Source: Candidatus Berkelbacteria bacterium CG_4_9_14_3_um_filter_39_23 (GTDB taxonomy: Bacteria; Patescibacteriota; UBA1384; GWA2-35-9; CG2-30-39-44). From it: DNA of 44,375 bases. Of this stretch, positions 1 through 44,375 are shown piece after piece. How positions within the stretch are numbered: the stretch's first letter is position 1; every line of letters starts with the position of its first letter. The notes beneath the pieces were generated by a model. The model ran no database searches, was not told the origin of the DNA, and worked only from the letters and a program-made list of their open reading frames with translations. Made by a program: the position numbers and the translations under genes. The stretch is from the NCBI GenBank assembly GCA_002789815.1, contig PFTZ01000046.1, forward strand, positions 1 through 44,375. Reading direction: 5' to 3'.

Positions 1-170
1 GATGACGGGAGGGGATGGATCCCGCATCAAGTGCGGGATGACGGAGGGGGTGGATCCCCAATCCGAAGCGCTTCGCTTTCGGTTGAGGATGACAAGGGGG
101 GCAGTCGGTTGAGGATGACAAGAGGGTATAATGATATTTTTCGTAAGTCGTGTAATTAAAAAATAATACC
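1..170. repeat. Array of short hairpin + GATGAC(R)(R)-GGGGG modules; dispersed repeat copy 1
   Basis: Units end in gatgacgg/gatgacaa followed by a G-run, at about 1, 37, 88 and 112. The 47-nt core 54..100 (atccccaatccgaagcgcttcgctttcggttgaggatgacaaggggg) is identical to 29219..29265. The tail 'aatgatattt..cgtaagtcgtgtaatta' recurs at 29268..29295, and 142..158 is identical to 33069..33085 inside the 23S insertion. Confidence 0.8.
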
Positions 171-196
171 GTTAAAAATTGAAAATAATTTTATTC

Positions 197-2023
197 TCAA
201 ATTCTATCAAGAATCTGAGGCGGTATTTCATCCAGAAACCGCGAGGGCGCGAACGATTGTAGTGAACCATAAATTTTTCTAAAGTCCGTGTGGGTAAGAT
301 AAAGTCGCTGTTTAGCCCTAGTTATTCCAACATAACACAGACGGCGCTCCTCTTCGATCTTTTGCGGTTCCAAGAGGCTACGCGAGTGCGGGAATAATCC
401 TTCCTCCATTCCAATCATAAAAACCACTGGGAATTCAAGCCCTTTGGCAGTGTGGAAAGTCATCAATTTTAATTTTGGTTCGTTGCCCATCTTGTCAGTT
501 GACTGATAAAGCGCGGTTTTTTCTAAAAATTCATCTAGATTGGCAAATTCGGTAGCCACTGATTTTAGCTCTTTGATGTTTTCCCAGCGCGTTTCGCCCT
601 CAATCGTACCATCCAGGAGCCAATCCTTATAGCCAGTTTTTTTAACCACTAAATAAATGGTCTCCGATGGTGTTTTATCTTTGGCTAATATACTGATTTG
701 CGCTATTTTTTCTCTGAATAAATCAAGTTTCTGTCCGCCCTGAGCCAATGTTTTTGGTCCAATACCCCTTGGTGGTCGCCCGGCTATCCTTTCCAAGCTT
801 AACCAGTCCTTGGGATTAGCCAGAAGGCGGAGGTATGCTAACACATCTTTAATCTCGCTTCGTTCATAGAAATTTACTCCGCCGATAATTTGGTAAGGCA
901 TGCTTACTTTTATAAATTCCTCTTCCAAAGCGCGCGATTGAGCGTGTGTTCGGTACAAAATTACCATATCTTCCGGGTTCAGATCAAAATGCTCCAAATC
1001 TTTTATTTCATTGATAATAAAAATCGCTTCTTCTTTTTCGTCAGATAAACGGGCTAAAGTAATCGGCGCGCCAGCGGGGTTGCCGGTCCATAATTTTTTA
1101 TCGGTCCGAAATAAGTTTTTTTCTATCACTTTTTGTCCAGCTTCCAGGATTTTTTTCGTTGAGCGGTAGTTTTGCTCTAGTTTAAAAACTTGCGCGGTTG
1201 GATAATCTTTTTCAAAATTTAAGATATTGCGAAAATTTGCCCCTCTAAACTGGTACACGGACTGCCAATCGTCTCCGATGGCACAAATGTTATTATGTTT
1301 TTGGGCTAGTTTTTTTACCAGTTGATATTGAATTTCGTTAGTATCCTGATACTCGTCAACCAAAATGTATTGAAATAAGTTTTGGTAACGCGCTAAAATT
1401 TCAGGGTGGGTAGTAAAAAGTTCAACGGTTTTAAGTAGCAGGTCGTCAAAGTCAAGGGCGTTATATTTTTTCAGCAGTAGTTCGTATTGCTCAAAAACTT
1501 GATTGGCGTTTTCTTGGAAATATCCTTCAATGTATTTTTTCATATCGTCGCTACCTGTCATTTCGTTTTTGGCTGACGAGATATAGGCGCTGATTACCCG
1601 CGGATTAAATTTTTTAGGGTCAAGCCCGATCATTTTCATTATCTTTTTAATGGCTTGAAGCTGATCTTGGGTATCCCAAATAGAAAAATTTGAGGTGAAA
1701 GGCAAAGAGGCGCGGTTTAATTCTCGGCGCAGGATTTTGACGCAGACCGAGTGAAAAGTTCCCATCCACGCCAGGGGGGAAGTAAGACCAAGTAGCTGGT
1801 TGATGCGATTTTGCATTTCCTCAGACGCTTTATTGGTAAAAGTAACGGCTAATATCGCGCTCGGGGCGATATGGTGTCGCTTGATTAGATAGGCAATCCG
1901 ATGGGTTAGAGTTTTGGTTTTTCCGCTTCCGGCTCCTGCCAATATCAAAATTGGTCCGTCTTTTATTTGGGCGGCTTGGGCTTGAATCGGATTGAGGGAT
2001 GCGAGGATTGGATCGTTTGGCAT
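197..2023 (-). CDS. pcrA: Superfamily-1 ATP-dependent DNA helicase (UvrD/PcrA/Rep family)
   Basis: 608-aa ORF. Has Walker A 'ILAGAGSGKTKTLTHRIAYL', motif II 'ILVDEYQDTNEIQYQL' and 'LEQNYRSTKKIL'. It is shorter than typical UvrD (no long C-terminal tail). Confidence 0.9.
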   Translation of the reverse strand: MPNDPILASLNPIQAQAAQIKDGPILILAGAGSGKTKTLTHRIAYLIKRHHIAPSAILAVTFTNKASEEMQNRINQLLGLTSPLAWMGTFHSVCVKILRRELNRASLPFTSNFSIWDTQDQLQAIKKIMKMIGLDPKKFNPRVISAYISSAKNEMTGSDDMKKYIEGYFQENANQVFEQYELLLKKYNALDFDDLLLKTVELFTTHPEILARYQNLFQYILVDEYQDTNEIQYQLVKKLAQKHNNICAIGDDWQSVYQFRGANFRNILNFEKDYPTAQVFKLEQNYRSTKKILEAGQKVIEKNLFRTDKKLWTGNPAGAPITLARLSDEKEEAIFIINEIKDLEHFDLNPEDMVILYRTHAQSRALEEEFIKVSMPYQIIGGVNFYERSEIKDVLAYLRLLANPKDWLSLERIAGRPPRGIGPKTLAQGGQKLDLFREKIAQISILAKDKTPSETIYLVVKKTGYKDWLLDGTIEGETRWENIKELKSVATEFANLDEFLEKTALYQSTDKMGNEPKLKLMTFHTAKGLEFPVVFMIGMEEGLFPHSRSLLEPQKIEEERRLCYVGITRAKQRLYLTHTDFRKIYGSLQSFAPSRFLDEIPPQILDRI

Positions 2024-2044
2024 AAGATGTTTTATATCTTGCGA

Positions 2045-3055
2045 CTACAATTTTAAATTCGGCTGGGCTTTGATTTTATCCCAAGCTTCACTGGGAGTTT
2101 TGAGATTTAGAAAAAATGCCAGACCAATCATACCAGCATTGTCGCCAAAAAATCCTTTGGCGGGAAAATAAATTGGCGCGCGGGCGCTAAACTTTTCAAT
2201 CATTGTTTGGCGGAGGGCGTTATTGGCAGATACTCCTCCGGCAATAAAAATTGTTTTTGGCTTGAACTGGGCAAATGCTCTTTCGGTTTTTTCAACTAGC
2301 ACCTTAATTATAGCTTGTTGGCTGGCGTAAGCCACTTCTGTTTTTTTAGCCCCCGGGTTTTTTTGTAGATAGTAAAGGACAGCTGTTTTCAGTCCGGAAA
2401 ATGAAAAATTCAAATCATCAGAGTTAATTTTAGGGCTGGGGAAAATAATTTTTGATTGCCCCTGAAACTCTCGCGCCAGTTTCTCTAGCGCTGGTCCTCC
2501 TGGATAGGGGAGACCGAGCAATGTGGCAATTTTATCAAATGCTTCGCCTGAGGCATCGTCGATTGTTTGCCCTAGCACTTGATAATTAGTCCACGACAGA
2601 AGTAGCACTAAAAACGTATGTCCGCCCGAGGCAGTCAAAACCAAAACGGGAAATTTGATTGTTTTAAAATTATCAAATGAGGTGATCGGCGAAATTAAGT
2701 GCGCGTAAATGTGGTTGACTCCTTGGATCGGTAAATGCCGTAGCCATGCTATGGTCTTAGCGGTTTCAACTCCGACTAGTAGCGAACCCACTAACCCTGG
2801 TCCTTGGGTAACTGCCACTGCTTCAATCTGTTCAATCTTAATGCCAGCTGATTTTAAAGCGTTTTCGATCGTTGGAATAATTTTTTTTTCGTGCAGGCGA
2901 CTGGCTACTTCGGGCACCACACCTTGCGTTTTTTGGTGAAAAGGTATTTGAGAGTAAGTGATATTTGATAGAATTTTATAATCGCTTCCAACAACAGACG
3001 CGCTGGTTTCGTCGCACGAAGTTTCTATCGCTAAAATTTTTATATCCCTTGACAC
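2045..3055 (-). CDS. tsaD: tRNA N6-adenosine threonylcarbamoyltransferase TsaD (Kae1/Gcp family)
   Basis: 336-aa ORF with N-terminal 'ILAIETSCDETSASVV' and C-terminal 'FIAGGVSANNALR', both typical of TsaD. Confidence 0.9.
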   Translation of the reverse strand: MSRDIKILAIETSCDETSASVVGSDYKILSNITYSQIPFHQKTQGVVPEVASRLHEKKIIPTIENALKSAGIKIEQIEAVAVTQGPGLVGSLLVGVETAKTIAWLRHLPIQGVNHIYAHLISPITSFDNFKTIKFPVLVLTASGGHTFLVLLLSWTNYQVLGQTIDDASGEAFDKIATLLGLPYPGGPALEKLAREFQGQSKIIFPSPKINSDDLNFSFSGLKTAVLYYLQKNPGAKKTEVAYASQQAIIKVLVEKTERAFAQFKPKTIFIAGGVSANNALRQTMIEKFSARAPIYFPAKGFFGDNAGMIGLAFFLNLKTPSEAWDKIKAQPNLKL

Positions 3056-3132
3056 AGAGCTAATTTTAATGTATTATGATAAATAATCAAGTTATTGCAC
3101 TTTTAAATATCAGCCTACAAGGGAGGGAAACG

Positions 3133-3363
3133 ATGAAAAACAAACCAATTCGCGAAAAAGATTTTTCCCAAACTCATTTCCAACAAGGCAAACCTTCGTC
3201 TCACAGGGCAATTTCAGAGTTTACCGGGATGATCGACCAAACAAGAGAAGATTTTGATGGTTGGTGTTGCAACTCATTAGAAGGGCTCGATTGTCCGAAA
3301 GAGCTCAAACAAAAATGCTTTGAACAATCAATGTCCCTTCCAAACTCTATGACCGTTTCTTAA
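3133..3363 (+). CDS. Hypothetical small Cys-containing protein (76 aa)
   Basis: I chose the internal ATG at 3133 because 'gggaggg' lies 5-11 nt upstream, whereas the 3076 start has no RBS. I recognise no family. The C-terminal half has 'WCCNSLEGLDCPKELKQKC'. Confidence 0.35.
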   Translation: MKNKPIREKDFSQTHFQQGKPSSHRAISEFTGMIDQTREDFDGWCCNSLEGLDCPKELKQKCFEQSMSLPNSMTVS

Positions 3364-3418
3364 AATCAAAAATAGATTCGGTCTTTTTTTTTACCATAAA
3401 AAGAGTTAAAATATATTT

Positions 3419-4330
3419 ATGGAAGAATCGTTTTTACAATCTAGCGAGTGGGAAAAATTTCAAAAAGCATTTGGAAATCGGGTTTTTCGCATTCAGGGAG
3501 TGCTCTTGATTAAAAACCCTAAGATGCGCCTGCCGTATTTATATGCTCCGCGGGTTGGTAAAATTAACTCGCTGGCAATATTTAAAGACGAACTCAATGT
3601 CTTGGCTAAAAAAGAAAAAGCGGTTTTTGTTAAAATAGAACCATACAAAGTGGCTTTATTAACAGATTTTCCTAACGCTAAACAGTCTGCTACTGTGCAA
3701 CCGCAAACTACACTTTTAGTTAATCTTGGATCAAGCGAGGAAAAAATTTTAGATCAAATGCGATCCAAAACTCGGTATAATATCCGTCTCGCTACTCGGC
3801 ATGGAGTAGAGGTGATCGAGCAAAATACGTTTGAAAGTTTCTGGGCGCTAGCGCAAAAAACCAGTGCGCGGGATAATTTTCGTTATCATTCCAAAAGATA
3901 TTTTGAGCTTATGCTTAAAACATTGGCGCCCAAAATCAAGATATTTAGCGCAATTAAAGAAGGGAAAATTTTAGCGTCAGCGATTGTTTTGTTTTGGGGC
4001 GAGATAACATACTATTTGCACGGCGCGTCGCTTTGGGAGGCGCGTCAGTTAATGGCGCCCTACAAGTTGCACTGGGAAATTATGAAAATCGCCAAAAGAG
4101 CAGGGTGCGGGCAGTATGATATGTGGGGAATCAAATTAAAACCTCAAATCTCAAATCTAAAATCTCAAAATTATTATAGTCAAATTGACATTCACCATTC
4201 CTGGGCGGGGATTACTAGATTCAAATTGGGGTTTGCGCCAGAGGGGAGGATAATCAATTATCCGGACGCTTTAGACTTGATATACCGCCCATTTTGGTAT
4301 AAAATTTATTCCTTGAAGAAAAAGCAATAA
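3419..4330 (+). CDS. FemAB-family peptidoglycan interpeptide-bridge aminoacyltransferase (FemX/MurM-like)
   Basis: 303-aa ORF with 'RSKTRYNIRLATRHG' and 'ITRFKLGFAPEG' FemAB-type motifs. It lies directly upstream of murE. It contains an in-frame low-complexity segment 'KPQISNLKSQN' encoded by 4142..4172. Confidence 0.75.
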   Translation: MEESFLQSSEWEKFQKAFGNRVFRIQGVLLIKNPKMRLPYLYAPRVGKINSLAIFKDELNVLAKKEKAVFVKIEPYKVALLTDFPNAKQSATVQPQTTLLVNLGSSEEKILDQMRSKTRYNIRLATRHGVEVIEQNTFESFWALAQKTSARDNFRYHSKRYFELMLKTLAPKIKIFSAIKEGKILASAIVLFWGEITYYLHGASLWEARQLMAPYKLHWEIMKIAKRAGCGQYDMWGIKLKPQISNLKSQNYYSQIDIHHSWAGITRFKLGFAPEGRIINYPDALDLIYRPFWYKIYSLKKKQ

Positions 4331-4339
4331 ATAATTATT

Positions 4340-5656
4340 ATGTTCAACTGCCTAAAGGCAAAAATTAGACCATTTTTATCTGATAAAACAATTTCTGAGT
4401 ACCACCGTTTACAAGCCGGGTTGGCTGCTTGGAGATATAATTATCCGGGCAGGAAGCTAAAAATTATCGGTGTGACTGGCACCAACGGAAAAACTACCAC
4501 TTGCGTTTTGTTGGGTGCAATTTTAGAATTAGCTGGTTCAAAAGTGGCTGAAGCAACCACAGTGAGATTTAAAATCGGCGCGCGCGTTTGGAAAAATAAT
4601 ACCAAGATGACCACGATTTCTCCGTGGATTTTGCAAAGTTTTTTATCCAAAGCGCAAAGAGCTGGCTGTGAATATGTTATTTTAGAGGTAACATCGCACG
4701 CGCTCGAGCAATTTCGCACTCTGGGGATCGATTTTTTGGGGGCAGTTCTGACCAATATCACGCGCGATCATCTAGATTATCATAAAACTTTTGCCGGTTA
4801 TGTGAGCGCTAAGTTGAAATTATTTGAAGCAGAGCCATTTATTTCAGTAATAAATCTTGATGATTCGTCAAGCAAAGAGTTTTTACAACTGGCATCTAGC
4901 CACCAAACTAGCTATAGCATTGGCTCAAAAAAAGCCCAAGTGCGCGCTGAAAAAATTATTTATAATATTAAGACAACGGATTTTATATTGGTCACTCCCC
5001 AAGGGCAGATTATTGTTAAGCTTAATATCAAAGGTAAATTTAATATCTACAATGCATTAGCGTCCGCAGCTGTGGCGCATAATTTAGGGATTAGTTTAGA
5101 AACGATTAAGTATGGTCTAGAAAGTGTTGATTTAGTGCGCGGACGGATGGAAGAAATTAGCCAAGGGCAACCATTTCGGGTAATCATAGATTACGCTCAT
5201 ACCCCAGACGCGTTTGAAAAAATTTATAAAACATTAAGACCGATTATTCAGGGCAGAATAATAGCGGTTTTTGGCGCTACTGGCAATCGCGACACTGGAA
5301 AACGACCGATGCTGAGCGCCATCGCCTCCCGTTTTGCCGATATAATTATTTTAACCAACGAAGACCCTTACACCGAAAATCCTGTGAAAATTATTAAACA
5401 AGTAGCTATCGGAGTTGATCGTAAAAAATTTAACCGCGGTAAAAATTATTTTCAAATTATTGATCGGGAAAAAGCGATTAAAAAAGCTTGCAGACTAGCT
5501 CAAGTAGGAGATTTAGCACTAATAACTGGCAAGGGGCACGAGGAAGTGATGGCAGTGGCGCATCCGAAAAACCCGCATTTGTCCATTCTGGCTCCTTTTA
5601 ACGAGCAAGATATCGTGAAAAAGATACTGGGCAAGATGGGCTATCGGGAAAATTGA
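4340..5656 (+). CDS. murE: Mur ligase, MurE-like UDP-N-acetylmuramoyl-tripeptide synthetase
   Basis: Has 'IIGVTGTNGKTTT' P-loop, 'IDYAHTPDAF', 'LTNEDPYTENP' and 'ITGKGHEE'. The P-loop sits at about residue 45, so the N-terminal domain is unusually short. Confidence 0.8.
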   Translation: MFNCLKAKIRPFLSDKTISEYHRLQAGLAAWRYNYPGRKLKIIGVTGTNGKTTTCVLLGAILELAGSKVAEATTVRFKIGARVWKNNTKMTTISPWILQSFLSKAQRAGCEYVILEVTSHALEQFRTLGIDFLGAVLTNITRDHLDYHKTFAGYVSAKLKLFEAEPFISVINLDDSSSKEFLQLASSHQTSYSIGSKKAQVRAEKIIYNIKTTDFILVTPQGQIIVKLNIKGKFNIYNALASAAVAHNLGISLETIKYGLESVDLVRGRMEEISQGQPFRVIIDYAHTPDAFEKIYKTLRPIIQGRIIAVFGATGNRDTGKRPMLSAIASRFADIIILTNEDPYTENPVKIIKQVAIGVDRKKFNRGKNYFQIIDREKAIKKACRLAQVGDLALITGKGHEEVMAVAHPKNPHLSILAPFNEQDIVKKILGKMGYREN

Positions 5657-5681
5657 CATACAAGAAGTAATTTGCTATTAT
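5653..5681 (+). promoter_or_regulatory. Sigma70-like promoter for rpsO
   Basis: TTGACA (5653-5658), a 17-nt spacer, then TATTAT (5676-5681). It overlaps the murE stop codon, and the rpsO ATG follows at 5712. Confidence 0.55.
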
Positions 5682-5711
5682 TATCAATAATAGGAAAAAG
5701 GAAAGGAAAAA

Positions 5712-6074
5712 ATGCCAATAAAAGAAAAAGTTAACTTGACCAAAACAGAGAGTAAAACTAAAGTGTTAGCAACAGCAAAAAAAGTGAAAACAGTAGCAGT
5801 CAAGCCAACCGCAACTAAAATTGCCAAAGTTGATTTAGTAAAAAAATATCGCGGGCATAAGTTAGATACTGGCTCAATTGAGGTGCAAATCGCTTTGTTT
5901 AGCCAAAGGATTGAAACTTTAGCCAAACATTTGAAAAAGCATAGCAAAGACAATGACTCAATGCGCGGGCTTTTGCAAATGGTCGGCAAACGACGACGAC
6001 TCTTGAATTACTTAAAGAAAAAAGAAGAAAAGAAATATCTAAAATTGATTCTTGATTTAGGATTGAGAAAATAA
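5712..6074 (+). CDS. rpsO: 30S ribosomal protein S15 with Lys-rich N-terminal extension
   Basis: The C-terminal ~85 aa 'YRGHKLDTGSIEVQIALFSQRIETLAKHLKKHSKDNDSMRGLLQMVGKRRRLLNYL' is canonical S15. About 35 extra N-terminal residues are K/T/A/V-rich. An RBS 'aggaaaggaaaaaatg' precedes the start. Confidence 0.9.
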   Translation: MPIKEKVNLTKTESKTKVLATAKKVKTVAVKPTATKIAKVDLVKKYRGHKLDTGSIEVQIALFSQRIETLAKHLKKHSKDNDSMRGLLQMVGKRRRLLNYLKKKEEKKYLKLILDLGLRK

Positions 6075-6318
6075 ACGACCCACGCAACAACAAGTTGCGG
6101 GGTATCCGTTTGTTTCGCTATTTGAGATGACTTCATCTCTGTGGCAAGCCACGGGGTATGCAGCTGTCTTGAAATAAATTTAATGGCTTTTGCCAAGAGA
6201 GAACTGGGCTTGGGGTGTGAGAAATGAGCAGGGCATTTCCCACCTCCCAAAGTTCTCTTATGTTAGGATTGCCTTAATACGTTATAATTGCGTTCAGGTA
6301 AATTCTAGAAAGGAAAAA
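6075..6318 (+). promoter_or_regulatory. Structured rpsO-pnp intergenic leader
   Basis: A short hairpin at 6083-6099 (cgcaac/gttgcg) is followed by a T-rich tract. A long hairpin pairs 6198-6205 (agagaact) with 6251-6258 (agttctct), extended by 6209-6218 / 6241-6250. Small hairpins lie at about 6125-6140 and 6142-6153. Confidence 0.45.
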
Positions 6319-8448
6319 ATGATTGAGAAAACTCACAAAATTGCTTACGGCAATGCTGATTTGACGATTAGTCAAGGCAACCTGGCAATGCAAGCTGACG
6401 CAGCTGTCACTGTTTGCTGGGGCGAAACAATGGTCCTAGCAACCGTAGTAGTGTCAAATGAGGTACGCGAAGAGATTGATTTTTTACCGCTACTTATCGA
6501 TTACGAAGAGCGAATGTATGCGTCAGGTAAAATTTCTGGCTCCCGTTTTATTAAAAGAGAGGGGCGTCCGTCTGATAATGCAGTACTTACCGCGCGAATG
6601 ATTGATCGCCCGCTAAGACCGCTTTTCCCCAAGTATTTTTATAATGATGTGCAGGTAGTGATTACAGTGCTGTCTTACGACAAAGAACACGACCCGTCAA
6701 TTGTTTCAATTATTGCTGCTTCAAGCGCGTTGATGCTTTCCAAAGCGCCTTTTGCCGGTCCGGTGGGAGCGGCTAGAATCGGGAGAATTGACGGCAAACT
6801 GATCGCTAATCCAACTGATCAAGAAATTAAAAAATCAGATTTGGAACTGGTTATTGCATCGGTTAAAGATAAGATAATTATGGTTGAAGCCGAGGGAGTG
6901 GAGATTCCCGAAGAGGTGATGAAAGAAGCGTTTCAGCTTGCGCAAAAAGAAATTCAGCCAATTTTAAAAATGCAAACAGATCTTGCCAAAGATGCGGTTA
7001 GTTTGCAGGTTGAACCACTGGATGAGAAAATTCATAGCGAACTGAAAGATTTTGTGGGAGCAGAGTTAAAAGAGGTGCTGAAATTGAAACAAGATGACGA
7101 GCAAAAGCAAAAAATTGCTGATTTTGAACTGCGTATTTTAAACAATTTTGAAGGTAATTATAAGCAAATTGAGCTAAAGTCCGCGTTTGGTAAATTGATT
7201 CAAAAAGAAGTCCGTAAAACTATTTTAGAAGATGGAATTCGTCCAGACGGAAGAAGGTTAGATGAGATCCGCCCTATTTCGGTTGAGGTGGGGATTTTAC
7301 CCCGCACTCACGGATCAGGTCTTTTTACGCGCGGACATACTCAGTCGCTAACTATCGCTACGTTAGGCGCGCCCGGAGACGAACAGTTTGTTGACACGAT
7401 GGAAGAAGAAGGAACCAGGCGGTATATGCACCATTATAACTTTCCGCCGTTTTCAACTGGCGAAGTTTCTCCGATGCGGTCCACTTCCCGCCGAGAGATC
7501 GGGCATGGAGCGCTAGCGGAAAAAGCGCTTTTGCCAATGGTGCCATCTAAAGAAGATTTTCCCTACACTATCCGTTTAGTTTCAGAAATTTTGTCTTCCA
7601 ACGGTTCGTCGTCAATGGCAGCTACTTGCGGATCAACATTGGCGCTACTGGACGCGGGCGTGCCGCTTAAAGCGCCAGTGGCTGGGATTGCTATCGGGCT
7701 AATTACTCGTGAAAATTTTAACGGGATTAAAGCAACGGATGTTAAGGATAGTGATTATAAAATTTTAACTGATATTCAGGGGTTGGAAGATTTTGGCGGA
7801 GATATGGATTTCAAAGTGGCTGGCACGAAAAATGGCATCACCGCCATTCAGATGGATACCAAGTTGCATGGTATTACTTTTGAAATTGCCTCGCGGGCTA
7901 TGGATATCGCCAAAGTCGCTCGACTTAAAATTTTAGAAAAAATGCTGGCAGTTATTCCTAGGGAAAAAGAAATGAGCCAGTATGCTCCTCGCATTAAAAA
8001 AATTATCATCAATCCCAAAAGAATTGGCGATATTATTGGACCAGGCGGGAAAACCATTCGCAAGATTATTGAAACTTGTGGTGGAGATGAAAAAGTGTCG
8101 ATTGATATTGACGATCAAGGTTGTGTGTATATTTCAGCTACTGACAAAGAAGCTGGCGATCAAGCTAAAAAGATTATTGAGGAGCTAACCTACGAGGTTA
8201 AAGTCGGGCAAGTGTTTGACAATGCCAAAGTGGTAGAGATTGTTAAGCAACGGGATTCAGGCGCTGAAATAGGCGCGTTGGTTGAAGTGGCGCCCGGACG
8301 GATTGGTATGGTTCATATCTCTGAAGTTTCTCCGGAACGGATTCCAACTGTGTCCTCAGTGCTGAAAATCGGACAAATCGTGAAAGTCAAGGTGGTCACT
8401 GTTGACGAGGAAAAAGGACGTTACGGTTTGTCCATCAAGCGGGCGTAG
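6319..8448 (+). CDS. pnp: Polyribonucleotide nucleotidyltransferase (PNPase)
   Basis: About 709 aa from the ATG at 6319 (RBS 'aaaggaaaaaatg'). Has two RNase PH-like halves, a KH motif 'IIGPGGKTIRKIIE' and a C-terminal S1 domain. The 6190 start in the ORF track runs through the structured leader. Confidence 0.95.
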   Translation: MIEKTHKIAYGNADLTISQGNLAMQADAAVTVCWGETMVLATVVVSNEVREEIDFLPLLIDYEERMYASGKISGSRFIKREGRPSDNAVLTARMIDRPLRPLFPKYFYNDVQVVITVLSYDKEHDPSIVSIIAASSALMLSKAPFAGPVGAARIGRIDGKLIANPTDQEIKKSDLELVIASVKDKIIMVEAEGVEIPEEVMKEAFQLAQKEIQPILKMQTDLAKDAVSLQVEPLDEKIHSELKDFVGAELKEVLKLKQDDEQKQKIADFELRILNNFEGNYKQIELKSAFGKLIQKEVRKTILEDGIRPDGRRLDEIRPISVEVGILPRTHGSGLFTRGHTQSLTIATLGAPGDEQFVDTMEEEGTRRYMHHYNFPPFSTGEVSPMRSTSRREIGHGALAEKALLPMVPSKEDFPYTIRLVSEILSSNGSSSMAATCGSTLALLDAGVPLKAPVAGIAIGLITRENFNGIKATDVKDSDYKILTDIQGLEDFGGDMDFKVAGTKNGITAIQMDTKLHGITFEIASRAMDIAKVARLKILEKMLAVIPREKEMSQYAPRIKKIIINPKRIGDIIGPGGKTIRKIIETCGGDEKVSIDIDDQGCVYISATDKEAGDQAKKIIEELTYEVKVGQVFDNAKVVEIVKQRDSGAEIGALVEVAPGRIGMVHISEVSPERIPTVSSVLKIGQIVKVKVVTVDEEKGRYGLSIKRA

Positions 8449-8522
8449 CTAATGTGGTGTATTGCAAAATTGTTTTTTTTGCAATAAGCTGTAATTATAT
8501 TATTCAAAGGGAGGTTGACAAT

Positions 8523-8891
8523 ATGGTTACTGATCAGAGCAGGATTTTAATTCAAATTAGCAAACCAAGGGGCATTGAAGATTTTAAACGGAGATTGACC
8601 GACAATGACCTGTCCGTTACCGTTGATCGGCAGATATGTGGAATTATTATTGAATGCCCATCTTGTCAAATACCGGGCATGCTATATTTAGTGTCCGAAG
8701 TTGCGGCTGAGCGTCAGATCCGTATAGTAGCTATTAGTTGGTGGAAGCTTGGTCAATGGAGTAAATATGAACATATTATGGGTTTAATAGAGCAACAATT
8801 CCGCGACGTTCAAGCACTCATAGCTCTCACGAGACAATTAACAGATCTTCTTTCACCAGAAATAGTAGAGCTGATACGCTTTCCCAAATAA
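8523..8891 (+). CDS. Hypothetical protein (122 aa)
   Basis: The ATG at 8523 is preceded by 'aaagggagg'. I recognise no family. Contains 'ECPSCQ'. Confidence 0.45.
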   Translation: MVTDQSRILIQISKPRGIEDFKRRLTDNDLSVTVDRQICGIIIECPSCQIPGMLYLVSEVAAERQIRIVAISWWKLGQWSKYEHIMGLIEQQFRDVQALIALTRQLTDLLSPEIVELIRFPK

Positions 8892-8982
8892 TATCTATCA
8901 AAGAAAAAGAGTTTGATTCTTTGTGACGATATTAACCAAGCATCATTATCCCACCCCAAAAAACATCTTTAAAATCATATAG

Positions 8983-9012
8983 CGCAATGCCAACATCAGC
9001 ATTGCGTTTTTT
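8983..9012 (+). terminator. Rho-independent terminator
   Basis: Perfect 8-bp stem cgcaatgc (8983-8990) / gcattgcg (8999-9006), 8-nt loop, then tttttt (9007-9012). It lies inside the spurious N-terminal extension of the dnaX ORF. Confidence 0.75.
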
Positions 9013-9049
9013 ATTTTACATTTTCCACAATTCATTATACATTGGATTT

Positions 9050-10513
9050 ATGGCGCTATATCACAAATATCGTCCGCAAACACTGCAAGGTTTGGCAGGG
9101 CAAGAACATATTAGGGAAATATTGATTAACACCCTAGAAAGCGATCGCGTTGGGCACGGTTATCTTTTGGCTGGTCCGCGCGGGCTGGGGAAAACCACAA
9201 CCGCTCGCATCCTAGCCAAAGCGATTAATTGCCAACACAAGACGAAAAAAAGCGTGCCTTGCGATAATTGCCAAAGTTGTCAGGAAATCGCGCTGAGTTC
9301 GAGCTTAGATGTCATAGAGATTGATGCTGCCTCAAATCGGGGGATTGACGAAATTCGTGAATTGCGCGACAAGGTTCGTTTTGCGCCGACGGTAGGGGTA
9401 AAAAAGATTTACATTATTGACGAAGTCCATATGTTGACCAAAGAAGCGTTTAACGCGCTTTTGAAAACTTTGGAGGAGCCACCTTCTCACGCGGTTTTTA
9501 TTTTAGCCACCACCGAAGCGCATAAAATTCCTGACACAATTTTATCGCGCGTTCAACGTTTTGATTTTCGCCGACCAGAAATTAACGATTTAGTTTCATA
9601 CCTAAAAACAATCGCCCAAAAAGAAAATGTGCAAATTGACGAGCCAGCGCTGACGCAACTTGCTCGTATGGCAAATGGGTCATATCGGGACGGTTTGGTT
9701 TTATTAGATCAAGTGGCTGGCACAAACAAAAAAATTAACCTTGAATGGGTTCTAGAAAGTTTGGGCTTGCCTAGTTTGGCTGAGGCAGATAAATTTATTA
9801 TTGCGCTTTGGGCTAACGATTTAAAGCAAGCCCTAGAAATCACTGACAATGTCGCGAAAAGCGGGAAAAGTATTTCTTATTTTATTGATTTGATAGTTTT
9901 GGAGTTGCGTAAGCAACTCAGGCTTGGCGGAGATTTATCTTTGGCGCGTTGGATCGAGGAATTGCTGGGAGCGCTTGAGCAAATAAAGTATAGCCCAGAC
10001 CCAATTATTCCGCTTGAACTAGCGATTTATCGGATGGTAAAATCCAAAGCGCCTGTCTCGCAAGGCGCCAGTAGCGTGAAAAAAAAAGTCCAAATTCAAG
10101 TAGCTGAACCTAAAATTCATATTAAGTTAAAAAATTCTCCCAGCCAAATTAACCACAGCCTGAGGCAAAGCGTTAAAATAAAACTAGACGCAGGCATTGA
10201 TATCCACAAGCACTGGAGTGCGATTATTCGTGAAATTAAAAAACAAAATGTGGCGCTCGCCGGTTTTTTGCAATCCGCTAAGATAGTTGATATTCAGGCA
10301 AGAGAAGTAAAAATTTGTGTTAAATATCAGTTTTACAAAGACCTCATCGAGCAACCCAGAAATTTCCGTCTTGTGGAAAAAATTCTCTTGCAAAATTTGG
10401 GCGCTCAATTTAATTTGAAAATAACAGTTGATCCGCAAAAAATTCTCGAGCAAGAAAAAAAACAAGATGATGAATTATTTTCAAGGGTAAGTGAAGTATT
10501 TGATGACTTATGA
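9050..10513 (+). CDS. dnaX: DNA polymerase III subunit gamma/tau
   Basis: Has 'MALYHKYRPQTL', 'GHGYLLAGPRGLGKTTTARILAKAINC', Zn module 'CDNCQSC' and 'IYIIDEVHMLT'. The start at 9050 is placed downstream of the terminator at 8983-9012 and of a TTTACA-17-TACATT promoter (9015-9043). Confidence 0.9.
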   Translation: MALYHKYRPQTLQGLAGQEHIREILINTLESDRVGHGYLLAGPRGLGKTTTARILAKAINCQHKTKKSVPCDNCQSCQEIALSSSLDVIEIDAASNRGIDEIRELRDKVRFAPTVGVKKIYIIDEVHMLTKEAFNALLKTLEEPPSHAVFILATTEAHKIPDTILSRVQRFDFRRPEINDLVSYLKTIAQKENVQIDEPALTQLARMANGSYRDGLVLLDQVAGTNKKINLEWVLESLGLPSLAEADKFIIALWANDLKQALEITDNVAKSGKSISYFIDLIVLELRKQLRLGGDLSLARWIEELLGALEQIKYSPDPIIPLELAIYRMVKSKAPVSQGASSVKKKVQIQVAEPKIHIKLKNSPSQINHSLRQSVKIKLDAGIDIHKHWSAIIREIKKQNVALAGFLQSAKIVDIQAREVKICVKYQFYKDLIEQPRNFRLVEKILLQNLGAQFNLKITVDPQKILEQEKKQDDELFSRVSEVFDDL

Positions 10514-11883
10514 GCATAAAATTACCACCGCAAAATTTGGAAGCTGAACGATCAGTCTTAGGGGCGCTCCTCATTGACAATGATGTGGTTTTTAAAATTT
10601 CTGATATTTTGAAATCCGAAGATTTTTATAAAAATGAACATAAAATTATTTATGAGGCGATGATGGATTTAAGCCAAAATCATCAGCCGATTGATGTGCT
10701 GACTCTAACCGATTTGCTAGAAAAAAGAAAAAAATTAAAAGAGGTGGGTGGAGCAAGCTATGTTTCCGAGGTGGTAAACTCAACAGCCACTTCAGCCAAT
10801 GTTGTTGCTTACGCGCAAATTATTCGGGATCGCTCAGTGCTACGCAATCTTATCTCCAGCGGGTCAAAAATTGTTGAGCTGGGTTTTCGCGAAGAGCGAG
10901 ACACAACCGAGCTTTTGGACGAAGCAGAAAGAATGCTTTTTCAGGTGACACAAGGATTTTTAAAAGAAACATTTGTGCCAATCAAAGATGTTTTGGCTGG
11001 CACATTCGAGCGAATTGACGAGCTAAATAAAAATAAGGGGAAAATGCGTGGCGTACCTACTGGCTATAGAGAGTTGGATAGCGTGTTGGCAGGGCTACAG
11101 AATTCGGATTTGGTTGTTTTGGCAGCGAGACCGTCAATGGGGAAAACATCTTTTGCTATTTCAATCGCAATAAACGCCGCTGTCAACCATAAAGTGCCAG
11201 TTGGTTTTTTTTCGATCGAACAAAGTCGAGACCAAATTGTTGATCGAATGCTTGTGTCTGTGGCAGGTATTGATTCATGGCGACTCCGTACCGGCAATCT
11301 ATCAGAAAGCGATTTTCCGAAAATAGGTAATAGTATGGGAATTTTGTCCGAAGCGCCGATTTATATTGACGATACTCCGCTTCTAAATGTGATGGAAATG
11401 CGAGCTAAGTCGCGACGGCTCCAGATGGAAAAAGGGTTGGGGTTAATTGTAATTGATTATATGCAACTAATGGAAGGAAACGCTCAATCCAAAAAGGAGG
11501 GCTCGCGCGTGCAAGAAATGTCAGAGATTTCTCGGGGAATAAAAGCCATTGCCAGGGAGCTGAATGTGCCGGTGATGGCTCTTTCCCAATTGTCGCGCGC
11601 AGTTGAAATGCGTCATCCTAAAATCCCCCAACTAGCTGACTTGCGCGACAGCGGATCGATAGAGCAAGACGCTGATGTGGTGATGTTTATTTATCGAGAA
11701 GATTATTATAATCCAGAAACAGATCGGAAAAATATCGCGGACATATTTGTTAAAAAACATCGCAATGGTCCGACTGGTCAGACCGAGCTATATTTTGTGC
11801 CAGAACAAATGAAATTTCAAGATATTGAAAAAAAAGAATATGGCGTCCAGTCAGCCAACCAGCTAGTTGAAGAGGAATATTAA
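10510..11883 (+). CDS. dnaB: Replicative DNA helicase DnaB
   Basis: Has 'LPPQNLEAERSVLGALLID' and Walker A 'VLAARPSMGKTSFAI'. The ATGA overlaps the dnaX stop. Confidence 0.95.
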   Translation: MSIKLPPQNLEAERSVLGALLIDNDVVFKISDILKSEDFYKNEHKIIYEAMMDLSQNHQPIDVLTLTDLLEKRKKLKEVGGASYVSEVVNSTATSANVVAYAQIIRDRSVLRNLISSGSKIVELGFREERDTTELLDEAERMLFQVTQGFLKETFVPIKDVLAGTFERIDELNKNKGKMRGVPTGYRELDSVLAGLQNSDLVVLAARPSMGKTSFAISIAINAAVNHKVPVGFFSIEQSRDQIVDRMLVSVAGIDSWRLRTGNLSESDFPKIGNSMGILSEAPIYIDDTPLLNVMEMRAKSRRLQMEKGLGLIVIDYMQLMEGNAQSKKEGSRVQEMSEISRGIKAIARELNVPVMALSQLSRAVEMRHPKIPQLADLRDSGSIEQDADVVMFIYREDYYNPETDRKNIADIFVKKHRNGPTGQTELYFVPEQMKFQDIEKKEYGVQSANQLVEEEY

Positions 11884-11884
11884 T

Positions 11885-12778
11885 ATGCCACTTATTTTGA
11901 TTTTTGATGGTAATTCGATTATGCATCGGGCGTATCACGCCATCCCACCGCTCACTTCGCCGACTGGAGAGTTAGTCAATTCAGTCTACGGGTTTTTCAG
12001 CATCTGGCTGGCGGCAGTTAAACGATTTCAGCCTGATTCCACAGCAGTGGCTTTTGATACCAAGGGTCCGACTTTTCGCGATAAATTATTTCAAGAATAT
12101 AAAGCTAAAAGGGTTAAGCCACCAGATAATTTTTATCAGCAAATACCAATCATCAAGCAATTATTGAAAGATATAGAGGTCCCAATGCTGGAAAAAAATG
12201 GCTTTGAGGCAGATGATTTGATCGGGACACTGGCAAAAAAATTAGCGCAGGGCGACTGGCAAATTATTATTGTCACCGGCGATCAAGACGTTTTTCAGCT
12301 AATAGATAGTAAAATAAGAGTTTTTTACCCTTCCAAAGGTTTGGGTAATGGCGATATTTTTGGCGAGCAAGAGGTGTTCAATAAATTTGGTTTTATGCCA
12401 GAGCGTATGGTGGATTTTAAAGCGCTAGCCGGCGATCCGTCAGACAATATTCCCGGTGTAGCCGGGATTGGAAAAAAAACCGCTCAAACATTGGTTTGTC
12501 GCTATGCCAAGCTTGATACGATTTACCAAAATATAGCTAATTTATCAAGTCGTACCCAAACTTTATTGTCTGCTGGTAAAAGCCAAGCTGAATTGTCGCG
12601 CCAGCTGGCTCAAATAGACACCAACGCGCCGATCGTTTTTTCCCAAGAAGATAGTAGATTAAAGAACTTTAATCAAGAAAAAGTCGAGCAAGAGTTTATC
12701 AAATTGGGTTTTAAGAGCTTGGTCAGCCGTTTGCCCAAAAGCGAGAGAAAAAATTTCGAGCAACAAGCGCTACTATGA
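11885..12778 (+). CDS. Stand-alone 5'-3' exonuclease / flap endonuclease (Pol I N-terminal domain homologue, no polymerase domain)
   Basis: About 297 aa with 'GFEADDLIGTLA' and the H3TH motif 'DNIPGVAGIGKKTA'. The ORF ends without Klenow-type domains. Confidence 0.85.
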   Translation: MPLILIFDGNSIMHRAYHAIPPLTSPTGELVNSVYGFFSIWLAAVKRFQPDSTAVAFDTKGPTFRDKLFQEYKAKRVKPPDNFYQQIPIIKQLLKDIEVPMLEKNGFEADDLIGTLAKKLAQGDWQIIIVTGDQDVFQLIDSKIRVFYPSKGLGNGDIFGEQEVFNKFGFMPERMVDFKALAGDPSDNIPGVAGIGKKTAQTLVCRYAKLDTIYQNIANLSSRTQTLLSAGKSQAELSRQLAQIDTNAPIVFSQEDSRLKNFNQEKVEQEFIKLGFKSLVSRLPKSERKNFEQQALL

Positions 12779-13710
12779 AAAATTTAATTTTTATCTATGG
12801 AGACGATACATTTCGCGCGGTTGAGTATGTGAAATTTTTAAAAGCCAAATTTTGTGAGAAAAATAAAGGTTTGTTTAATCTCACGGAATATGATTTAGAG
12901 GATAAAAATGATTTTAATGCAGTGATGGTTAATATATCCACCATACCGTTTTTAGCCACCAATAGATTGATAGTTATCAAACACGCTCTCAAAGCTAAAG
13001 ATGCGCCGGTTGAGCAATTTACTCGAACCATTAAAAACTCCCAAAGCACTATCGTGGTTTTTTTTGAGCGCGGGTTTCCTGATAAACGAACGAAATTTTA
13101 TAAATATCTCGCCCAAAACGCAGTGAAAAAAGAATTCAAAGAATTAGCTCCCTGGCAACAAAAAGAATGGATTAAGCGACAATTTGCTAAAGAGGGGAAA
13201 ACGATAGATCAAGAGGCGTTAGAATATTTAGTGAGGATAAAACAAGGCAAAATCAGCAAGATTTTGCCTGAAATAAAAAAATTGATTTTTGTTAGTCAGC
13301 CAACTATCTCTCTTATTATAATAAAAAAATTAGTGGCTCCGTCATACGAAGATAAACTTTATGAAATTTACGATTCGTTTTTATCTGAAAATTGTGCCAG
13401 TCATATTTTGAAAAAGATTGACCATATCAAAATCAATCAAAGCGAGTTTTTTATTTGGGGGACAATAGTTAATTTATTCAGAAATCTTTTGCTGATTGCC
13501 AACGAGTCTAATAAAAATCCTTTTATTCTGCAAAAAAAATTAGGCATCAGTTATTTTTTAGCGCAGAAAGCCTTTTTGCTGAAAAAAGATTTTACCCAGT
13601 TAAAAAAGTTTTATCAAATGCTATTTGACTATGATGTTAAAGTAAAAACTGGTAAAATAGAATTAAAGTTAGCGCTTGATTTGACCGCTTGTAAATTTTG
13701 CGAACTTTAA
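12775..13710 (+). CDS. holA: Probable DNA polymerase III delta subunit
   Basis: 311 aa. N-terminal 'IFIYGDDTFRAVEY' and the overall length fit HolA. There is a 4-nt overlap with the upstream exonuclease gene, and the gene sits in the replisome block. The assignment rests on weak motif memory. Confidence 0.5.
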   Translation: MKNLIFIYGDDTFRAVEYVKFLKAKFCEKNKGLFNLTEYDLEDKNDFNAVMVNISTIPFLATNRLIVIKHALKAKDAPVEQFTRTIKNSQSTIVVFFERGFPDKRTKFYKYLAQNAVKKEFKELAPWQQKEWIKRQFAKEGKTIDQEALEYLVRIKQGKISKILPEIKKLIFVSQPTISLIIIKKLVAPSYEDKLYEIYDSFLSENCASHILKKIDHIKINQSEFFIWGTIVNLFRNLLLIANESNKNPFILQKKLGISYFLAQKAFLLKKDFTQLKKFYQMLFDYDVKVKTGKIELKLALDLTACKFCEL

Positions 13711-13718
13711 GGAGGAAT

Positions 13719-15179
13719 ATGCTACTTGTTTCTTTTCAAACCAAGCATTTTTTGTTTTGGGTGGGAATTTTTATCATAGTATTTGGCACTTATTTTGCTT
13801 ATAATCGCATCACAGCCGATGTTTTCACAAGCCCTAATTACTCTCAGCTCGACATCAGCGAAAATGCGGTCGTTACTTTGAACGGGCAAGATATTTCGTC
13901 ATCGCTTACTCCGGGTTTTTTTGGCGATATGGATACTTTTTTTTACCAAATTTATAACGCGCCCGGCAGATATATTGGCGATGTGACCCTGGTGGTCAAT
14001 CTACCGGATAACTTATCAGCTGATTTGGTTAAAATAGAGCCGATTATCACTTATACAAGCATTCCCAAAGCCAATGTTGCCACGCAAGGGAATAAAATTA
14101 TTATTTTAGGCTATGGGCTCGATTCGCAGGCGCTTTTTTCTCTCAAGCTCTTGATTCCTAAGGGTTATCTTGATTTTCCGTTAGGGCGTTTGGCGGGCGG
14201 TTTTCTGCAAAGTCAGGCAATTTTATTTTGGATTGTTATTTCCGCTTTTTTGCCCACAATGACATTTTTTGTGTTGTTTAAAAAATTAAGAGAACAAGCA
14301 AAAATCAGACGTAGCACGCAGGTGAATTACGAGTTGTCCGAGCTTCCCGGGATGGCAAATCCAGCAGTGGTGGCTGTTTTATATAATGGCAAAATTACTT
14401 CTCGCGCTATTTCCGCTTTTGTGCTTCAAATGGCAAATAAAGGGCTCCTTGAAATAGTTTTTAAGAATGATCATTTTTTGTTTGCTCGTTTTGGTCAACA
14501 GACCAAAGAATTTAAAGACGCTAACCTAGAGCCAGCAGAAAAAGCTTTAATCTCAAAAATTTTTAAGGATACTGGTTTTAAAAGTAGTGATGAGGATGTC
14601 CAGTTTCGTATTACGCACCGATTATTTTCTGATAAAATCGCCACATTTTACTATTTGATTTATGATGAGGCATTTTCGCTGGGATATTTCAATCAAGCGC
14701 CTCACCTTACGCATAAAAAATGGCGCAACGGGGGCTTGGCGGTTTTTTTCTCTGGGATACTGGGCGCTACCTTGGCGCTACTTTTTGCGCCAGTCAATTT
14801 ATTTTGGCTGTGGTTAGGGCTAGTTGTGGCTGGAGGAATTATCATCAAAAATTCTTCGCAAATAAACTACCTTAGTCCCAAGGGCTTGGAAACATTGCGA
14901 AAATGGAAAGCGTTGAAAAACTATTTAACCAATCCAATCGCCTTTACAAATCAAAATAATACAGACAAGATTTTTACCCGATTTTTGCCTTTTGCTTTGG
15001 CTATGGGGGTAGAAGAGGAGTGGGTTCAAAGGTTTAGAGAGGTTTCAGTTGATGTGCCAGAGTGGTATGTTTGTTTAGACCAAGAAGTGACAATAAAAAA
15101 TTTTTCTCAAAATTTACTCAATTTGCTTAATTGGCTATCAAGCGCTTTTACATTTATTAAAGATCCCCGCGTTGAGTAA
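13719..15179 (+). CDS. Membrane protein, DUF2207-like
   Basis: The ATG at 13719 follows 'taaggagga'. Has an N-terminal TM, a soluble domain, then several TMs and a 'PAVVAVLYNGKITSRAISAFVLQMANKGLLEI' segment, as in DUF2207 proteins (from memory). Confidence 0.5.
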   Translation: MLLVSFQTKHFLFWVGIFIIVFGTYFAYNRITADVFTSPNYSQLDISENAVVTLNGQDISSSLTPGFFGDMDTFFYQIYNAPGRYIGDVTLVVNLPDNLSADLVKIEPIITYTSIPKANVATQGNKIIILGYGLDSQALFSLKLLIPKGYLDFPLGRLAGGFLQSQAILFWIVISAFLPTMTFFVLFKKLREQAKIRRSTQVNYELSELPGMANPAVVAVLYNGKITSRAISAFVLQMANKGLLEIVFKNDHFLFARFGQQTKEFKDANLEPAEKALISKIFKDTGFKSSDEDVQFRITHRLFSDKIATFYYLIYDEAFSLGYFNQAPHLTHKKWRNGGLAVFFSGILGATLALLFAPVNLFWLWLGLVVAGGIIIKNSSQINYLSPKGLETLRKWKALKNYLTNPIAFTNQNNTDKIFTRFLPFALAMGVEEEWVQRFREVSVDVPEWYVCLDQEVTIKNFSQNLLNLLNWLSSAFTFIKDPRVE

Positions 15180-15186
15180 GGCGGGC

Positions 15187-15726
15187 TCAATAAGCCGGCG
15201 CGGTAATCGCTTTAAAATCTGAAAAAGGATAGAGCACAAATGTAGCTTTACCAATTAAATCTTTGCGACTTGCCGGTCCCCAAATGCGTGAATCGTGCGA
15301 TTCCGCTCGATTGTCGCCCATTAAAAAATATTCGTCTTTATCTAGCAGGCGCGATAAATTTTCAGAGAATATTAATCCTTTATCGAGATAACTTTCGATT
15401 GATTCATTGCCATTTATAAATACTTTATTGTCCAGAATTTCAATTTTTTCTCCGGGCAGTCCGATTAATCTTTTAACAAATTTTTTATTTTTAGGATCTC
15501 CGGGAAATTTGGTGATAGTCACTTCGCCTCTGTGAGGTTCGCTGGTTAAAAAACTTATTCGGTTGACATACACCCATTGCCCAGTGTGAAAATTCGGTTC
15601 CATACTAACGCCTGACACAACAAAAATTGTGCCAATAAAAAGATGGTAAATAATTAAAATTATTGCCAAAATAAGAACATTTTTAAATAAAACATAAGTG
15701 ACATTGAAAAGGCGCGAAAAGTTCAT
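15187..15726 (-). CDS. lepB: Signal peptidase I
   Basis: Has the catalytic Ser box 'VSGVSMEPNF' and 'MGDNRAESHDSRIWG', with an N-terminal TM. Confidence 0.9.
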   Translation of the reverse strand: MNFSRLFNVTYVLFKNVLILAIILIIYHLFIGTIFVVSGVSMEPNFHTGQWVYVNRISFLTSEPHRGEVTITKFPGDPKNKKFVKRLIGLPGEKIEILDNKVFINGNESIESYLDKGLIFSENLSRLLDKDEYFLMGDNRAESHDSRIWGPASRKDLIGKATFVLYPFSDFKAITAPAY

Positions 15727-16055
15727 TTTTTAAGTTTTGGCTGGGGCGTTTTTTTATCTTTAACGGATGTCTTTGGTTTGGTTGTATTTGCCTTTTTTAC
15801 TGCTGACTTTGATTTTCTTGGGGCAAGTTTTTGCGGTTTTAGGGTTTTAAAAAGCCGTGATTTGATCCTAGACGCTTTTTGCATAGATATCAGTCTCACC
15901 TTTGAAGCTTTGTCGATTTTCGAAACGATAGTTGATAAATTTTCTACTGTCGCTTTTTTAATAAGTATGGCTAACGTTTTTTTTTGATATTTATTATGCG
16001 CTTCACGCCTTTTAGTTTGGCGCAATGCTTTTTTAGCTGATTTAATAATTGGCAT
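15723..16055 (-). CDS. rpsT: 30S ribosomal protein S20 with Lys-rich C-terminal extension
   Basis: 'MPIIKSAKKALRQTKRREAHNKYQK' is the canonical S20 N-terminus, so the start is the internal Met at 16055. The C-terminal ~30 aa are K/P/T-rich. Confidence 0.85.
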   Translation of the reverse strand: MPIIKSAKKALRQTKRREAHNKYQKKTLAILIKKATVENLSTIVSKIDKASKVRLISMQKASRIKSRLFKTLKPQKLAPRKSKSAVKKANTTKPKTSVKDKKTPQPKLKK

Positions 16056-16218
16056 AATCGCTTCGCTAAATGCATAATTCAAAATGAAAAATGCAAAATT
16101 TTAGTTTGAATATTTATTTTATAAAACAATCATAACAAATTTTGCGGGTGATTGCAAGGATCATGAAATTTAGAAATGCTAAATTTTAAATCTTACGTCT
16201 GATTTCTGATCCATACCC

Positions 16219-16246
16219 TTGACGAAAAATTTATTTTTGTTATAGT
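16219..16246 (+). promoter_or_regulatory. Sigma70-like promoter giving a near-leaderless mRNA
   Basis: TTGACG (16219-16224), a 16-nt spacer, then TATAGT (16241-16246). The ATG at 16256 is only 9 nt after the -10, and there is no SD. Confidence 0.45.
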
Positions 16247-16255
16247 CATATTCTT

Positions 16256-17416
16256 ATGGAACTTTCTTCAAAACAACAAGCTATCGAGCTTATCAAAAAA
16301 TCGCAAAAGATTCTGTTGGTCACTCACAAAAATCCTGACGGAGACGCAATCGGTTCTATTCTAGCATTTAAAATCGCGCTTCAGACACTAGGAAAAGAAG
16401 TGGTGGCTGTTTGCCCGTGCTCAGGGACTATGCCAGATAATATGAATTTTTTAAAAGATATTGACAAATTGCAATTTAACATTGAGTCATCTAAAGATTT
16501 TGTTATCACGCTTGACACAACCGAAGCAGAGGTGCAAAAATTGGGCTATAAACAAAAGCCGGAAGACAATAAATTAAATATCGTAGTTACACTTTCGTCC
16601 GGGCAATTGAAGCCAGAAAATGTGTCTTTTGGGAAATCGGCTTTTGGTTTTGACTTGGTCGTAGTGCTTGATTCGCCTGACCTTGAAAGGTTGGGTGATT
16701 TTTTTGACCAACATACAGAATTATTTTACGAGATACCGCTGATTAACATTGATCATCACTCGTCAAATGATTATTTTGGAAAAGTTAATTGGGTTGATAT
16801 AGCAGCTACTTCCACTTGTGAAATTTTAGTAGCGTTGCTTGAAGCTTTGGGGCAAGGAAATCAATTATTTAACGAAGAAGTTGCTACTGCTTTGCTAACG
16901 GGAATAATAACAGACACAGGTAGTTTTCAAAATGTAAATACCACCCCTAAGTCATTTACCGTTGCGGCGCAACTAGTGGCGCTGGGCGCTCGACAGCAAG
17001 ATATTATTACAAGTATTTTTCGGACCAAATCAATCACCACGTTAAAAATTTGGGGGAAAGTTTTAACCAACTTAAAAGACGAAGGTAGGTTGCGGTTTGT
17101 TTGGTCAACTGCGTCAAAAGATGAAATAAATGAAGTGGGCGCAAATTTGAGCGAAGTGGGCGGAGTAGTTGATGAGTTATTGAAAAGTGTGCCAGATACA
17201 GATTTTTCTTTGCTTATTACTGAGCGTAATGGCAATATTCACGGAAGCTTGCGCGCCACTAAAAAGAATATTGATGTTGCCACTATCGCTGGTATGTTTG
17301 GCGGTGGCGGGCACCCTCAGGCAGCGGCTTTTGATATCAAAGACGGGCGTGGCTTGGAGGATGTTGCGCGTGAAGTTGTCTCTAGGATTAGAACTCATCA
17401 GAGCAACCGAGTTTAG
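16256..17416 (+). CDS. DHH/DHHA1 phosphoesterase (NrnA-like oligoribonuclease / pAp phosphatase)
   Basis: Has 'THKNPDGDAIGS', 'NIDHHSSN' and 'GGGGHPQAAAF'. Confidence 0.8.
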   Translation: MELSSKQQAIELIKKSQKILLVTHKNPDGDAIGSILAFKIALQTLGKEVVAVCPCSGTMPDNMNFLKDIDKLQFNIESSKDFVITLDTTEAEVQKLGYKQKPEDNKLNIVVTLSSGQLKPENVSFGKSAFGFDLVVVLDSPDLERLGDFFDQHTELFYEIPLINIDHHSSNDYFGKVNWVDIAATSTCEILVALLEALGQGNQLFNEEVATALLTGIITDTGSFQNVNTTPKSFTVAAQLVALGARQQDIITSIFRTKSITTLKIWGKVLTNLKDEGRLRFVWSTASKDEINEVGANLSEVGGVVDELLKSVPDTDFSLLITERNGNIHGSLRATKKNIDVATIAGMFGGGGHPQAAAFDIKDGRGLEDVAREVVSRIRTHQSNRV

Positions 17417-17467
17417 TATTCATTTGCAAATAAAAGCGATTGTGCTAATATAATTTTAAGGAGGTAG

Positions 17468-18439
17468 ATGCTTGATTTTATCGTTATAGGAGATACAACA
17501 TTGGATGTTTTTTTAATTGTGCATGAATACAAATTGATGTTTGACATTAAAAAGGAAAACAAATATCTGTGCGTGAACTATGCTGACAAAGTGCCAGTTG
17601 ACACAATCAAGGAAATTATTGCAGGGAACGCGCCGAATGCAGTGGTGGCTACCTCTCGCGCTGGGCTTCGGGTAGCAATCGTAACACAAATGGGCGAAGA
17701 TCAAACAGCTGGGCTAGCCAAAGAAATGTTTGAAAAAGAAAAAGTTGGACTTCAGTATTTTCAAAAAGAAGCAGGGACAAAAAGTAATTATTCAACCGTT
17801 ATTGCGGTTGATGGCGAGCGAACAATTTTAATTTATCATACTAAGCGCGACTATAAATTGCCACAGCTTGAGAAAGCTAAATGGGTGTATTTAACTTCAA
17901 TGGCAAAAGGGTCGGAAGTTATTTTTAACGAATTAGCTGACTATATTAAAAAAAACAAGGTTAAATTGTGCTATCAGCCGGGAACTTTTCAGCTTCGCCT
18001 GATGCCCGAAAAATCAAAATCGATTTTAAGATGTACCGAGCTTTTTGTGGTTAATCGCGACGAGGCAATCCAGTACACCAATTCAAAATCAGATATTGAG
18101 ATCAAGGATTTATTTCAAAAAATTGCCCAATTAGGTCCTAAAAAAATCGTGATTACTGACGGAACCAAGGGCTCATATGCCTGGGACGGCAAGGATTATT
18201 GGCAAATGGGAATTTTGAAAGAGATTCCTAGAAAAGAAGCCACTGGCGCTGGCGATGCCTATACTTCGGGTATGGCGATTTCTTTAGCCAAAGGATTTGA
18301 TATGGCAGAAAGTATGCGTCAGGCGCATTTTAATTCCTCGTCAGTTATCCAATTTATTGGCGGACAAGAAGGGCTTTTAACAGAAAAAGGTTATCAAGAG
18401 TGGGGGAGAAAATATCAGATAAAAGCAAAGAAATTTTAA
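17468..18439 (+). CDS. PfkB-family carbohydrate/sugar-phosphate kinase
   Basis: 323 aa. Has the ribokinase-like fold signature 'TGAGDAYTSGM' near the C-terminus and an RBS 'aaggagg'. Confidence 0.75.
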   Translation: MLDFIVIGDTTLDVFLIVHEYKLMFDIKKENKYLCVNYADKVPVDTIKEIIAGNAPNAVVATSRAGLRVAIVTQMGEDQTAGLAKEMFEKEKVGLQYFQKEAGTKSNYSTVIAVDGERTILIYHTKRDYKLPQLEKAKWVYLTSMAKGSEVIFNELADYIKKNKVKLCYQPGTFQLRLMPEKSKSILRCTELFVVNRDEAIQYTNSKSDIEIKDLFQKIAQLGPKKIVITDGTKGSYAWDGKDYWQMGILKEIPRKEATGAGDAYTSGMAISLAKGFDMAESMRQAHFNSSSVIQFIGGQEGLLTEKGYQEWGRKYQIKAKKF

Positions 18440-18530
18440 TTTGCCAAATTTCATATTCTTAAGAGTCTGAGATTCGAACCAGAGTCTAAGGCTGATAAGA
18501 AAAACAAAACATACAATTTTAGGAGAATTT

Positions 18531-19499
18531 ATGAATATAAAAAAAGTTTTTATTTGCCGACCGATTCCAGAGATTGCAGAGGAAATGTTAAAAAAAGCCG
18601 GTATTCAGGTTGAAAAAAATCCGCTTGATAAAATTTTGTCGCCTGACGAGCTCAAGAAAAAAGTAGCTGGAATGGACGCGGTTTTGTCTTTACTTTCAGA
18701 TAAAATCACCGCAGAGGTTTTAGCGTCAGCTGGTTCGCAACTTAAAATTGTGGCAAATTACGCGGTGGGAGTGGACAATATTGATATTAGAGCTTGCCAA
18801 GCCCAAGGCGTGATGGTTACCAATACGCCCGATGTTTTGACGGAGGCAGTGGCAGAACATGTTTTGGCTTTGACATTGGCGGTTACCCGTCGAGTGGTAG
18901 AGGCTGATCGTTTTACTCGCCGAGGTGAATTCAAGCAGTGGATGCCACTTGGTTTTATTGGTCCGTCGCTTTTTGGAAAAACGATGGGAATTATTGGTAT
19001 GGGCAGGATTGGATCTTTGACCGGTGAGATGGCTCATAGCGGATTCAAGATGAAGGTAATCTATTTTGACCTCAAGCGCGACAAAGAGTTTGAGAATAAA
19101 ACTGGCGCTAAGTTTGCGTCGATTGCCAAATTATTAAAAAATGCGGACGTGGTGAGCCTGAACGTTCCACTAACCCCCAAGACCAAGCACCTAATTTCTA
19201 GCCAAGAATTTAAACAGATGAAACAAACCGCCACTTTAATCAACACTAGCCGAGGTCCGGTAGTGGATGAAAAAGCGCTGGTATCTGCGCTGAAAAGTAA
19301 AGAGATTTGGGGCGCTGGGCTGGATGTATTTGAGGAGGAGCCGAAAGTCAACCCAGAGCTTATCAAAATGGATAATGTGGTTTTAACGCCTCATATTGCT
19401 TCGGCAACAAGCGAGGCGCGCGACGCGATGGCAGAGGTGGCGGCAAAAAATATTATTGCGGTTTTGGGTGGTAAGAAGCCATTGAATCAGGTTTGTTAA
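18531..19499 (+). CDS. D-isomer-specific 2-hydroxyacid dehydrogenase (glyoxylate/hydroxypyruvate reductase-like)
   Basis: Has the NAD-binding motif 'MGIIGMGRIGS' and the catalytic region 'VLTPHIASAT'. Confidence 0.85.
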   Translation: MNIKKVFICRPIPEIAEEMLKKAGIQVEKNPLDKILSPDELKKKVAGMDAVLSLLSDKITAEVLASAGSQLKIVANYAVGVDNIDIRACQAQGVMVTNTPDVLTEAVAEHVLALTLAVTRRVVEADRFTRRGEFKQWMPLGFIGPSLFGKTMGIIGMGRIGSLTGEMAHSGFKMKVIYFDLKRDKEFENKTGAKFASIAKLLKNADVVSLNVPLTPKTKHLISSQEFKQMKQTATLINTSRGPVVDEKALVSALKSKEIWGAGLDVFEEEPKVNPELIKMDNVVLTPHIASATSEARDAMAEVAAKNIIAVLGGKKPLNQVC

Positions 19500-19580
19500 A
19501 AATCTCAAAATGCAAATCTTAAATCTCGAAGCTTGTCCCGAGCGAAGTTGAGGGATGACAATTCAAAATTCAAAATTTTT
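19498..19580. repeat. Composite of both dispersed repeat families
   Basis: 'aaaatctcaaaatgcaaatcttaaatctc' (19498-19527) is followed by a 'cccgagcgaagttgagggatgacaa' GATGAC module (19538-19562) and then 'ttcaaaattcaaaat'. Confidence 0.7.
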
Positions 19581-19630
19581 ATGTTAGTTAATCTAAATAA
19601 AATTTTAACAATTATATCAAGGAGGCCATT

Positions 19631-20287
19631 ATGTCGACAGAAATGGTGGGTTCGCCCGAATTAGAAGGAGCTATGCAGAAACCACTCGAATTAGCGTCTA
19701 GACTGTATGCACCAGATCAATCATTGCCCGTGTCAGATGTAGGAAAATACAAGGAAAATGCTCAGCAAGCACAACTATGCTTTGAGGAGATAACCAAAAA
19801 ACAAGCAAGCGAGCCAGCTCGTTTAGAGTTCCTAAAAAAATTTGGTTTTGATCCTAAAGAATTAGAGGGAAAAGGAAAAGAACTAAGAGCTTCATTTGAT
19901 CCGGTCGGTATGCTTGACAATGCCGAAATGAAAAGAAGGTATGCTTTATTATTTACTCCTACGGCAATGGGGCAGATAAGTCATTCTGACTTATCGGTAG
20001 GGCTAAAAGCAGAAATGACCCGTCAGGGTAGAAAATTGATACGGGCTATAGTGGACAATAATCCTAACGCGATTTTTGAAACAGACGATCCGGCAGTGAA
20101 CGCAGATGATATAAAAAAATTCGTACAAACAAGAAATGAGGACCCAGAAAAGAGTCGCGAGGTTGCCGAGCAGGGTATGGTAAATATTCACGGGGAAAAT
20201 AAAGGGGAGATAAAAAACTTCAATATGTATTATCCAGAGCATTACTTTTCAAAGCAACAAAATTATAAGGTATGCTTACCAATTTAA
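19631..20287 (+). CDS. Hypothetical protein (218 aa), orphan inside the sugar-phosphate operon
   Basis: Strong RBS 'caaggagg' 6 nt upstream. Its 3' end overlaps the aldolase start by 16 nt. I recognise no motif. Confidence 0.5.
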   Translation: MSTEMVGSPELEGAMQKPLELASRLYAPDQSLPVSDVGKYKENAQQAQLCFEEITKKQASEPARLEFLKKFGFDPKELEGKGKELRASFDPVGMLDNAEMKRRYALLFTPTAMGQISHSDLSVGLKAEMTRQGRKLIRAIVDNNPNAIFETDDPAVNADDIKKFVQTRNEDPEKSREVAEQGMVNIHGENKGEIKNFNMYYPEHYFSKQQNYKVCLPI

Positions 20288-21114
20288 ATAAAATTCTATC
20301 AGATGCTCGCAAAGGTGGCTATGCCATTGCCCAGTTTAATTTTTCCGATTTGGAAGTGGCGCAAGGCATTGCCGAGGGAGCGAGCGAGATGGGTTCATCG
20401 GTGATTTTTGGCGCTTCAGAAAAAGCGATTGAGTATGCGGGGATTGAAAATTTAGTGGATATTGTTAAAAATTTATCCGAGCAGTTTTCTCAAATTCCGA
20501 TGGCACTCCACCTTGATCATGGTAAAACTTTTGAAATTTGCCAAAAAGCGATTGAAGCTGGCTTTACTTCGGTGATGGTTGATGGTTCCAAACATCCGTT
20601 TGAGGAAAATATTAAACTGACCAGAAAAGTAGTAGAGTTTGCTAAAGGCAAGGATATTAGTGTTGAAGGCGAGCTGGGAATGGTGGCAGATTTAAAGAAA
20701 TTAGAGATAGATAAAGATGCAATCGTTTTTCCAACAGGAGAACAAGCTCGAGAATTTATTGAAAAAACCGGAGTGGATGCGTTGGCGGTGGGGCTGGGAA
20801 CAGCCCACGGCTTGCCATTGCCAGATGAAAGAATTCATTTTGCTGTTTTGAAAGAGGTGGCGGACGCGGTTTCAGCGCCACTGGTCCTCCACGGCGGATC
20901 CAATTTACCAACTTTTGACGTAAAAAAAGCGGTCAAGATGGGGGTTTGCAAAGTCAATGTTGACACCGAGCTTCGCCAGGCGTTCACTGGGGCTATCAGA
21001 AAAGATTTGAAAGATAAAGCCACGCTTGACCCGCGCGAGTATTTGGGCGATGCAAGAGAAGCTATCAAACAAGCAGTGATTAGAAAAATAAAAGAGATAA
21101 ATGGAGAACATTAG
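20272..21114 (+). CDS. fba: Class II fructose/tagatose-bisphosphate aldolase
   Basis: Has the Zn ligand motifs 'ALHLDHGK' and 'LVLHGGSN'. Confidence 0.85.
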   Translation: MLTNLNKILSDARKGGYAIAQFNFSDLEVAQGIAEGASEMGSSVIFGASEKAIEYAGIENLVDIVKNLSEQFSQIPMALHLDHGKTFEICQKAIEAGFTSVMVDGSKHPFEENIKLTRKVVEFAKGKDISVEGELGMVADLKKLEIDKDAIVFPTGEQAREFIEKTGVDALAVGLGTAHGLPLPDERIHFAVLKEVADAVSAPLVLHGGSNLPTFDVKKAVKMGVCKVNVDTELRQAFTGAIRKDLKDKATLDPREYLGDAREAIKQAVIRKIKEINGEH

Positions 21115-21260
21115 TATAGAAGATTCAGAACAATTTGGTTCCGATCCTAGCCTTAGTGTCGAAGACGAGATGGAGGAAATACGACAACGCCAAGAAGAAA
21201 GAGCTCATAAAGCCAAGAAAAAAATAGAAGAAGTTTTAAATAAGTATGAAGGAGAGAAAA

Positions 21261-22277
21261 ATGAACAAAATTAAAGTCGCGATCAATGGTTTTGGTCGGA
21301 TCGGCAGGAGCGCGTTTAAAATCGCGTTTGATAAATTTCCTGATAAAATCGAGGTGGTGGCGATCAATGATCTAGCAGATAATGCCACGCTCGCGCATCT
21401 TTTAAAATATGATAGCAACTATGGAGTTTGGGGGCATCAGACCAGCTCAAGCGATGACGCGGTTATGGTAGATGGAAAAAAAATTAAAGCGCTGGCGGAA
21501 AAAGAACCAGATAAATTACCCTGGAAAGAATTAGATGTAGATGTGGTTTTAGAATGCACGGGCGTTTTTACTGAAAAAGATAAAGCGGCGCTTCACCTGA
21601 AAGCTGGCGCTAAAAAAGTAATTATCAGCGCTCCGTCCAAGGGCGATAATCCCGCCCTCACTTATGTTTTGGGAGTGAACGAGACAGGCGATGAAGATAT
21701 AATCAACAACGGCTCTTGCACGACGAATTGCATCTCCCCGATAATGAAAGTGTTAGAAGAAAATTTAGGGGTAGAAAAAGCATTTATGACCACAGTTCAT
21801 GCCTATACTGCCGACCAAAGTTTGCAGGATGCGCCTCATCATGATTTGCATCGGGCGCGCGCCGCCACGGAAAATATCGTGCCAACTACGACTGGGGCGG
21901 CAATCGCTTCAACTGAAGTTATCCCTAGCTTAAAGGGAAAATTTGACGGTATGGCGATCCGAGTGCCAGTGCCGGTTGGCTCAATTTCTGATATTACCGC
22001 TTTAGTGAAAAAGGATATAACAGTTGAAAAGTTAAATAAAATGTTTATACTGGTAGCTAAGGAGGAAAGATTTCAGGGAATTTTAACCACTACTAATGAG
22101 CCGGTTGTATCTACCGATATTATTGGTTCGTCATATTCCGCCATTGTTGATTTGGGTTTGACGCGCGTTGTGGCTGGTAACCTTGTCAAAATTTTCGCTT
22201 GGTATGACAACGAATGGGGATATTCTACAAGATTGGTGGAACAGGTGGCAAGCGCGGGACAAGTTTTTAAGATTTGA
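21261..22277 (+). CDS. gap: Glyceraldehyde-3-phosphate dehydrogenase
   Basis: Has 'VAINGFGRIGRSAF' and the active site 'NGSCTTNCISP'. The ATG at 21261 follows 'gaaggagag'. Confidence 0.95.
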   Translation: MNKIKVAINGFGRIGRSAFKIAFDKFPDKIEVVAINDLADNATLAHLLKYDSNYGVWGHQTSSSDDAVMVDGKKIKALAEKEPDKLPWKELDVDVVLECTGVFTEKDKAALHLKAGAKKVIISAPSKGDNPALTYVLGVNETGDEDIINNGSCTTNCISPIMKVLEENLGVEKAFMTTVHAYTADQSLQDAPHHDLHRARAATENIVPTTTGAAIASTEVIPSLKGKFDGMAIRVPVPVGSISDITALVKKDITVEKLNKMFILVAKEERFQGILTTTNEPVVSTDIIGSSYSAIVDLGLTRVVAGNLVKIFAWYDNEWGYSTRLVEQVASAGQVFKI

Positions 22278-22286
22278 AATTTTATT

Positions 22287-23510
22287 ATGACTTCCTATCA
22301 AACTTTTATTTCTAACTTGGAAAAAGCGGGTGAGAAGCTGGGTAAGAAGCCGGTAGATTTTGAGGAACTAAAAATTCCGGAGAGAATTATTGAGGTTAAT
22401 TTTTTGTTTAAGGGTGAGATAATCACTGGCTGGCGCGTTCAGCATAATTCTAAACTCGGTCCTTACAAAGGCGGATTCCGTTATCATCCGGACATGAATT
22501 TAAGTGAAGCTAAAACATTGGCGGCTCTAATGACAATGAAATGCGCGGTGATGGATTTGCCGTTTGGCGGAGCTAAAGGCGGGCTTAGAATTAACCCAGC
22601 TAAATATACTAAAGAAGAACTAAAAAAAATTACCGAATTATTTATTCAAAGAATTGCGGATTTTATTGGACCGAATAAAGATATTCCAGCGCCAGATGTC
22701 AATACTAACTCGGAAACAATGGGCTGGATAGAGCGCGAGTATTCAAAGATTGTCGGCAAGAAAATCCCAGCAGTTGTTACCGGCAAAGCGATTGGAGCTG
22801 GTGGGTCTGAAGGGCGCGAAGAAGCAACCGGACTCGGCGGAGCTATCATTCTTGACGAAGCGATTAAAATTTTTAAAAAAAACCCACAAGATCTAACGGT
22901 TGCTATTCAAGGGTTTGGCAATGTGGGCATGCATTTAGCCAGGGAGTTGGACCAGCGAGGATATAAAGTAGTGGCGATCGCTGAAGCAAATGGAGGCACC
23001 TACCACCAAAATGGCTTAGATATTCAGCAGACTATGAAAGCCACTATGAAGCGAGAAATTTTAAAGCACACCTGTTATTGCAAAGAAGGAAATTGCAGTT
23101 TAGCAGATTGCAAATTAGTGGACGCGGATAAAGTGCTGGAACAAAAAGTGGATATTGTAGTGCCGGCAGCGATTGATAACCAAATAAATATGCATAATAT
23201 GAAACGAATCAAAGCCAAGATAATTTTAGAAATGGCAAATAACGGTATTACGCAAGAAGCGGAAGAATTTTTACAAAAAAATAAAGTGATGATAATCCCT
23301 GATGTGCTAGCCAACGCCGGTGGCGTGACTGTTTCGTATTTTGAGTGGAAGCAAAATATGGAGAAAAAACAATGGGAAAAAGCAAGGATTTTAACGCAAC
23401 TCGAAGAGATGATGAAATCTTCGTGGGATAAGGTAATCGCGCTTTCTAAGCAACACAATGCTAGCCTACGCGAAGCGTCCTATATTTTAGCCCTTGACAG
23501 ATTACTCTAA
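22287..23510 (+). CDS. gdhA: Glutamate dehydrogenase (Glu/Leu/Phe/Val dehydrogenase family)
   Basis: Has 'YKGGFRYHPD' and the catalytic Lys box 'LPFGGAKGGL'. Confidence 0.9.
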   Translation: MTSYQTFISNLEKAGEKLGKKPVDFEELKIPERIIEVNFLFKGEIITGWRVQHNSKLGPYKGGFRYHPDMNLSEAKTLAALMTMKCAVMDLPFGGAKGGLRINPAKYTKEELKKITELFIQRIADFIGPNKDIPAPDVNTNSETMGWIEREYSKIVGKKIPAVVTGKAIGAGGSEGREEATGLGGAIILDEAIKIFKKNPQDLTVAIQGFGNVGMHLARELDQRGYKVVAIAEANGGTYHQNGLDIQQTMKATMKREILKHTCYCKEGNCSLADCKLVDADKVLEQKVDIVVPAAIDNQINMHNMKRIKAKIILEMANNGITQEAEEFLQKNKVMIIPDVLANAGGVTVSYFEWKQNMEKKQWEKARILTQLEEMMKSSWDKVIALSKQHNASLREASYILALDRLL

Positions 23511-23523
23511 TTTTTGGTAAGAT
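23494..23523 (+). promoter_or_regulatory. Candidate 16S rRNA promoter
   Basis: TTGACA (23494-23499), an 18-nt spacer, then TAAGAT (23518-23523). The geometry matches the 23S promoter at 31194-31223. It overlaps the 3' end of gdhA. Confidence 0.45.
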
Positions 23524-23597
23524 AGGATTATTCAATTAATACAATTAGTTGTGCGAGCTCGTCCCAAAATGTGCTTTTGCGGTAGAATTCGGTAATT

Positions 23598-23790
23598 TGC
23601 AGTAAAAATGACATTAGACTCATTACGAAATAATTTTTCGTAGCGAAATTAAATAATTTTGAGCGAAAACAATAAAGAGTGAGGAAAGCGTAACAGGGTT
23701 ACGCTACGAGCTCTGAATTGTTTTTTAGCCAAAATTTGTTAATTGCAGTAGAAAAGATTATTTCGTAATGAGTCTAATATGAGGCGAGCT
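23598..23790 (+). repeat. ~180-nt extended imperfect hairpin in the 16S leader
   Basis: Perfect 22-nt arms 23612-23633 (attagactcattacgaaataat) and 23755-23776. The apex hairpin 23686-23704 (agcgtaa/ttacgct) is centred at the same axis (about 23695). Imperfect pairing lies between. Confidence 0.8.
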
Positions 23791-23795
23791 TTATA

Positions 23796-23808
23796 CGAAC
23801 TTTAACAA
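23796..23808 (+). promoter_or_regulatory. boxA-like antitermination element (16S leader)
   Basis: 'gaactttaacaag' contains CTTTAACAA, the core of the E. coli rrn boxA (TGCTCTTTAACAA). It is preceded by 'aggcgag' at 23781-23787. Confidence 0.6.
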
Positions 23809-24020
23809 GTGGTATGTTTGTACCACATCAAGATTTAAATACGCCAATATTCAAAATTCCGTAAGTTTGGAATTTGTATCTTGAAATTTAAAATTTTTCC
23901 GTCATCAGGCGGAACTTATATCTTTATGTGGTTGTAATACGCGCCAAATTTGTTTTTTATAACAAATTAGAGTTTTTTACATTTAACTCTGTTTTGAGCA
24001 AAAAAATAGAGATCAAATTT

Positions 24021-25484
<1,464 letters not shown>

Positions 25485-25581
25485 AGGGAGAATTTTAATC
25501 CCAACATAAAGTTGTTGGGAAGGTCGGAATCTCGCAAGAGATTTATTACTGCGTCGTATTACAACCACATTAGGATATAAC

Positions 25582-25606
25582 AAAAACCGCCGATAAGGCG
25601 GTTTTT
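25582..25606. terminator. Bidirectional rho-independent terminator after 16S
   Basis: aaaaaccgcc-gataa-ggcggttttt has an A-tract on one side and a T-tract on the other. It can therefore also terminate the convergent minus-strand ORF 25672-25884. Confidence 0.75.
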
Positions 25607-25671
25607 GAATTTTCAATTTCCAATAATCAATTTTCAAAATGGCAATGTAAAATTAAAAATAAGGGGCAATT

Positions 25672-25884
25672 TCAAGATCTTTGTTTTGCCCAGTTGACGA
25701 TGGTTAATGTTAGCAAAACCACTAAAAAAATTATCAGATATAGAACGACTGAGCCCCAAGCAGTGGAGTACAAAAATTGTTTCTCGCCTTTTACAAGCTC
25801 GTCAAACTGGTTGATGTAATAATAATACCGCACAAAAGGCAAGAGAACGAAACTGGCAATTATACTGGTTAAAATTGTTTTCAT
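25672..25884 (-). CDS. Hypothetical small membrane protein (70 aa, 2 TM)
   Basis: ORF with two hydrophobic segments. I recognise no family. Confidence 0.3.
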   Translation of the reverse strand: MKTILTSIIASFVLLPFVRYYYYINQFDELVKGEKQFLYSTAWGSVVLYLIIFLVVLLTLTIVNWAKQRS

Positions 25885-26087
25885 AATAAAATTATCTGAC
25901 CTCCGAAATCCGATATCTGGTATCTGAACCTTGGTGGTGTGTTTTGAATTCTGCTCGTGCGGGCAAAAAGACCCTTCTCCGTAAAACTACAGACGGTTAA
26001 AAGGGGGTTGGAGGGAAGAAATTTTTGCTCGCCCTCGCTTTTCCGTCGCCAAATTTCGTGCCAGTGAAACTGGCGCGCCGCCTAAAT

Positions 26088-26621
26088 CTATTTTACCGTA
26101 TTAAGCAATTCGTTATTATAATCTCGCATTGTATCTTTATTCGTCGGTTTATACAAAATATTTTCTTTGTATTTTAAATAAACTTCGCTATCGGAATGGT
26201 CGGTTAAAGTTATATCATCTTTTACAACTTCCAAAACAACATTTCTATTTTTATTTTGAGTGATTTTTGCATGGCTGAAAGCGTCAATATAAACCATATT
26301 TTCCCATTTGTCTAACATTTTGAAATGATGAATGTTTTCTGACCACGCAAGCGGGACAACATGATGAAGCTCAAAACCAAGGGTTTTTACGACCGTTTGT
26401 TTTACAAAATACTGATATTTTTCGTTTAACGACCTGTCCAACCTCGTTGTTGTCTCGCTAAAACTATTTTGCCCCTCTTTTAATACTAATTGTTCGCCTC
26501 GCACTTCAAAATATACTGTCTGATTTAAAAGATAATATACTTGGACGATTTTGTTGTGCCAGTTATGAAAATCTCTTTTACTAGGTTTTGATCCAGAAAA
26601 ATTTTTTGGTTTTAATTCCAC
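26088..26621 (-). CDS. HNH (beta-beta-alpha-Me) nuclease domain protein; C-terminal part of a stop-interrupted putative restriction endonuclease
   Basis: Has 'FELHHVVPLAWSEN' ... 'NMVYIDAFSHAKI' (His-His...Asn...His pattern). GTG start. It is in the same frame as ORF 26625-27314, separated by TAA plus one codon. Confidence 0.7.
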   Translation of the reverse strand: MELKPKNFSGSKPSKRDFHNWHNKIVQVYYLLNQTVYFEVRGEQLVLKEGQNSFSETTTRLDRSLNEKYQYFVKQTVVKTLGFELHHVVPLAWSENIHHFKMLDKWENMVYIDAFSHAKITQNKNRNVVLEVVKDDITLTDHSDSEVYLKYKENILYKPTNKDTMRDYNNELLNTVK

Positions 26622-26624
26622 TTT

Positions 26625-27314
26625 TTATATTTCTATAACAGATCTTCTTTGTGTTGGAGTTAAATTTCTGTATTCCTTGATAAGTTCAACTGCTTTATCC
26701 GTATTGATATTAAAACTAGATTCTGTGCCAATGGCAGAAACAAAAAACATATACTCATAAATACTGATTTTATCTATATCGTATTCTTTATCTCTTAAAA
26801 TATCTAAAATAATATCAATGTATCCGCCGAGCAAACTATCTATTCCTTTAGAAAAGATAAAATATTTGTCCAGAATAGTTTTTGCCTTGATTAACTTCAA
26901 GCCCTGATTACTTATTGAAACATATTTAACATTTTGCCTAGAAAAAGAATCCGTTGGTTCTTTTTTCTTGTCATATCGTTCAATCAATCCCATTCTGTGA
27001 AGATCAACAAACAAATTTTTTCGCATTGCGTCTTGAGTGCCTATACCTGCTTTTTGTTTAGCTTCATTACAAAATTGAGCATATAAAAACTCTTCGGAAT
27101 AATTTTCTGGTCTCTTGGAAATGTCGGTCGTCCGAATTGTCATCAAATTTTGATTCGGGGCGTATTTATCCAGCAATATTAAAATATCAATGATTTGCGT
27201 CATCACATAACGATTATGTTCCGAAGAAGGAGAGCCACGATACTTCTCGTTTCTTGTTCTAGAATCAATAAATTCTAGAGCTTTATTTCCTGAATTTATA
27301 TTATTTATTGCCAT
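26625..27314 (-). CDS. Unknown 229-aa protein, probable DNA-recognition part of the restriction enzyme
   Basis: Overlaps the upstream methyltransferase gene by 14 nt. I see no nuclease motif. 'LFVDLHRMGLIERYDKK' looks like a winged-helix segment (weak). Confidence 0.55.
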   Translation of the reverse strand: MAINNINSGNKALEFIDSRTRNEKYRGSPSSEHNRYVMTQIIDILILLDKYAPNQNLMTIRTTDISKRPENYSEEFLYAQFCNEAKQKAGIGTQDAMRKNLFVDLHRMGLIERYDKKKEPTDSFSRQNVKYVSISNQGLKLIKAKTILDKYFIFSKGIDSLLGGYIDIILDILRDKEYDIDKISIYEYMFFVSAIGTESSFNINTDKAVELIKEYRNLTPTQRRSVIEI

Positions 27315-28083
27315 ATTTAATCAAGTTTCTTTTTGCTAATTTAACATAGTTTTTATTATTGTCGGAACAAATAAAATTTCTTTTTAATTTTTTTGCGGCT
27401 ACAGCAGTTATGCCGCTTCCGACAAAACAATCTAAAACAAGATCGCCGACATTTGAACTTGCTTTTATAATTCTTTCCACTAATTCTAGTGGTTTAGGTG
27501 TAATATGAGACATTTTAGGAGTTTTGCCGTTGATTTTATTTTTATGCCTCTCGCTTGTGATATGCCATACTTCACCGCAAAGCCTGCCTTTCGGATTAGG
27601 AAACCACCTTTTGCCGTCTTTTAAAATCCCTTTTATCTTTGCGTGTTCAATTCTATCAGTTGATTCATAGGGTACACGAACATCGTCATAATTAAAAATA
27701 TGATTTTCGCCCTTGGTAAAAAACAAAATTGATTCTTGCCCGTTGCTGAATTTTTGTTTTGCCCCGCCCAATCCGTCTCTTTTATCCCAAGTTATCCAAT
27801 TTTGAAAAAATAACCCTTTCGTCACTAAATAAAAAAGAATAAAAGCCGAATTGTAGGGGGTGTTAAAAATATACAAACTGCCGTTTGATTTTAATTTAGG
27901 GATTAAAGCGTCAATCCAGTGAAATGTAAAATCAAAAAAATCTTTTTCGCTCTCAAAACTATCCCATTTTGCCTTATTCAAATTATATGGCGGATCAATA
28001 ACGGCGAGATTTATTGATTTATCATCAATTTTATTTAAAAACTCAAGGCAATCTAAATTGTAAATTTCGTTTATTTTTTTCAT
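27301..28083 (-). CDS. Beta-class N6-adenine/N4-cytosine DNA methyltransferase (DPPY type)
   Basis: Motif IV 'LAVIDPPYNLN' is N-terminal and motif I 'VLDCFVGSGIT' is C-terminal, which is the beta permutation of the N6_N4_Mtase family. Confidence 0.9.
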   Translation of the reverse strand: MKKINEIYNLDCLEFLNKIDDKSINLAVIDPPYNLNKAKWDSFESEKDFFDFTFHWIDALIPKLKSNGSLYIFNTPYNSAFILFYLVTKGLFFQNWITWDKRDGLGGAKQKFSNGQESILFFTKGENHIFNYDDVRVPYESTDRIEHAKIKGILKDGKRWFPNPKGRLCGEVWHITSERHKNKINGKTPKMSHITPKPLELVERIIKASSNVGDLVLDCFVGSGITAVAAKKLKRNFICSDNNKNYVKLAKRNLIKYGNK

Positions 28084-28086
28084 AAC

Positions 28087-28932
28087 TTAAAATAAAGATT
28101 TGAGTTTTAAATTCATTACTCTTTCGTAACTTTTTGATATTTCATAACCGACATAATTTCTTTTTAATTCTTTGGCAATTTTTAATGTTGTGCCAGAACC
28201 AGCAAAGGGGTCCAAAACCGTATCGCCGACATATGTAAATAATCTAACACAACGCCTAACGATTTCTTCGGGCATTATTGCCGAATGCTCGCCAAAGGCC
28301 AAATCGCCTTTCCCCGGAATTGGTATGTTCCAAATTTGTTTTGTAAATTCTACCCATTCTTTTTCAGTCAATTTGCTTTTTTCTTTTATATCTTTTGGCA
28401 AATTATTTTCGGAAGGTCCATCTTTTACATAAACAGTAATAAATTCAATTGTATTTTGAGCATAAAAATTTCTTGGGTAAGGATAACTACCAAACATCAA
28501 TTTTTTACTCGGATTTGTTCTGTTCCAAATAAATACATCAAGCAGGAATAGTCCCGTGCCGTTCAATATTGAGTGTTCAATATCGCTGTTAATGTCAAAT
28601 ATGTGGCGATTAAAATGTGTGTCTAAAACCTTTTTGAACATTGGCATTAGTGGAGTGTTGACGACTAATTTTCCATTTGGCTTTAATACTCTTTCGCATT
28701 CTTTCCAAACCTGCAACATTTCATTAACATATTTTTTATAATCCGCAATGTCGCCAATTTGTCCACGAATTTTTTCTGACCTTTTATCTTTTTGATAACC
28801 GTCAAGGGAATAATCTTTTATATTGAAATATGGCGGACTAGTAACGACCAATTGGACAGAATTGTCTGGCAATTCTGTCATTTTTCTTGCGTCTTTAAAA
28901 AATAATTTGTTTAAATAATCCATAAAATCCAT
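28087..28932 (-). CDS. Beta-class N4-cytosine/N6-adenine DNA methyltransferase (SPPY type)
   Basis: Motif IV 'LVVTSPPYFN' is N-terminal and motif I 'VLDPFAGSGTT' is C-terminal. SPPY is more often seen in m4C enzymes. Confidence 0.9.
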   Translation of the reverse strand: MDFMDYLNKLFFKDARKMTELPDNSVQLVVTSPPYFNIKDYSLDGYQKDKRSEKIRGQIGDIADYKKYVNEMLQVWKECERVLKPNGKLVVNTPLMPMFKKVLDTHFNRHIFDINSDIEHSILNGTGLFLLDVFIWNRTNPSKKLMFGSYPYPRNFYAQNTIEFITVYVKDGPSENNLPKDIKEKSKLTEKEWVEFTKQIWNIPIPGKGDLAFGEHSAIMPEEIVRRCVRLFTYVGDTVLDPFAGSGTTLKIAKELKRNYVGYEISKSYERVMNLKLKSLF

Positions 28933-29039
28933 TTTATTAAATTATCAACGCTAACTTCAAGGGCTTTTGCAAGTTTATTAAGTGTGTCTAATGTTGGATT
29001 TTGATTTTTGCCATCTTCAATTTTTCGGAAGTCAGATTT
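28913..29039 (-). pseudogene. N-terminally truncated Cro/C1 (XRE)-type HTH remnant (controller-protein-like)
   Basis: The minus-strand frame reads 'KSDFRKIEDGKNQNPTLDTLNKLAKALEVSVDNLIKWILWII*'. This matches the C-terminal half of HTH_3 domains (..isriErGkrnPsldtLlklakaLgvsvdeL). There is no start codon or N-terminal helices. The frame begins at the tRNA-Ile 3' end and overlaps the M gene ATG. Confidence 0.5.
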
Positions 29040-29116
29040 TGGTGGGCGCGGATGGACTCGGACCATCGACCTCTTCATTATCAGTGAAGTGCTCTAACCA
29101 ACTGAGCTACGCGCCC
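29040..29116 (-). tRNA. tRNA-Ile (anticodon GAT), CCA encoded, non-canonical T-loop
   Basis: The reverse complement folds as GGGCGCG-TA-GCTC-AGTTGGTTA-GAGC-A-CTTCA-CTGATAA-TGAAG-AGGTC-GATGG-TCCGAGT-CCATC-CGCGCCC-A-CCA. The T-loop is TCCGAGT, with C where the near-universal U55 is expected. Confidence 0.85.
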
Positions 29117-29180
29117 ATTATAATCTCAAATTGTGCTTGTTGTTATTTTCTACTCGTCTTTTTATTCCCGTATCTTCGCC

Positions 29181-29300
29181 TGTCATTCCCGTGAAAACGG
29201 GAATCCAGACAGGGCTGTATCCCCAATCCGAAGCGCTTCGCTTTCGGTTGAGGATGACAAGGGGGTGGAATGATATTTGCGTAAGTTGCGCAATATTCTA
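29181..29300. repeat. Dispersed GATGAC-module repeat, copy 2
   Basis: Hairpin 'cattcccgtgaaaacgggaatc' (inverted gtcat module), then the core 29219-29265, which is identical to 54-100. The tail 'aatgatatttgcgtaagttgcgcaat' is related to 129-160. Confidence 0.8.
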
Positions 29301-29414
29301 AAAAATCAAGAATCTAGCATCTAAGTATAATTCTAGCAATTTTGGGGAAAAAATGCAATAATATGGTCCAGAGGATAGAAACCAGATATCAGTTTTCCGA
29401 TAAAATTTGAAGCA

Positions 29415-29894
29415 ATGCTTTTAACTACCCATATTTTAATCGGGGGAGCGATCGGACAAGCGGTGGGCAATGCGCCACTTGGTTTTGCATTAGGCGCAGT
29501 ATCTCATTTTGCGCTGGACGCTATTCCGCATTTTGATCCGGGAATATGGAGTGATGTCACCAAGGAAAGTGGCGAAAATATTTGGGACAAAAAAATATGG
29601 GCTTTTGTCGCGGTGGATTTATTAGCAACACTCGGATTACTAATCGTGTTGCTCCCGCAAAGTTTATCGCTTCCATTTATCGCTGGCGCTTTAGGTGGCG
29701 CGTCAGTTGATTTGATTGACAATGTGCCATTTTGGCAAAGGAAAATTCACCAAACAAGAATTGGCAAACAGATTGGCAAATTTCACAATTCACTTCATTT
29801 TGTCAAAAAGGAAATCCTGAGAAAAAATGCCATGGCGCTTCTTGTCGTCCAAGTTGTAATTATCGGATTGATTTTTTGGCTGATTGAGCTATAA
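29415..29894 (+). CDS. Membrane protein, possibly YdjM/DUF457-like membrane-bound hydrolase
   Basis: 159 aa, 4-5 TM. N-terminal 'MLLTTHILIGGAIG' and 'HFALDAIPHFD' His-rich motifs resemble that family (from memory). No clear SD. Confidence 0.4.
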   Translation: MLLTTHILIGGAIGQAVGNAPLGFALGAVSHFALDAIPHFDPGIWSDVTKESGENIWDKKIWAFVAVDLLATLGLLIVLLPQSLSLPFIAGALGGASVDLIDNVPFWQRKIHQTRIGKQIGKFHNSLHFVKKEILRKNAMALLVVQVVIIGLIFWLIEL

Positions 29895-29903
29895 TAATTC
29901 CAA

Positions 29904-30107
29904 ATGTTCACAAGAATTTTAATTTTTATTGCTTCTTTGGTTTTGGGCTACCTCGGTCTTCGGTATAATTATTGGGTGGTTAAAACCGTTGGCAAAAGTC
30001 AGTGGGTTGAAAATAAATTCGGCGCTGGTATGACATTTGCGGTTTACCAGCTAATGGCTTTGATTATCATTATACTTGGTTTTGCCCACTTGATTGGGGC
30101 TATTTGA
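29904..30107 (+). CDS. Hypothetical small membrane protein (67 aa, 2 TM)
   Basis: ORF with two hydrophobic helices, starting 10 nt after the previous stop. Confidence 0.3.
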   Translation: MFTRILIFIASLVLGYLGLRYNYWVVKTVGKSQWVENKFGAGMTFAVYQLMALIIIILGFAHLIGAI

Positions 30108-30123
30108 AATAATATTTTATCAT

Positions 30124-30195
30124 GGGCTCGTAGTTCAATGGTAGAACGCTTCATTTGCAATGAAGAGGTTGGGGGTTCGATTCCTCTCGGGTCCA
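30124..30195 (+). tRNA. tRNA-Cys (anticodon GCA), no encoded CCA
   Basis: Folds as GGGCTCG-TA-GTTC-AATGGTA-GAAC-G-CTTCA-TTTGCAA-TGAAG-AGGTT-GGGGG-TTCGATT-CCTCT-CGGGTCC-A. Confidence 0.9.
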
Positions 30196-30208
30196 AAAAT
30201 ATACATCC

Positions 30209-30237
30209 TTGACAAAAGCATCAGGGATTTTTAAAAT
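30209..30237 (+). promoter_or_regulatory. Sigma70-like promoter with ~120-nt structured leader
   Basis: TTGACA (30209-30214), a 17-nt spacer, then TAAAAT (30232-30237). The leader contains an imperfect hairpin (ggagttgttgttgag / ctaacaacagttcc) whose loop carries the 17-mer 30274-30290, which is shared with 23593-23609. Confidence 0.55.
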
Positions 30238-30364
30238 AGAAATAGGAGTTGTTGTTGAGCGCGTTTTTGTAGCAATTTGCAGTAAAAATGGCACCTAACA
30301 ACAGTTCCAAAAAGTAGTTGGTCGAGCTATTTATTGTTTTTAAATAATAAAAGGAAAAATAATT

Positions 30365-31057
30365 ATGGATTCATTATCAAATTGGACAACCTCAATTCAA
30401 GATGCTTTACAAGTAATCGTCACCAGAGTGGTTGATTTTATTCCTAATATCTTTGGCGCAACCTTAATTCTAATTTTAGGTTGGGTGCTGGCAGCGCTCC
30501 TTGAGTGGGCTGTGGAAAATATCTTGCGCGCAACTGGTCTGCAAACAGTATTTGAAAGAGCCAAGATAGAGGATATTATTAAAAAAGCTGATACCAAGAA
30601 AGATACATCGGGCGTTATTGGTTCAGTAGTAAAATGGATTGTTATTCTGGTAGCGGTGATGGCAGCGGCTGACACATTGCAAATGCCACAGATTGCCGGC
30701 TTTATCAATGATATTTTAGGCTATGTACCAAGTGTTGTTGGCGCAGCAGTTACTTTGGTTGTGGGAGTAATTTTCGCTCATTTTATGGCGAATGTTATTA
30801 AAGGGGCGGTGACTGCCGCTCAACTAAATTTTGCAGATTTGGCAGCTTCAGCTACCAAATATGCGATTTTGGTTTTTACGATATTAGCAGCGCTGTCTCA
30901 AATGGGCATTGCGACTGTTTTTTTACAGACCTTATTCACTGGGTTTGTTGCAATGATTGCTATTGCTGGCGGATTAGCTTTTGGTCTTGGCGGACAAGCG
31001 TTCGCTAAAGATTCTCTAGAGAAGTTTAAAAAAGAAGTCGAAATCCACAGCAAATAG
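30365..31057 (+). CDS. Membrane protein with repeated 'conserved TM helix' segments (mechanosensitive-channel-associated type)
   Basis: 230 aa, about 5 TM, internally repeated. RBS 'aaaggaaaaataattatg'. The family call is from memory of TM_helix repeats. Confidence 0.5.
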   Translation: MDSLSNWTTSIQDALQVIVTRVVDFIPNIFGATLILILGWVLAALLEWAVENILRATGLQTVFERAKIEDIIKKADTKKDTSGVIGSVVKWIVILVAVMAAADTLQMPQIAGFINDILGYVPSVVGAAVTLVVGVIFAHFMANVIKGAVTAAQLNFADLAASATKYAILVFTILAALSQMGIATVFLQTLFTGFVAMIAIAGGLAFGLGGQAFAKDSLEKFKKEVEIHSK

Positions 31058-31153
31058 TTTGCTATTCAGCTTCCTCACAAGGAGGGGAGAAATTAAGGGC
31101 TATAAAGCTAGCAATTTTTGTATTACAAAATAGAGTATGTCTCGCAAGGTTAT

Positions 31154-31189
31154 ACCAGTAGCAAGAAGGTTTGCTTGGTAATTTTTTTC
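31154..31189 (+). terminator. Rho-independent terminator of the 30365-31057 gene
   Basis: Stem accag(ta)gcaa / ttgcttggt with a 2-nt bulge, then 'aattttttt'. Confidence 0.55.
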
Positions 31190-31193
31190 TTAC

Positions 31194-31223
31194 TTGACAA
31201 GCAATTGTATAATTTGATACAAT
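31194..31223 (+). promoter_or_regulatory. Strong sigma70-like promoter upstream of 23S
   Basis: TTGACA (31194-31199), an 18-nt spacer, then TACAAT (31218-31223). Confidence 0.6.
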
Positions 31224-31315
31224 ACATTTAATGGTAGAGAGAAAAGTAGAAGTAAAAATCAGAAAGGGGGTAAGCGCTTGATAGCAGTTTGAGTTTCGTT
31301 TTTCAGATTGTCATC

Positions 31316-31337
31316 AACCGCTTAATGCGGTTTTTTT
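31316..31337 (+). terminator. Intrinsic-terminator-like hairpin inside the 23S leader (also a reverse GATGAC module)
   Basis: aaccgc-ttaat-gcggtt followed by a 7-T run. On the minus strand it reads hairpin + 'ttgatgacaa', i.e. a member of the dispersed repeat family. Confidence 0.5.
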
Positions 31338-31372
31338 CTCGTCAATTTGTGTATTATTCAGGCGAGGTAAAA

Positions 31373-31385
31373 GTACTTTAACAAT
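31373..31385 (+). promoter_or_regulatory. boxA-like antitermination element (23S leader)
   Basis: 'gtactttaacaat' carries the same CTTTAACAA core as 23799-23807. It is preceded by 'aggcgag' at 31360-31366. Confidence 0.6.
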
Positions 31386-31591
31386 ACGGTTTGATTGTCA
31401 ACAACAATCAAAGTAAGTGTAATAAGAGATCACCAAAAGTGTATGGTGGATGCCTTGGCAAAAAACACCGATGAAGGACGTAGTAGCCTGCGATAAGCTT
31501 CGGGTAGCTGGCAAACAAGCTTTGATCCGAAGATGTCCGAATAGGGCAACCTAACTGCGTAAACCGCAGTTGATCGTGCTTCGCACCCAAT

Positions 31592-31726
31592 CTCAAAATT
31601 TAAACCTTCCCGAAAGCTATCGCTAAAGGGCAGGCAAATCTCAAAGTGACCCCGAACAAATTACTTCGCAATTTTACGGGGTAGACAATGTAAAATTTTA
31701 AATTTTGATTTTGAGTGCGTAGTACG
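31592..31726 (+). other. 23S intervening sequence A (domain I, ~135 nt hairpin insertion)
   Basis: It lies between 'ccgaatagggcaacc...' and 'ggtacccgctgaactgaaacatc', where E. coli has about 40 nt. The base pairs cccaatc (31585-31591) with gattggg (31727-31733). The lower stem is made of 'tctcaaaatttaaa' / 'tttaaattttgattttgag'. Confidence 0.6.
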
Positions 31727-31779
31727 ATTGGGTACCCGCTGAACTGAAACATCTTAGTAAGCGGAGGAAAATAAAACAA

Positions 31780-31876
31780 TAATCCCGTTTTCGGGATAGT
31801 GTTTCGCGTCTCGACTTCAAAATGTTAAATTTCAATTTTTGAGATTTGAGATTTGAATTTTGAGATTGCGAAGCAT
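31780..31876 (+). other. 23S intervening sequence B (~97 nt)
   Basis: It interrupts the stretch equivalent to E. coli 'GAGGAAAAGAAAUCAACCGAGAUUCCCCCAGUAGCGGCGAGCGAA', which reads here as 'gaggaaaataaaacaa[insert]tgtgattccttaagtagcggcgagcgaa'. It contains 'tttgagatttgagatttgaattttgagatt'. Confidence 0.6.
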
Positions 31877-32903
31877 TGTGATTCCTTAAGTAGCGGCGAG
31901 CGAAAGAGGAAAAGTCTAGTATTAACGACGATTGAAATTATTAGCAGAATAAACCTGGAAAGGATAACCAAAGCGGGTGATAGTCCCGTAAGCGAAAATT
32001 GTTTCAATTTAAGTTAATCCGATCCCTGATTTTTATTGGGGTGGCAAGTACTGTCAGACACGTGAAATCTGGCAGGAAGATGGGTGGATCATTATCCAAG
32101 ACTAAATATGTTTTTTGACCGATAGTGAACTAGTACCGCGAGGGAAAGGTGAAAAGTACCCCTAGCCGGGGAGTGAAATAGTACCTGAAACCATACACTG
32201 ACAAGGAGTCGGAGCGCGTTTTGCTTAGGCGAAGCGTGTCACGGCGTGCCTTTTGCAGAATGAGCCAACGAGTTGTCATATTTTGCGAGCTCAAGCTTTT
32301 TTAAGGCTGAGGCGTAGGGAAACCGAGTGTTAATAGCGCGATTAGTAAAATGTGGCAGACCCGAAACCGGGTGATCTATCCATGGTCAGGCTGAACTTCG
32401 CCGAAAGGCGGTAGGGAGGGCCGAACACACCAGCGTTGCAAAACTGGGTGATGAATTGTGGATAGTGGTAAAATGCCTATCGAACCCGGAGATAGCTGGT
32501 TCTCCTCGAAATATATTTAGGTATAGCGTTCCACTGCAACCCTGCAGGTAGAGCACTGGTTCGTGTACGGCGGAGAAATTCGTTGGCACGAGTCAAACTC
32601 CGAATAGCAGGACTCAAAGAGTGGAGCAGTCAGTACGTGAGGGCTAAGCTTCATGGTACAAAAGGGAAACAGCCCAGATCGCAATCTAAGGTCCCAAAAT
32701 AAGATTTAAGTGGGAAAGGAAGTAGTCTACCACAGACAAATAGGAGGTTGGCTTAGAAGCAGCCATCCTTTAAAGAAAGCGTAACAGCTCACTATTCGAT
32801 TTTTCTCAACCCGCCTTTGGCGGGAAGAGAGGTAGATTGCGCCGAAAATTCAACGGGGCTAAAATCTTTACCGAAGATGCGGATGCCATTGCTACGCATT
32901 GGA

Positions 32904-33173
32904 AGCATCAAATAACAACATATAAATAACAAACAAATATCTAATTACACGACTTACGTAAATATCTTTCCGCGTTGTCATTGCAAGGCTCCGCCAGCTG
33001 GCGGAAACAAAGTAATCTGGCAAAATTATATGAGATTGCCACGCCTGTTGGCTCGCAACGACATAATACGTAAGTCGTGTAATTACCAAAATTCAAAATG
33101 ACTGAAGCATATAAATATTTTTTACTTTAGAATTTAGGATTTGTTTGGTTATTGTTTCTTGAAATTTGGAATT
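32904..33173 (+). other. 23S intervening sequence in helix 45 (~270 nt)
   Basis: The extended stem pairs gccattgctacgcattgga (32885-32903) with tccattgcatagcagtggc (33174-33192), where E. coli has a short helix-45 hairpin. Inside is a perfect 19-nt inverted repeat, 32942-32960 / 33067-33085, plus gtcat/gatgac-type modules. A smaller ~31-nt expansion is also present at about 32797-32830. Confidence 0.65.
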
Positions 33174-33822
33174 TCCATTGCATAGCAGTGGCGTGGTAGA
33201 GGAGCGTTCTTTAAGCAGCGAAGCTTCACTGTGAAGTGGGGTGGAGTTTAAAGAAGTGCGAATGTTGGCATGAGTAACGAATTAGCCCGGCGAGAAACCG
33301 GGCCACCAAAAGTCTAAGGTTTCCCCCGCAACGATAATCGACGGGGGGTTAGGCGGGAGCTAAGCTTGCGAAAGCGATGCACAGCAGGTTGATATTCCTG
33401 CCCTGCCATATTTTTAAGATATTATGACGCATTTTTAAGCTATTTTATTGCTATGACTATGTAATAAAATGGGGAGAGAGTGACTAGAAAAGTAATATCT
33501 TGCTAAATTTATGGCATCCGTACCGCAAACCGACGCAGGTAGACGGGTTGAGAATACTAAGGTGATCGAGCAAACTCTCGTTAAGGAACTCGGCAAAAAA
33601 ACGTCCGTAACTTCGGAATAAGGACTGCCCGCCTCTTCGGCGGGCCGCAGCGAACGTTTTCCGGGCGACTGTTTATCAAAAACATAGCTCCATGCTAACC
33701 CGCAAGGGGATGTATATGGGGTGATGCCTGCCCAGTGCTGGAAGGTCACGAGGATTAGTGATACCGTGCTACGCACGGTTGAGCTTTGAATCTAAGCCCC
33801 AGTGAACGGCAGCGGTAACTAT

Positions 33823-34519
33823 TAAATAACGGTTAGTAGTTATAAAATCTGGCCAAATGCTGGAAACTCTTGTCAGGTTATTGGTAGGATTAGAAAATTA
33901 TCTAAACCTAACAATCCAATAAATAGAGACAATCAGCAGGAAAGATTTCATAAAAGGAGAAAAATGGATAATAATATTCAAAAAATTCCCGAGAGAATCG
34001 GATGGTATTTTGCGGAATTTGTTGATGGTGAAGGTAGTTTTAATGTTTCACTTAGAAAAAAGCCTGATTATACAATGCATTGGCAAATATGCCCAAGCTT
34101 TAATATTTCACAGAAAAACAGAGCAATTCTTGCCTTATTTAAACATCATTTAAATGTGGGTATATTAAGCGGAGAGCAGATGGATTGTATGCATACGAAT
34201 AGTGAATCACAAAATGCTAAGTGGTATCATTATCCCATTTTTTAATAAATTTAATTTTTTATCTCCAAATCAAAAAAGAAACTTTTCAATATTTAAGGAA
34301 ATAATTAGGTTAATGGACACAGGGATTCATCTGAGTGAAGAAGGATTCAATAAGATTATTGACCCCAGAGAAATTCTAAACAAAGGTAAAGGTAGAAAAC
34401 GAAAATATGAAAAGGATAATTTAAATTATGAAAAATCCCCAGAGACTATACGCCAGAATCGCCAATAAGGCGATATGATATAGTCCGATCTTTATGGAGA
34501 CATAAAGCTAACATAAATG
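33823..34519 (+). mobile_element. Group I intron in 23S helix 69 (insertion after the U equivalent to E. coli ~U1917)
   Basis: The exons 'cggtaactat|' and '|aaccgttctatggtagcgaaattcc' join to match E. coli 'CGUAACUAU|AACGGUCCUAAGGUAGCGAAAUUCC'. The 5' exon ends in U and the intron ends in G (34519). The core element 'gatatagtcc' (34477-34486) resembles the conserved P7/P3 strand of group I introns. A terminal hairpin lies at 34490-34507. Confidence 0.8.
33964..34468 (+). pseudogene. Single-motif LAGLIDADG homing endonuclease gene, frameshifted
   Basis: SD 'aaaggaga' precedes the ATG at 33964. The LAGLIDADG motif is 'FAEFVDGEGSF'. The family-like sequence continues in three different frames: '..ALFKHHLNVG' (frame 1), 'YIKRRADGLYAYE' (frame 3, 34161-34199), then 'IVNHKMLSGIIIPFFNKFNFLS...' (frame 2, to 34468). 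Confidence 0.8.
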
Positions 34520-34933
34520 AACCGTTCTATGGTAGCGAAATTCCTTGGCGTGTAAGTTACGTCCCGCACGAATGGCATAACGGTCTGGAAACTGTCTCAA
34601 CGAGAGGCTCGGTGAAATTACACTGCCGGTAAAGATGCCGGTTACCCGCGGCAAGACGAAAAGACCCCGTGGAGCTTCACTACAGCTTGGCATTGGTTTG
34701 CTTTGCTAAATGTTTAGTCATAGGTGGGAGGGTGTGTGTAGCACTTGTGCTATACGTATTCAACAATGAAAGACCACCCTTGTAGCGTAGCAAATCTAAC
34801 CCTCGTTAAAACGAGGAGACAGTGTTTGGCAGGTAGTTTATCTGGGGCGGATGACTCCTAAAGAGTAACGGAGTCGCTCAAAGGTTGGCTAGTCCCGTAT
34901 GGAAATCGGGATGATAGTGTAAAGGCAAATGCC

Positions 34934-34964
<31 letters not shown>

Positions 34965-35014
34965 CTGCGAAAGCAGGACTTAGTGATCCTCTATCTTTGA
35001 ATGACAGAGATAGA

Positions 35015-35051
<37 letters not shown>

Positions 35052-35612
35052 GATCGCGCCCAATAGCTCACATAGACGGCGCGGTTTGGCACCTCGATGT
35101 CGGCTCAACGCATCCTGGGGGTGGAGCAGCTCCCAAGGGTTTGGCTGTTCGCCAATTAAAGCGTTACGCGAGCTGGGTTCAGAACGTCGCAAGACAGTTC
35201 GGTCTTAATCTGCCGTGGGCGATCAAAACTTGAGGGAAATTCTCCTTAGTACGAGAGGACCAGGAGGAACAAGCCTCTGGTGTACCAGTTGTGCCATCAG
35301 GCGCATCGCTGGGTAGCTATGCTTGTATGGATAACCGCTGAAAGCATATAAGCGGGAAGCCATGCCCAAGATTAGGTTTTGTTTGAGATCCCCCAAAGAC
35401 GATGGGGTTGATAGGTTAGCGGTCTAAGTCCCGTAAGGGATTCAGCCGTCTGATACTAATCGATCGAAGATTTTTTATTACAACTTTGAATTTTTATAAT
35501 TCAAGGTAAAACTTACTTTGATTTTTGTTGACAATTTCGGCATTTTGATTAAATCGCAAGAAGCGAAATTTTTGTATCTAAGTTTTTGGTTGGTTGCGTA
35601 TAAAAATTTTCT

Positions 35613-35748
35613 TCTGGTGATTTTAGCGAACAGGAAACACCCGTTCCCATTCCGAACACGGCTTCGCCTCTTCGGCGGATAAAAGTTAAGCTGTTTTGCG
35701 CCAATGATAGTTACCTCGCAAGGGGTTGCGAAAGTAGGTCATCGCCAG
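35613..35748 (+). rRNA. rrf: 5S ribosomal RNA with an apparent ~21-nt internal hairpin insertion
   Basis: Helix I pairs tctggtgat with atcgccag(a). It has 'cccgttcccattccgaacacgg' and 'aagttaagc', 'gcgccaatgatagt' and 'gcgaaagtagg'. The length is about 136 nt against about 116-120 nt normally. Confidence 0.85.
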
Positions 35749-35811
35749 TTTTTTTGTACTTCAAAAAGTAGGCTAACCCACAGCGGGTCTATTCTTTTTT
35801 TGCAATAATTT

Positions 35812-35820
35812 TGGTATAAT
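35812..35820 (+). promoter_or_regulatory. Extended -10 promoter (TGgTATAAT) for the large envelope protein gene
   Basis: 'tggtataat' lies 54 nt upstream of the TTG start. There is no good -35. Confidence 0.4.
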
Positions 35821-35873
35821 AAAATTAAGTTGGTTCTCGTTTTGTTTACGCAATCTATAAGGAGGAAATTACT

Positions 35874-38800
35874 TTGGAATACCAATTGAAAGATAATTTT
35901 TCAAAACAGATGCGCTATTTTTTGATAATAGCAATAAGTATTATCACTATTTTTGGATTTAATTTTTTCAAAGTAGCCCAAACAAGCGCGGTAGCCGATG
36001 TTACATTAACTAGTTCTGCTTTTTCAGATTCTGACGCAGATGATACGCATCGGGCTTCTCAGTGGCAAGTGACTACCGCATCGGGCGTCTATACTAGTCC
36101 GACCGTTGATTCTGGCACAGACACGACTAACAAAACAACCTATCTTGTTTCAGCTTCAAATCTAACAGCTTCAACTACTTATTATTGGAGGGTAAGATAT
36201 CAAGATAATCATTTAGCTTGGAGCAATTGGTCAAGCGAAGGCACATTTATTACTGATGCTGATGCTGTGCCTGACACAACGCCTAGTTGCCCCACCAGTA
36301 TCACTGCCACTGCCGGGGATGCGCAAGTAGTTTTGAGTTGGGGGCAACCAGTCAGCAATGATACTGGTTTGTTTTGGATTTATCGGTCAACAGTCAGTGG
36401 AGAAACAGGTAGCCAAATTGGCACTGCCACAATTTCGTCCTATCCAGCTTCTTATACCGACACTTCGCTTACCAATGGCACCACTTATTATTACACGGTT
36501 AACGCAAAAAATTCTGGCACAGGAGAAGAATCGAGCGGATATAATCAAGTTTCTGCTACTCCGGTTGCTACCGCTATAGTAGCTGTGGCAGTCCCAAACT
36601 GTCCAGCTAATTTGAGCTCGCAAGCAGGAGATAAGGCAATCGATTTATCTTGGGACGCGCCGGTTAGTGGCAGCTTGTACACCGGATATAAAATTTATCG
36701 TTCAGTAGTATCAGGAACCCAAGGCAGTGAGGTTGCCAACATTACTGATATTTCAATAAAAATTTACCACGATAGCGGGCTCACTAATGAAACAACCTAT
36801 TATTACACGGTTGTCGCTTACAATAGCTCTGGTGAGGCGGTTTTATGTAGCCAAATTTCTAACACTCCTACTGGTCGACCGAATTGTCCTTCTGGCGCCA
36901 CATTATCAATTTCTGGCACAAGAGCCACACTCAATTGGACTAACGCGACAAATAGCGATTTTAGCCATGTGGTAATTTATCGTTCACAGGCAAGCGGGCA
37001 AACAGGCGATCTGGTCTATACATCTGGCAGTAGCGCAATAAATAGTTTCGCTGAAGATATCAATCCGGCAACCAGATATTATTATACAATTGTATCAGTG
37101 GATACAGATGGGAATACTTCTTCCGGTTGCAATCAGATTTCTACCAGCCAAATTGCTTCTTGCCAAACTGGTTTTACCGCTAAAAAAACAACCAGAGAAA
37201 AAAATTATCTTACTTGGACAGCAGGAAGCCAGATCTATAAAAATCTGTTATATAAAAAGGTGTCAGAGGTTTTCACGCAAATTGCTGTTTTAGATAGCGC
37301 GACAAATTATTTTTTTGATACTGACGGTGGCGCAGCTGATTATGAATTACGAGCACAGTATCAAAATGCCAGTAGTGAAACTACTTGCGGGCAGGCAACA
37401 GTGAGTGAAACTATTGATCCGTTATGTCCCACGCTTCCCGCCCTTACTTTGGCGAAGCCAGTTTTGAATATTGTCGGCGACACAGCGCAGGGGGTAAATG
37501 GTTCGTATTTGGATAATATTCAATTTAAAAGTATTGATTTAGCCTGGAGTGTGCCCGATTTTCCTTTGAAAACAATTTATTTGTCTCGCGATCAGGGGTC
37601 AGTTTGGGTTTTGGATAAAAATTCAACTAGCTACATTGACACTAACCAAGGAGTATCGCCAACTACCTATCATCTTTGGGCGGAATACGATTTAAGCCAA
37701 TATAACAACCCGAGCAATTGTCCAGTGCCGGTGAGTGATGTTGATTTTACTTTTGACCTAAGCAACTTGGGAGGTTTTGATATTTTAAACCCAAGCGATG
37801 GGAGTGTGTATAACCGGGGAGACGATTTGGAGCTGGTGTGGACCCAGCCACCAGTTAATTCACAGGACCTTGTCAAGGGCGACCATTTTGATATTGACAT
37901 TTCAGACGATGGAAATTACCGCAAAGAGTACCGAAATTTGCCATTTTTTAACCCTTTGGAAAATAGTTTTAATCGCACGCCGCCAGCTGATTTTGGATAC
38001 AAAGCCAGCACAGATTTAACTAATCCATTGGTAAAAAATATCTATACACTGGCGAATTGGGAGAGTTTATTACCGTTTGTCGTTGTTGATAAGCAAATCA
38101 CGATTAAGGTAAATTTGGCTGATTCATCAGGCGAAATTTTGCATACAGAGCAAATTGTTTTTACCATTCGCAACCCTTTAATTGTTGCCAGGCAAGCTAA
38201 TTATCCTTTTTCAATTGCCAGCAGTATTGTTACAATTCCTACAATGATATTGATGGTTTTAGCTAATGCGCTCAGCGCCAGCAATTCGGCGGGCTTTATG
38301 CTAATTGATAAAATAATCAATTTTTCCAAATTGTTGCCAACAAAAATGAATTTATTTTTTACCGGCAGCTGGCTTCGTCGGAAGAGAACTTCATGGGGCA
38401 CGATATTGAGCGAGCACAGCAATAAGCCAGTTGGGAAAGCATTAGTTGAATTACACAAAGAGCAATTTGGTAAAGTGGTAAAAACTGCCATAACTGATCC
38501 TGCCGGCAGGTTTTGGTTTCTAATTTCTGAGCCCGGTCAATATTTTATTTCAACTCAAAAAACAGGTTTTCGCCAGTTCGTTAGCCAAAGTTTTAACATC
38601 TTTGATATAAATAAATTACCCATCAATCAAAAAATTTATTTAAAACCAGTTGAGCTGGAAACAAATGTAGCGATGCTTAAATTGCTGGCATTTGTTTTTG
38701 CTTTGGCGAAGGTGTTTGACGCTATTAGAATTCCAGTCCTTGTGCTGGGCTCAATTATGTCAGTTTATAATCTGATCGTTTATCCAGGGTTGACAACATA

Positions 38801-39125
38801 TATAATTTTTGGTTTATATATTTTCTTGTGGGTGATTGAAATTATTTTATATCTTGTGCCTCGCCCGTTTGGCAAGGTGCTGGACAGTATTAGTGGCGCG
38901 CCACTGAAAATGGCGATTGTGAGAGTGTTTAAATTCGGACAAGAAAAACCGATCCAAACATATGTAACAGACAAAATAGGGCGTTACCATTTCTTGCTTT
39001 CTCCGGGTAAATATCATTTTAAAGTATCAAAATTGGGTTATAATCCCTGGATTTCGACTGATTATAATTTGCAAAATTTACACACTAAACCCAATTTTAA
39101 ATTTTACTTACAAGCAGTAGAGTGA
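35874..39125 (+). CDS. Large envelope protein: signal anchor, tandem FN3-like repeats, C-terminal TM bundle interleaved with two CarboxypepD_reg-like beta-sandwich domains
   Basis: 1083 aa. The TTG start comes 9 nt after 'aaggagg' (alternative ATG at 35910). Four ~95-aa repeats of the type 'CP..(S/T)..(A/S)G......L(S/N)W......(Y/I)YRS..SG..G........Y.D..L...T.YYYTV.A.....'. The C-terminus has 'ITDPAGRFWFLISEPGQYFISTQKTGF' and 'VTDKIGRYHFLLSPGKYHFKVSKLGY'. Confidence 0.8.
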   Translation: MEYQLKDNFSKQMRYFLIIAISIITIFGFNFFKVAQTSAVADVTLTSSAFSDSDADDTHRASQWQVTTASGVYTSPTVDSGTDTTNKTTYLVSASNLTASTTYYWRVRYQDNHLAWSNWSSEGTFITDADAVPDTTPSCPTSITATAGDAQVVLSWGQPVSNDTGLFWIYRSTVSGETGSQIGTATISSYPASYTDTSLTNGTTYYYTVNAKNSGTGEESSGYNQVSATPVATAIVAVAVPNCPANLSSQAGDKAIDLSWDAPVSGSLYTGYKIYRSVVSGTQGSEVANITDISIKIYHDSGLTNETTYYYTVVAYNSSGEAVLCSQISNTPTGRPNCPSGATLSISGTRATLNWTNATNSDFSHVVIYRSQASGQTGDLVYTSGSSAINSFAEDINPATRYYYTIVSVDTDGNTSSGCNQISTSQIASCQTGFTAKKTTREKNYLTWTAGSQIYKNLLYKKVSEVFTQIAVLDSATNYFFDTDGGAADYELRAQYQNASSETTCGQATVSETIDPLCPTLPALTLAKPVLNIVGDTAQGVNGSYLDNIQFKSIDLAWSVPDFPLKTIYLSRDQGSVWVLDKNSTSYIDTNQGVSPTTYHLWAEYDLSQYNNPSNCPVPVSDVDFTFDLSNLGGFDILNPSDGSVYNRGDDLELVWTQPPVNSQDLVKGDHFDIDISDDGNYRKEYRNLPFFNPLENSFNRTPPADFGYKASTDLTNPLVKNIYTLANWESLLPFVVVDKQITIKVNLADSSGEILHTEQIVFTIRNPLIVARQANYPFSIASSIVTIPTMILMVLANALSASNSAGFMLIDKIINFSKLLPTKMNLFFTGSWLRRKRTSWGTILSEHSNKPVGKALVELHKEQFGKVVKTAITDPAGRFWFLISEPGQYFISTQKTGFRQFVSQSFNIFDINKLPINQKIYLKPVELETNVAMLKLLAFVFALAKVFDAIRIPVLVLGSIMSVYNLIVYPGLTTYIIFGLYIFLWVIEIILYLVPRPFGKVLDSISGAPLKMAIVRVFKFGQEKPIQTYVTDKIGRYHFLLSPGKYHFKVSKLGYNPWISTDYNLQNLHTKPNFKFYLQAVE

Positions 39126-39196
39126 AAAACAAACAGCAGTTTGATTTTCCAAACGAGCGCAGTAAAAACGCAAAGCATTGATTTAACAACTAATTT

Positions 39197-40999
39197 ATGA
39201 AAAAAATTATTAAAAAAATTTGCGCTATCATTGGGTTTACATTGATTGCTATTATCGCTTTGGGATCACTACTGCTTGGCATAACCAATTATGCTTACGC
39301 TAACCGTGTTCTGCCACGAGTTTATCTGGGTAATGAGTATCTGGGAGGGAAGACTTTTAACGAAGTGAAAAAAGTCGTTGAAACTAATGTCAGCCACATT
39401 GGTCCGAAAATTATTTTTACCAATGGGGTTAAAAGTTGGAGTATTGACAAAGTTGATATTGGGCTGAATGTTAACGGATCGCAAACTGCCACACAGGCGC
39501 TGGATTGGGGGAGAGACGATTCAATTATCCAGAGTTTTATCGAGCAGTTTACCCTGTTAGTTAAGCCGAGCAATGTGGCAGTGGCTTATACCATCAATCA
39601 GGCGGAGCTAGATAAAAAAATTGAAAGTATCGCGCAGGAAATTGATAAAATCGAAAAAGACGCGACACTGATTGTACAAGATGGAACGATTACCGAGCAA
39701 GATGCCGAAGAGGGGGTAAGGTTAAATAAAGAAAAAATTAGCGGTCTGATCGCTCGGCAAATTAATACTTTTTCCAGCGAAGCAATACCATTACCCATTG
39801 GTATTATCACTCCAAAAGTTTATCGAGAAGGGCTTTCCAACGCCAAAAATAAACTTGAATATCTAATCAAAAATGATATTGAGCTGGTTAATAAAGAAAA
39901 TAAATATCAGGTTTCCAAAGAGCAGATTTACGAGTGGCTGGATTTATTTGCTTCCAGTGCGCGCACTGATAATCGCGGATATGTGCTGGAAGTAAGTCTG
40001 AATCAAGAAAAAGTTAAAGCTTATCTTGTAACTTTGGCTGGCACTATTGACCAAGATTCAGTGAATGCCAAGTTAGTTTTTAGAGAGAATAAGGTGTCGG
40101 TTTTCAATCCGGCGCAAAAGGGAAAAAAATTAGATACTGAAAAAGCGTTATCGATGATAGAAGACGCTTTGCTCAACGCCAAAACCCAAACCATCGAATT
40201 GCCGGTAGCAGAAGTTGAGCCAGAAATATCAGATGCCAAGATTAACCAACTCGGACTCAATGAGATTATTGGAAAATCAACTACTTCATTTGCAAAGAGT
40301 CCAGCTAATCGCATTCACAATATCAAAAATGGGGCAGCGCAACTTTCTGGTTTTTTAATTGAGCCAAATACGGAATTTTCAGTAGTGACGCGGCTAGGTG
40401 AAGTGAACGATAAAAGTGGATATTTGCCAGAATTAGTGATCAAAGAAAATCGGACTGTCCCCGAATATGGCGGTGGGCTGTGCCAAGTTTCAACCACTTT
40501 ATTTCGCGCCGCGCTTGAAGCTGGACTTCCTATTATTGAAAGGCAAAACCATTCGTATCGGGTGTCGTATTATGAGCCACCGGTTGGGCTTGACGCCACA
40601 GTGTATTTGCCCAAACCAGATTTAAAGTTTAAAAACAATACCCCGGGATATATTTTAGTTCAAGGTTATGTGGAGGAAAATAATTTAACTTTTGAGTTGT
40701 ATGGCACCAAGGATGGGCGCGTTGCCAAACTTGAGGGTCCATTTACTTCGGGATATATTGATCCTCCTAATCCGATTTACACTGTAACCGACACATTAAC
40801 GTCTGGCGAAACCAAGCAAATTGAAAAAGCTCACAAAGGCGCGTCTTCGGTGGTGTATTATAAAGTTTTTGATAAAGATGGGAAGGAAATAAATAATCAA
40901 ACATTTAAATCAAAATACAAAGCTTGGCCAGCGCGATTTTTGGTGGGCAAATTGCCCGATAACACCGAGAATGCAAGTGCTGCTTCGCTAAGTGAATAA
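39197..40999 (+). CDS. VanW-domain protein with N-terminal membrane anchor
   Basis: 600 aa. The VanW core is 'EYGGGLCQVSTTLFRAALEAGLPIIERQNHSYRVSYY'. N-terminal TM 'ICAIIGFTLIAIIALGSLLLGI'. Confidence 0.8.
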   Translation: MKKIIKKICAIIGFTLIAIIALGSLLLGITNYAYANRVLPRVYLGNEYLGGKTFNEVKKVVETNVSHIGPKIIFTNGVKSWSIDKVDIGLNVNGSQTATQALDWGRDDSIIQSFIEQFTLLVKPSNVAVAYTINQAELDKKIESIAQEIDKIEKDATLIVQDGTITEQDAEEGVRLNKEKISGLIARQINTFSSEAIPLPIGIITPKVYREGLSNAKNKLEYLIKNDIELVNKENKYQVSKEQIYEWLDLFASSARTDNRGYVLEVSLNQEKVKAYLVTLAGTIDQDSVNAKLVFRENKVSVFNPAQKGKKLDTEKALSMIEDALLNAKTQTIELPVAEVEPEISDAKINQLGLNEIIGKSTTSFAKSPANRIHNIKNGAAQLSGFLIEPNTEFSVVTRLGEVNDKSGYLPELVIKENRTVPEYGGGLCQVSTTLFRAALEAGLPIIERQNHSYRVSYYEPPVGLDATVYLPKPDLKFKNNTPGYILVQGYVEENNLTFELYGTKDGRVAKLEGPFTSGYIDPPNPIYTVTDTLTSGETKQIEKAHKGASSVVYYKVFDKDGKEINNQTFKSKYKAWPARFLVGKLPDNTENASAASLSE

Positions 41000-41016
41000 T
41001 CTCCACTGGGAGGGGA

Positions 41017-43644
41017 ATGGATTTTTATCTGCAAAGCGCAGAGCAAGTTTTAGGAGCGTTGAGAACCACAAGACAAGGCATTACCTCGCTCGAAGCCAAA
41101 AGGCGACTCACGCAATACGGTCGCAATGTTTTGAGGCATAAAGATACTCATCCTAATGTTAAAATTTTTATTCGGCAGTTTAAAAATATTTTTTTTATTT
41201 TACTATTTTTTGCCTCTATCGTGTCTTTTTCTTTGAGAGAGTACCAACAGCTGGCGATTTTAATTATGGTAATTGTAGCTAACATTATGGTGGGTTTTTT
41301 AGAGGAGTATAAAGTCGAGAAAGCCAAAGAAAAGCTAGAAAAAAGTTTTACCAGTTATATTTATTGTTTTAGAGATAGGCAATTGGTTAAAATTTCGATT
41401 GAAGAATTAGTCATAGGAGATGTTATTCTAATTCAAGCTGGAGACAAAGTGCCGGCTGATATTCGCTTAATTGCCAATTCTGGGCTACAGATTGACGAAT
41501 CAGTGTTAACTGGCGAATCAGTTCCAGCCATTAAAAATATCGAGCAGATGATTAGTCCGCGATTAGTGGCTGACCAAACCAATATGGCATTTGCCACCAC
41601 CAATGTTTTAATCGGCAAGGGTCAGGGTGTGGTGGTAGCTGTATCAAACAGTACAGAATTTGGTAAAATTGCCAATCTTGTTGAAACCAGTCGCGCAGTG
41701 CAGACCCCACTTGAAAAGAAAATGAATCAGTTAGCCAAGCTATTGTTAGTCATCGTTAGTATTATTGGCGTGATGATTTTTATTTTAGGTTTCATCCGCC
41801 ACGATATGCCGGTTGGAGAATTATTAACTTTTGTTATCGCGCTTTTGGTTTCAGCCGTGCCAGAAAGTTTGCCCACTATTATCGTGCTAACCTTGGCGGT
41901 TGGAGTTTCAAAAATGGCGCAATCAAAAAGCATTGTAAAAAGATTATCAGTGGTGGAAACATTGGGTGATATTGATGTGATTGCCACTGATAAAACTGGT
42001 ACTTTGACAAAAAACGAGATGACAGTCAATAAAGCGGTTTGGCTAAATGGAGAAAAGCTATTTTATCTAGATTTTCCGGGCGCGGGTTATGATATTAAGC
42101 AAAAACCACGTATGATAAGCGACCCTTTGTTTTATGACTTGATAAATACCGGGTGCGTTGGTAATGATGCTAGTTTATTGTCCCAGCCAAAAAGTCCCAC
42201 AGAATTTACTATTACTGGCGACCCAATCGAAGCAGCAGTGCTGGTTGCTGGGCTTAAGGCAAATATAAATTTCCAAAAAATTAGAGAACAAAATATTCGG
42301 GCAGACGAAATTATGTTTGATCCAAGCTATAAATATCGCGCTGTTTTAACTGACAAGCAGGAGATTTTTGTGACCGGCGCTTTTGAGCTTTTATTGGAAA
42401 AAAGTAATTTAGACCTGAAAGTTAAGCAAAAAGTTATAAATTACGCTACTCAACTTGGAAATCAAGGGTATCGGCTATTGGCAATGGCAAAAAAGAAAAC
42501 CCAATTAAAACTCTTGCGCCATCAAGATATAAATGATTTGATTTTTCAAGGGTTTGTGACGATGATTGATCCTGTTCGCGAGGGTGTAAAGGAAGCGTTC
42601 CAACAAGTTGGGCAAAGCGGGGTGCAAATTAAAATAATTACTGGCGATTATTCGCATACCGCGCGAACAGTGGCAAATCAGTTAGGCATCGCCATTGAAG
42701 ATCACGAGATTTTAGTTGGTTCACAAATCCAGAAAATGTCTCAGAGAGGGCTGGAAAATAAAGTTGAGGTGGTTAAACTTTTCGCCCGCATTACGCCCGA
42801 GCAAAAATTGCAAATTATTCAAGCGTTGCAAGAAAGAGGAAAGGTGGTGGCGGTAACAGGCGATGGCGTGAATGACGCTCCAGCTCTTCGCCAAGCCGAA
42901 GTTGGCATTGCGATGGGCAGGCGAGGAACAGATGTTGCCAAAGAAGTGGCTGATCTGATTCTACTGGACGATTCTTTTGCCACCATAGTCAAATCAGTGG
43001 GGTATGGTCGCAATATCTTGGCTAACATAAAAAAATCTATCACTTTCTTTTTAGCGAGTAATTTTGACGAATTATTTTTAGTGGCAGCGGTTTTTACTGC
43101 AGGTTTATTTTTGTCCGGCGGATTGCCAGCGCCATTTTTAGCTGTGCAAATCTTGTGGATCAATATGGTTATTGACACTTTTGTCGCTTTGGCGCTATCT
43201 TTTGAGGATCCAAAGGAAAATCTTAACACTGATATTGACAAAAAAGATGCTGGCTTTTTGCCTCCTCCGGTCATCAGGCGCGCGGCATTTATTGCTATGG
43301 TATCGTTTGGAATTCAGCTGATTATCTTTATTGAGAAATTATCAAACGGAATTGATACTGCCAGAACATTCGTCTTTTTTATTTCAGTATTTTTTCAGCT
43401 AATGGTTGTTTTTTCGGTTCGTTCAGCCAAGCCGTTTTGGAAAGAGAACATTTTTAATAACGTTAAATTAAATATCGCGGTTATTTTTTCCGTGGTCTTG
43501 CAGTTTATGACTATCGCGCCTGGGGTGAGGGAATTTTTCGGCACAGTCGAGCTTTCATTGTGGGACTTTGGCGTAATTATCGGCGCTTGTGTTGCGGGGT
43601 TTATGATTATTGAAATTTCTAAATTGGTTAAATTAAAGTTCTAA
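41017..43644 (+). CDS. Cation-transporting P-type ATPase (type II, Ca2+/Mg2+-like)
   Basis: Has the phosphorylation site 'IATDKTGTLTKNEM', hinge 'VTGDGVNDAPALRQA', 'GDKVPADIRL' and 'TGES'. About 10 TM. Confidence 0.9.
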   Translation: MDFYLQSAEQVLGALRTTRQGITSLEAKRRLTQYGRNVLRHKDTHPNVKIFIRQFKNIFFILLFFASIVSFSLREYQQLAILIMVIVANIMVGFLEEYKVEKAKEKLEKSFTSYIYCFRDRQLVKISIEELVIGDVILIQAGDKVPADIRLIANSGLQIDESVLTGESVPAIKNIEQMISPRLVADQTNMAFATTNVLIGKGQGVVVAVSNSTEFGKIANLVETSRAVQTPLEKKMNQLAKLLLVIVSIIGVMIFILGFIRHDMPVGELLTFVIALLVSAVPESLPTIIVLTLAVGVSKMAQSKSIVKRLSVVETLGDIDVIATDKTGTLTKNEMTVNKAVWLNGEKLFYLDFPGAGYDIKQKPRMISDPLFYDLINTGCVGNDASLLSQPKSPTEFTITGDPIEAAVLVAGLKANINFQKIREQNIRADEIMFDPSYKYRAVLTDKQEIFVTGAFELLLEKSNLDLKVKQKVINYATQLGNQGYRLLAMAKKKTQLKLLRHQDINDLIFQGFVTMIDPVREGVKEAFQQVGQSGVQIKIITGDYSHTARTVANQLGIAIEDHEILVGSQIQKMSQRGLENKVEVVKLFARITPEQKLQIIQALQERGKVVAVTGDGVNDAPALRQAEVGIAMGRRGTDVAKEVADLILLDDSFATIVKSVGYGRNILANIKKSITFFLASNFDELFLVAAVFTAGLFLSGGLPAPFLAVQILWINMVIDTFVALALSFEDPKENLNTDIDKKDAGFLPPPVIRRAAFIAMVSFGIQLIIFIEKLSNGIDTARTFVFFISVFFQLMVVFSVRSAKPFWKENIFNNVKLNIAVIFSVVLQFMTIAPGVREFFGTVELSLWDFGVIIGACVAGFMIIEISKLVKLKF

Positions 43645-43646
43645 CA

Positions 43647-44375
43647 CTATTTTATTGCTTTAATAAATCCATAAAAAAGAGGCGCCGGAGAATGCGGACG
43701 GGATTTGAACTCTGGGTGGGCTTGGGTGGCAATAAAGAACGGATGGTTTTTAAGCTCGATGAATTCAACCAGTTTTTTGTCTGGCGACATTCCCGAAAAA
43801 ATCAAACCATTCTTTTTTAGTATTTGATGATATTTGGGGTTGACTTCAAAGCGGTGGCGATGTCTTTCAAAAATAGTAGTTTGTTGGTAAAGCTGGAAAA
43901 CTTGAGTATGTTTTGCGATTTTAGCTGGATATTTGCCAAGGCGCATAGTTCCGCCTTTTTGCTTGATTTTTACTTGTTCAGGCAAAAAGTCAATCACTGG
44001 GTAAGCTGTTTTTGCGTTGAATTCAGTGGAGTTAGCATTTTTTAAATTGCATTTATGGCGCGCGAATTCAATCGTAGCGCATTGAAGCCCTAAGCAGAGC
44101 CCGAGAAATGGTATATTATTTTCGCGAGCGTATTGAATAGCTTTGATTTTCCCTTCAATCCCACGAATACCAAACCCGCCCGGCACCAAAATTCCGTCCA
44201 TTGTTTTTATTAGATCTAGATCAATACATTCTGAATCACAGGCAACAATTTCAAGCGAAACTTGATTAGCTAGCGCGCTGTGTTTTAATGCCTCAATAAC
44301 TGAAATATAAGCGTCGGGGTGGTCCAGATATTTTCCGACTAATCCAATTTTTTTAATCGGCAGTTTTTTAGCGAT
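43647..44375 (-). CDS. pyrG: CTP synthase, C-terminal (glutamine amidotransferase) part; the gene continues beyond the window
   Basis: Has 'GILVPGGFGIRGIEGKI' and catalytic Cys 'FLGLCLGLQC'. The frame stays open upstream of the listed Met to the window edge ('IGLVGKYLDHPDAYISVIEALKHS'). Confidence 0.9.
   Translation of the reverse strand: MAKKLPIKKIGLVGKYLDHPDAYISVIEALKHSALANQVSLEIVACDSECIDLDLIKTMDGILVPGGFGIRGIEGKIKAIQYARENNIPFLGLCLGLQCATIEFARHKCNLKNANSTEFNAKTAYPVIDFLPEQVKIKQKGGTMRLGKYPAKIAKHTQVFQLYQQTTIFERHRHRFEVNPKYHQILKKNGLIFSGMSPDKKLVEFIELKNHPFFIATQAHPEFKSRPHSPAPLFYGFIKAIK

Follow-up and report, generated by a model that had tools for sequence, protein, structure and literature searches.

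The window is the whole stretch of DNA that was analysed, the 44,375-nt contig PFTZ01000046.1 of assembly GCA_002789815.1 from Candidatus Berkelbacteria bacterium CG_4_9_14_3_um_filter_39_23. Its 16S and 23S genes are unlinked and lie 5.9 kb apart. The space between them holds a cassette of two methyltransferase genes (M2 and M1) and a restriction gene (R), arranged as follows.

24019–25482, 16S gene
25672–25884, minus strand, predicted membrane ORF of 70 aa, downstream of R
26001–26087, strand not assigned, conserved 3′ flank of the cassette, carrying hairpins
26088–26621, minus strand, C-terminal ORF of R, 177 aa
26088–27314, minus strand, whole R gene, 408 codons, with an in-frame TAA as codon 230
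26271–26366, minus strand, HNH (ββα-Me) catalytic motif of R, residues H317, H318, N339 and H348
26625–26627, minus strand, nonsense codon TAA, which is TTA (Leu230) in intact alleles
26625–27314, minus strand, N-terminal ORF of R, 229 aa
27301–28083, minus strand, M1, DPPY β-class methyltransferase ORF, 260 aa
28087–28932, minus strand, M2, SPPY β-class methyltransferase ORF, 281 aa
28926–29024, minus strand, remnant of an HTH (controller-type) gene, last ~32 residues only
29040–29116, minus strand, tRNA-Ile(GAT), the host gene directly upstream of the cassette and in the same orientation
31423–35479, 23S gene

M2 and M1 are separated by a 3-nt gap, M1 overlaps the 229-aa ORF by 14 nt, and the 229-aa and 177-aa ORFs are again 3 nt apart. 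M2 has an alternative start at a second ATG (28923), which gives 278 aa. The first-pass annotation described an operon of four genes between 16S and 23S, beside a tRNA. The site agrees with the coordinates, the tRNA being tRNA-Ile(GAT), and the ORFs, their spacing and the minus strand stand as described, but the genes number three. Because the 229-aa and 177-aa ORFs form one interrupted gene, the operon is M2-M1-R, with the truncated HTH gene remnant upstream. The top promoter-like site of the region, 29146–29117, lies by tRNA-Ile(GAT). The 70-aa membrane ORF falls in a segment missing from the cassette-free contig L018 described below and has no homologue beside the cassette at the other loci compared; its membership of the island is uncertain.

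The two ORFs at the end of the operon share one frame and are kept apart only by the TAA at 26625–26627 plus one codon. Together they tile the PADLOC profile REase_II PDLC03506 (416 positions), the 229-aa ORF matching positions 5–229 and the 177-aa ORF positions 234–413; the intact allele P0001 covers positions 5–413 with an E of 2e-127. R is 34% identical over residues 14–407 to a Helicobacter suis 'type II restriction endonuclease subunit R' (E 3e-71). Its homologues comprise 577 database matches, nearly all single chains of 405–420 aa, and the family forms 271 clusters at 50% identity. One 75%-identical homologue carries the source name 'Type-2 restriction enzyme MboII'. A search of the Pfam and NCBIfam profiles gives no significant match for either ORF, and a cluster look-up of distant 416–421-aa representatives returns no names. 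By homology, R is an MboII/HpyAII-family Type IIS restriction endonuclease gene broken by one stop codon, and its kinship to R.MboII is indirect, through the source name of the homologue, the profile length and the identity of M1. The 229-aa ORF, previously listed as a gene of its own with no recognisable motif, corresponds to the N-terminal recognition part of this enzyme, and the supposed HNH nuclease of unrecognised type to its C-terminal part. Nor is the recognition part novel, as had been thought, since hundreds of close full-length homologues are in public databases. MboII, cited at that stage as an example, turns out to be the actual family of the cassette. An alternative genetic code in which UGA is read as Gly, as in some CPR bacteria, was rejected because the stop is TAA.

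Residues H317, H318, N339 and H348 in the C-terminal part of R are invariant in 29 R homologues. Their spacing is that of H328, H329, N350 and H359 in HpyAII, and the local sequence matches the HpyAII mutagenesis-primer peptides GFELHH(I/V)VPL and YIDAF(N/S)HAKI. The four HpyAII residues were mutagenised and shown to matter (PMC7494987), and MboII counts as a member of the HNH superfamily in two reviews (PMC2441816; PMC4081073). On residue conservation and spacing, together with this literature, the C-terminal part of R is assigned to the same superfamily. The HNH models of Pfam and NCBIfam do not match this half of the protein even at E up to 1, and a PDB sequence search with the R family profile gives no relative. 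Around the motif, a strand at 319–321, a strand at 340–343 and a helix at 345–352 are predicted with low pLDDT, and the AlphaFold model is poor in the C-terminal half (pLDDT 34–54). In a fold search with the R model, the best PDB matches are Nt.BspD6I and the BpuJI recognition domain, both weak (E 6e-3 to 6e-2, TM 0.3–0.4). The model places the stop in a predicted helix, 220–233, within an apparent winged-helix unit that runs on to residue 278; a predicted loop at residues 234–248 comes just after the stop.

M1 has DPPY at residue 30 and M2 has SPPY at residue 32, and both match Pfam N6_N4_Mtase (E 9e-60 and 2e-48, respectively), as the original motif assignments implied. M1 is identical to crystallised M1.MboII (M.MboIIA, PDB 1G60) in 167 of 249 residues (67%; E 4e-122, 410 bits); with the DPPY methyltransferase encoded on a Helicobacter suis plasmid it shares 55% identity. 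This homology identifies M1 as a β-class N6-adenine DNA methyltransferase, the orthologue of M1.MboII. M2 matches PADLOC MTase_II PDLC03353 (E 3e-89), shows 63% identity to the SPPY methyltransferase of the H. suis plasmid and has N4-cytosine methyltransferases among its top PDB matches. It is predicted to be a β-class methyltransferase giving m4C on the TCTTC strand. The homologies of M1, M2 and R agree with the proposed Type IIS-style pair of N6-adenine and N4-cytosine-type β-class methyltransferases plus an HNH nuclease.

The MboII family has been characterised since 1991, and MboII cleaves 8/7 downstream of GAAGA. We take the published sizes of MboII to be 416 aa (R) and 260 aa (methyltransferase), which equal the PADLOC profile lengths, the methyltransferase profile having 260 positions. 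Like MboII of Moraxella bovis, the window cassette combines an m6A (DPPY) and a predicted cytosine-specific β-class methyltransferase with one R chain of ~410 aa and a C-terminal HNH, and its M1 is the close relative of M1.MboII described above. Unlike MboII, which belongs to a gammaproteobacterium, it sits in a CPR bacterium, its R has a nonsense codon and the remnant of an HTH gene lies upstream; given the divergence, its specificity is a prediction. The H. suis plasmid (NZ_AP019775.1) has counterparts of all three proteins, but there R and the pair of methyltransferase genes run convergently, whereas the window genes are co-linear with coupled junctions. HpyAII, with which R shares the H-H-N-H spacing, recognises GAAGA (PMC7494987). 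The identity of M1 to M1.MboII, the H. suis counterparts and the HNH spacing of HpyAII argue that the cassette is a member of the MboII/HpyAII family. HpyAII is described as phase-variable, and on/off variation of R is therefore normal in this family; unlike HpyAII, the window R is inactivated by a base substitution and not through a repeat tract. An N-terminal sequence-reading module joined to a C-terminal nuclease for cleavage at a distance is also the plan of MnlI, HphI and Eco31I and of FokI, Nt.BspD6I and BpuJI. R has no detectable sequence similarity to enzymes of either type, and the nuclease domains of Nt.BspD6I, FokI and BpuJI are PD-(D/E)XK, whereas that of R is HNH.

The allele with the stop codon is real, and it is the dominant one. 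Contigs that encode its exact 229-aa product number 46, and 40 encode the 177-aa product, several NCBI MAGs being represented; the intact R allele is on 3 contigs. In other metagenomes this locus holds intact 408-aa alleles of 99% identity; L001 and L002, with intact R, are 99.87% identical to the window. The window R differs from the intact alleles in three residues (Leu230 to stop, Thr229 to Ile and Lys224 to Arg), all within 19 nt, and of the positions at which the window departs from L001 and L002, 26626 alone is a transversion. An intermediate allele, P0284 at locus L017, has the stop without the other changes. L001 carries a nonsense codon in M2, and one groundwater population holds R-knockout, M2-knockout and all-intact alleles side by side. 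The 177-aa ORF is uninterrupted in every copy seen. At ~99.9% identity the alleles are too similar for a relaxed-selection test.

At the upstream end, the ORF called at the HTH remnant (55 aa, 28911–29078) extends into the tRNA, and the remnant matches only profile positions 27–61 of Pfam HTH_26 and HTH_3. It corresponds by homology to the 3′ half of a complete 69-aa HTH gene that lies upstream of M2 in L006/L007 and matches PADLOC Control_protein (E 8e-9). An intact HTH controller gene is absent from the window operon, where the remnant abuts tRNA-Ile, and the gene is degenerate in the Falkowbacteria locus L005 too. At the downstream end, homology with L005 extends to 26001, and both L005 and L006 have elements like this 3′ flank on the upstream side of the cassette. 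The hairpin at 26060–26074 is kept from allele to allele by compensatory changes, seven transitions at 26064–26083 preserving the stem. Several candidate repeats were rejected. The frequency of AAGGGGGTTGGAGG, considered as a terminal repeat, is not above chance in the window, and only the longer hairpin-bearing flank is something the window has in common with L005 and L006. The direct repeat 26115–26132/29117–29134, considered as att, pairs conserved coding sequence of R with the −10 region of the tRNA promoter. The inverted repeat 25902–25925/29377–29400, a possible cause of an inversion of tRNA-Ile and island, is of chance quality, and an inversion by it was rejected because the cassette-free L018 also has the inverted tRNA-Ile.

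The M2-M1-R module recurs in unrelated contexts with its 3-nt gap and 14-nt overlap unchanged. Nucleotide identity to the window cassette is 88% in the Falkowbacteria genome (L005), 81% in L010, 78% in L006/L007 and 74% in L008. In L010 the cassette lies at tRNA-Leu inside an integrative/conjugative-type element with a serine recombinase, a relaxase and a T4SS coupling protein. All four long contexts examined have the cassette downstream of tRNA genes. These matches indicate that it moves between CPR lineages, namely Berkelbacteria, Falkowbacteria, Roizmanbacteria, Gribaldobacteria and Paceibacterota. The related Berkelbacteria contig L018, 99.4% identical in its 16S part, has no cassette in the space from the 16S terminator to tRNA-Ile. 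Its tRNA-Ile is on the minus strand as in the window, so neither the split rRNA locus, remarked on as an odd site in the first-pass annotation, nor the inverted tRNA-Ile is due to the island. No recombinase or integrase is among the ORFs between 16S and 23S, and the far island border has no tRNA-derived direct repeat; the position beside the tRNA 3′ end is the one feature of a tRNA-targeted integrative island found in the window. Phage carriage was considered and rejected, as a search of viral contigs gave no relative. A scan of a genome collection with the neighbouring MscS-like protein gave only a 54%-identical locus, without rRNA, and an exact-pattern metagenome scan for the left flank gave no match.

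Base composition also sets the island apart. The island genes have a GC of 0.313–0.326 and a GC3 of 0.28–0.295. Across the window's 26 other protein genes the means are 0.403 (sd 0.029) for GC and 0.377 (sd 0.033) for GC3, which puts the island genes at a z of about −2.7 to −3.1. Their GC3 is below that of all other window genes; in GC, one host gene (12775–13710) reaches down to 0.316. The low GC of the island noted before holds (~32.5%), but the 'housekeeping' lines of 48–53% set against it must be rRNA because 16S windows have a GC of 0.505–0.515, and protein-coding sequence is at ~40%. The horizontal acquisition suggested from that contrast is borne out by GC and GC3 values ~3 sd under host genes and by the same cassette in unrelated contexts. 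GAAGA is not markedly depleted in the window, which has 77 sites where 88 are expected (O/E 0.88, rank 166 of 1024 5-mers), and GAAGA avoidance as a trace of past restriction pressure was rejected on this ground.

We consider it highly probable that the island is a mobile three-gene Type IIS cassette of the MboII/HpyAII type, placed in variable DNA directly downstream of tRNA-Ile(GAT), with R stopped and a likely r− m+ state. GAAGA specificity is predicted from the sequence relationships, and the methylated bases are taken by inference from the characterised family. M1 would methylate the 3′ adenine of GAAGA (m6A), as M1.MboII does (PMC7544214), and M2 would methylate a cytosine on the complementary TCTTC strand (m4C), M2.MboII being a cytosine methyltransferase (PMC3990576). 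In an intact R of ~408 aa, the N-terminal part would read GAAGA and the C-terminal HNH would cut a few bases downstream. The TTA-to-TAA change ends R at codon 230, and of the upstream HTH controller-type gene the last ~32 codons are left. Cleavage is presumably lost in the window strain. The present state is most likely that of a decaying R-M system, with two active methyltransferases and no restriction (r− m+).

The junction inside R suggests another reading. A GTG lies 3 nt past the TAA, a spacing equal to that of the M2-to-M1 junction, and the HNH half could therefore still be translated. By coupled reinitiation at this GTG, a 229-aa GAAGA-reading subunit and a 177-aa HNH subunit might form a two-chain enzyme, whether active, attenuated or regulated; or the recognition fragment alone might serve as a site-specific DNA-binding protein. 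The mirrored spacing of a coupled junction, the dominance of the stop allele over many samples and MAGs, the place of the stop just ahead of the predicted loop and the intact downstream ORF in all copies are consistent with this, but the last point carries no weight because the alleles differ by <1%. The family's full-length representatives are single chains, and the apparent C-terminal-only representatives do not give a recurrent split at ~225–236: P0236 follows a Nextera adapter, P0175 comes from a 1-kb contig whose three frames all contain stops upstream, and the starts clustered at M189 are an effect of gene calling. The stop falls within the predicted helix, inside the apparent winged-helix unit and at no clean domain boundary, and the M2 nonsense codon of the sister contig L001 fits general decay. 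We therefore regard a functional split as improbable.

The remaining two explanations deserve very little credence. The first-pass model, in which four genes make up a new kind of system and a novel 229-aa protein for specificity works alongside a separate, unrecognised HNH nuclease, draws on the lack of a significant Pfam or NCBIfam match for either ORF and of a PDB sequence relative. It is refuted by the single frame of the two ORFs, their tiling of one known restriction enzyme profile, the full-length homologues and the intact alleles, which are only three residues away. All three components also have counterparts in the Helicobacter and Moraxella GAAGA systems, and the best fold matches, weak as they are, are recognition domains of other Type IIS enzymes. 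That the stop is an assembly or sequencing artefact, R being truly intact and active, could be argued from the intact alleles at the same locus in L001/L002 and from the packing of three changes in 19 nt. We find this scarcely plausible, since the exact split products recur on 40–46 contigs that were assembled independently, from several samples, and in no fewer than five GenBank MAG records, and since a stop-only intermediate allele exists.

For enzymology, the three-gene cassette with a stopped R means little, the family being long characterised and close homologues already public. Its value is modest and lies in one R-M cassette circulating among distant CPR lineages at nucleotide identities of up to 88%, in its landing downstream of tRNA genes, here in the gap of an unlinked rRNA locus, and in the coexistence of R-knockout, M2-knockout and intact alleles within one groundwater population. 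Provided that M1 and M2 are active, methylation of GAAGA could mark strains in long-read metagenomes of this aquifer. If a split enzyme or a DNA-binding fragment were true, it would mean population-level tuning of restriction.

The 229-aa ORF (26625-27314) and the 177-aa ORF (26088-26621) share one frame and are separated by TAA and one codon. The first matches positions 5-229 of a 416-position Type II restriction enzyme profile (PADLOC, E 1e-77) and the second matches positions 234-413 of the same profile (E 1e-43). The four minus-strand ORFs of the first-pass annotation, whose coordinates and junctions are exactly reproduced, are therefore three genes, two methyltransferases (M2 and M1) and a restriction enzyme (R) with an internal stop codon. 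Genes of the locus are as follows, with RNA genes located by Rfam and ARAGORN.

24019-25482, plus strand, 16S rRNA gene
26088-27314, minus strand, R
27301-28083, minus strand, M1, DPPY methyltransferase
28087-28932, minus strand, M2, SPPY methyltransferase
29040-29116, minus strand, tRNA-Ile(GAT)
30123-30196, plus strand, tRNA-Ala(TGC)
31423-35479, plus strand, 23S rRNA gene
35613-35750, plus strand, 5S rRNA gene

The read-through R query finds 577 homologues, nearly all single chains of 405-420 aa, and among them are intact 408-aa proteins with 99% identity. Two contigs encoding intact R (L001 and L002) are the same locus, aligning without gaps at 99.87% nucleotide identity over window 23706-37314. 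Compared with them, window R shows TTA to TAA (Leu230 to stop), Thr229 to Ile and Lys224 to Arg. The exact 229-aa product is found in 46 contigs and the 177-aa product in 40, several independently assembled MAGs included, while the intact allele is found in three. An intermediate allele (P0284, locus L017) has the stop only. With the split products recurring in this way and a stop-only allele present, the stop codon is not an artefact. The window comes from Candidatus Berkelbacteria bacterium CG_4_9_14_3_um_filter_39_23, and GenBank records of its exact gene products carry CO101_ locus tags. The Lys224 to Arg change (AAA to AGA, window 26640-26650) accompanies the stop and places GAAGA, the sequence that the system is predicted to recognise, within R itself; this is probably a coincidence.

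M1 and M1.MboII of Moraxella bovis, whose crystal structure is PDB entry 1G60, share 167 of 249 residues (67% identity, E 4e-122). A Helicobacter suis plasmid system, found by tblastn of plasmids, has counterparts of all three proteins, with 34% identity over the full length for R (E 3e-71), 55% for M1 and 63% for M2. In HpyAII, the isoschizomer of MboII (GAAGA) from H. pylori, the HNH motif is made of H328, H329, N350 and H359, and mutagenesis covered H328, H329 and H359 (PMC7494987). The mutagenesis primers code for EKGFELHHIVPLCL and YIDAFNHAKISQT (PMC7494987), and the matching peptides in window R are GFELHHVVPL and YIDAFSHAKITQ. The spacing of the HNH residues in HpyAII is the same as that of H317, H318, N339 and H348 in window R, and these four R residues are invariant in 29 homologues. 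Two reviews place MboII in the HNH superfamily (PMC2441816, PMC4081073), whereas the HpyAII paper follows earlier work in assigning a PD-(D/E)XK motif to MboII (PMC7494987); the sequence comparison favours HNH over PD-(D/E)XK for the whole MboII/HpyAII family. A 75%-identical R homologue bears the source name 'Type-2 restriction enzyme MboII', and the link of window R to R.MboII itself is indirect. Sequence search finds no relative of R in the PDB, and R has no match to Pfam and NCBIfam models, which is probably why it was initially described as an HNH nuclease of unrecognised type. The HNH spacing, the H. suis homology and the named homologue place it in the MboII/HpyAII family.

The AlphaFold model of the intact R allele (P0001) has a mean pLDDT of 71, with residues 33-280 confident and 285-338 poor. 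In a fold search of the PDB its top matches, all weak (E 6e-3 to 6e-2), are Nt.BspD6I, a nickase derived from a Type IIS enzyme, and the BpuJI recognition domain. The recognition part, which had been thought novel, thus appears to resemble other Type IIS readers and not a new fold. Window R stops at residue 229, within predicted helix 220-233. In the model this helix is followed by loop 234-248, helix 249-263 and β-hairpin 269-278, and the segment from the helix through the hairpin looks like one winged-helix unit. Because the stop interrupts this unit, we infer that the recognition part is probably truncated and the enzyme inactive (r- m+). There is a GTG 3 nt past the TAA of R that mimics the coupled M2-to-M1 junction, so the HNH half might still be made; even so, a functional split enzyme, with the HNH half still active together with the interrupted recognition half, is very unlikely.

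M1.MboII methylates the 3' A of GAAGA (PMC7544214) and M2.MboII is a cytosine methyltransferase (PMC3990576). By homology, M1 would convert the 3' A of GAAGA to m6A and M2 would make methylcytosine on TCTTC, while intact R would bind GAAGA and then cut downstream with its HNH domain. The M2 product is expected to be m4C, given the SPPY motif and what Furmanek-Blaszk et al. reportedly found in 2009. Upstream of the cassette in two other loci (L006 and L007) lies a complete HTH gene, 69 aa and controller-protein-like; the window retains its last ~32 codons, abutting the tRNA. Of the promoter-like sites in the region, the best is directly upstream of tRNA-Ile, so the cassette may be transcribed by read-through from the tRNA promoter.

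Island genes have GC of 0.31-0.33 and GC3 of 0.28-0.295, against 0.403 and 0.377 in 26 host genes (z ~ -3), which bears out the low GC noted in the first-pass annotation. The M2-M1-R module recurs in several further contexts, always with the 3-nt gap and the 14-nt overlap seen here. It lies in a Falkowbacteria genome (L005, 88% nucleotide identity) with tRNA-Leu/tRNA-Val on one side and housekeeping genes on the other, downstream of tRNA-Asn (L006/L007, 78%), ~4 kb past two tRNA-Thr genes in a large Paceibacterota contig (L008, 74%), and within an element having a serine recombinase at tRNA-Leu, a relaxase and a T4SS coupling protein (L010, 81%). Homology to these loci runs from window 26001 to ~29024. 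At the tRNA-side junction the HTH gene is cut ~20 nt from the tRNA end and no integrase or att repeat was found, so this junction looks like illegitimate recombination. The general first reading, a horizontally acquired Type IIS system with m6A and predicted m4C methyltransferases and an HNH nuclease, holds.

A terminator-like hairpin (25581-25607) lies 3' of the 16S gene, and protein genes on both strands occupy the 5.9 kb between 16S and 23S, leaving the two rRNA genes effectively unlinked. At 4057 nt, the 23S gene exceeds its 2925-position model by ~1.1 kb, made up of insertions; within it, at ~33964-34245, a 93-aa ORF matches LAGLIDADG_1 weakly and contains three of the few strain differences. 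A host intergenic repeat made of GGATGAC..GGGGG units and small hairpins occurs at window 54-139 and 29219-29278, its end near a TATAAT-like box; 29219-29265 is 100% identical to 54-100 and 29244-29278 is 91% identical to 105-139. A 24-nt inverted repeat (25902-25925 / 29377-29400, 83% complementary) contains CCAGATATC, and its two copies precede the divergent ORFs for small membrane proteins (orf70 and orf159) by 15-40 nt; it may be a shared regulatory site or a chance match.

The cassette is missing from L018, a related Berkelbacteria contig sampled in another aquifer. Identity to the window is 99.4% in the 16S part and 78-89% in neighbouring genes. Past the 16S terminator (equivalent to window 25610), L018 continues with 410 unrelated bases and then a fragment of tRNA-Ile followed by an entire tRNA-Ile gene, also on the minus strand, which makes ~25611-29020 the window-specific segment. 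Since this cassette-free relative also has tRNA-Ile on the minus strand, both the inversion of tRNA-Ile and the splitting of the rRNA locus are older than the cassette. Within L018:2290-2454 (compared with window 29040-29116), the fragment is a 3' half, from the anticodon loop on, and lies 20 nt downstream of the complete gene. The complete tRNA-Ile genes are identical at 60/78 positions despite the 99.4% identity of the compared 16S part, and this together with the fragment suggests tRNA gene turnover or replacement at this site. At L018:4036-4222 the orthologue of window tRNA-Ala(TGC) has its anticodon loop broken by a 115-nt insert with a 12-bp terminal inverted repeat (GCCCGCCTGCCA / TGGCGGGCAGGC). 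The insert bears a complete, different tRNA-Ala(TGC) at 4088-4161, a tRNA gene nested within a tRNA gene. The insert is too small to be a group I intron, and a full-text literature search on tRNA anticodon-loop introns in the Candidate Phyla Radiation returned no papers. Near the 16S 3' end, L018 carries a group I intron (Rfam RF00028) as well as a 204-aa ORF, both absent from the window.

The window differs from L001 or L002 at 17-18 positions, 14 of them within 26019-28330. Seven transitions fall within 20 nt (window 26060-26083) just 3' of the R stop codon and turn the hairpin GCCAGT-GAA-ACTGGC into GCCAAC-AAA-GTTGGT. The stem is maintained in both forms, so the changes are compensatory, and their clustering suggests either a short tract of recombination or selection on the structure. 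In another sample, contig L016 agrees with the window at 99.9% identity starting from 28809; the 77 nt that open it (L016:1-77) are unrelated to any sequence compared, so M2 is interrupted there, which may reflect a rearrangement, an insertion or a chimera at the contig end. L001 has intact R and a nonsense codon in M2 at 28330 (197-aa product), and further protein-cluster members have altered R N-termini or shortened M1. The cassette is a partly decayed member of the MboII/HpyAII family, not a novel system, and gives the usual picture of a restriction-modification system inactivated by differing routes within one population.

What the first reader, a model, noticed from the sequence alone, without database searches (positions are those of the whole stretch)
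26088..27314. The putative restriction enzyme is a single 407-codon reading frame cut by one in-frame TAA
ORF 26625-27314 ends with TAA at 26625-26627 (minus strand). One codon later (AAA, 26622-26624) comes the GTG at 26619-26621 that opens the HNH ORF, in exactly the same frame: '...RRSVIEI * K V ELKPKNFSG...'.

Joined, the product would be a recognition domain plus a C-terminal HNH domain, which is the architecture of single-chain Type IIS HNH enzymes. Three readings are possible:
- a nonsense-inactivated R gene that leaves two orphan methyltransferases;
- a genuinely split two-subunit nuclease;
- an assembly or population variant.

Together with the truncated HTH gene, this suggests a system caught in the process of decay or domestication.
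Basis: seen in the sequence. Interest (0 to 1): 0.7.

Follow-up and report, generated by a model that had tools for sequence, protein, structure and literature searches.

The report
Nonsense-inactivated MboII-type restriction gene
A restriction-enzyme gene of the well-known MboII type has been switched off by a single base change that creates a stop codon, while its two protective methylase genes stay intact; this is an ordinary case of a bacterial defence system decaying, unusually well documented because working and broken copies coexist in the same wild population.

Summary
On the minus strand a 229-codon ORF ends in TAA (26627-26625); AAA follows, then GTG (26621-26619) opens a 177-codon ORF in the same frame. 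Joined, they align end to end with about 408-aa single-chain homologues. These include the Moraxella bovis (MboII source species) locus: R 47% identical, both methyltransferases 67%, same gene order. The HH-N-H motif has the spacing of the mutagenised HpyAII HNH site.

Four contigs of the same species and locus (98.5-99.9% identical) read TTA (Leu230, conserved in at least 90% of homologues) where the window reads TAA. It is therefore a T-to-A nonsense mutation.

It is not an assembly error. The exact 229-aa fragment occurs on 46 contigs and in four NCBI Candidatus Berkelbacteria protein records. An intermediate haplotype carries the stop alone.

It is not a conserved split. About 84 of 111 homologous loci are intact single frames, and the lesions in the others lie at scattered positions. 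The stop falls inside a predicted helix of the recognition region.

Other contigs of this population carry independent lesions in either methyltransferase gene.

Best reading: a segregating loss-of-function R allele that leaves two orphan methyltransferases. Ordinary biology, low novelty.

The parts
26625..27314 (-). 5' part of the R gene: codons 1-229 plus the premature TAA. It covers most of the DNA-recognition region of an MboII-family Type IIS endonuclease.
   Evidence: ORF list and translation. 99% identical to residues 1-229 of the intact 408-aa alleles P0001 and P0002. In the AF2 model residues 1-280 are confidently folded, and the best Foldseek hits are the Nt.BspD6I large subunit and, weakly, FokI.
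26625..26627 (-). Premature stop codon TAA at codon 230, derived from TTA (Leu) by a T-to-A change. On the + strand, base 26626 is T here and A in the intact alleles.
   Evidence: Ungapped comparison with the conspecific contigs L001, L002, L003 and L061. Leu230 is conserved in at least 90% of 26 homologues and is also present in the Moraxella bovis ORF ('AVIDTLKSEL').
26629..26644 (-). Two further derived nonsynonymous changes linked to the stop: ACA to ATA (Thr229Ile, 26629) and AAA to AGA (Lys224Arg, 26644). The second creates a GAAGA site.
   Evidence: SNP tables. Contig L060 carries the TAA with the ancestral AAA and ACA, so it is an intermediate haplotype. A GAAGA match lies at 26643-26647 on the minus strand.
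26088..26621 (-). 3' remainder of the R gene: codons 232-408 plus TAG. It holds the end of the recognition region and the HNH (beta-beta-alpha-Me) nuclease motif. The GTG 'start' is Val232 of the intact gene.
   Evidence: Same frame as the upstream ORF. The GTG is present as a Val codon in the intact alleles, and column 232 is variable among homologues.
26271..26366 (-). HNH catalytic motif: H317, H318 (26366-26361), N339 and H348 (26273-26271).
   Evidence: These residues are invariant in the 26-sequence alignment. The spacings (21 and 9) are identical to HpyAII H329-N350-H359, which were verified by mutagenesis (PMC7494987), and to the M. bovis ORF, which has DH...N...H.
27301..28083 (-). 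260-aa N6/N4 DNA methyltransferase, intact. It is the counterpart of the methyltransferase gene immediately upstream of R in M. bovis. It overlaps the R start by 14 nt. An A7 tract follows its ATG.
   Evidence: Pfam PF01555, E 9e-60. 67% identical to the M. bovis ORF next to R. An A7-to-A8 variant in L057 frameshifts it.
28087..28932 (-). 281-aa (278 from the second ATG) N6/N4 DNA methyltransferase, intact in the window. It is the counterpart of the second MboII-locus methyltransferase.
   Evidence: Pfam PF01555, E 2.3e-48. 67% identical to the M. bovis locus. 43 synonymous versus 12 nonsynonymous variable sites among conspecific contigs. Codon 201 is TGG-to-TGA in L001, L056 and L059.
28911..29039 (-). 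Remnant of a controller-type HTH gene. Only the C-terminal ~35 residues of the domain remain, and they abut the 3' end of tRNA-Ile.
   Evidence: Pfam HTH_26 matches profile positions 27-61 of 63 only. Full-length 69-aa HTH genes precede the cassette in L004. tblastn covers only fragment residues 19-50.
29040..29116 (-). tRNA-Ile(GAT), inverted relative to the rRNA genes. It forms the upstream boundary of the cassette. A promoter-like site lies just upstream (29146-29117).
   Evidence: ARAGORN, Rfam and the promoter scan.
26027..26086 (-). GC-rich hairpin-containing element just downstream of the R stop codon. It forms the downstream boundary of the low-GC cassette and exists as two haplotypes.
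   Evidence: Homology with the L004 cassette ends at 26082. SNPs cluster at 26064-26097. A related copy lies upstream of the cassette in L059.

Best explanation
The region is a loss-of-function allele of the endonuclease gene of an MboII-family Type IIS restriction-modification cassette. The gene order is HTH remnant, 281-aa methyltransferase, 260-aa methyltransferase, R. The cassette is a low-GC island inserted next to tRNA-Ile in the 16S-23S spacer of a Candidatus Berkelbacteria genome.

Shown:
- A single T-to-A transversion turned the conserved Leu230 codon TTA into TAA.
- The intact 408-aa allele still exists at the same locus in the same population.
- The broken allele is the commoner one.
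- An intermediate haplotype carries the stop alone.
- Both methyltransferase genes are intact in the window.

Inferred:
- Translation ends after residue 229. The product has most of the DNA-recognition region but lacks the rest of its last subdomain and the whole HNH nuclease, so restriction activity is lost.
- The downstream 177-codon ORF is not a gene. It is the untranslated, or at best weakly re-initiated, remainder.
- The two methyltransferases continue to modify the (probably GAAGA/TCTTC) sites as orphans.
- The system is decaying. Sister contigs carry independent knock-outs of one or the other methyltransferase, and recombination shuffles these lesions.
For: - Sequence: TAA at 26627-26625, same frame on both sides.
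- Homologues: 577 protein hits. The 120 best are nearly all 407-419 aa and cover 100% of the joined query. In DNA-level surveys that do not depend on gene calling, about 37 of 45 species-representative genome loci and 47 of 66 metagenome loci are uninterrupted single frames. Most of the rest are cut by contig ends or use TGA as a sense codon.
- Same locus, other samples: L001, L002 and L003 are 99.7-99.9% identical without gaps over 10-13.6 kb, and L061 is 98.5% identical over 3.8 kb. All four read AAA...ACA TTA where the window reads AGA...ATA TAA.
- Intermediate haplotype: L060 reads AAA...ACA TAA.
- Conservation: Leu230 is at least 90% conserved and lies in a gap-free conserved stretch. It is present in the M. 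bovis ORF.
- Not an artefact: the exact 229-aa and 177-aa products lie on 46 and 40 contigs. Four NCBI Berkelbacteria protein records carry each. The 229-aa product is indexed in 107 blocks of the collection.
- Family: the M. bovis CCUG 2133 locus has the same gene order, with 67%, 67% and 47% identity. The HNH spacing equals that of HpyAII. MboII is classed as a Type IIS HNH enzyme (PMC2441816 and PMC4081073).
- Structure: pLDDT is 70-95 over residues 1-280. Residue 230 lies inside helix 220-233. The region resembles the Nt.BspD6I/FokI recognition domain.
- Decay: M281 W201 to stop in L001, L056 and L059. M260 A7-to-A8 frameshift in L057. The HTH gene is truncated in all contigs.
- Substitutions seen only on the nonsense background within R are all nonsynonymous (3 to 0 at the DNA level).
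Against: - No reads, expression data or enzyme assay are available, so loss of activity is inferred.
- Both halves remain open, with no second disabling mutation in the 12 nonsense-allele contigs examined. The allele is too young (about 99.9% identity) for this to be informative.
- A start-type codon lies 3 nt after the stop, so termination-reinitiation cannot be excluded.
- The two extra substitutions lie within 18 nt of the stop, which is more clustered than simple neutral decay predicts.
- Several unrelated lineages show breaks near the same codon.
- The AF2 model is only moderately confident (mean pLDDT 65.5, HNH part below 50). The Foldseek E-values are weak (8.8e-3).
Confidence: 0.85

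Rival explanations
1. Functional split enzyme. After termination at TAA, ribosomes re-initiate at the GTG 3 nt downstream. The 229-aa recognition fragment and the 177-aa HNH fragment then associate into an active, perhaps attenuated, two-piece Type IIS nuclease.
For: - The stop and the restart codon are 3 nt apart and both ORFs stay open in every nonsense-allele contig.
- The allele is the majority form.
- Two extra substitutions cluster right at the new C-terminus.
- Independent lineages show discontinuities at nearly the same place. L066 has a single in-frame TAA aligned to codon 232. L062 has a stop at about 227 followed by GTG. L117 has a frameshift at about 222. L046 ends at 233. In L065 the C-terminal module follows an unrelated ORF.
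- Heteromeric Type IIS enzymes exist, for example BspD6I (own knowledge; the structures appear).
Against: - The GTG is an ordinary Val codon of the intact gene at a non-conserved column, and no SD precedes it.
- The mutated Leu is conserved, and the break lies inside a predicted helix rather than in the low-confidence loop 193-201.
- About 84 of 111 relatives surveyed at the DNA level are single frames, and the true lesions elsewhere are scattered (codons 26-279).
- The parallel cases were found by selecting C-terminal ORFs of 172-185 aa, so they are biased. Most come from contigs of 0.7-1.1 kb, and one of those has 1.8x coverage.
- Methyltransferase knock-outs occur on the nonsense background (L056, L057, L059).
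Confidence: 0.07
2. Assembly or sequencing artefact: the true sequence is an intact ORF.
For: Metagenome-assembled contigs can carry consensus errors, and no reads were available.
Against: The identical broken halves were assembled independently on 46 and 40 contigs, from ENA, JGI, Logan and NCBI assemblies and several MAGs. The stop is linked to two other SNPs as a haplotype, and a separate haplotype has the stop alone.
Confidence: 0.01
3. Recoding: TAA is read through or reassigned, so a full-length enzyme is still made.
For: Some relatives (L043, L129, L132) come from organisms that read TGA as a sense codon, which shows that the family occurs in recoded lineages.
Against: In this window all three stop codons end long ORFs, and TAA is the commonest (14 of 29). 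The conspecific intact allele has a plain Leu codon at this position. No recoding signal was seen.
Confidence: 0.02
4. Reversible ON/OFF switch (phase variation) of the R gene, as described for HpyAII in Helicobacter pylori.
For: Both states coexist in one population. HpyAII is described as phase-variable (PMC7494987). An A7 tract at the start of the 260-aa methyltransferase does vary (A8 in L057). In L117 an A-run at codons 222-224 is frameshifted.
Against: The lesion here is a base substitution, not a change in repeat length. The stop is flanked by two further fixed substitutions. A plain reversion (TAA to TTA) would be rare.
Confidence: 0.03

Closest known systems
MboII restriction-modification system of Moraxella bovis (R.MboII, M1.MboII, M2.MboII; GAAGA 8/7)
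   Same: The gene order is the same: two beta-class N6/N4 methyltransferases followed by R. In the M. bovis type-strain locus L042 the methyltransferases are 67% and 67% identical and R is 47% identical over 355 residues. R is a single chain of about 408-416 aa with a C-terminal (D/H)H-N-H motif of identical spacing. MboII is classed as a Type IIS HNH enzyme by sequence analysis (PMC2441816, PMC4081073).
   Different: The R gene here carries a premature TAA at codon 230. The host is a candidate-phyla-radiation bacterium. The cassette carries a remnant of an HTH gene and sits in the rRNA spacer. Specificity (GAAGA) is assumed, not shown, and no site avoidance is seen (77 observed versus 92 +/- 10 expected).
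HpyAII (HpyII) system of Helicobacter pylori 26695
   Same: It is an MboII isoschizomer with two methyltransferases (m6A and m4C) and a Type IIS R. Its HNH residues H328, H329, N350 and H359 were tested by mutagenesis. The spacing matches H317, H318, N339 and H348 here. Natural ON/OFF variation of R, and loss and regain of the system, are known there (as stated in PMC7494987).
   Different: Direct sequence homology to HpyAII was not tested here. The HpyAII paper (PMC7494987) calls the enzyme phase-variable and describes regulation of the system by deletion and reconstitution at flanking repeats, whereas here the lesion is a point nonsense mutation.
Nt.BspD6I / FokI-type Type IIS recognition domains
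   Same: The model of residues 1 to about 280 gives its best PDB matches to the Nt.BspD6I large subunit (probability 0.95-1.0, 270-313 aligned columns) and weak matches to FokI. This fits a multi-subdomain recognition region followed by a separate nuclease domain.
   Different: The E-values are weak (at best 8.8e-3) and TM is about 0.4. Those enzymes have PD-(D/E)XK catalytic domains, not HNH. BspD6I is naturally heteromeric with a separate small subunit, which is not the conserved state in this family.
Decayed RM systems with orphan methyltransferases (general phenomenon)
   Same: R is inactivated by a nonsense mutation while the cognate methyltransferases stay intact. The lesions segregate within a population.
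   Different: Nothing is different in principle. The added detail is that intact, intermediate and derived haplotypes, plus independent methyltransferase knock-outs, can all be seen in one uncultivated population.

Membership tests
MboII-family Type IIS restriction endonuclease | Sequence homology of R to the endonuclease gene of the Moraxella bovis MboII locus | tested here: met
   tblastn of the joined protein against L042 (M. bovis CCUG 2133): 47% identity over residues 3-357, E 1e-101. The ORF there is about 415 aa.
MboII-family Type IIS restriction endonuclease | C-terminal HNH (beta-beta-alpha-Me) catalytic motif | tested here: met
   H317, H318, N339 and H348 are invariant in 26 homologues. 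The spacings 21 and 9 are as in the mutagenised HpyAII and in the M. bovis ORF. There is no Pfam HNH hit, and the AF2 model of this part is poor, so the fold itself is not confirmed.
MboII-family Type IIS restriction endonuclease | Uninterrupted single-chain R of about 408-416 aa | tested here: not met
   The window has TAA at codon 230. The feature is met by the conspecific alleles L001, L002, L003 and L061.
MboII-family Type IIS restriction endonuclease | Recognition of GAAGA and cleavage 8/7 nt downstream | not testable with these tools
   Only inferred from 47% (R) and 67% (M) identity to the M. bovis locus. GAAGA is not depleted in the window.
MboII-type RM system (two methyltransferases, one per strand) | Two adjacent beta-class N6/N4 methyltransferases co-oriented with R | tested here: met
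   PF01555 at E 9e-60 and 2.3e-48. The order and orientation match L042, L004, L005, L012, L021, L040 and L033. Which one makes m6A and which m4C was not tested.
C-protein-controlled RM system | Complete controller HTH gene upstream of the operon | tested here: not met
   Only profile positions 27-61 of 63 of HTH_26 remain, and they abut tRNA-Ile. A full 69-aa gene is present in L004.
Naturally heteromeric or split Type IIS enzymes (BspD6I/BtsI-like) | Two separate genes, each with its own start signals, conserved as such among homologues | tested here: not met
   About 84 of 111 related loci are single frames. The GTG is Val232 of the intact gene. There is no SD. The few split-like relatives are biased or low-quality finds.
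Phase-variable R genes | Simple-sequence repeat whose length change switches the frame | tested here: not met
   The lesion is a base substitution (TTA to TAA) with no repeat-length change.

The most novel reading that the evidence does not exclude
Codons ~218-233 of MboII-family endonucleases may be a recurrently used or tolerated break point. Independent lineages carry in-frame stops, a frameshift, truncations or a swapped N-terminal ORF there. In this Berkelbacteria population the stop allele may have been favoured rather than merely tolerated. One possibility is that the 229-aa fragment survives as a harmless site-specific DNA-binding protein. Another is that the two pieces re-associate into an attenuated nuclease. 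The two clustered substitutions next to the stop would then be adaptive tuning.
Probability: 0.07. Interest if true: 0.55.

Novelty: new member of a known kind. Interest (0 to 1): 0.25.

Why it matters
The main value is for annotation. Public records list the two ORFs as separate proteins ('hypothetical protein' and 'restriction endonuclease'). They are the two halves of one pseudogenised MboII-type R gene, and the two methyltransferases should be treated as functionally orphan in this lineage.

The locus is also a clean natural example of step-wise decay of an RM system in an uncultivated candidate-phyla-radiation bacterium. Intact, intermediate and derived alleles can all be seen. So can independent methyltransferase knock-outs and recombination between alleles. 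These could serve as a small population-genetic case study. It opens no new mechanism.

Tried and rejected
- Pfam and NCBIfam scans of both halves gave no meaningful hit, so no domain-database support for HNH could be obtained.
- A PDB sequence search with the joined protein gave nothing even at E 10.
- AF2 modelled the HNH part poorly (pLDDT below 50 for residues 282-394). The fold search is therefore informative only for the N-terminal region and only weakly.
- SD test: uninformative, because most genes in the window, including the other three cassette genes, lack a recognisable SD.
- GAAGA avoidance: none (z about -1.4), so it gives no help on specificity or activity.
- Is codon 230 unusually prone to nonsense mutation? 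No. There are 10 one-step paths to a stop in codons 220-234, against a mean of 7.6 +/- 2.7.
- Stand-alone C-terminal homologues found by phmmer against 1.84 billion representatives were chased. P0280/L067 is a contig-edge artefact. P0185/L062 and P0149/L063-64 lie on contigs of 0.7-1 kb that start 33-42 nt upstream. P0209/L065 is a different architecture. P0188/L066 is a true in-frame TAA at codon 232. This is not enough, and too biased, to claim a conserved split.
- dN/dS on the nonsense background has too few sites to be useful (3 nonsynonymous, 0 synonymous).
- The Bocklage 1991 MboII paper is not held, so the R.MboII and M.MboII lengths quoted from memory were not used as evidence.
Full report
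**1. The observation**

Reading the minus strand and listing ORFs confirms the description exactly.
- An ATG ORF runs from 27314 to 26625. It has 229 sense codons and ends '...TQRRSVIEI' followed by TAA at 26627-26625.
- The next codon is AAA (26624-26622).
- GTG at 26621-26619 opens a 177-codon ORF ending in TAG at 26090-26088, in the same frame.
- TAA is a normal stop in this genome. Among the 29 long ORFs of the window, 14 end in TAA, 8 in TGA and 7 in TAG.
It carries little weight, because none of the cassette genes and only about a quarter of the window's long ORFs have one.

**2. What the gene is**

Neither half hits any Pfam or NCBIfam model. The joined protein hits no PDB sequence.

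With the stop replaced, however, the joined 408-aa sequence finds 577 homologues. Nearly all of the best 120 are 407-419 aa and cover 100% of the query. A few carry source names such as 'Type-2 restriction enzyme MboII' or 'restriction endonuclease subunit R'.

A DNA-level scan of one genome per species found 45 loci, among them Moraxella bovis CCUG 2133, the species from which MboII was isolated.
- That locus has an ORF of about 415 aa that is 47% identical to the joined protein.
- Two methyltransferase genes precede it in the same order as in the window. They are 67% and 67% identical to the window's 281-aa and 260-aa PF01555 methyltransferases.

The residues H317, H318, N339 and H348 are invariant in an alignment of 26 homologues.
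- Their spacings (21 and 9) are those of H329, N350 and H359 of HpyAII. HpyAII is the Helicobacter pylori isoschizomer of MboII, and its HNH site was verified by mutagenesis (PMC7494987).
- MboII itself is listed among the Type IIS HNH enzymes on the basis of sequence analysis (PMC2441816; PMC4081073).

The system can be named more precisely as an MboII-family cassette. Its specificity (GAAGA) is inferred only.

**3. The stop is a nonsense mutation in a conserved Leu codon**

Exact-sequence look-ups of the closest intact homologues returned contigs from the same genomic locus. They share the same 16S side, the same 159-aa and 230-aa membrane-protein genes, the same HTH remnant and the same 23S.
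- L001, L002 and L003 are 99.88%, 99.86% and 99.70% identical to the window, without a single gap, over 10.6-13.6 kb.
- L061 is a fourth such contig.

All four read AAA...ACA TTA AAA GTG (Lys224...Thr229 Leu230 Lys Val). The window reads AGA...ATA TAA AAA GTG.
- Leu230 is conserved in at least 90% of the aligned homologues and lies in a gap-free, conserved stretch ('QRKSVIETLKxELNPKNF').
- It is also present in the M. bovis ORF ('AVIDTLKSEL').
- The GTG that 'opens' the second ORF is simply Val232 of the intact gene, at a column that varies freely among homologues.

**4. Not an assembly artefact; a segregating allele**

The exact 229-aa product occurs on 46 contigs (longest 88 kb) and the exact 177-aa product on 40.
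- Each is carried by four NCBI protein records, all named Candidatus Berkelbacteria bacterium; the names shown include CG2_30_39_44, CG_4_9_14_3_um_filter_39_23 and CG_4_8_14_3_um_filter_39_27.
- A 192-aa record in the same cluster, called from the internal Met38, lies on a Berkelbacteria contig of exactly the window's length, 44,375 nt.
- The index lists the 229-aa product in 107 blocks of the collection. Ten fetched contigs (L050-L059, from ENA, JGI and NCBI) all show the 229 + 177 arrangement at the same locus.

Intact and broken alleles were both assembled from runs of one groundwater project, PRJNA229517. L002 from SRR1534154 is intact, and L050 from SRR1534387 is broken.

A short JGI contig, L060, carries TAA together with the ancestral AAA and ACA. 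The most economical order is therefore:
1. intact allele;
2. stop alone;
3. stop plus Thr229Ile and Lys224Arg.

Within the fetched contigs, the only changes in R confined to the nonsense background are nonsynonymous (3 to 0). This is compatible with relaxed constraint but far too few sites to prove it.

**5. Not a conserved split**

Two DNA-level surveys were run that are blind to gene calling.
- About 37 of 45 genome loci and 47 of 66 metagenome loci are uninterrupted single frames.
- Most of the others are cut by contig ends, or belong to organisms that read TGA as a sense codon (L043, L129, L132).
- True lesions are scattered:
  - frameshifts near codons 26, 55, 72, 193, 222 and 279;
  - stops at 75 and 81;
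  - truncations at 159, 218 and 233.

An AlphaFold2 model built on the alignment is confident for residues 1-280 (pLDDT 70-95) and poor for the HNH part.
- Residue 230 lies inside helix 220-233, not in the one low-confidence loop (193-201).
- Foldseek gives its best, though weak, matches to the Nt.BspD6I large subunit and to FokI. The first ~280 residues therefore look like a multi-subdomain Type IIS recognition region.
- The stop cuts the last subdomain rather than a linker. This last step is inference from a moderate-quality model.

**6. Context and decay**

The cassette (about 26027-29039) has 32% G+C against about 41% around it. Its position is as follows.
- It lies between the 16S (24019-25482) and 23S (31423-35479) rRNA genes.
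- It directly abuts the 3' end of an inverted tRNA-Ile(GAT).

In an unrelated genome (L004) the same cassette, 94.5% identical over 2.9 kb, is preceded by a complete 69-aa HTH gene. Here only the last ~35 residues of such a domain remain, in all conspecific contigs.

Other contigs of the population carry additional lesions.
- Codon 201 of the 281-aa methyltransferase is TGG-to-TGA in L001, L056 and L059. R is intact in L001 and broken in L056 and L059.
- An A7 tract right after the ATG of the 260-aa methyltransferase is A8 in L057, which gives a frameshift.

Loss of one methyltransferase with R intact is plausible, because M2.MboII alone protects plasmid DNA from R.MboII (the assay described in PMC4417176).

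The SNP table is a mosaic of linked blocks that assort independently among contigs (28532-28621, 28147-28261, 26064-26097, 26626-26644). This indicates recombination among cassette alleles, or possibly some strain-mixing during assembly. In the 281-aa methyltransferase the variable sites are mostly synonymous (43 to 12).

**7. What remains odd**

- The two extra substitutions lie 3 and 18 nt from the stop, closer than chance placement in a 1.2-kb gene would suggest. One of them creates a GAAGA site.
- Several other lineages show discontinuities near the same codons when followed up.
  - L066 has one in-frame TAA aligned to codon 232, with homology on both sides.
  - L062 has a stop at about 227.
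  - L063/64 have a stop at about 231.
  - L117 has an A-run frameshift at about 222.
  - L046 ends at 233 and L048 at 218.
  - In L065 the C-terminal module (from about residue 203) follows an unrelated 278-aa ORF.
- Part of this clustering is selection bias, because I chose C-terminal ORFs of 172-185 aa. Several of the contigs are very short or low coverage. The local density of one-step nonsense paths is unremarkable.
- I therefore record this as unexplained. It is the basis of the low-probability 'tolerated or functional split point' reading.

**8. Verdict**

It is a single MboII-type Type IIS HNH endonuclease gene cut by one nonsense codon.
- The stop is a true, common, segregating allele in a Candidatus Berkelbacteria population.
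- It leaves two intact methyltransferases, in a cassette that shows other signs of decay.
- It is neither an assembly error nor a conserved two-subunit design.

Inactivation of restriction genes with retention of the methyltransferases is well known. Novelty is therefore low (a new member of a known kind), and interest is modest.

Noticed in passing
window 25483-31422: The 16S-23S spacer is about 6 kb long. It holds the RM cassette, an inverted tRNA-Ile(GAT) (29040-29116, minus strand), two small membrane-protein ORFs (29415-29894, 29904-30107), tRNA-Ala(TGC) (30123-30196, plus strand) and a 230-aa MscS-like gene (30365-31057). The classical Ile/Ala spacer tRNAs are thus split and one of them is inverted.
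   Followed up: partly
window 31423-35479, especially 33964-34245: The 23S rRNA match spans 4057 nt for a 2925-position model, so it carries about 1.1 kb of insertions. A 93-aa ORF with a LAGLIDADG_1 hit lies inside it (called in L001-L003). Several of the few SNPs outside the RM cassette fall there (34049, 34077, 34146).
   Followed up: no
window 28330 (L001, L056, L059) and 28074-28080 (L057): Sister contigs carry independent knock-outs of the methyltransferase genes. Trp201 TGG-to-TGA in the 281-aa gene occurs on both R-intact and R-broken backgrounds. An A7-to-A8 slip lies right after the ATG of the 260-aa gene.
   Followed up: partly
window 28532-28621, 28147-28261, 28363-28825 (vs L061): Dense blocks of linked, mostly synonymous SNPs in the 281-aa methyltransferase assort independently among otherwise ~99.9% identical contigs. 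They look like gene-conversion patches from other cassette alleles, or like strain mixing during assembly.
   Followed up: partly
window 26027-26097; L059 20-81; L004 11922-11971: A GC-rich element with a GCCAGT...ACTGGC hairpin lies just downstream of the R stop codon. It exists as two haplotypes (8 linked SNPs). A related copy lies upstream of the cassette in L059, where the tRNA-Ile junction is replaced by other sequence. It could be a cassette end or repeat, or a terminator.
   Followed up: no
L066 (codon 232), L062 (~227), L063/L064 (~231), L117 (~222), L046 (233), L048 (~218): Independent stops, a frameshift and truncations in distant homologues cluster near the same codons as the window's stop. 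This is partly explained by how the cases were selected and by poor contigs, but not fully.
   Followed up: partly
L065 536-1971: In a 44.8-kb scaffold the C-terminal module of the family (from about residue 203, including the HNH motif) follows an unrelated 278-aa ORF in another frame. The two methyltransferase genes lie downstream instead of upstream. This may be a domain-swapped or two-gene relative.
   Followed up: partly
L043, L129, L132: Homologues with 6-22 in-frame TGA codons and no other stops. They presumably come from lineages that read TGA as a sense codon, so the cassette has spread into recoded bacteria.
   Followed up: no
window 26643-26647 (minus strand): The derived Lys224Arg change (AAA to AGA) creates a GAAGA site, the presumed recognition sequence, inside the inactivated R gene.
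   Followed up: no
window 29117-29146 (minus strand): A 10-of-12 sigma-70-like promoter match (ATAACA-18-TATAAT) ends exactly at the 5' end of tRNA-Ile. The RM genes follow the tRNA with no terminator-like site on that strand in between. They may therefore be transcribed by read-through from the tRNA promoter now that the controller gene is truncated.
   Followed up: no

Follow-up and report, generated by a model that had tools for sequence, protein, structure and literature searches.

Remnant of an XRE-family regulator gene at the head of a decaying MboII-type restriction–modification cassette beside tRNA-Ile(GAU)

The MboII restriction–modification (R-M) system consists of R.MboII, M1.MboII/M.MboIIA and M2.MboII, and the HpyAII system of Helicobacter pylori is its isoschizomer. 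Recognition of the MboII type is directed at GAAGA, with cleavage 8/7 nt away. To our knowledge, the classical MboII system is without a regulator gene, and the literature that we searched held nothing specific on an MboII controller protein. Here we describe a cassette of this type that does have a regulator gene at its head, although a truncated one, in a window of 44,375 nt (the whole stretch of DNA that was analysed). The locus as a whole is quite probably explained by a decayed MboII-type cassette that lost the 5' end of its regulator gene through a microhomology deletion beside an ordinary tRNA-Ile gene.

All parts of the cassette lie on the minus strand. The first methyltransferase gene, M1 (28087..28932), encodes an N6_N4 DNA methyltransferase with an SPPY motif (Pfam PF01555, E=2e-48), and its homologous start is the ATG at 28923, giving a protein of 278 aa. 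Homologues of M1, for which the JGI name is N4-cytosine-specific, are found by the thousand at 85-100% identity and in H. pylori strains at 58% identity; M1 is of the SPPY type and probably an m4C enzyme. Its dN/dS is 0.05-0.07 against the related cassettes L130, L134 and L049. The second gene, M2 (27301..28083), encodes an N6-adenine methyltransferase with a DPPY motif (PF01555, E=9e-60) and is a homologue of M.MboIIA (PDB 1G60): the two proteins, both of 260 aa, align over residues 2-250 of each with E=3.7e-122. The third, R (26088..27314), is a restriction endonuclease pseudogene for which no profile exists. Its 408-codon frame is broken by an in-frame TAA at 26625-26627 into ORFs of 229 and 177 aa, while in L130, L132, L134, L049 and L046 the gene is intact as a single ORF of 408-417 aa. 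A homologue of M.MboIIA accompanied by a second, m4C-type methyltransferase and a single-chain endonuclease of ~410 aa (broken here) is the gene content of an MboII-type system, and from its sequence we take the cassette to be a horizontally acquired, mobile MboII-type type IIS R-M island, the left edge of which adjoins a tRNA 3' end.

How far has this island decayed? The endonuclease TAA is present in every population contig covering R, and an extra stop in M1 occurs in 3 of the 13 population contigs and a frameshift in M2 in 1. The endonuclease having been killed and M1 or M2 being broken in some strains, the R-M island is therefore eroding. Its right end is formed, here and in every other context in which we aligned it, by a GC-rich hairpin element that is terminator- or REP-like (25951..26087) and of which dispersed copies exist in G000 and other CPR genomes; L130 has a further, inverted copy on the left, which gives a 72-nt inverted repeat.

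The undamaged organization can be read from close relatives. L130 and L132, with 93.8% DNA identity to window positions 29024-26082, consist of a 69-aa HTH_3/19/26/31 gene, M1, M2 and a 408-aa R. In these two as well as in L050 and L053, the HTH gene (69-72 aa) is co-oriented with M1 and ends no more than 5 nt before the M1 start, so the order in an intact cassette is a predicted promoter with a palindromic operator, the 69-aa regulator, M1, M2, the 408-aa endonuclease and the GC-rich hairpin. Upstream of intact regulator genes we find a conserved predicted promoter, TTTAC-N17-TGATATAAT, and a palindrome, AGGTTAATAACCT, which follows the promoter in type-A cassettes and is replaced in L053 by a different palindrome in the same place. 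Promoter and palindrome are both absent from the window.

What stands in their place is half a gene. The minus-strand frame that follows the CCA of tRNA-Ile reads KSDFRKIEDGKNQNPTLDTLNKLAKALEVSVDNLIK, and within it positions 28932..29024 correspond to codons 39-69 (KIEDGKNQNPTLDTLNKLAKALEVSVDNLIK) of a 69-aa XRE/Cro-C1 HTH gene of what we call type B. The retained part shows significant similarity to the XRE/Cro-C1 family: the HTH_26 profile of Pfam matches it with 23.8 bits (cut-off 22, E=5e-5) over profile positions 27-61 of 63, and the HTH_3 match (E=9e-4, positions 28-53 of 55) falls below that profile's cut-off. An earlier note on this DNA, which had called half of a Cro/C1-type HTH gene on this strand and had named HTH_3 as the profile to check it against, was right about the family and about only half of the gene being there. 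Only the C-terminal half of the profile is matched and not the whole five-helix domain; helices 1-2 and most of helix 3 are absent, whereas intact relatives match the profile at full length. By tblastn, residues 39-69 of intact regulator proteins align with the remnant, which is 84-90% identical to the C-terminal halves of intact XRE proteins of 65-71 aa (P0123-P0127). Because the tRNA lies directly upstream, no start codon yields an intact HTH domain, and the loss of the start codon and N-terminal helices that had been read from the sequence is borne out. An orphan N-terminal half was not found elsewhere in the genome, which has instead at least 5 paralogues, 4 of them full-length. The ~94%-identical cassettes L130 and L132, with a full 69-aa HTH gene at the corresponding place, bear out the further proposal that the remnant belongs to the R-M operon.

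The 3' end of the remnant has also changed. In intact cassettes the TAG stop of the regulator sits 5 nt before the M1 ATG; in the window a single A-to-G change has turned it into TGG, which abolished the stop and created an extra upstream ATG at 28932. The frame therefore continues through a short tail (28911..28931, WILWII and then a stop), as alignment with L130, L132 and L050 makes apparent. The overlap with the first methyltransferase ATG, which had been interpreted as the coupling expected of a controller gene, does exist, but it is secondary and does not represent the original arrangement.

Could such a frame nevertheless be maintained, for instance so as to couple translation to that of M1 or to supply a short peptide with half the domain? 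Its 55 open codons extend into the M1 start, a 33-codon version beginning at ATG exists in the remnant of L134, and a comparison of the window and L134 remnants reveals 6, 3 and 17 changes at codon positions 1, 2 and 3, with a dN/dS of ~0.07 over 31 codons. This third-position bias is equally well explained by the recent membership of each remnant in an intact gene. Moreover, the window has no ATG, GTG or TTG between the tRNA and the start of homology, the encoded product would be half an HTH domain without helices 1-2 and with little of helix 3, the TAG that once ended the gene is lost, and the L137 remnant has suffered a further deletion of 48 nt. We regard maintenance of the frame as highly improbable, and conclude from the sequence comparisons that the remnant is, as far as can be predicted, a dead, non-functional 3' half of the regulator gene that headed the MboII-type R-M cassette.

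The position of the truncation is informative about its origin. The remnant had been described as beginning exactly at the tRNA 3' end; in fact homology to intact regulators starts at 29024 (KIE...), 15 nt or 5 codons past the CCA. The intervening 15 nt (AAATCTGACTTCCGA, 29025..29039) find no match in intact regulator genes and constitute tRNA-trailer or dispersed-repeat-tail sequence. Similar trailers follow tRNA-Pro(cgg) and tRNA-Gly(gcc) of the same genome, and 26 of the 28 positions in window 29017-29044 agree with a repeat-module tail on contig L142, which has no R-M genes. This tail has the sequence ...CACCAAAATCTGACTTTCGGAAAATTGACCGAC, and at the corresponding point the intact type-B genes in L141, L153 and L154 read ...ATTAT(C/T)AAAATTGAA...; common to the trailer or repeat-tail module and to the regulator codons is the 8-nt AAAATTGA, which is found at codons 38-41 in all intact type-B genes examined and which occupies 29017..29024 in the window. 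This puts the breakpoint 15-23 nt past the CCA, in an 8-nt microhomology that would represent the crossover point. We also looked for the direct progenitor of this arrangement, an intact type-B gene immediately preceding an MboII-type M1; the intact type-B genes that could be placed, those of L141, L153 and L154, head other operons or lie at contig ends.

The junction is identical in 12 of the 13 population contigs, and since these come from differing samples and sources, we rejected an assembly artefact. In the same-locus contig L140, which is 99.6% identical over 6.1 kb, a repeat element replaces the tRNA body upstream of the shared CACCA. This alternative junction makes the order of events ambiguous, as the majority form may have undergone a deletion or L140 may have gained an insertion. 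No empty site was found, all of at least 10 contigs with the exact 159-aa neighbour protein having the island, and no same-genus genome without the island was found in the genome collection, which contains no other member of the genus.

The earlier note saw in the breakpoint the classic mark of a recombination event at the 3' end of a tRNA, which would imply that a tyrosine or serine integrase inserted the island at the 3' end of tRNA-Ile and that the regulator was severed by the crossover or when excision went wrong. The island does abut the tRNA 3' end, and what lies 3' of tRNA-Ile varies among relatives, being a HicAB-like pair in G001 and other content in G022, G017 and G040. In a Falkowbacteria genome (L049) the cassette sits ~20 nt after tRNA-Val(cac), and large serine recombinases are encoded on the flanks of a related cassette in L042 and right beside tRNA-Ala in G001. 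The island itself (25951-29039), however, contains the remnant, M1, M2 and R only, with no integrase or recombinase in it and no integrase beside it; the same cassette occurs in other genomes at junctions without a tRNA, which speaks against the tRNA 3' end as the target; the breakpoint falls in trailer or repeat sequence past the CCA; and an attP within the coding sequence of a regulator would be unusual. The repeat of the tRNA 3' end that was to be sought at the other island edge comes down to the 7-mer CCACCAA, recurring near 25933-25939 and hence at both edges in a manner compatible with chance, and an 18-mer from this end of the tRNA, allowing as many as 3 mismatches (at least 15/18 nt), matches only the tRNA itself in the window. 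Another direct repeat, D13 (26115-26132 and 29117-29134, 16/18), was discarded, one copy lying within conserved R coding sequence and the similarity being at chance level by estimate. The footprint interpretation is thus not supported, and integrase-mediated insertion appears very unlikely; a microhomology deletion fits the junction better.

A different complication arises from an unrelated context. In L134-L138 a type-B remnant is cut at the same codon, ±1, behind a different upstream sequence, a coincidence that we leave unexplained. A common ancestral junction of L134 and the window was considered and dropped, as the left flank of L134 is not significantly like the repeat tail when compared with shuffled sequences. 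Codon 39 might instead be a site-specific or microhomology-driven exchange point in this XRE regulator family, used in the swapping or capture of defence cassettes, so that truncation would be recurrent and not a one-off event. The two cuts fall within 3 nt of each other behind unrelated upstream flanks, and the two remnants derive from diverged type-B alleles, each nearer to intact genes than to the other, with a synonymous divergence far above that of M1. The regulator segment also has a history different from that of M1-M2-R, L130 and L134 having M1 genes of 97.7% DNA identity and yet different regulator types, and paralogues of the XRE gene stand first in several distinct cassettes, within this genome and outside it; on contig C100 of the same genome, for example, a separate locus has the order XRE, 287-aa ORF, m5C methyltransferase. 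The third-position bias and the divergence pattern are unlike those of a single old neutral pseudogene, which suggests that the truncations are recent and independent or that the regulator segment has been exchanged. No more than two truncated contexts are known, however, the chance of their coincidence, estimated from gene length, being ~0.03-0.05; no recombinase is linked to the site, and the AAAATTGA microhomology accounts for the window junction, with nothing comparable seen in L134. A recurrent exchange point at codon 39 therefore strikes us as unlikely, and a microhomology deletion at the window junction remains our preferred reading.

Is there anything irregular about the tRNA next to which the regulator was cut? 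The tRNA-Ile gene (29040..29116, minus strand, CCA encoded) is called by both ARAGORN and Rfam (73.9 bits), which confirms its earlier annotation, and has a perfect cloverleaf, a GAU anticodon and an A73 discriminator. It lies between 16S (24019-25482, plus strand) and 23S (31423-35479, plus strand), which are 5.9 kb apart with protein-coding genes in between. Distances above 1500 bp define unlinked rRNA genes, and Patescibacteria are among the clades that have them (Brewer et al., bioRxiv 10.1101/705046). On the other side of the tRNA, a divergent intergenic region (29117..29414) separates it from a 159-aa gene on the plus strand and is the presumed site of the tRNA-Ile promoter; a consensus scan predicts a promoter-like match, ATAACA-18-TATAAT, that ends at 29117. 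Beyond this region is a syntenic block (29415..30196, plus strand) comprising membrane-protein genes of 159 aa and 67 aa and then tRNA-Ala(UGC), all diverging from tRNA-Ile. The block is arranged alike in G001, G040, G022 and G017, and G027 retains the two membrane-protein genes and the antisense tRNA-Ile, with tRNA-Ala(UGC) on the opposite strand. The antisense tRNA-Ile is conserved in all five of these relatives, at least four of which belong to other families, and none of the five has this R-M cassette at the site. The orientation opposite to the rRNA strand, correctly noticed before, is consequently nothing unusual: it is ancestral and older than the island.

The same applies to the T-loop, UCCGAGU, in which C occupies position 55 (window position 29061). 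The reading of C at this position is confirmed, but the loop is not aberrant in this genome, where C55 occurs in 5 of 40 tRNAs, tRNA-Ile(GAU) and four others. Among 22 distinct tRNA-Ile(GAU) genes from the loci of relatives (21 genomes), 21 have U55, the exception being that of G019. Neither G000 nor 18 of 21 related genomes has the psi55 synthase TruB, which was detected in 14/14 control genomes. TruB is also lost in reduced genomes of Mollicutes, namely hemoplasmas, Mycoplasma genitalium and M. pneumoniae (PMC4014445); the literature searched contained nothing specific on C55 or TruB loss in CPR. In a clade without TruB, the C55 of this tRNA reflects a relaxation of the constraint on this position. 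A second tRNA-Ile(GAT), for which the earlier note proposed a search, is not present among the 40 tRNAs of the genome, in which the gene is the sole copy. It is a normal, essential gene, ordinary for the lineage and neither displaced nor defective.

What course of events could have produced this locus? The MboII-type cassette lies directly 3' of the single tRNA-Ile(GAU), inside the ancestrally expanded, 'unlinked' 16S-23S interval of a Berkelbacteria-like CPR lineage. Microhomology-mediated deletion, or other illegitimate recombination, at AAAATTGA would be the most likely cause of the truncation, and it would have removed the downstream hairpin of the tRNA together with the 5' end of the cassette, including the promoter, the operator and the first 38 regulator codons. 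The endonuclease would since have been inactivated by the TAA, with M1 or M2 additionally broken in some strains. Under this scenario transcription of the methyltransferase genes would have to start either at the tRNA-Ile promoter, reading through the tRNA, or at a weak internal promoter. A bolder extension would see XRE regulator genes and tRNA-trailer/hairpin modules as integrase-free handles by which R-M, Abi and TA cassettes are swapped or captured beside tRNAs, with the cut at codon 39 as the signature of such exchange and with loss of the tRNA terminator fusing the tRNA unit to two orphan methyltransferase genes as a tRNA-mRNA co-transcript; we consider this conceivable but rather doubtful.

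The truncated regulator is accordingly a real but ordinary finding. Its value is that of a well-documented snapshot of the death of an R-M cassette that had been transferred to a tiny CPR genome, in the course of which the regulator with its promoter, the nuclease and, in some strains, the methylases were lost, the order of these losses not being established. For specialists there are two side results, the loss of TruB from many genomes, together with U55-to-C changes in CPR tRNAs, and the apparent modular exchange of XRE heads and defence cassettes beside tRNA/repeat modules.

How does the locus compare with described systems? Its 5.9-kb 16S-23S distance with intervening protein genes is that of the unlinked rRNA genes of Patescibacteria/CPR, and here the spacer keeps tRNA-Ile and tRNA-Ala, with tRNA-Ile inverted and two membrane-protein genes between them. 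Like hemoplasmas and Mycoplasma, this is a lineage of small genomes without the psi55 synthase gene; unlike them, it shows actual U55-to-C changes, in about 1 tRNA gene in 8. The locus resembles islands at tRNA 3' ends in having acquired defence cargo directly 3' of a tRNA, with neighbouring content that varies among relatives, and differs from them in having neither an integrase nor an att duplication and in a junction that lies in the trailer at an 8-nt microhomology.

Like the C proteins of type II R-M systems (C.PvuII, C.AhdI, C.BclI and others), the intact regulator is a small XRE protein with a single HTH domain, encoded first in an R-M operon; in intact cassettes a candidate operator palindrome lies beside its predicted promoter. 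Its similarity to C.BclI (PDB 2B5A) is weak (E=1.4e-5), and among proteins of known structure its sequence is best matched by CylR2 and SinR and not by C proteins. It further differs in that it precedes M1-M2, with R last, and does not stand immediately before the endonuclease gene, and in that its closest relatives head non-R-M operons in AbiEii or patatin neighbourhoods. To the MboII system the cassette is alike in its full-length M.MboIIA homologue, M2, and in the succession of two beta-class N6_N4 methyltransferases and an endonuclease of ~408-417 aa. It is unlike that system in that many related cassettes have a small XRE (or HTH_17) gene upstream of M1; in the window, moreover, a nonsense codon has made the endonuclease gene a pseudogene, and only part of the regulator is left.

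The minus-strand frame found immediately past the CCA end of tRNA-Ile(GAU) (KSDFRKIEDGKNQNPTLDTLNKLAKALEVSVDNLIK) is what is left of a truncated controller-like regulator belonging to a decaying MboII-type restriction-modification (R-M) island. It matches HTH_26 with E=5e-5, which exceeds the curated cut-off, and HTH_3 with E=9e-4, which falls under it, in both cases over the C-terminal half of the profile only. Its intact counterpart is a 69-aa gene at the head of the cassette in contigs L130 and L132, which share 93.8% DNA identity with window 29024-26082; this gene matches HTH_3, HTH_19, HTH_26 and HTH_31 and stops 5 nt upstream of the first methyltransferase gene, M1. Such intact genes are preceded by a promoter (TTTAC-N17-TGATATAAT) that is conserved among them and by the palindrome AGGTTAATAACCT; a more distant cassette version (L053) carries another palindrome at the same position. 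Judged from sequence, this layout would be the appearance expected of an autoregulated controller-like gene. The cassette promoter, the palindrome and regulator codons 1-38 are absent from the window. In addition, the regulator stop TAG of the intact cassettes has changed to TGG, which has lengthened the dead frame and created an extra upstream ATG for M1.

The island lies within an unlinked rRNA locus. Rfam places 16S rRNA at 24019-25482 (+), tRNA-Ile(GAU) at 29040-29116 (-), tRNA-Ala(UGC) at 30123-30196 (+), 23S rRNA at 31423-35479 (+) and 5S rRNA at 35613-35750 (+); unlinked rRNA genes have already been described in Patescibacteria (bioRxiv 10.1101/705046). The window constitutes the entire contig C40 of an assembly of 672 kb in 115 contigs (about 92% complete), whose close matches in public records carry the name Candidatus Berkelbacteria. 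The 23S gene measures 4057 nt against a model of 2925 positions and must therefore contain large insertions. Four closely spaced minus-strand ORFs occupy the stretch from 16S to tRNA-Ile: M1 (28087-28932) and M2 (27301-28083) are N6_N4 DNA methyltransferases, and the 408-codon frame of the endonuclease R is split by an in-frame TAA at 26625-26627 into ORFs of 229 and 177 aa. On the other side of the tRNA, window 29415-30107 holds two genes for small membrane proteins, one of about 155 aa with an HxxxD..PH motif and the other of about 67 aa, neither of which received a Pfam or NCBIfam assignment; the pair is kept beside tRNA-Ile in relatives of other families, mostly between tRNA-Ile and tRNA-Ala. 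The motif ACCAGATATCRG has exactly two copies in the window, at 25910-25921 (-) and 29381-29392 (+). Each precedes, by some 15-40 nt, a small ORF for a membrane protein (70 and 159 aa) that points outward. As a pair the copies make up a 24-nt inverted repeat (83%) that flanks the island and tRNA-Ile and may serve both ORFs as an operator or 5'-UTR element.

Over its full length M2 is homologous to M.MboIIA (PDB 1G60; E=3.7e-122), and intact R copies are single proteins of 408-417 aa, so the cassette is of the MboII type IIS kind. Homologues of M1 number in the thousands at 85-100% identity across many CPR lineages and other phyla, with identity falling to 58% in Helicobacter pylori; this spread marks a horizontally mobile cassette. 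In the window it ends on the right, at about 25951, in a GC-rich hairpin element that closes the cassette in every context examined and has a second, inverted copy on the left side in L130. The L130 cassette (regulator, M1, M2, R and a DUF4145 gene) is flanked by 72-nt inverted repeats (4528-4599 and 8558-8629, 92% complementary), and it is inverted relative to the adjacent MmeI-like gene when L130 is compared with L131. The 15 nt that follow the CCA end occur together with the remnant in 13 contigs, which come from several samples and sources; 12 of them have the same tRNA junction, and all that extend to R carry the identical TAA. Among L143, L144, L147 and L149, three contigs have an extra stop at M1 codon 198 and one has a frameshift early in M2: the cassette is eroding. 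Against intact copies, dN/dS of 0.05-0.13 for M1, M2 and R testifies to strong past purifying selection, and the decay is therefore recent.

How did the regulator come to abut the tRNA? Homology with intact regulator DNA begins at window 29024 (AAAATTGAAG, codon 39 on), and the 15 nt between the CCA end and this point (AAATCTGACTTCCGA) correspond to nothing in the regulator gene. Window 29017-29044, comprising CACCA, the 15 nt and AAAATTGA, agrees at 26 of 28 positions with the tail of a dispersed module observed in L142, an unrelated contig without R-M genes, where the module goes on ...AAAATTGACCGAC and then into a GC-rich hairpin. Similar trailers follow two CCA-encoding tRNA genes of the same genome, tRNA-Pro(cgg) (GAC-N5-AAAAATTGA) and tRNA-Gly(gcc). 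Because AAAATTGA also occupies codons 38-41 in all intact regulator genes of 'type B' examined, the junction falls within an 8-nt identity of trailer or repeat and regulator. A microhomology deletion at this point would have eliminated the downstream hairpin of the tRNA as well as regulator codons 1-38, with the promoter and operator of the cassette. The island is fused to the trailer of a tRNA-Ile that is ordinary and typical of its lineage, and we infer illegitimate recombination as the mechanism. In contig L140, 99.6% identical over 6.1 kb, a repeat element replaces the tRNA body upstream of the common CACCA; the majority form may have lost the segment between two CACCA copies, or else L140 may have gained an insert at the 3' end of the tRNA.

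That an integrase set the island next to tRNA-Ile is unlikely, although the earlier note took the junction for the footprint of recombination at a tRNA 3' end. A Falkowbacteria genome in which the full cassette, with a stop-ridden regulator, starts about 20 nt past tRNA-Val(cac) would fit such targeting. However, the island consists of the remnant, M1, M2 and R with no integrase, the breakpoint lies 15 nt past CCA, the window has no second copy of the tRNA 3' end (18-mer, up to 3 mismatches), and the cassette has junctions without a tRNA in other genomes. In the remaining contexts the distance to upstream tRNA genes is 0.6-2.2 kb. The hairpin elements flanking the cassette are frequent 3' neighbours of tRNA genes, so that its association with tRNAs may need no integrase. 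In the same-family relative G001 (L034 on C38, 621-2135 and 286-552), the gene of a 504-aa large serine recombinase extends into the tRNA-Ala 3' end, and its final ~40 codons recur nearby in inverted orientation.

Truncation of this regulator may have happened more than once. In a separate genome context (L134-L138), where the M1 protein is 97% identical to that of the window, a type-B remnant at 3880-4000 (locus coordinates) is cut at the same codon +/-1 behind an unrelated upstream flank; the L137 copy has an additional internal 48-nt deletion. The two remnants share 72% identity, and each is 82-85% identical to intact type-B genes. They differ chiefly at third codon positions, with a synonymous divergence far exceeding that of M1, which indicates a history of the regulator segment separate from that of M1-M2-R. 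This pattern suggests that the regulator was cut independently, and recently, in the two contexts; by our own estimate the chance of a same-codon coincidence is about 0.03-0.05, and the regulator gene may alternatively be a hot spot of recombination or undergo modular exchange. The genome has at least five XRE-family paralogues, four of them full-length, at the head of different gene sets. One, on C36, has tRNA-Pro(cgg) and a hairpin repeat upstream of it. Another heads a second R-M-like locus (C100:192-2101) of classical controller layout, with a 68-aa XRE gene, a 287-aa ORF 4 nt downstream and an m5C methyltransferase-like ORF, called by reading a cytosine-5 methyltransferase-like N-terminal motif in the sequence.

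For the tRNA as for the HTH remnant, the earlier note had its sequence facts right: the gene folds into a perfect cloverleaf with the T-loop UCCGAGU and C55 at 29061. No second tRNA-Ile(GAU) was present among the 40 tRNA genes found in the genome, and this one must therefore be functional. A promoter-like match (ATAACA-18-TATAAT, 29117-29146, -) ends 1 base before its +1 position, so a normal transcription start would fall within the acceptor stem. The antisense orientation, regarded earlier as unusual, recurs in five relatives, none with an R-M cassette of this kind 3' of tRNA-Ile, and must be older than the island. In G001, G040, G022 and G017 the antisense tRNA-Ile diverges from tRNA-Ala and the two conserved genes for membrane proteins within a multi-kilobase 16S-23S interval; in G027 tRNA-Ala(UGC) is likewise inverted. 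G001 has a HicB/HicA-like pair downstream of tRNA-Ile. At C57:2142-2218 and C10:1086-1271 the genome also encodes a tRNA-Ile(UAU), which G039 has as well, and just two CAU tRNAs, those for initiator Met and elongator Met; this suggests that no lysidine tRNA-Ile2 takes part in reading AUA.

The odd T-loop is real but not peculiar to this tRNA, as C55 occurs in 5 of the 40 tRNAs (Val-GAC, Val-UAC, His-GUG, Gly-UCC and Ile-GAU). It is sporadic in relatives (3/62 tRNAs in the loci examined), and U55 is kept in 21 of 22 distinct tRNA-Ile(GAU) genes from their loci. This genome lacks the domain of the psi55 synthase TruB (PF01509), as do 18 of the 21 related genomes searched, yet 14/14 control genomes yielded it. 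Loss of the synthase would relax the constraint on U55, which is the simplest explanation of the T-loop of tRNA-Ile; TruB loss is likewise known from some Mollicutes (PMC4014445).

Follow-up and report, generated by a model that had tools for sequence, protein, structure and literature searches.

What kind of element interrupts a Candidatus Berkelbacteria 23S rRNA gene in the loop of helix 69, whether this element still leaves the transcript and whether the endonuclease gene it carries is truly broken are the questions raised by this locus. The window analysed here is the whole stretch of 44,375 nt of contig PFTZ01000046.1 from Candidatus Berkelbacteria bacterium CG_4_9_14_3_um_filter_39_23, and all features described lie on its plus strand. 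The DnaB protein of the host is approximately 100% identical to DnaB of Ca. Berkelbacteria CG2_30_39_44, and sister lineages with 94-96% identity in DnaB exist. Very probably, the element is a mobile L1917 intron that has become fixed in its host population, with homing lost and the ribozyme kept.

The insertion in helix 69

The bacterial 23S rRNA model of Rfam identifies the gene at 31423-35479 with 2168 bits. Upon alignment with E. coli rrlH by MAFFT, a single 697-nt insertion, 33823-34519, becomes visible directly 3' of E. coli position 1917, between GGCCGUAACUAU and AACGGUCC, the interrupted point being U1917/1918 in the helix-69 loop. The intron is also marked by its base composition, with a GC content of 31% versus 46% in the 23S exons, and by covariation. 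A preliminary description of this DNA had already placed the insertion in helix 69, with a 5' exon ending in U and an intron ending in G, and each of these assignments is confirmed (U33822 and G34519). Its designation of the site as I-CeuI-type holds for the helix-69 hot spot, but not for the exact position, which is L1917. I-CeuI belongs to L1923, and the Berkelbacteria intron is therefore part of a separate L1917 lineage. L1917 itself is a documented site for introns and LAGLIDADG genes (PMC1995217; PMC11270868). At nearly all of the 80 loci encoding relatives of the endonuclease, an exon with the terminal sequence GTAACTAT ends 140-190 nt 5' of the ORF. Other insertions resembling intervening sequences (IVS) are present in the same Berkelbacteria 23S gene.

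Structure of the intron RNA and its predicted splicing

The internal guide sequence consists of two parts, of which GUAGUUA (33836-33842), assigned by pairing and covariation, forms P1 with the 5' exon strand UAACUAU (33816-33822), and AACGGUU (33828-33834) forms the 7 bp of P10 with the 3' exon strand AACCGUU (34520-34526). P1 is 99.7% paired among the relatives, and in 46/46 of them the 5' splice site is marked by a U.G wobble, here U33822.G33836. As only 6 nt separate P1 from P3, P2 is absent. P3 (CUGGC, 33849-33853, with GCCAG, 34452-34456) and P4 (UGCUGG, 33858-33863, with 33933-33938) are 100% paired, with changes on both sides at 4/5 pairs of P3 and two compensatory pairs in P4 (UA to GC or the reverse in 11 sequences). 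P5 (33868-33871 with 33926-33929), which encloses a P5a/b/c arm at 33878-33922, is 96.7% paired with compensatory changes at 4/4 pairs, and the extended arm is reproduced by the minimum free energy fold; a register of P5 chosen by eye, UUGUC/GACAA, was rejected, since family covariation supports UCUU/GAGA. P6 (33939-33941 with 34436-34438; 100% paired) is followed by P6a (33946-33953 with 34426-34433; 85.6% paired, compensatory at 8/8 pairs), between the strands of which the ORF is looped out.

Downstream of the looped-out ORF, the 5' strand of P7 (34442-34448; G, a bulged A, GACUA) is located in the R element CAGAGACUAUA and pairs with 34481-34486; P7 is 99.3% paired and its rare changes are compensated (GACUG/CAGUC, GACCA/UGGUC). 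The P8 hairpin (AUCGCC/GGCGAU, 34458-34474), assigned by covariation and 86.8% paired, is compensatory at 6/6 pairs. The S element GAUAUAGUCC (34478-34487), which combines J8/7 with the 3' strand of P7, is nearly invariant in 46 relatives, and in the same place the preliminary description had correctly recognized a core element, GATATAGTCC (34478-34487), ahead of a terminal hairpin. This hairpin is P9 (CUUUAUG-GAGA-CAUAAAG, 34490-34507), assigned by covariation, 100% paired and compensatory at 6/7 pairs, with a GNRA loop L9 in every relative. The intron ends with the omega-G at the 3' splice site (34519), a G in 43/46 relatives.

These helices were evaluated in an alignment of 46 related L1917 introns, from which the ORF and variable loops had been removed. 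The full MAFFT alignment of the 46 cores extends over 711 columns, as the P2, P5, P8 and P9 extensions vary among the relatives, and it was therefore projected onto the 254 columns of the window intron. In this alignment 87% of the cells are paired versus 71% in shuffled controls, double changes occur at 49 pairs and 0/500 shuffles match any of the measures, while slid controls reach 33-49% paired. The peripheral P5a-c columns, with 71-76% paired, are unreliable because trimmed sequences have been projected onto the window intron. P10 is only 47% paired in the projected alignment because one extra base between the guide segments of the window intron shifts the register; tested sequence by sequence, however, P10 covaries with the 3' exon, with a mean helix of 5.57 bp versus 3.32 +/- 0.23 bp for mismatched intron/exon pairs. 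The core without the ORF folds with z = -5.8, and its minimum free energy structure reproduces P4-P9. On the other hand, no group I match is obtained for the window intron at the Rfam gathering threshold of 50; in a permissive scan RF00028 (Intron_gpI) scores 24.9 bits (E = 0.0023) over only the 3' half, 34369-34507, because the model cannot span the approximately 470-nt ORF inside P6. A relative (L045) reaches 43.9 bits (E = 4e-9) with the same model. The group I call of the preliminary description is supported by P1 with its U.G pair, P10, P3-P9 and the omega-G, as conserved and covarying in 46 relatives. Judged from its sequence, the insertion is an IC1-like group I intron that lacks P2 and belongs to the L1917 lineage.

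From the conserved structure it is suggested that the intron is self-splicing. The guide, 33828-33842, would pair with both exons through P1 and P10, placing the U.G of P1 at the cleavage site, and the P3-P8 core would fold into a P3/P7 pseudoknot, by which the guanosine site of P7 is held. Splicing would begin with the attack of an external G after U33822 and continue with that of the freed exon after G34519. The two steps would restore GGUAACUAU-AACCGUUC, so that helix 69 would be intact in the ribosome.

Alternatively, the insertion might stay in mature 23S rRNA, or be excised without ligation in the manner of an RNase III-processed IVS, leaving a fragmented 23S rRNA. The IVS-like insertions elsewhere in the gene are compatible with such a fate, and a 1999 report by Everett and colleagues reportedly describes, according to its title, a member of the Chlamydiales whose 23S rRNA contains a group I intron that is not spliced. 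In the Berkelbacteria intron, however, the core helices, the U.G pair, the omega-G and P10 are all intact and maintained by compensatory change across phyla, and 235 core bases are free of polymorphism. Moreover, an insert of 697 nt or a break in helix 69 should be harmful, as expected from ribosome biology, because helix 69 bridges the two subunits at the decoding centre. An unspliced insertion is consequently considered improbable, although of the alternatives weighed here it survives best. The statements of the preliminary description that the intron must still splice, and that its gene decayed after fixation, are ones we infer in the same way, from the intact core, the invariant 235 core bases and an unsuccessful search for an intronless allele.

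The LAGLIDADG gene and its two frame changes

The gene inside the intron extends from 33964 to 34468 and is recognized as a LAGLIDADG_1 homing-endonuclease pseudogene by Pfam, three-frame tblastn and alignments to 37 and 120 relatives. As had been noticed before, it possesses its own Shine-Dalgarno-like sequence, AAGGAG at 33954-33959, upstream of the ATG at 33964. The ORF starts in P6, is flanked by P6a and overlaps P7, P3' and P8, whereby the last approximately 40 nt of the endonuclease gene double as P6a', P6', P7, P3' and half of P8. The 5' strand of P7 lies inside the ORF (codons PETIRQ), and translation of the R element gives the conserved C-terminal peptide ESSETIRQ. The longest ORFs of the intron gene comprise only 93 and 88 amino acids, compared with 160-185 amino acids in one frame in the family, the 93-aa ORF1 ending with a UAA at 34243-34245. 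Against the Pfam profile LAGLIDADG_1 (PF00961; cut-off 23.1), the search proposed in the preliminary description, ORF1 scores 32.6 bits and the 168-aa product repaired at two shifts 58.7 bits over profile positions 4-101 of 102. Relatives in the PDB are I-SmaMI (E = 2e-33), I-OnuI, I-Vdi141I (entry 3e54), I-MsoI and I-CeuI.

The family reading follows frame 1 to approximately 34155, continues in frame 3 as far as 34199 and ends in frame 2 with the TAA stop at 34466-34468 in L8, and tblastn with intact relatives delineates corresponding segments at 33985-34167 (frame 1), 34149-34199 (frame 3) and 34199-34465 (frame 2). The two frame corrections that had been postulated are thereby borne out as two -1 changes within approximately 50 nt. 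With respect to the first change (34149-34160), its existence stands, but its proposed placement after the GGG run is less favoured, as the family profile gives 254.3 bits for a shift at 34149-34155 versus 250.9 bits after the GGG run; it is probably located at 34149-34155 (UUUAAAU), just 5' of a conserved Cys codon. The second change, at GAA/UAG (34197-34202), was correctly positioned as judged by tblastn and family alignment, the re-reading of A34199 leading to the sequence YAYE-IVNHK. Two one-base losses would thus have spread the reading of a single-motif LAGLIDADG gene over three frames, leaving a pseudogene.

All 34 residues that are invariant in a 38-sequence alignment are retained in the repaired product, and internal stops are absent from all three reading segments; either the decay is recent, therefore, or the gene is still expressed to some extent. 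The gene carries the substitutions G18E and K104Q, each at a site conserved in 119/120 relatives (99%), and at least two deviations at such near-invariant sites are found in only 2/120 relatives. The LAGLIDADG helix has E23, the catalytic acidic residue of the DGEG motif, and the Gly of '(L)AG', which is G in 119/120 relatives, is replaced by Glu; G18E may affect dimer packing. In one allele, S29L occurs at a family-invariant site.

Could the two shifts serve expression rather than reflect decay? Two programmed -1 ribosomal frameshifts might yield a low, but not zero, output of an endonuclease or maturase, the shifts acting as a conserved throttle with a slip at U_UUA_AAU (34149-34155) and a second one near GAA-UAG (34197-34202). 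If so, full-length product would be rare, and a fixed rRNA intron would retain some slight activity in homing or as a splicing helper with the host unharmed. An in-frame slippery heptamer indeed coincides with the first shift, and a slip there would give HHLN-CGYIK, in agreement with family length and the conserved Cys, with a profile score (254.3 bits) that no other repair exceeds; furthermore, none of the three segments contains a stop and the shifts are kept in all alleles. However, heptamers of the type X_XXY_YYZ are common in this AT-rich DNA (12 per kb, 9 in the intron), no slippery sequence is present at the second site (C GAA UAG), two successive shifts of low efficiency would leave very little product, and G18E, K104Q and the S29L allele strike near-invariant residues. 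Both the frameshifting itself and its role as a throttle thus appear highly improbable.

Least credible of all, and effectively refuted as the cause of the shifts, is a miscall of homopolymer runs during the sequencing or assembly of a gene that is in fact intact: both sites do lie in short A/T runs (TTT 34149-34151; AA 34198-34199), with stop-free segments and all invariant residues kept as an intact gene would have them, but both shifts and an identical length recur in 18/18 independently assembled contigs compared, from different samples and two assembler types (MEGAHIT, k141/k127; SPAdes, NODE), which differ by SNPs outside the shifts, and the shifts are therefore real. The three alleles of ORF1 all encode 93 amino acids with the same out-of-frame tail, and the truncated 93-aa ORF of the window is found unchanged in 71 indexed blocks of the sequence collection. 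Ten large neighbouring ORFs show full-length Pfam domain matches, and the assembly is therefore not prone to indels. No close intact allele of the endonuclease gene was found among 5.8 billion proteins, the best match being 61% identical. The shared shifts, together with the substitutions at near-invariant residues, uphold the earlier view of a degenerating gene rather than an error.

As to the population, a search of JGI metagenomes with the spliced-junction 31-mer found no intronless 23S of this Berkelbacteria lineage; its 42 matches are all at most 81% identical to the 23S gene of the window and therefore derive from other lineages. The population itself is represented in groundwater samples such as ERZ272933xx and PRJNA229517. 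Polymorphic sites number 4 in the 462 nt that belong to the endonuclease gene only (3 of them non-synonymous) versus 0 in the 235 nt of the ribozyme core, a contrast which, with 4 sites only, is not statistically significant.

Known L1917 introns and the endonuclease cycle

The pair of an L1917 intron and its endonuclease gene is, according to the 46-sequence structural alignment, common to genomes of Patescibacteria, Gammaproteobacteria, Chloroflexota, Aminicenantes and WOR-3. Among published L1917 introns with a single-motif LAGLIDADG protein, that of Synechococcus sp. C9 has 743 nt and encodes a homing endonuclease of 181 aa, and that of Thermotoga subterranea has 774 nt and encodes one of 168 aa (Haugen et al., 2007; PMC1995217). 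Compared by their published description, these introns share with the Berkelbacteria intron the site, the size class and the single motif, the lack of P2 with a complex, IC1-like P5 arm, and an ORF that extends from P6 through P7, P3 and P8. In contrast, the ORF stops in L8 in the Berkelbacteria intron and in P9 in the published L1917 introns, and only the Berkelbacteria gene, the host of which is a CPR bacterium, displays two frameshifts and G18E. Within the CPR, insertions at 23S position 1917 with LAGLIDADG_1 have been classified as 23IS6 (Tsurumaki et al., 2024; PMC11270868), a class that agrees with the Berkelbacteria intron in the phylum-level host group, the site and the protein family. 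In the same work, 45% of CPR 23S insertions were classed as group I introns via Rfam and the characterised enzyme, I-ShaI, pertains to the neighbouring site 23IS7, not to 23IS6; its text contains no mention of frameshifted or pseudogenised homing-endonuclease genes (PMC11270868).

The bacterial 23S group I intron Cbu.L1917 of Coxiella burnetii occupies the same position. Cbu.L1917 is not known to carry an endonuclease gene; if it has none, it would represent the stage at which the decay observed in the Berkelbacteria intron ends. One of the two Coxiella introns reportedly lacks the canonical omega-G, as the title of a 2007 report by Raghavan and colleagues has it, whereas the Berkelbacteria intron ends in G. 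The cycle of homing endonucleases is said, in 1999 work by Goddard and Burt, to proceed through invasion, fixation, degeneration and loss. The Berkelbacteria intron likewise appears fixed, with inactivating mutations in the endonuclease gene and the ribozyme retained; the steps of loss and re-invasion are unobserved in the one Berkelbacteria lineage examined.

That an endonuclease gene is broken by two frameshifts is nothing unusual, since mobile elements of this type are expected to pass through such a stage, and the architecture, which matches the published L1917 introns and the CPR 23IS6 class, is already known. The significance of the locus hardly extends beyond correct annotation: an intron at 33823-34519 in the 23S gene of the lineage, and a pseudogene fragment in place of the 93-aa 'LAGLIDADG protein' of gene callers. 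It nevertheless provides a clean, population-backed CPR example of the middle stage of the homing-endonuclease cycle, with the ribozyme kept and the endonuclease decaying. The 46-sequence structural alignment helps the mining of L1917 enzymes as meganucleases; the presumed intronless target sequence of the endonuclease is GGCAGCGGTAACTATAACCGTTCTATGGTAGCG.

Insertion site and rRNA gene context

The insertion at 33823-34519 is confirmed as observed, and its interpretation as a group I intron with a decaying LAGLIDADG homing endonuclease gene (HEG, 33964-34468) is supported. In the window, Rfam locates the 16S rRNA gene at 24019-25482, a bacterial 23S rRNA gene at 31423-35479 (2168 bits) with a match approximately 1.1 kb longer than the model, and 5S at 35613-35750. 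By alignment to E. coli rrlH, one 697-nt insertion lies immediately 3' of U1917 (site L1917) in the helix-69 loop (GGCCGUAACUAU|AACGGUCC), which makes the boundaries and restored exon junction of the preliminary description exact and bears out its assignment to helix 69. The GC content is 31% in the insertion versus 46% in the rRNA exons.

The same gene holds a 290-nt insertion (32901-33190) after E. coli position 1181 in the helix-45 region, which folds as a single long stem including a perfect 19-bp helix (UAAUUACACGACUUACGUA / UACGUAAGUCGUGUAAUUA; z = -5.3), has no Rfam match and appears to be an intervening sequence of the RNase III type, not an intron; IVS-like insertions of that sort occur at CPR sites 23IS2 and 23IS4 (PMC11270868). 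Four more insertions relative to E. coli are found in domains I-II at 31556-31603 (48 nt), 31627-31710 (84 nt), 31779-31874 (96 nt) and 32798-32828 (31 nt), along with deletions, each 9-30 nt long, at E. coli 1358-1367, 1406-1435, 1444-1465, 1563-1571, 1586-1599, 1704-1723 and 2787-2803. Equally, the 5S match spans 138 nt against a 120-position model, so this gene seems to hold extra bases too. The rRNA operon is split, as 5.9 kb (25483-31422) separate the 16S from the 23S gene, and four minus-strand and two plus-strand ORFs, tRNA-Ile(GAT) (29040-29116, minus) and tRNA-Ala(TGC) (30123-30196, plus) lie in this interval.

Fold and anatomy of the intron

The Rfam group I scan proposed in the preliminary description returned a partial match, Intron_gpI (RF00028) covering 34369-34507 only with E = 0.0023, at a score of 24.9 bits, below the gathering score of 50; this shortfall, the only one on a formal test, is attributed to the approximately 470 nt of ORF inside a core helix. 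A relative, locus L045, scores 43.9 bits (E = 4e-9) with the same model. The repaired product, a 168-aa conceptual translation with two -1 frame corrections, has 1702 relatives at E <= 1e-5, the best 120 of them 151-210 aa long, and 80 loci came from scanning a single genome of each species for such relatives. In nearly all 80, the exon ...GTAACTAT ends 140-190 nt 5' of the ORF, which ties the protein family to L1917. Forty-six of these introns, with ORF and variable loops removed, were projected onto the window and realigned over 254 columns, and a structure written by hand was scored on this alignment. Pairing occurred in 87.0% of cells versus 71.2 +/- 0.4% in shuffles, 49 pairs had changes on both sides and the covariation score was 0.410 versus 0.134, any of these measures being reached by 0/500 shuffles; with partners slid by 1-3 columns, pairing was 33-49%.

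Helix by helix, P1 (33816-33822 with 33836-33842) is paired in 99.7% of cells with 0/7 pairs changed on both sides and five invariant, and P2 is absent, only 6 nt separating P1 from P3. The proportions of paired cells and of pairs changed on both sides are 100% and 4/5 in P3 (33849-33853 with 34452-34456), 100% and 2/6 in P4 (33858-33863 with 33933-33938), 96.7% and 4/4 in P5 (33868-33871 with 33926-33929; extended arm 33878-33922), 100% and 1/3 in P6 (33939-33941 with 34436-34438), 85.6% and 8/8 in P6a (33946-33953 with 34426-34433), 99.3% and 2/6 in P7 (34442 and 34444-34448 with 34481-34486), 86.8% and 6/6 in P8 (34458-34463 with 34469-34474), and 100% and 6/7 in P9 (34490-34496 with 34501-34507; loop GAGA), where L9 is a GNRA loop in all 46 introns. 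The P5a-c columns (71-76% paired) are less reliable because arm length varies. P10 (33828-33834 with 34520-34526) was tested per sequence, as it is out of register in the alignment: the segment directly 5' of GUAGUU tracks the 3' exon across relatives (AACCGU/ACGGUU, AACGGU/ACCGUU, AACGAU/AUCGUU, AAUCGU/ACGAUU), with a mean helix of 5.57 bp versus 3.32 +/- 0.23 bp for introns with exons of differing sequence. The splice-site rules claimed earlier hold, with a U as last base of the 5' exon, opposite G, in 46/46 introns and a terminal G in 43/46 (omega-G 34519 in the window). Without its ORF, the window core folds to -57.8 kcal/mol (z = -5.8), and the computed fold recovers P4, P5a-c, P6, P6a, P7, P8 and P9.

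From covariation, P10 tracking and predicted fold we conclude that the insertion is, as first proposed, a group I intron whose core is complete. That it stays unspliced, either as a retained insert or with IVS-like excision, is very improbable given the intact and covarying core and the central role of helix 69.

The ORF of the group I intron lies in the P6a loop, the 5' strand of P6a being followed by AAGGAG (33954-33959) and ATG (33964). Its last codons (...KSPETIRQNRQ*) overlap P6a', P6', P7, P3' and P8, with the stop codon TAA (34466-34468) within L8, and this double use of the 3' codons as ribozyme helices accounts for the C-terminal peptide ESSETIRQ common to relatives. NRDNQQER, the translation in the window of a stretch including the 3' strands of P5 and P4 and P6, is also N-terminal in several relatives, probably through over-extended ORF calls. 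The 11-nt GNRA-tetraloop receptor is UAUGG/CCUAAG; the P5b stem (33885-33910, GUAGG ... CCUAAC) resembles it and could be a candidate dock for the P9 GAGA loop. Among relatives this version occurs in L017 alone, most having UACU...AGUGACAAU.

State of the endonuclease gene

The unrepaired ORF (ORF1, 33964-34245, 93 aa) covers LAGLIDADG_1 profile positions 4-61, while the repaired product, in the profile search suggested beforehand, matches positions 4-101 of 102 with 58.7 bits. By tblastn, five intact relatives align in three collinear pieces (residues ~6-66 in frame 1, 61-77 in frame 3 and 78-165 in frame 2), hence two -1 changes, each equal to one base lost, as initially described. Of the two sites proposed, the second stands at GAA|UAG, where A34199 read twice gives YAYE-IVNHK; the first, proposed after a GGG run (...HHLNVGYIK, 250.9 bits), probably lies at 34149-34155 instead, a change there (...HHLNCGYIK / ...HHFKCGYIK) scoring slightly higher, 254.3 / 254.2 bits, on a profile of the best 120 of the 1702 relatives, on which ORF1 alone scores 107.5. 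Among solved structures the closest are I-SmaMI (2e-33), the I-OnuI family, 3e54 (an rRNA-intron enzyme of 169 aa), I-MsoI and I-CeuI, so the product would have a single domain and belong to the homodimer type of enzyme.

An in-frame U_UUA_AAU heptamer sits at 34149-34155, exactly at the required first frame change, and slipping back one base at this point would produce ...HHLN-CGYIK..., in keeping with the family. Expression of the HEG by programmed double -1 frameshifting is nevertheless highly unlikely: such heptamers occur 12 per kb in this AT-rich DNA, wherefore the match is taken as coincidence, the second site is without one, and near-invariant residues are mutated. The window copy carries K104Q and, in the LAGLIDADG helix, G18E, both at sites conserved in 119 of the best 120 of 1702 relatives, of which only two deviate at 2 or more of 36 such columns; together with S29L, at a family-invariant residue in one allele, these are further signs of relaxed constraint.

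The exact ORF1 is present in 71 blocks of a public assembly collection, and its 90% cluster contains three alleles (39, 8 and 13 contigs), each 93 aa long and ending in the same out-of-frame tail. Eighteen contigs from differing samples and two assembler types, compared over 6.3 kb, all have the length of the window with SNP differences elsewhere, therefore both shifts are present in every one. An assembly error hiding an intact HEG is thereby ruled out for practical purposes, as ten large neighbour ORFs (DnaX, DnaB, PNPase, UvrD, Mur ligase, P-type ATPase and others) also have full-length domain matches.

With degeneration of the HEG thus upheld, polymorphism among the 18 contigs amounts to 4 sites in the 462 nt of HEG-only part (8.7 per kb; 3 non-synonymous in the repaired frame), 0 in the 235 nt of ribozyme core (0 per kb), 7 in 3360 nt of 23S exons (2.1 per kb) and 11 in 1372 nt of neighbouring CDS (8.0 per kb); the direction fits a neutral HEG in a constrained ribozyme, the counts being small and alone not significant. 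No intact close HEG allele was found in the protein database (top match 61% identical), and the spliced-junction 31-mer retrieved 42 intronless 23S genes from JGI metagenomes, all <=81% identical to the window 23S and therefore from other lineages. The missing intact and intronless alleles are weakly consistent with fixation of the intron. Textbook accounts of the homing cycle, reportedly described by Goddard and Burt in 1999, predict just such a degenerating HEG in an intron that is kept.

Host and related introns

The DnaB encoded in the window matches its counterpart in Candidatus Berkelbacteria bacterium CG2_30_39_44 at ~100% identity, which identifies the host as a CPR/Patescibacteria bacterium; one matching contig stems from groundwater metagenome PRJNA229517. 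The intron has the same design as the bacterial L1917 introns of Synechococcus sp. C9 (743 nt, with an HE of 181 aa) and Thermotoga subterranea (774 nt, with an HE of 168 aa), published L1917 introns being IC1-like with complex P5, no P2, one LAGLIDADG motif and an ORF that begins in P6 and continues through P7, P3 and P8 (Haugen et al. 2007, PMC1995217). Position 1917 corresponds to 23IS6, where LAGLIDADG_1 genes predominate in CPR bacteria, and 45% of CPR 23S insertions have been classed as group I introns (Tsurumaki et al. 2024, PMC11270868). The kind is therefore already known, and particular to the window intron is the state of its HEG.

Outside the CPR, 23S genes from other phyla have the same HEG family at L1917, with 45-50% identity and in part on closed 3-Mb chromosomes: Gammaproteobacteria / Ca. 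Foliamicus (L026, L030, L038, L040, L058, L060, L077, L078), Aminicenantes (L033, L069), Chloroflexota (L047, L065, L071, L073) and WOR-3 (L052), so the distribution of the element extends over several phyla. At several of these loci an additional 300-800 nt displace the normal 3' exon, which suggests a possible second intron just downstream of L1917. The closest intron RNA is that of L017 (69% over 700 nt; protein 51%) and the closest protein that of L002 (62%), a mismatch that hints at partly separate histories of ribozyme and HEG, or at RNA similarity inflated by exon-matched guides.
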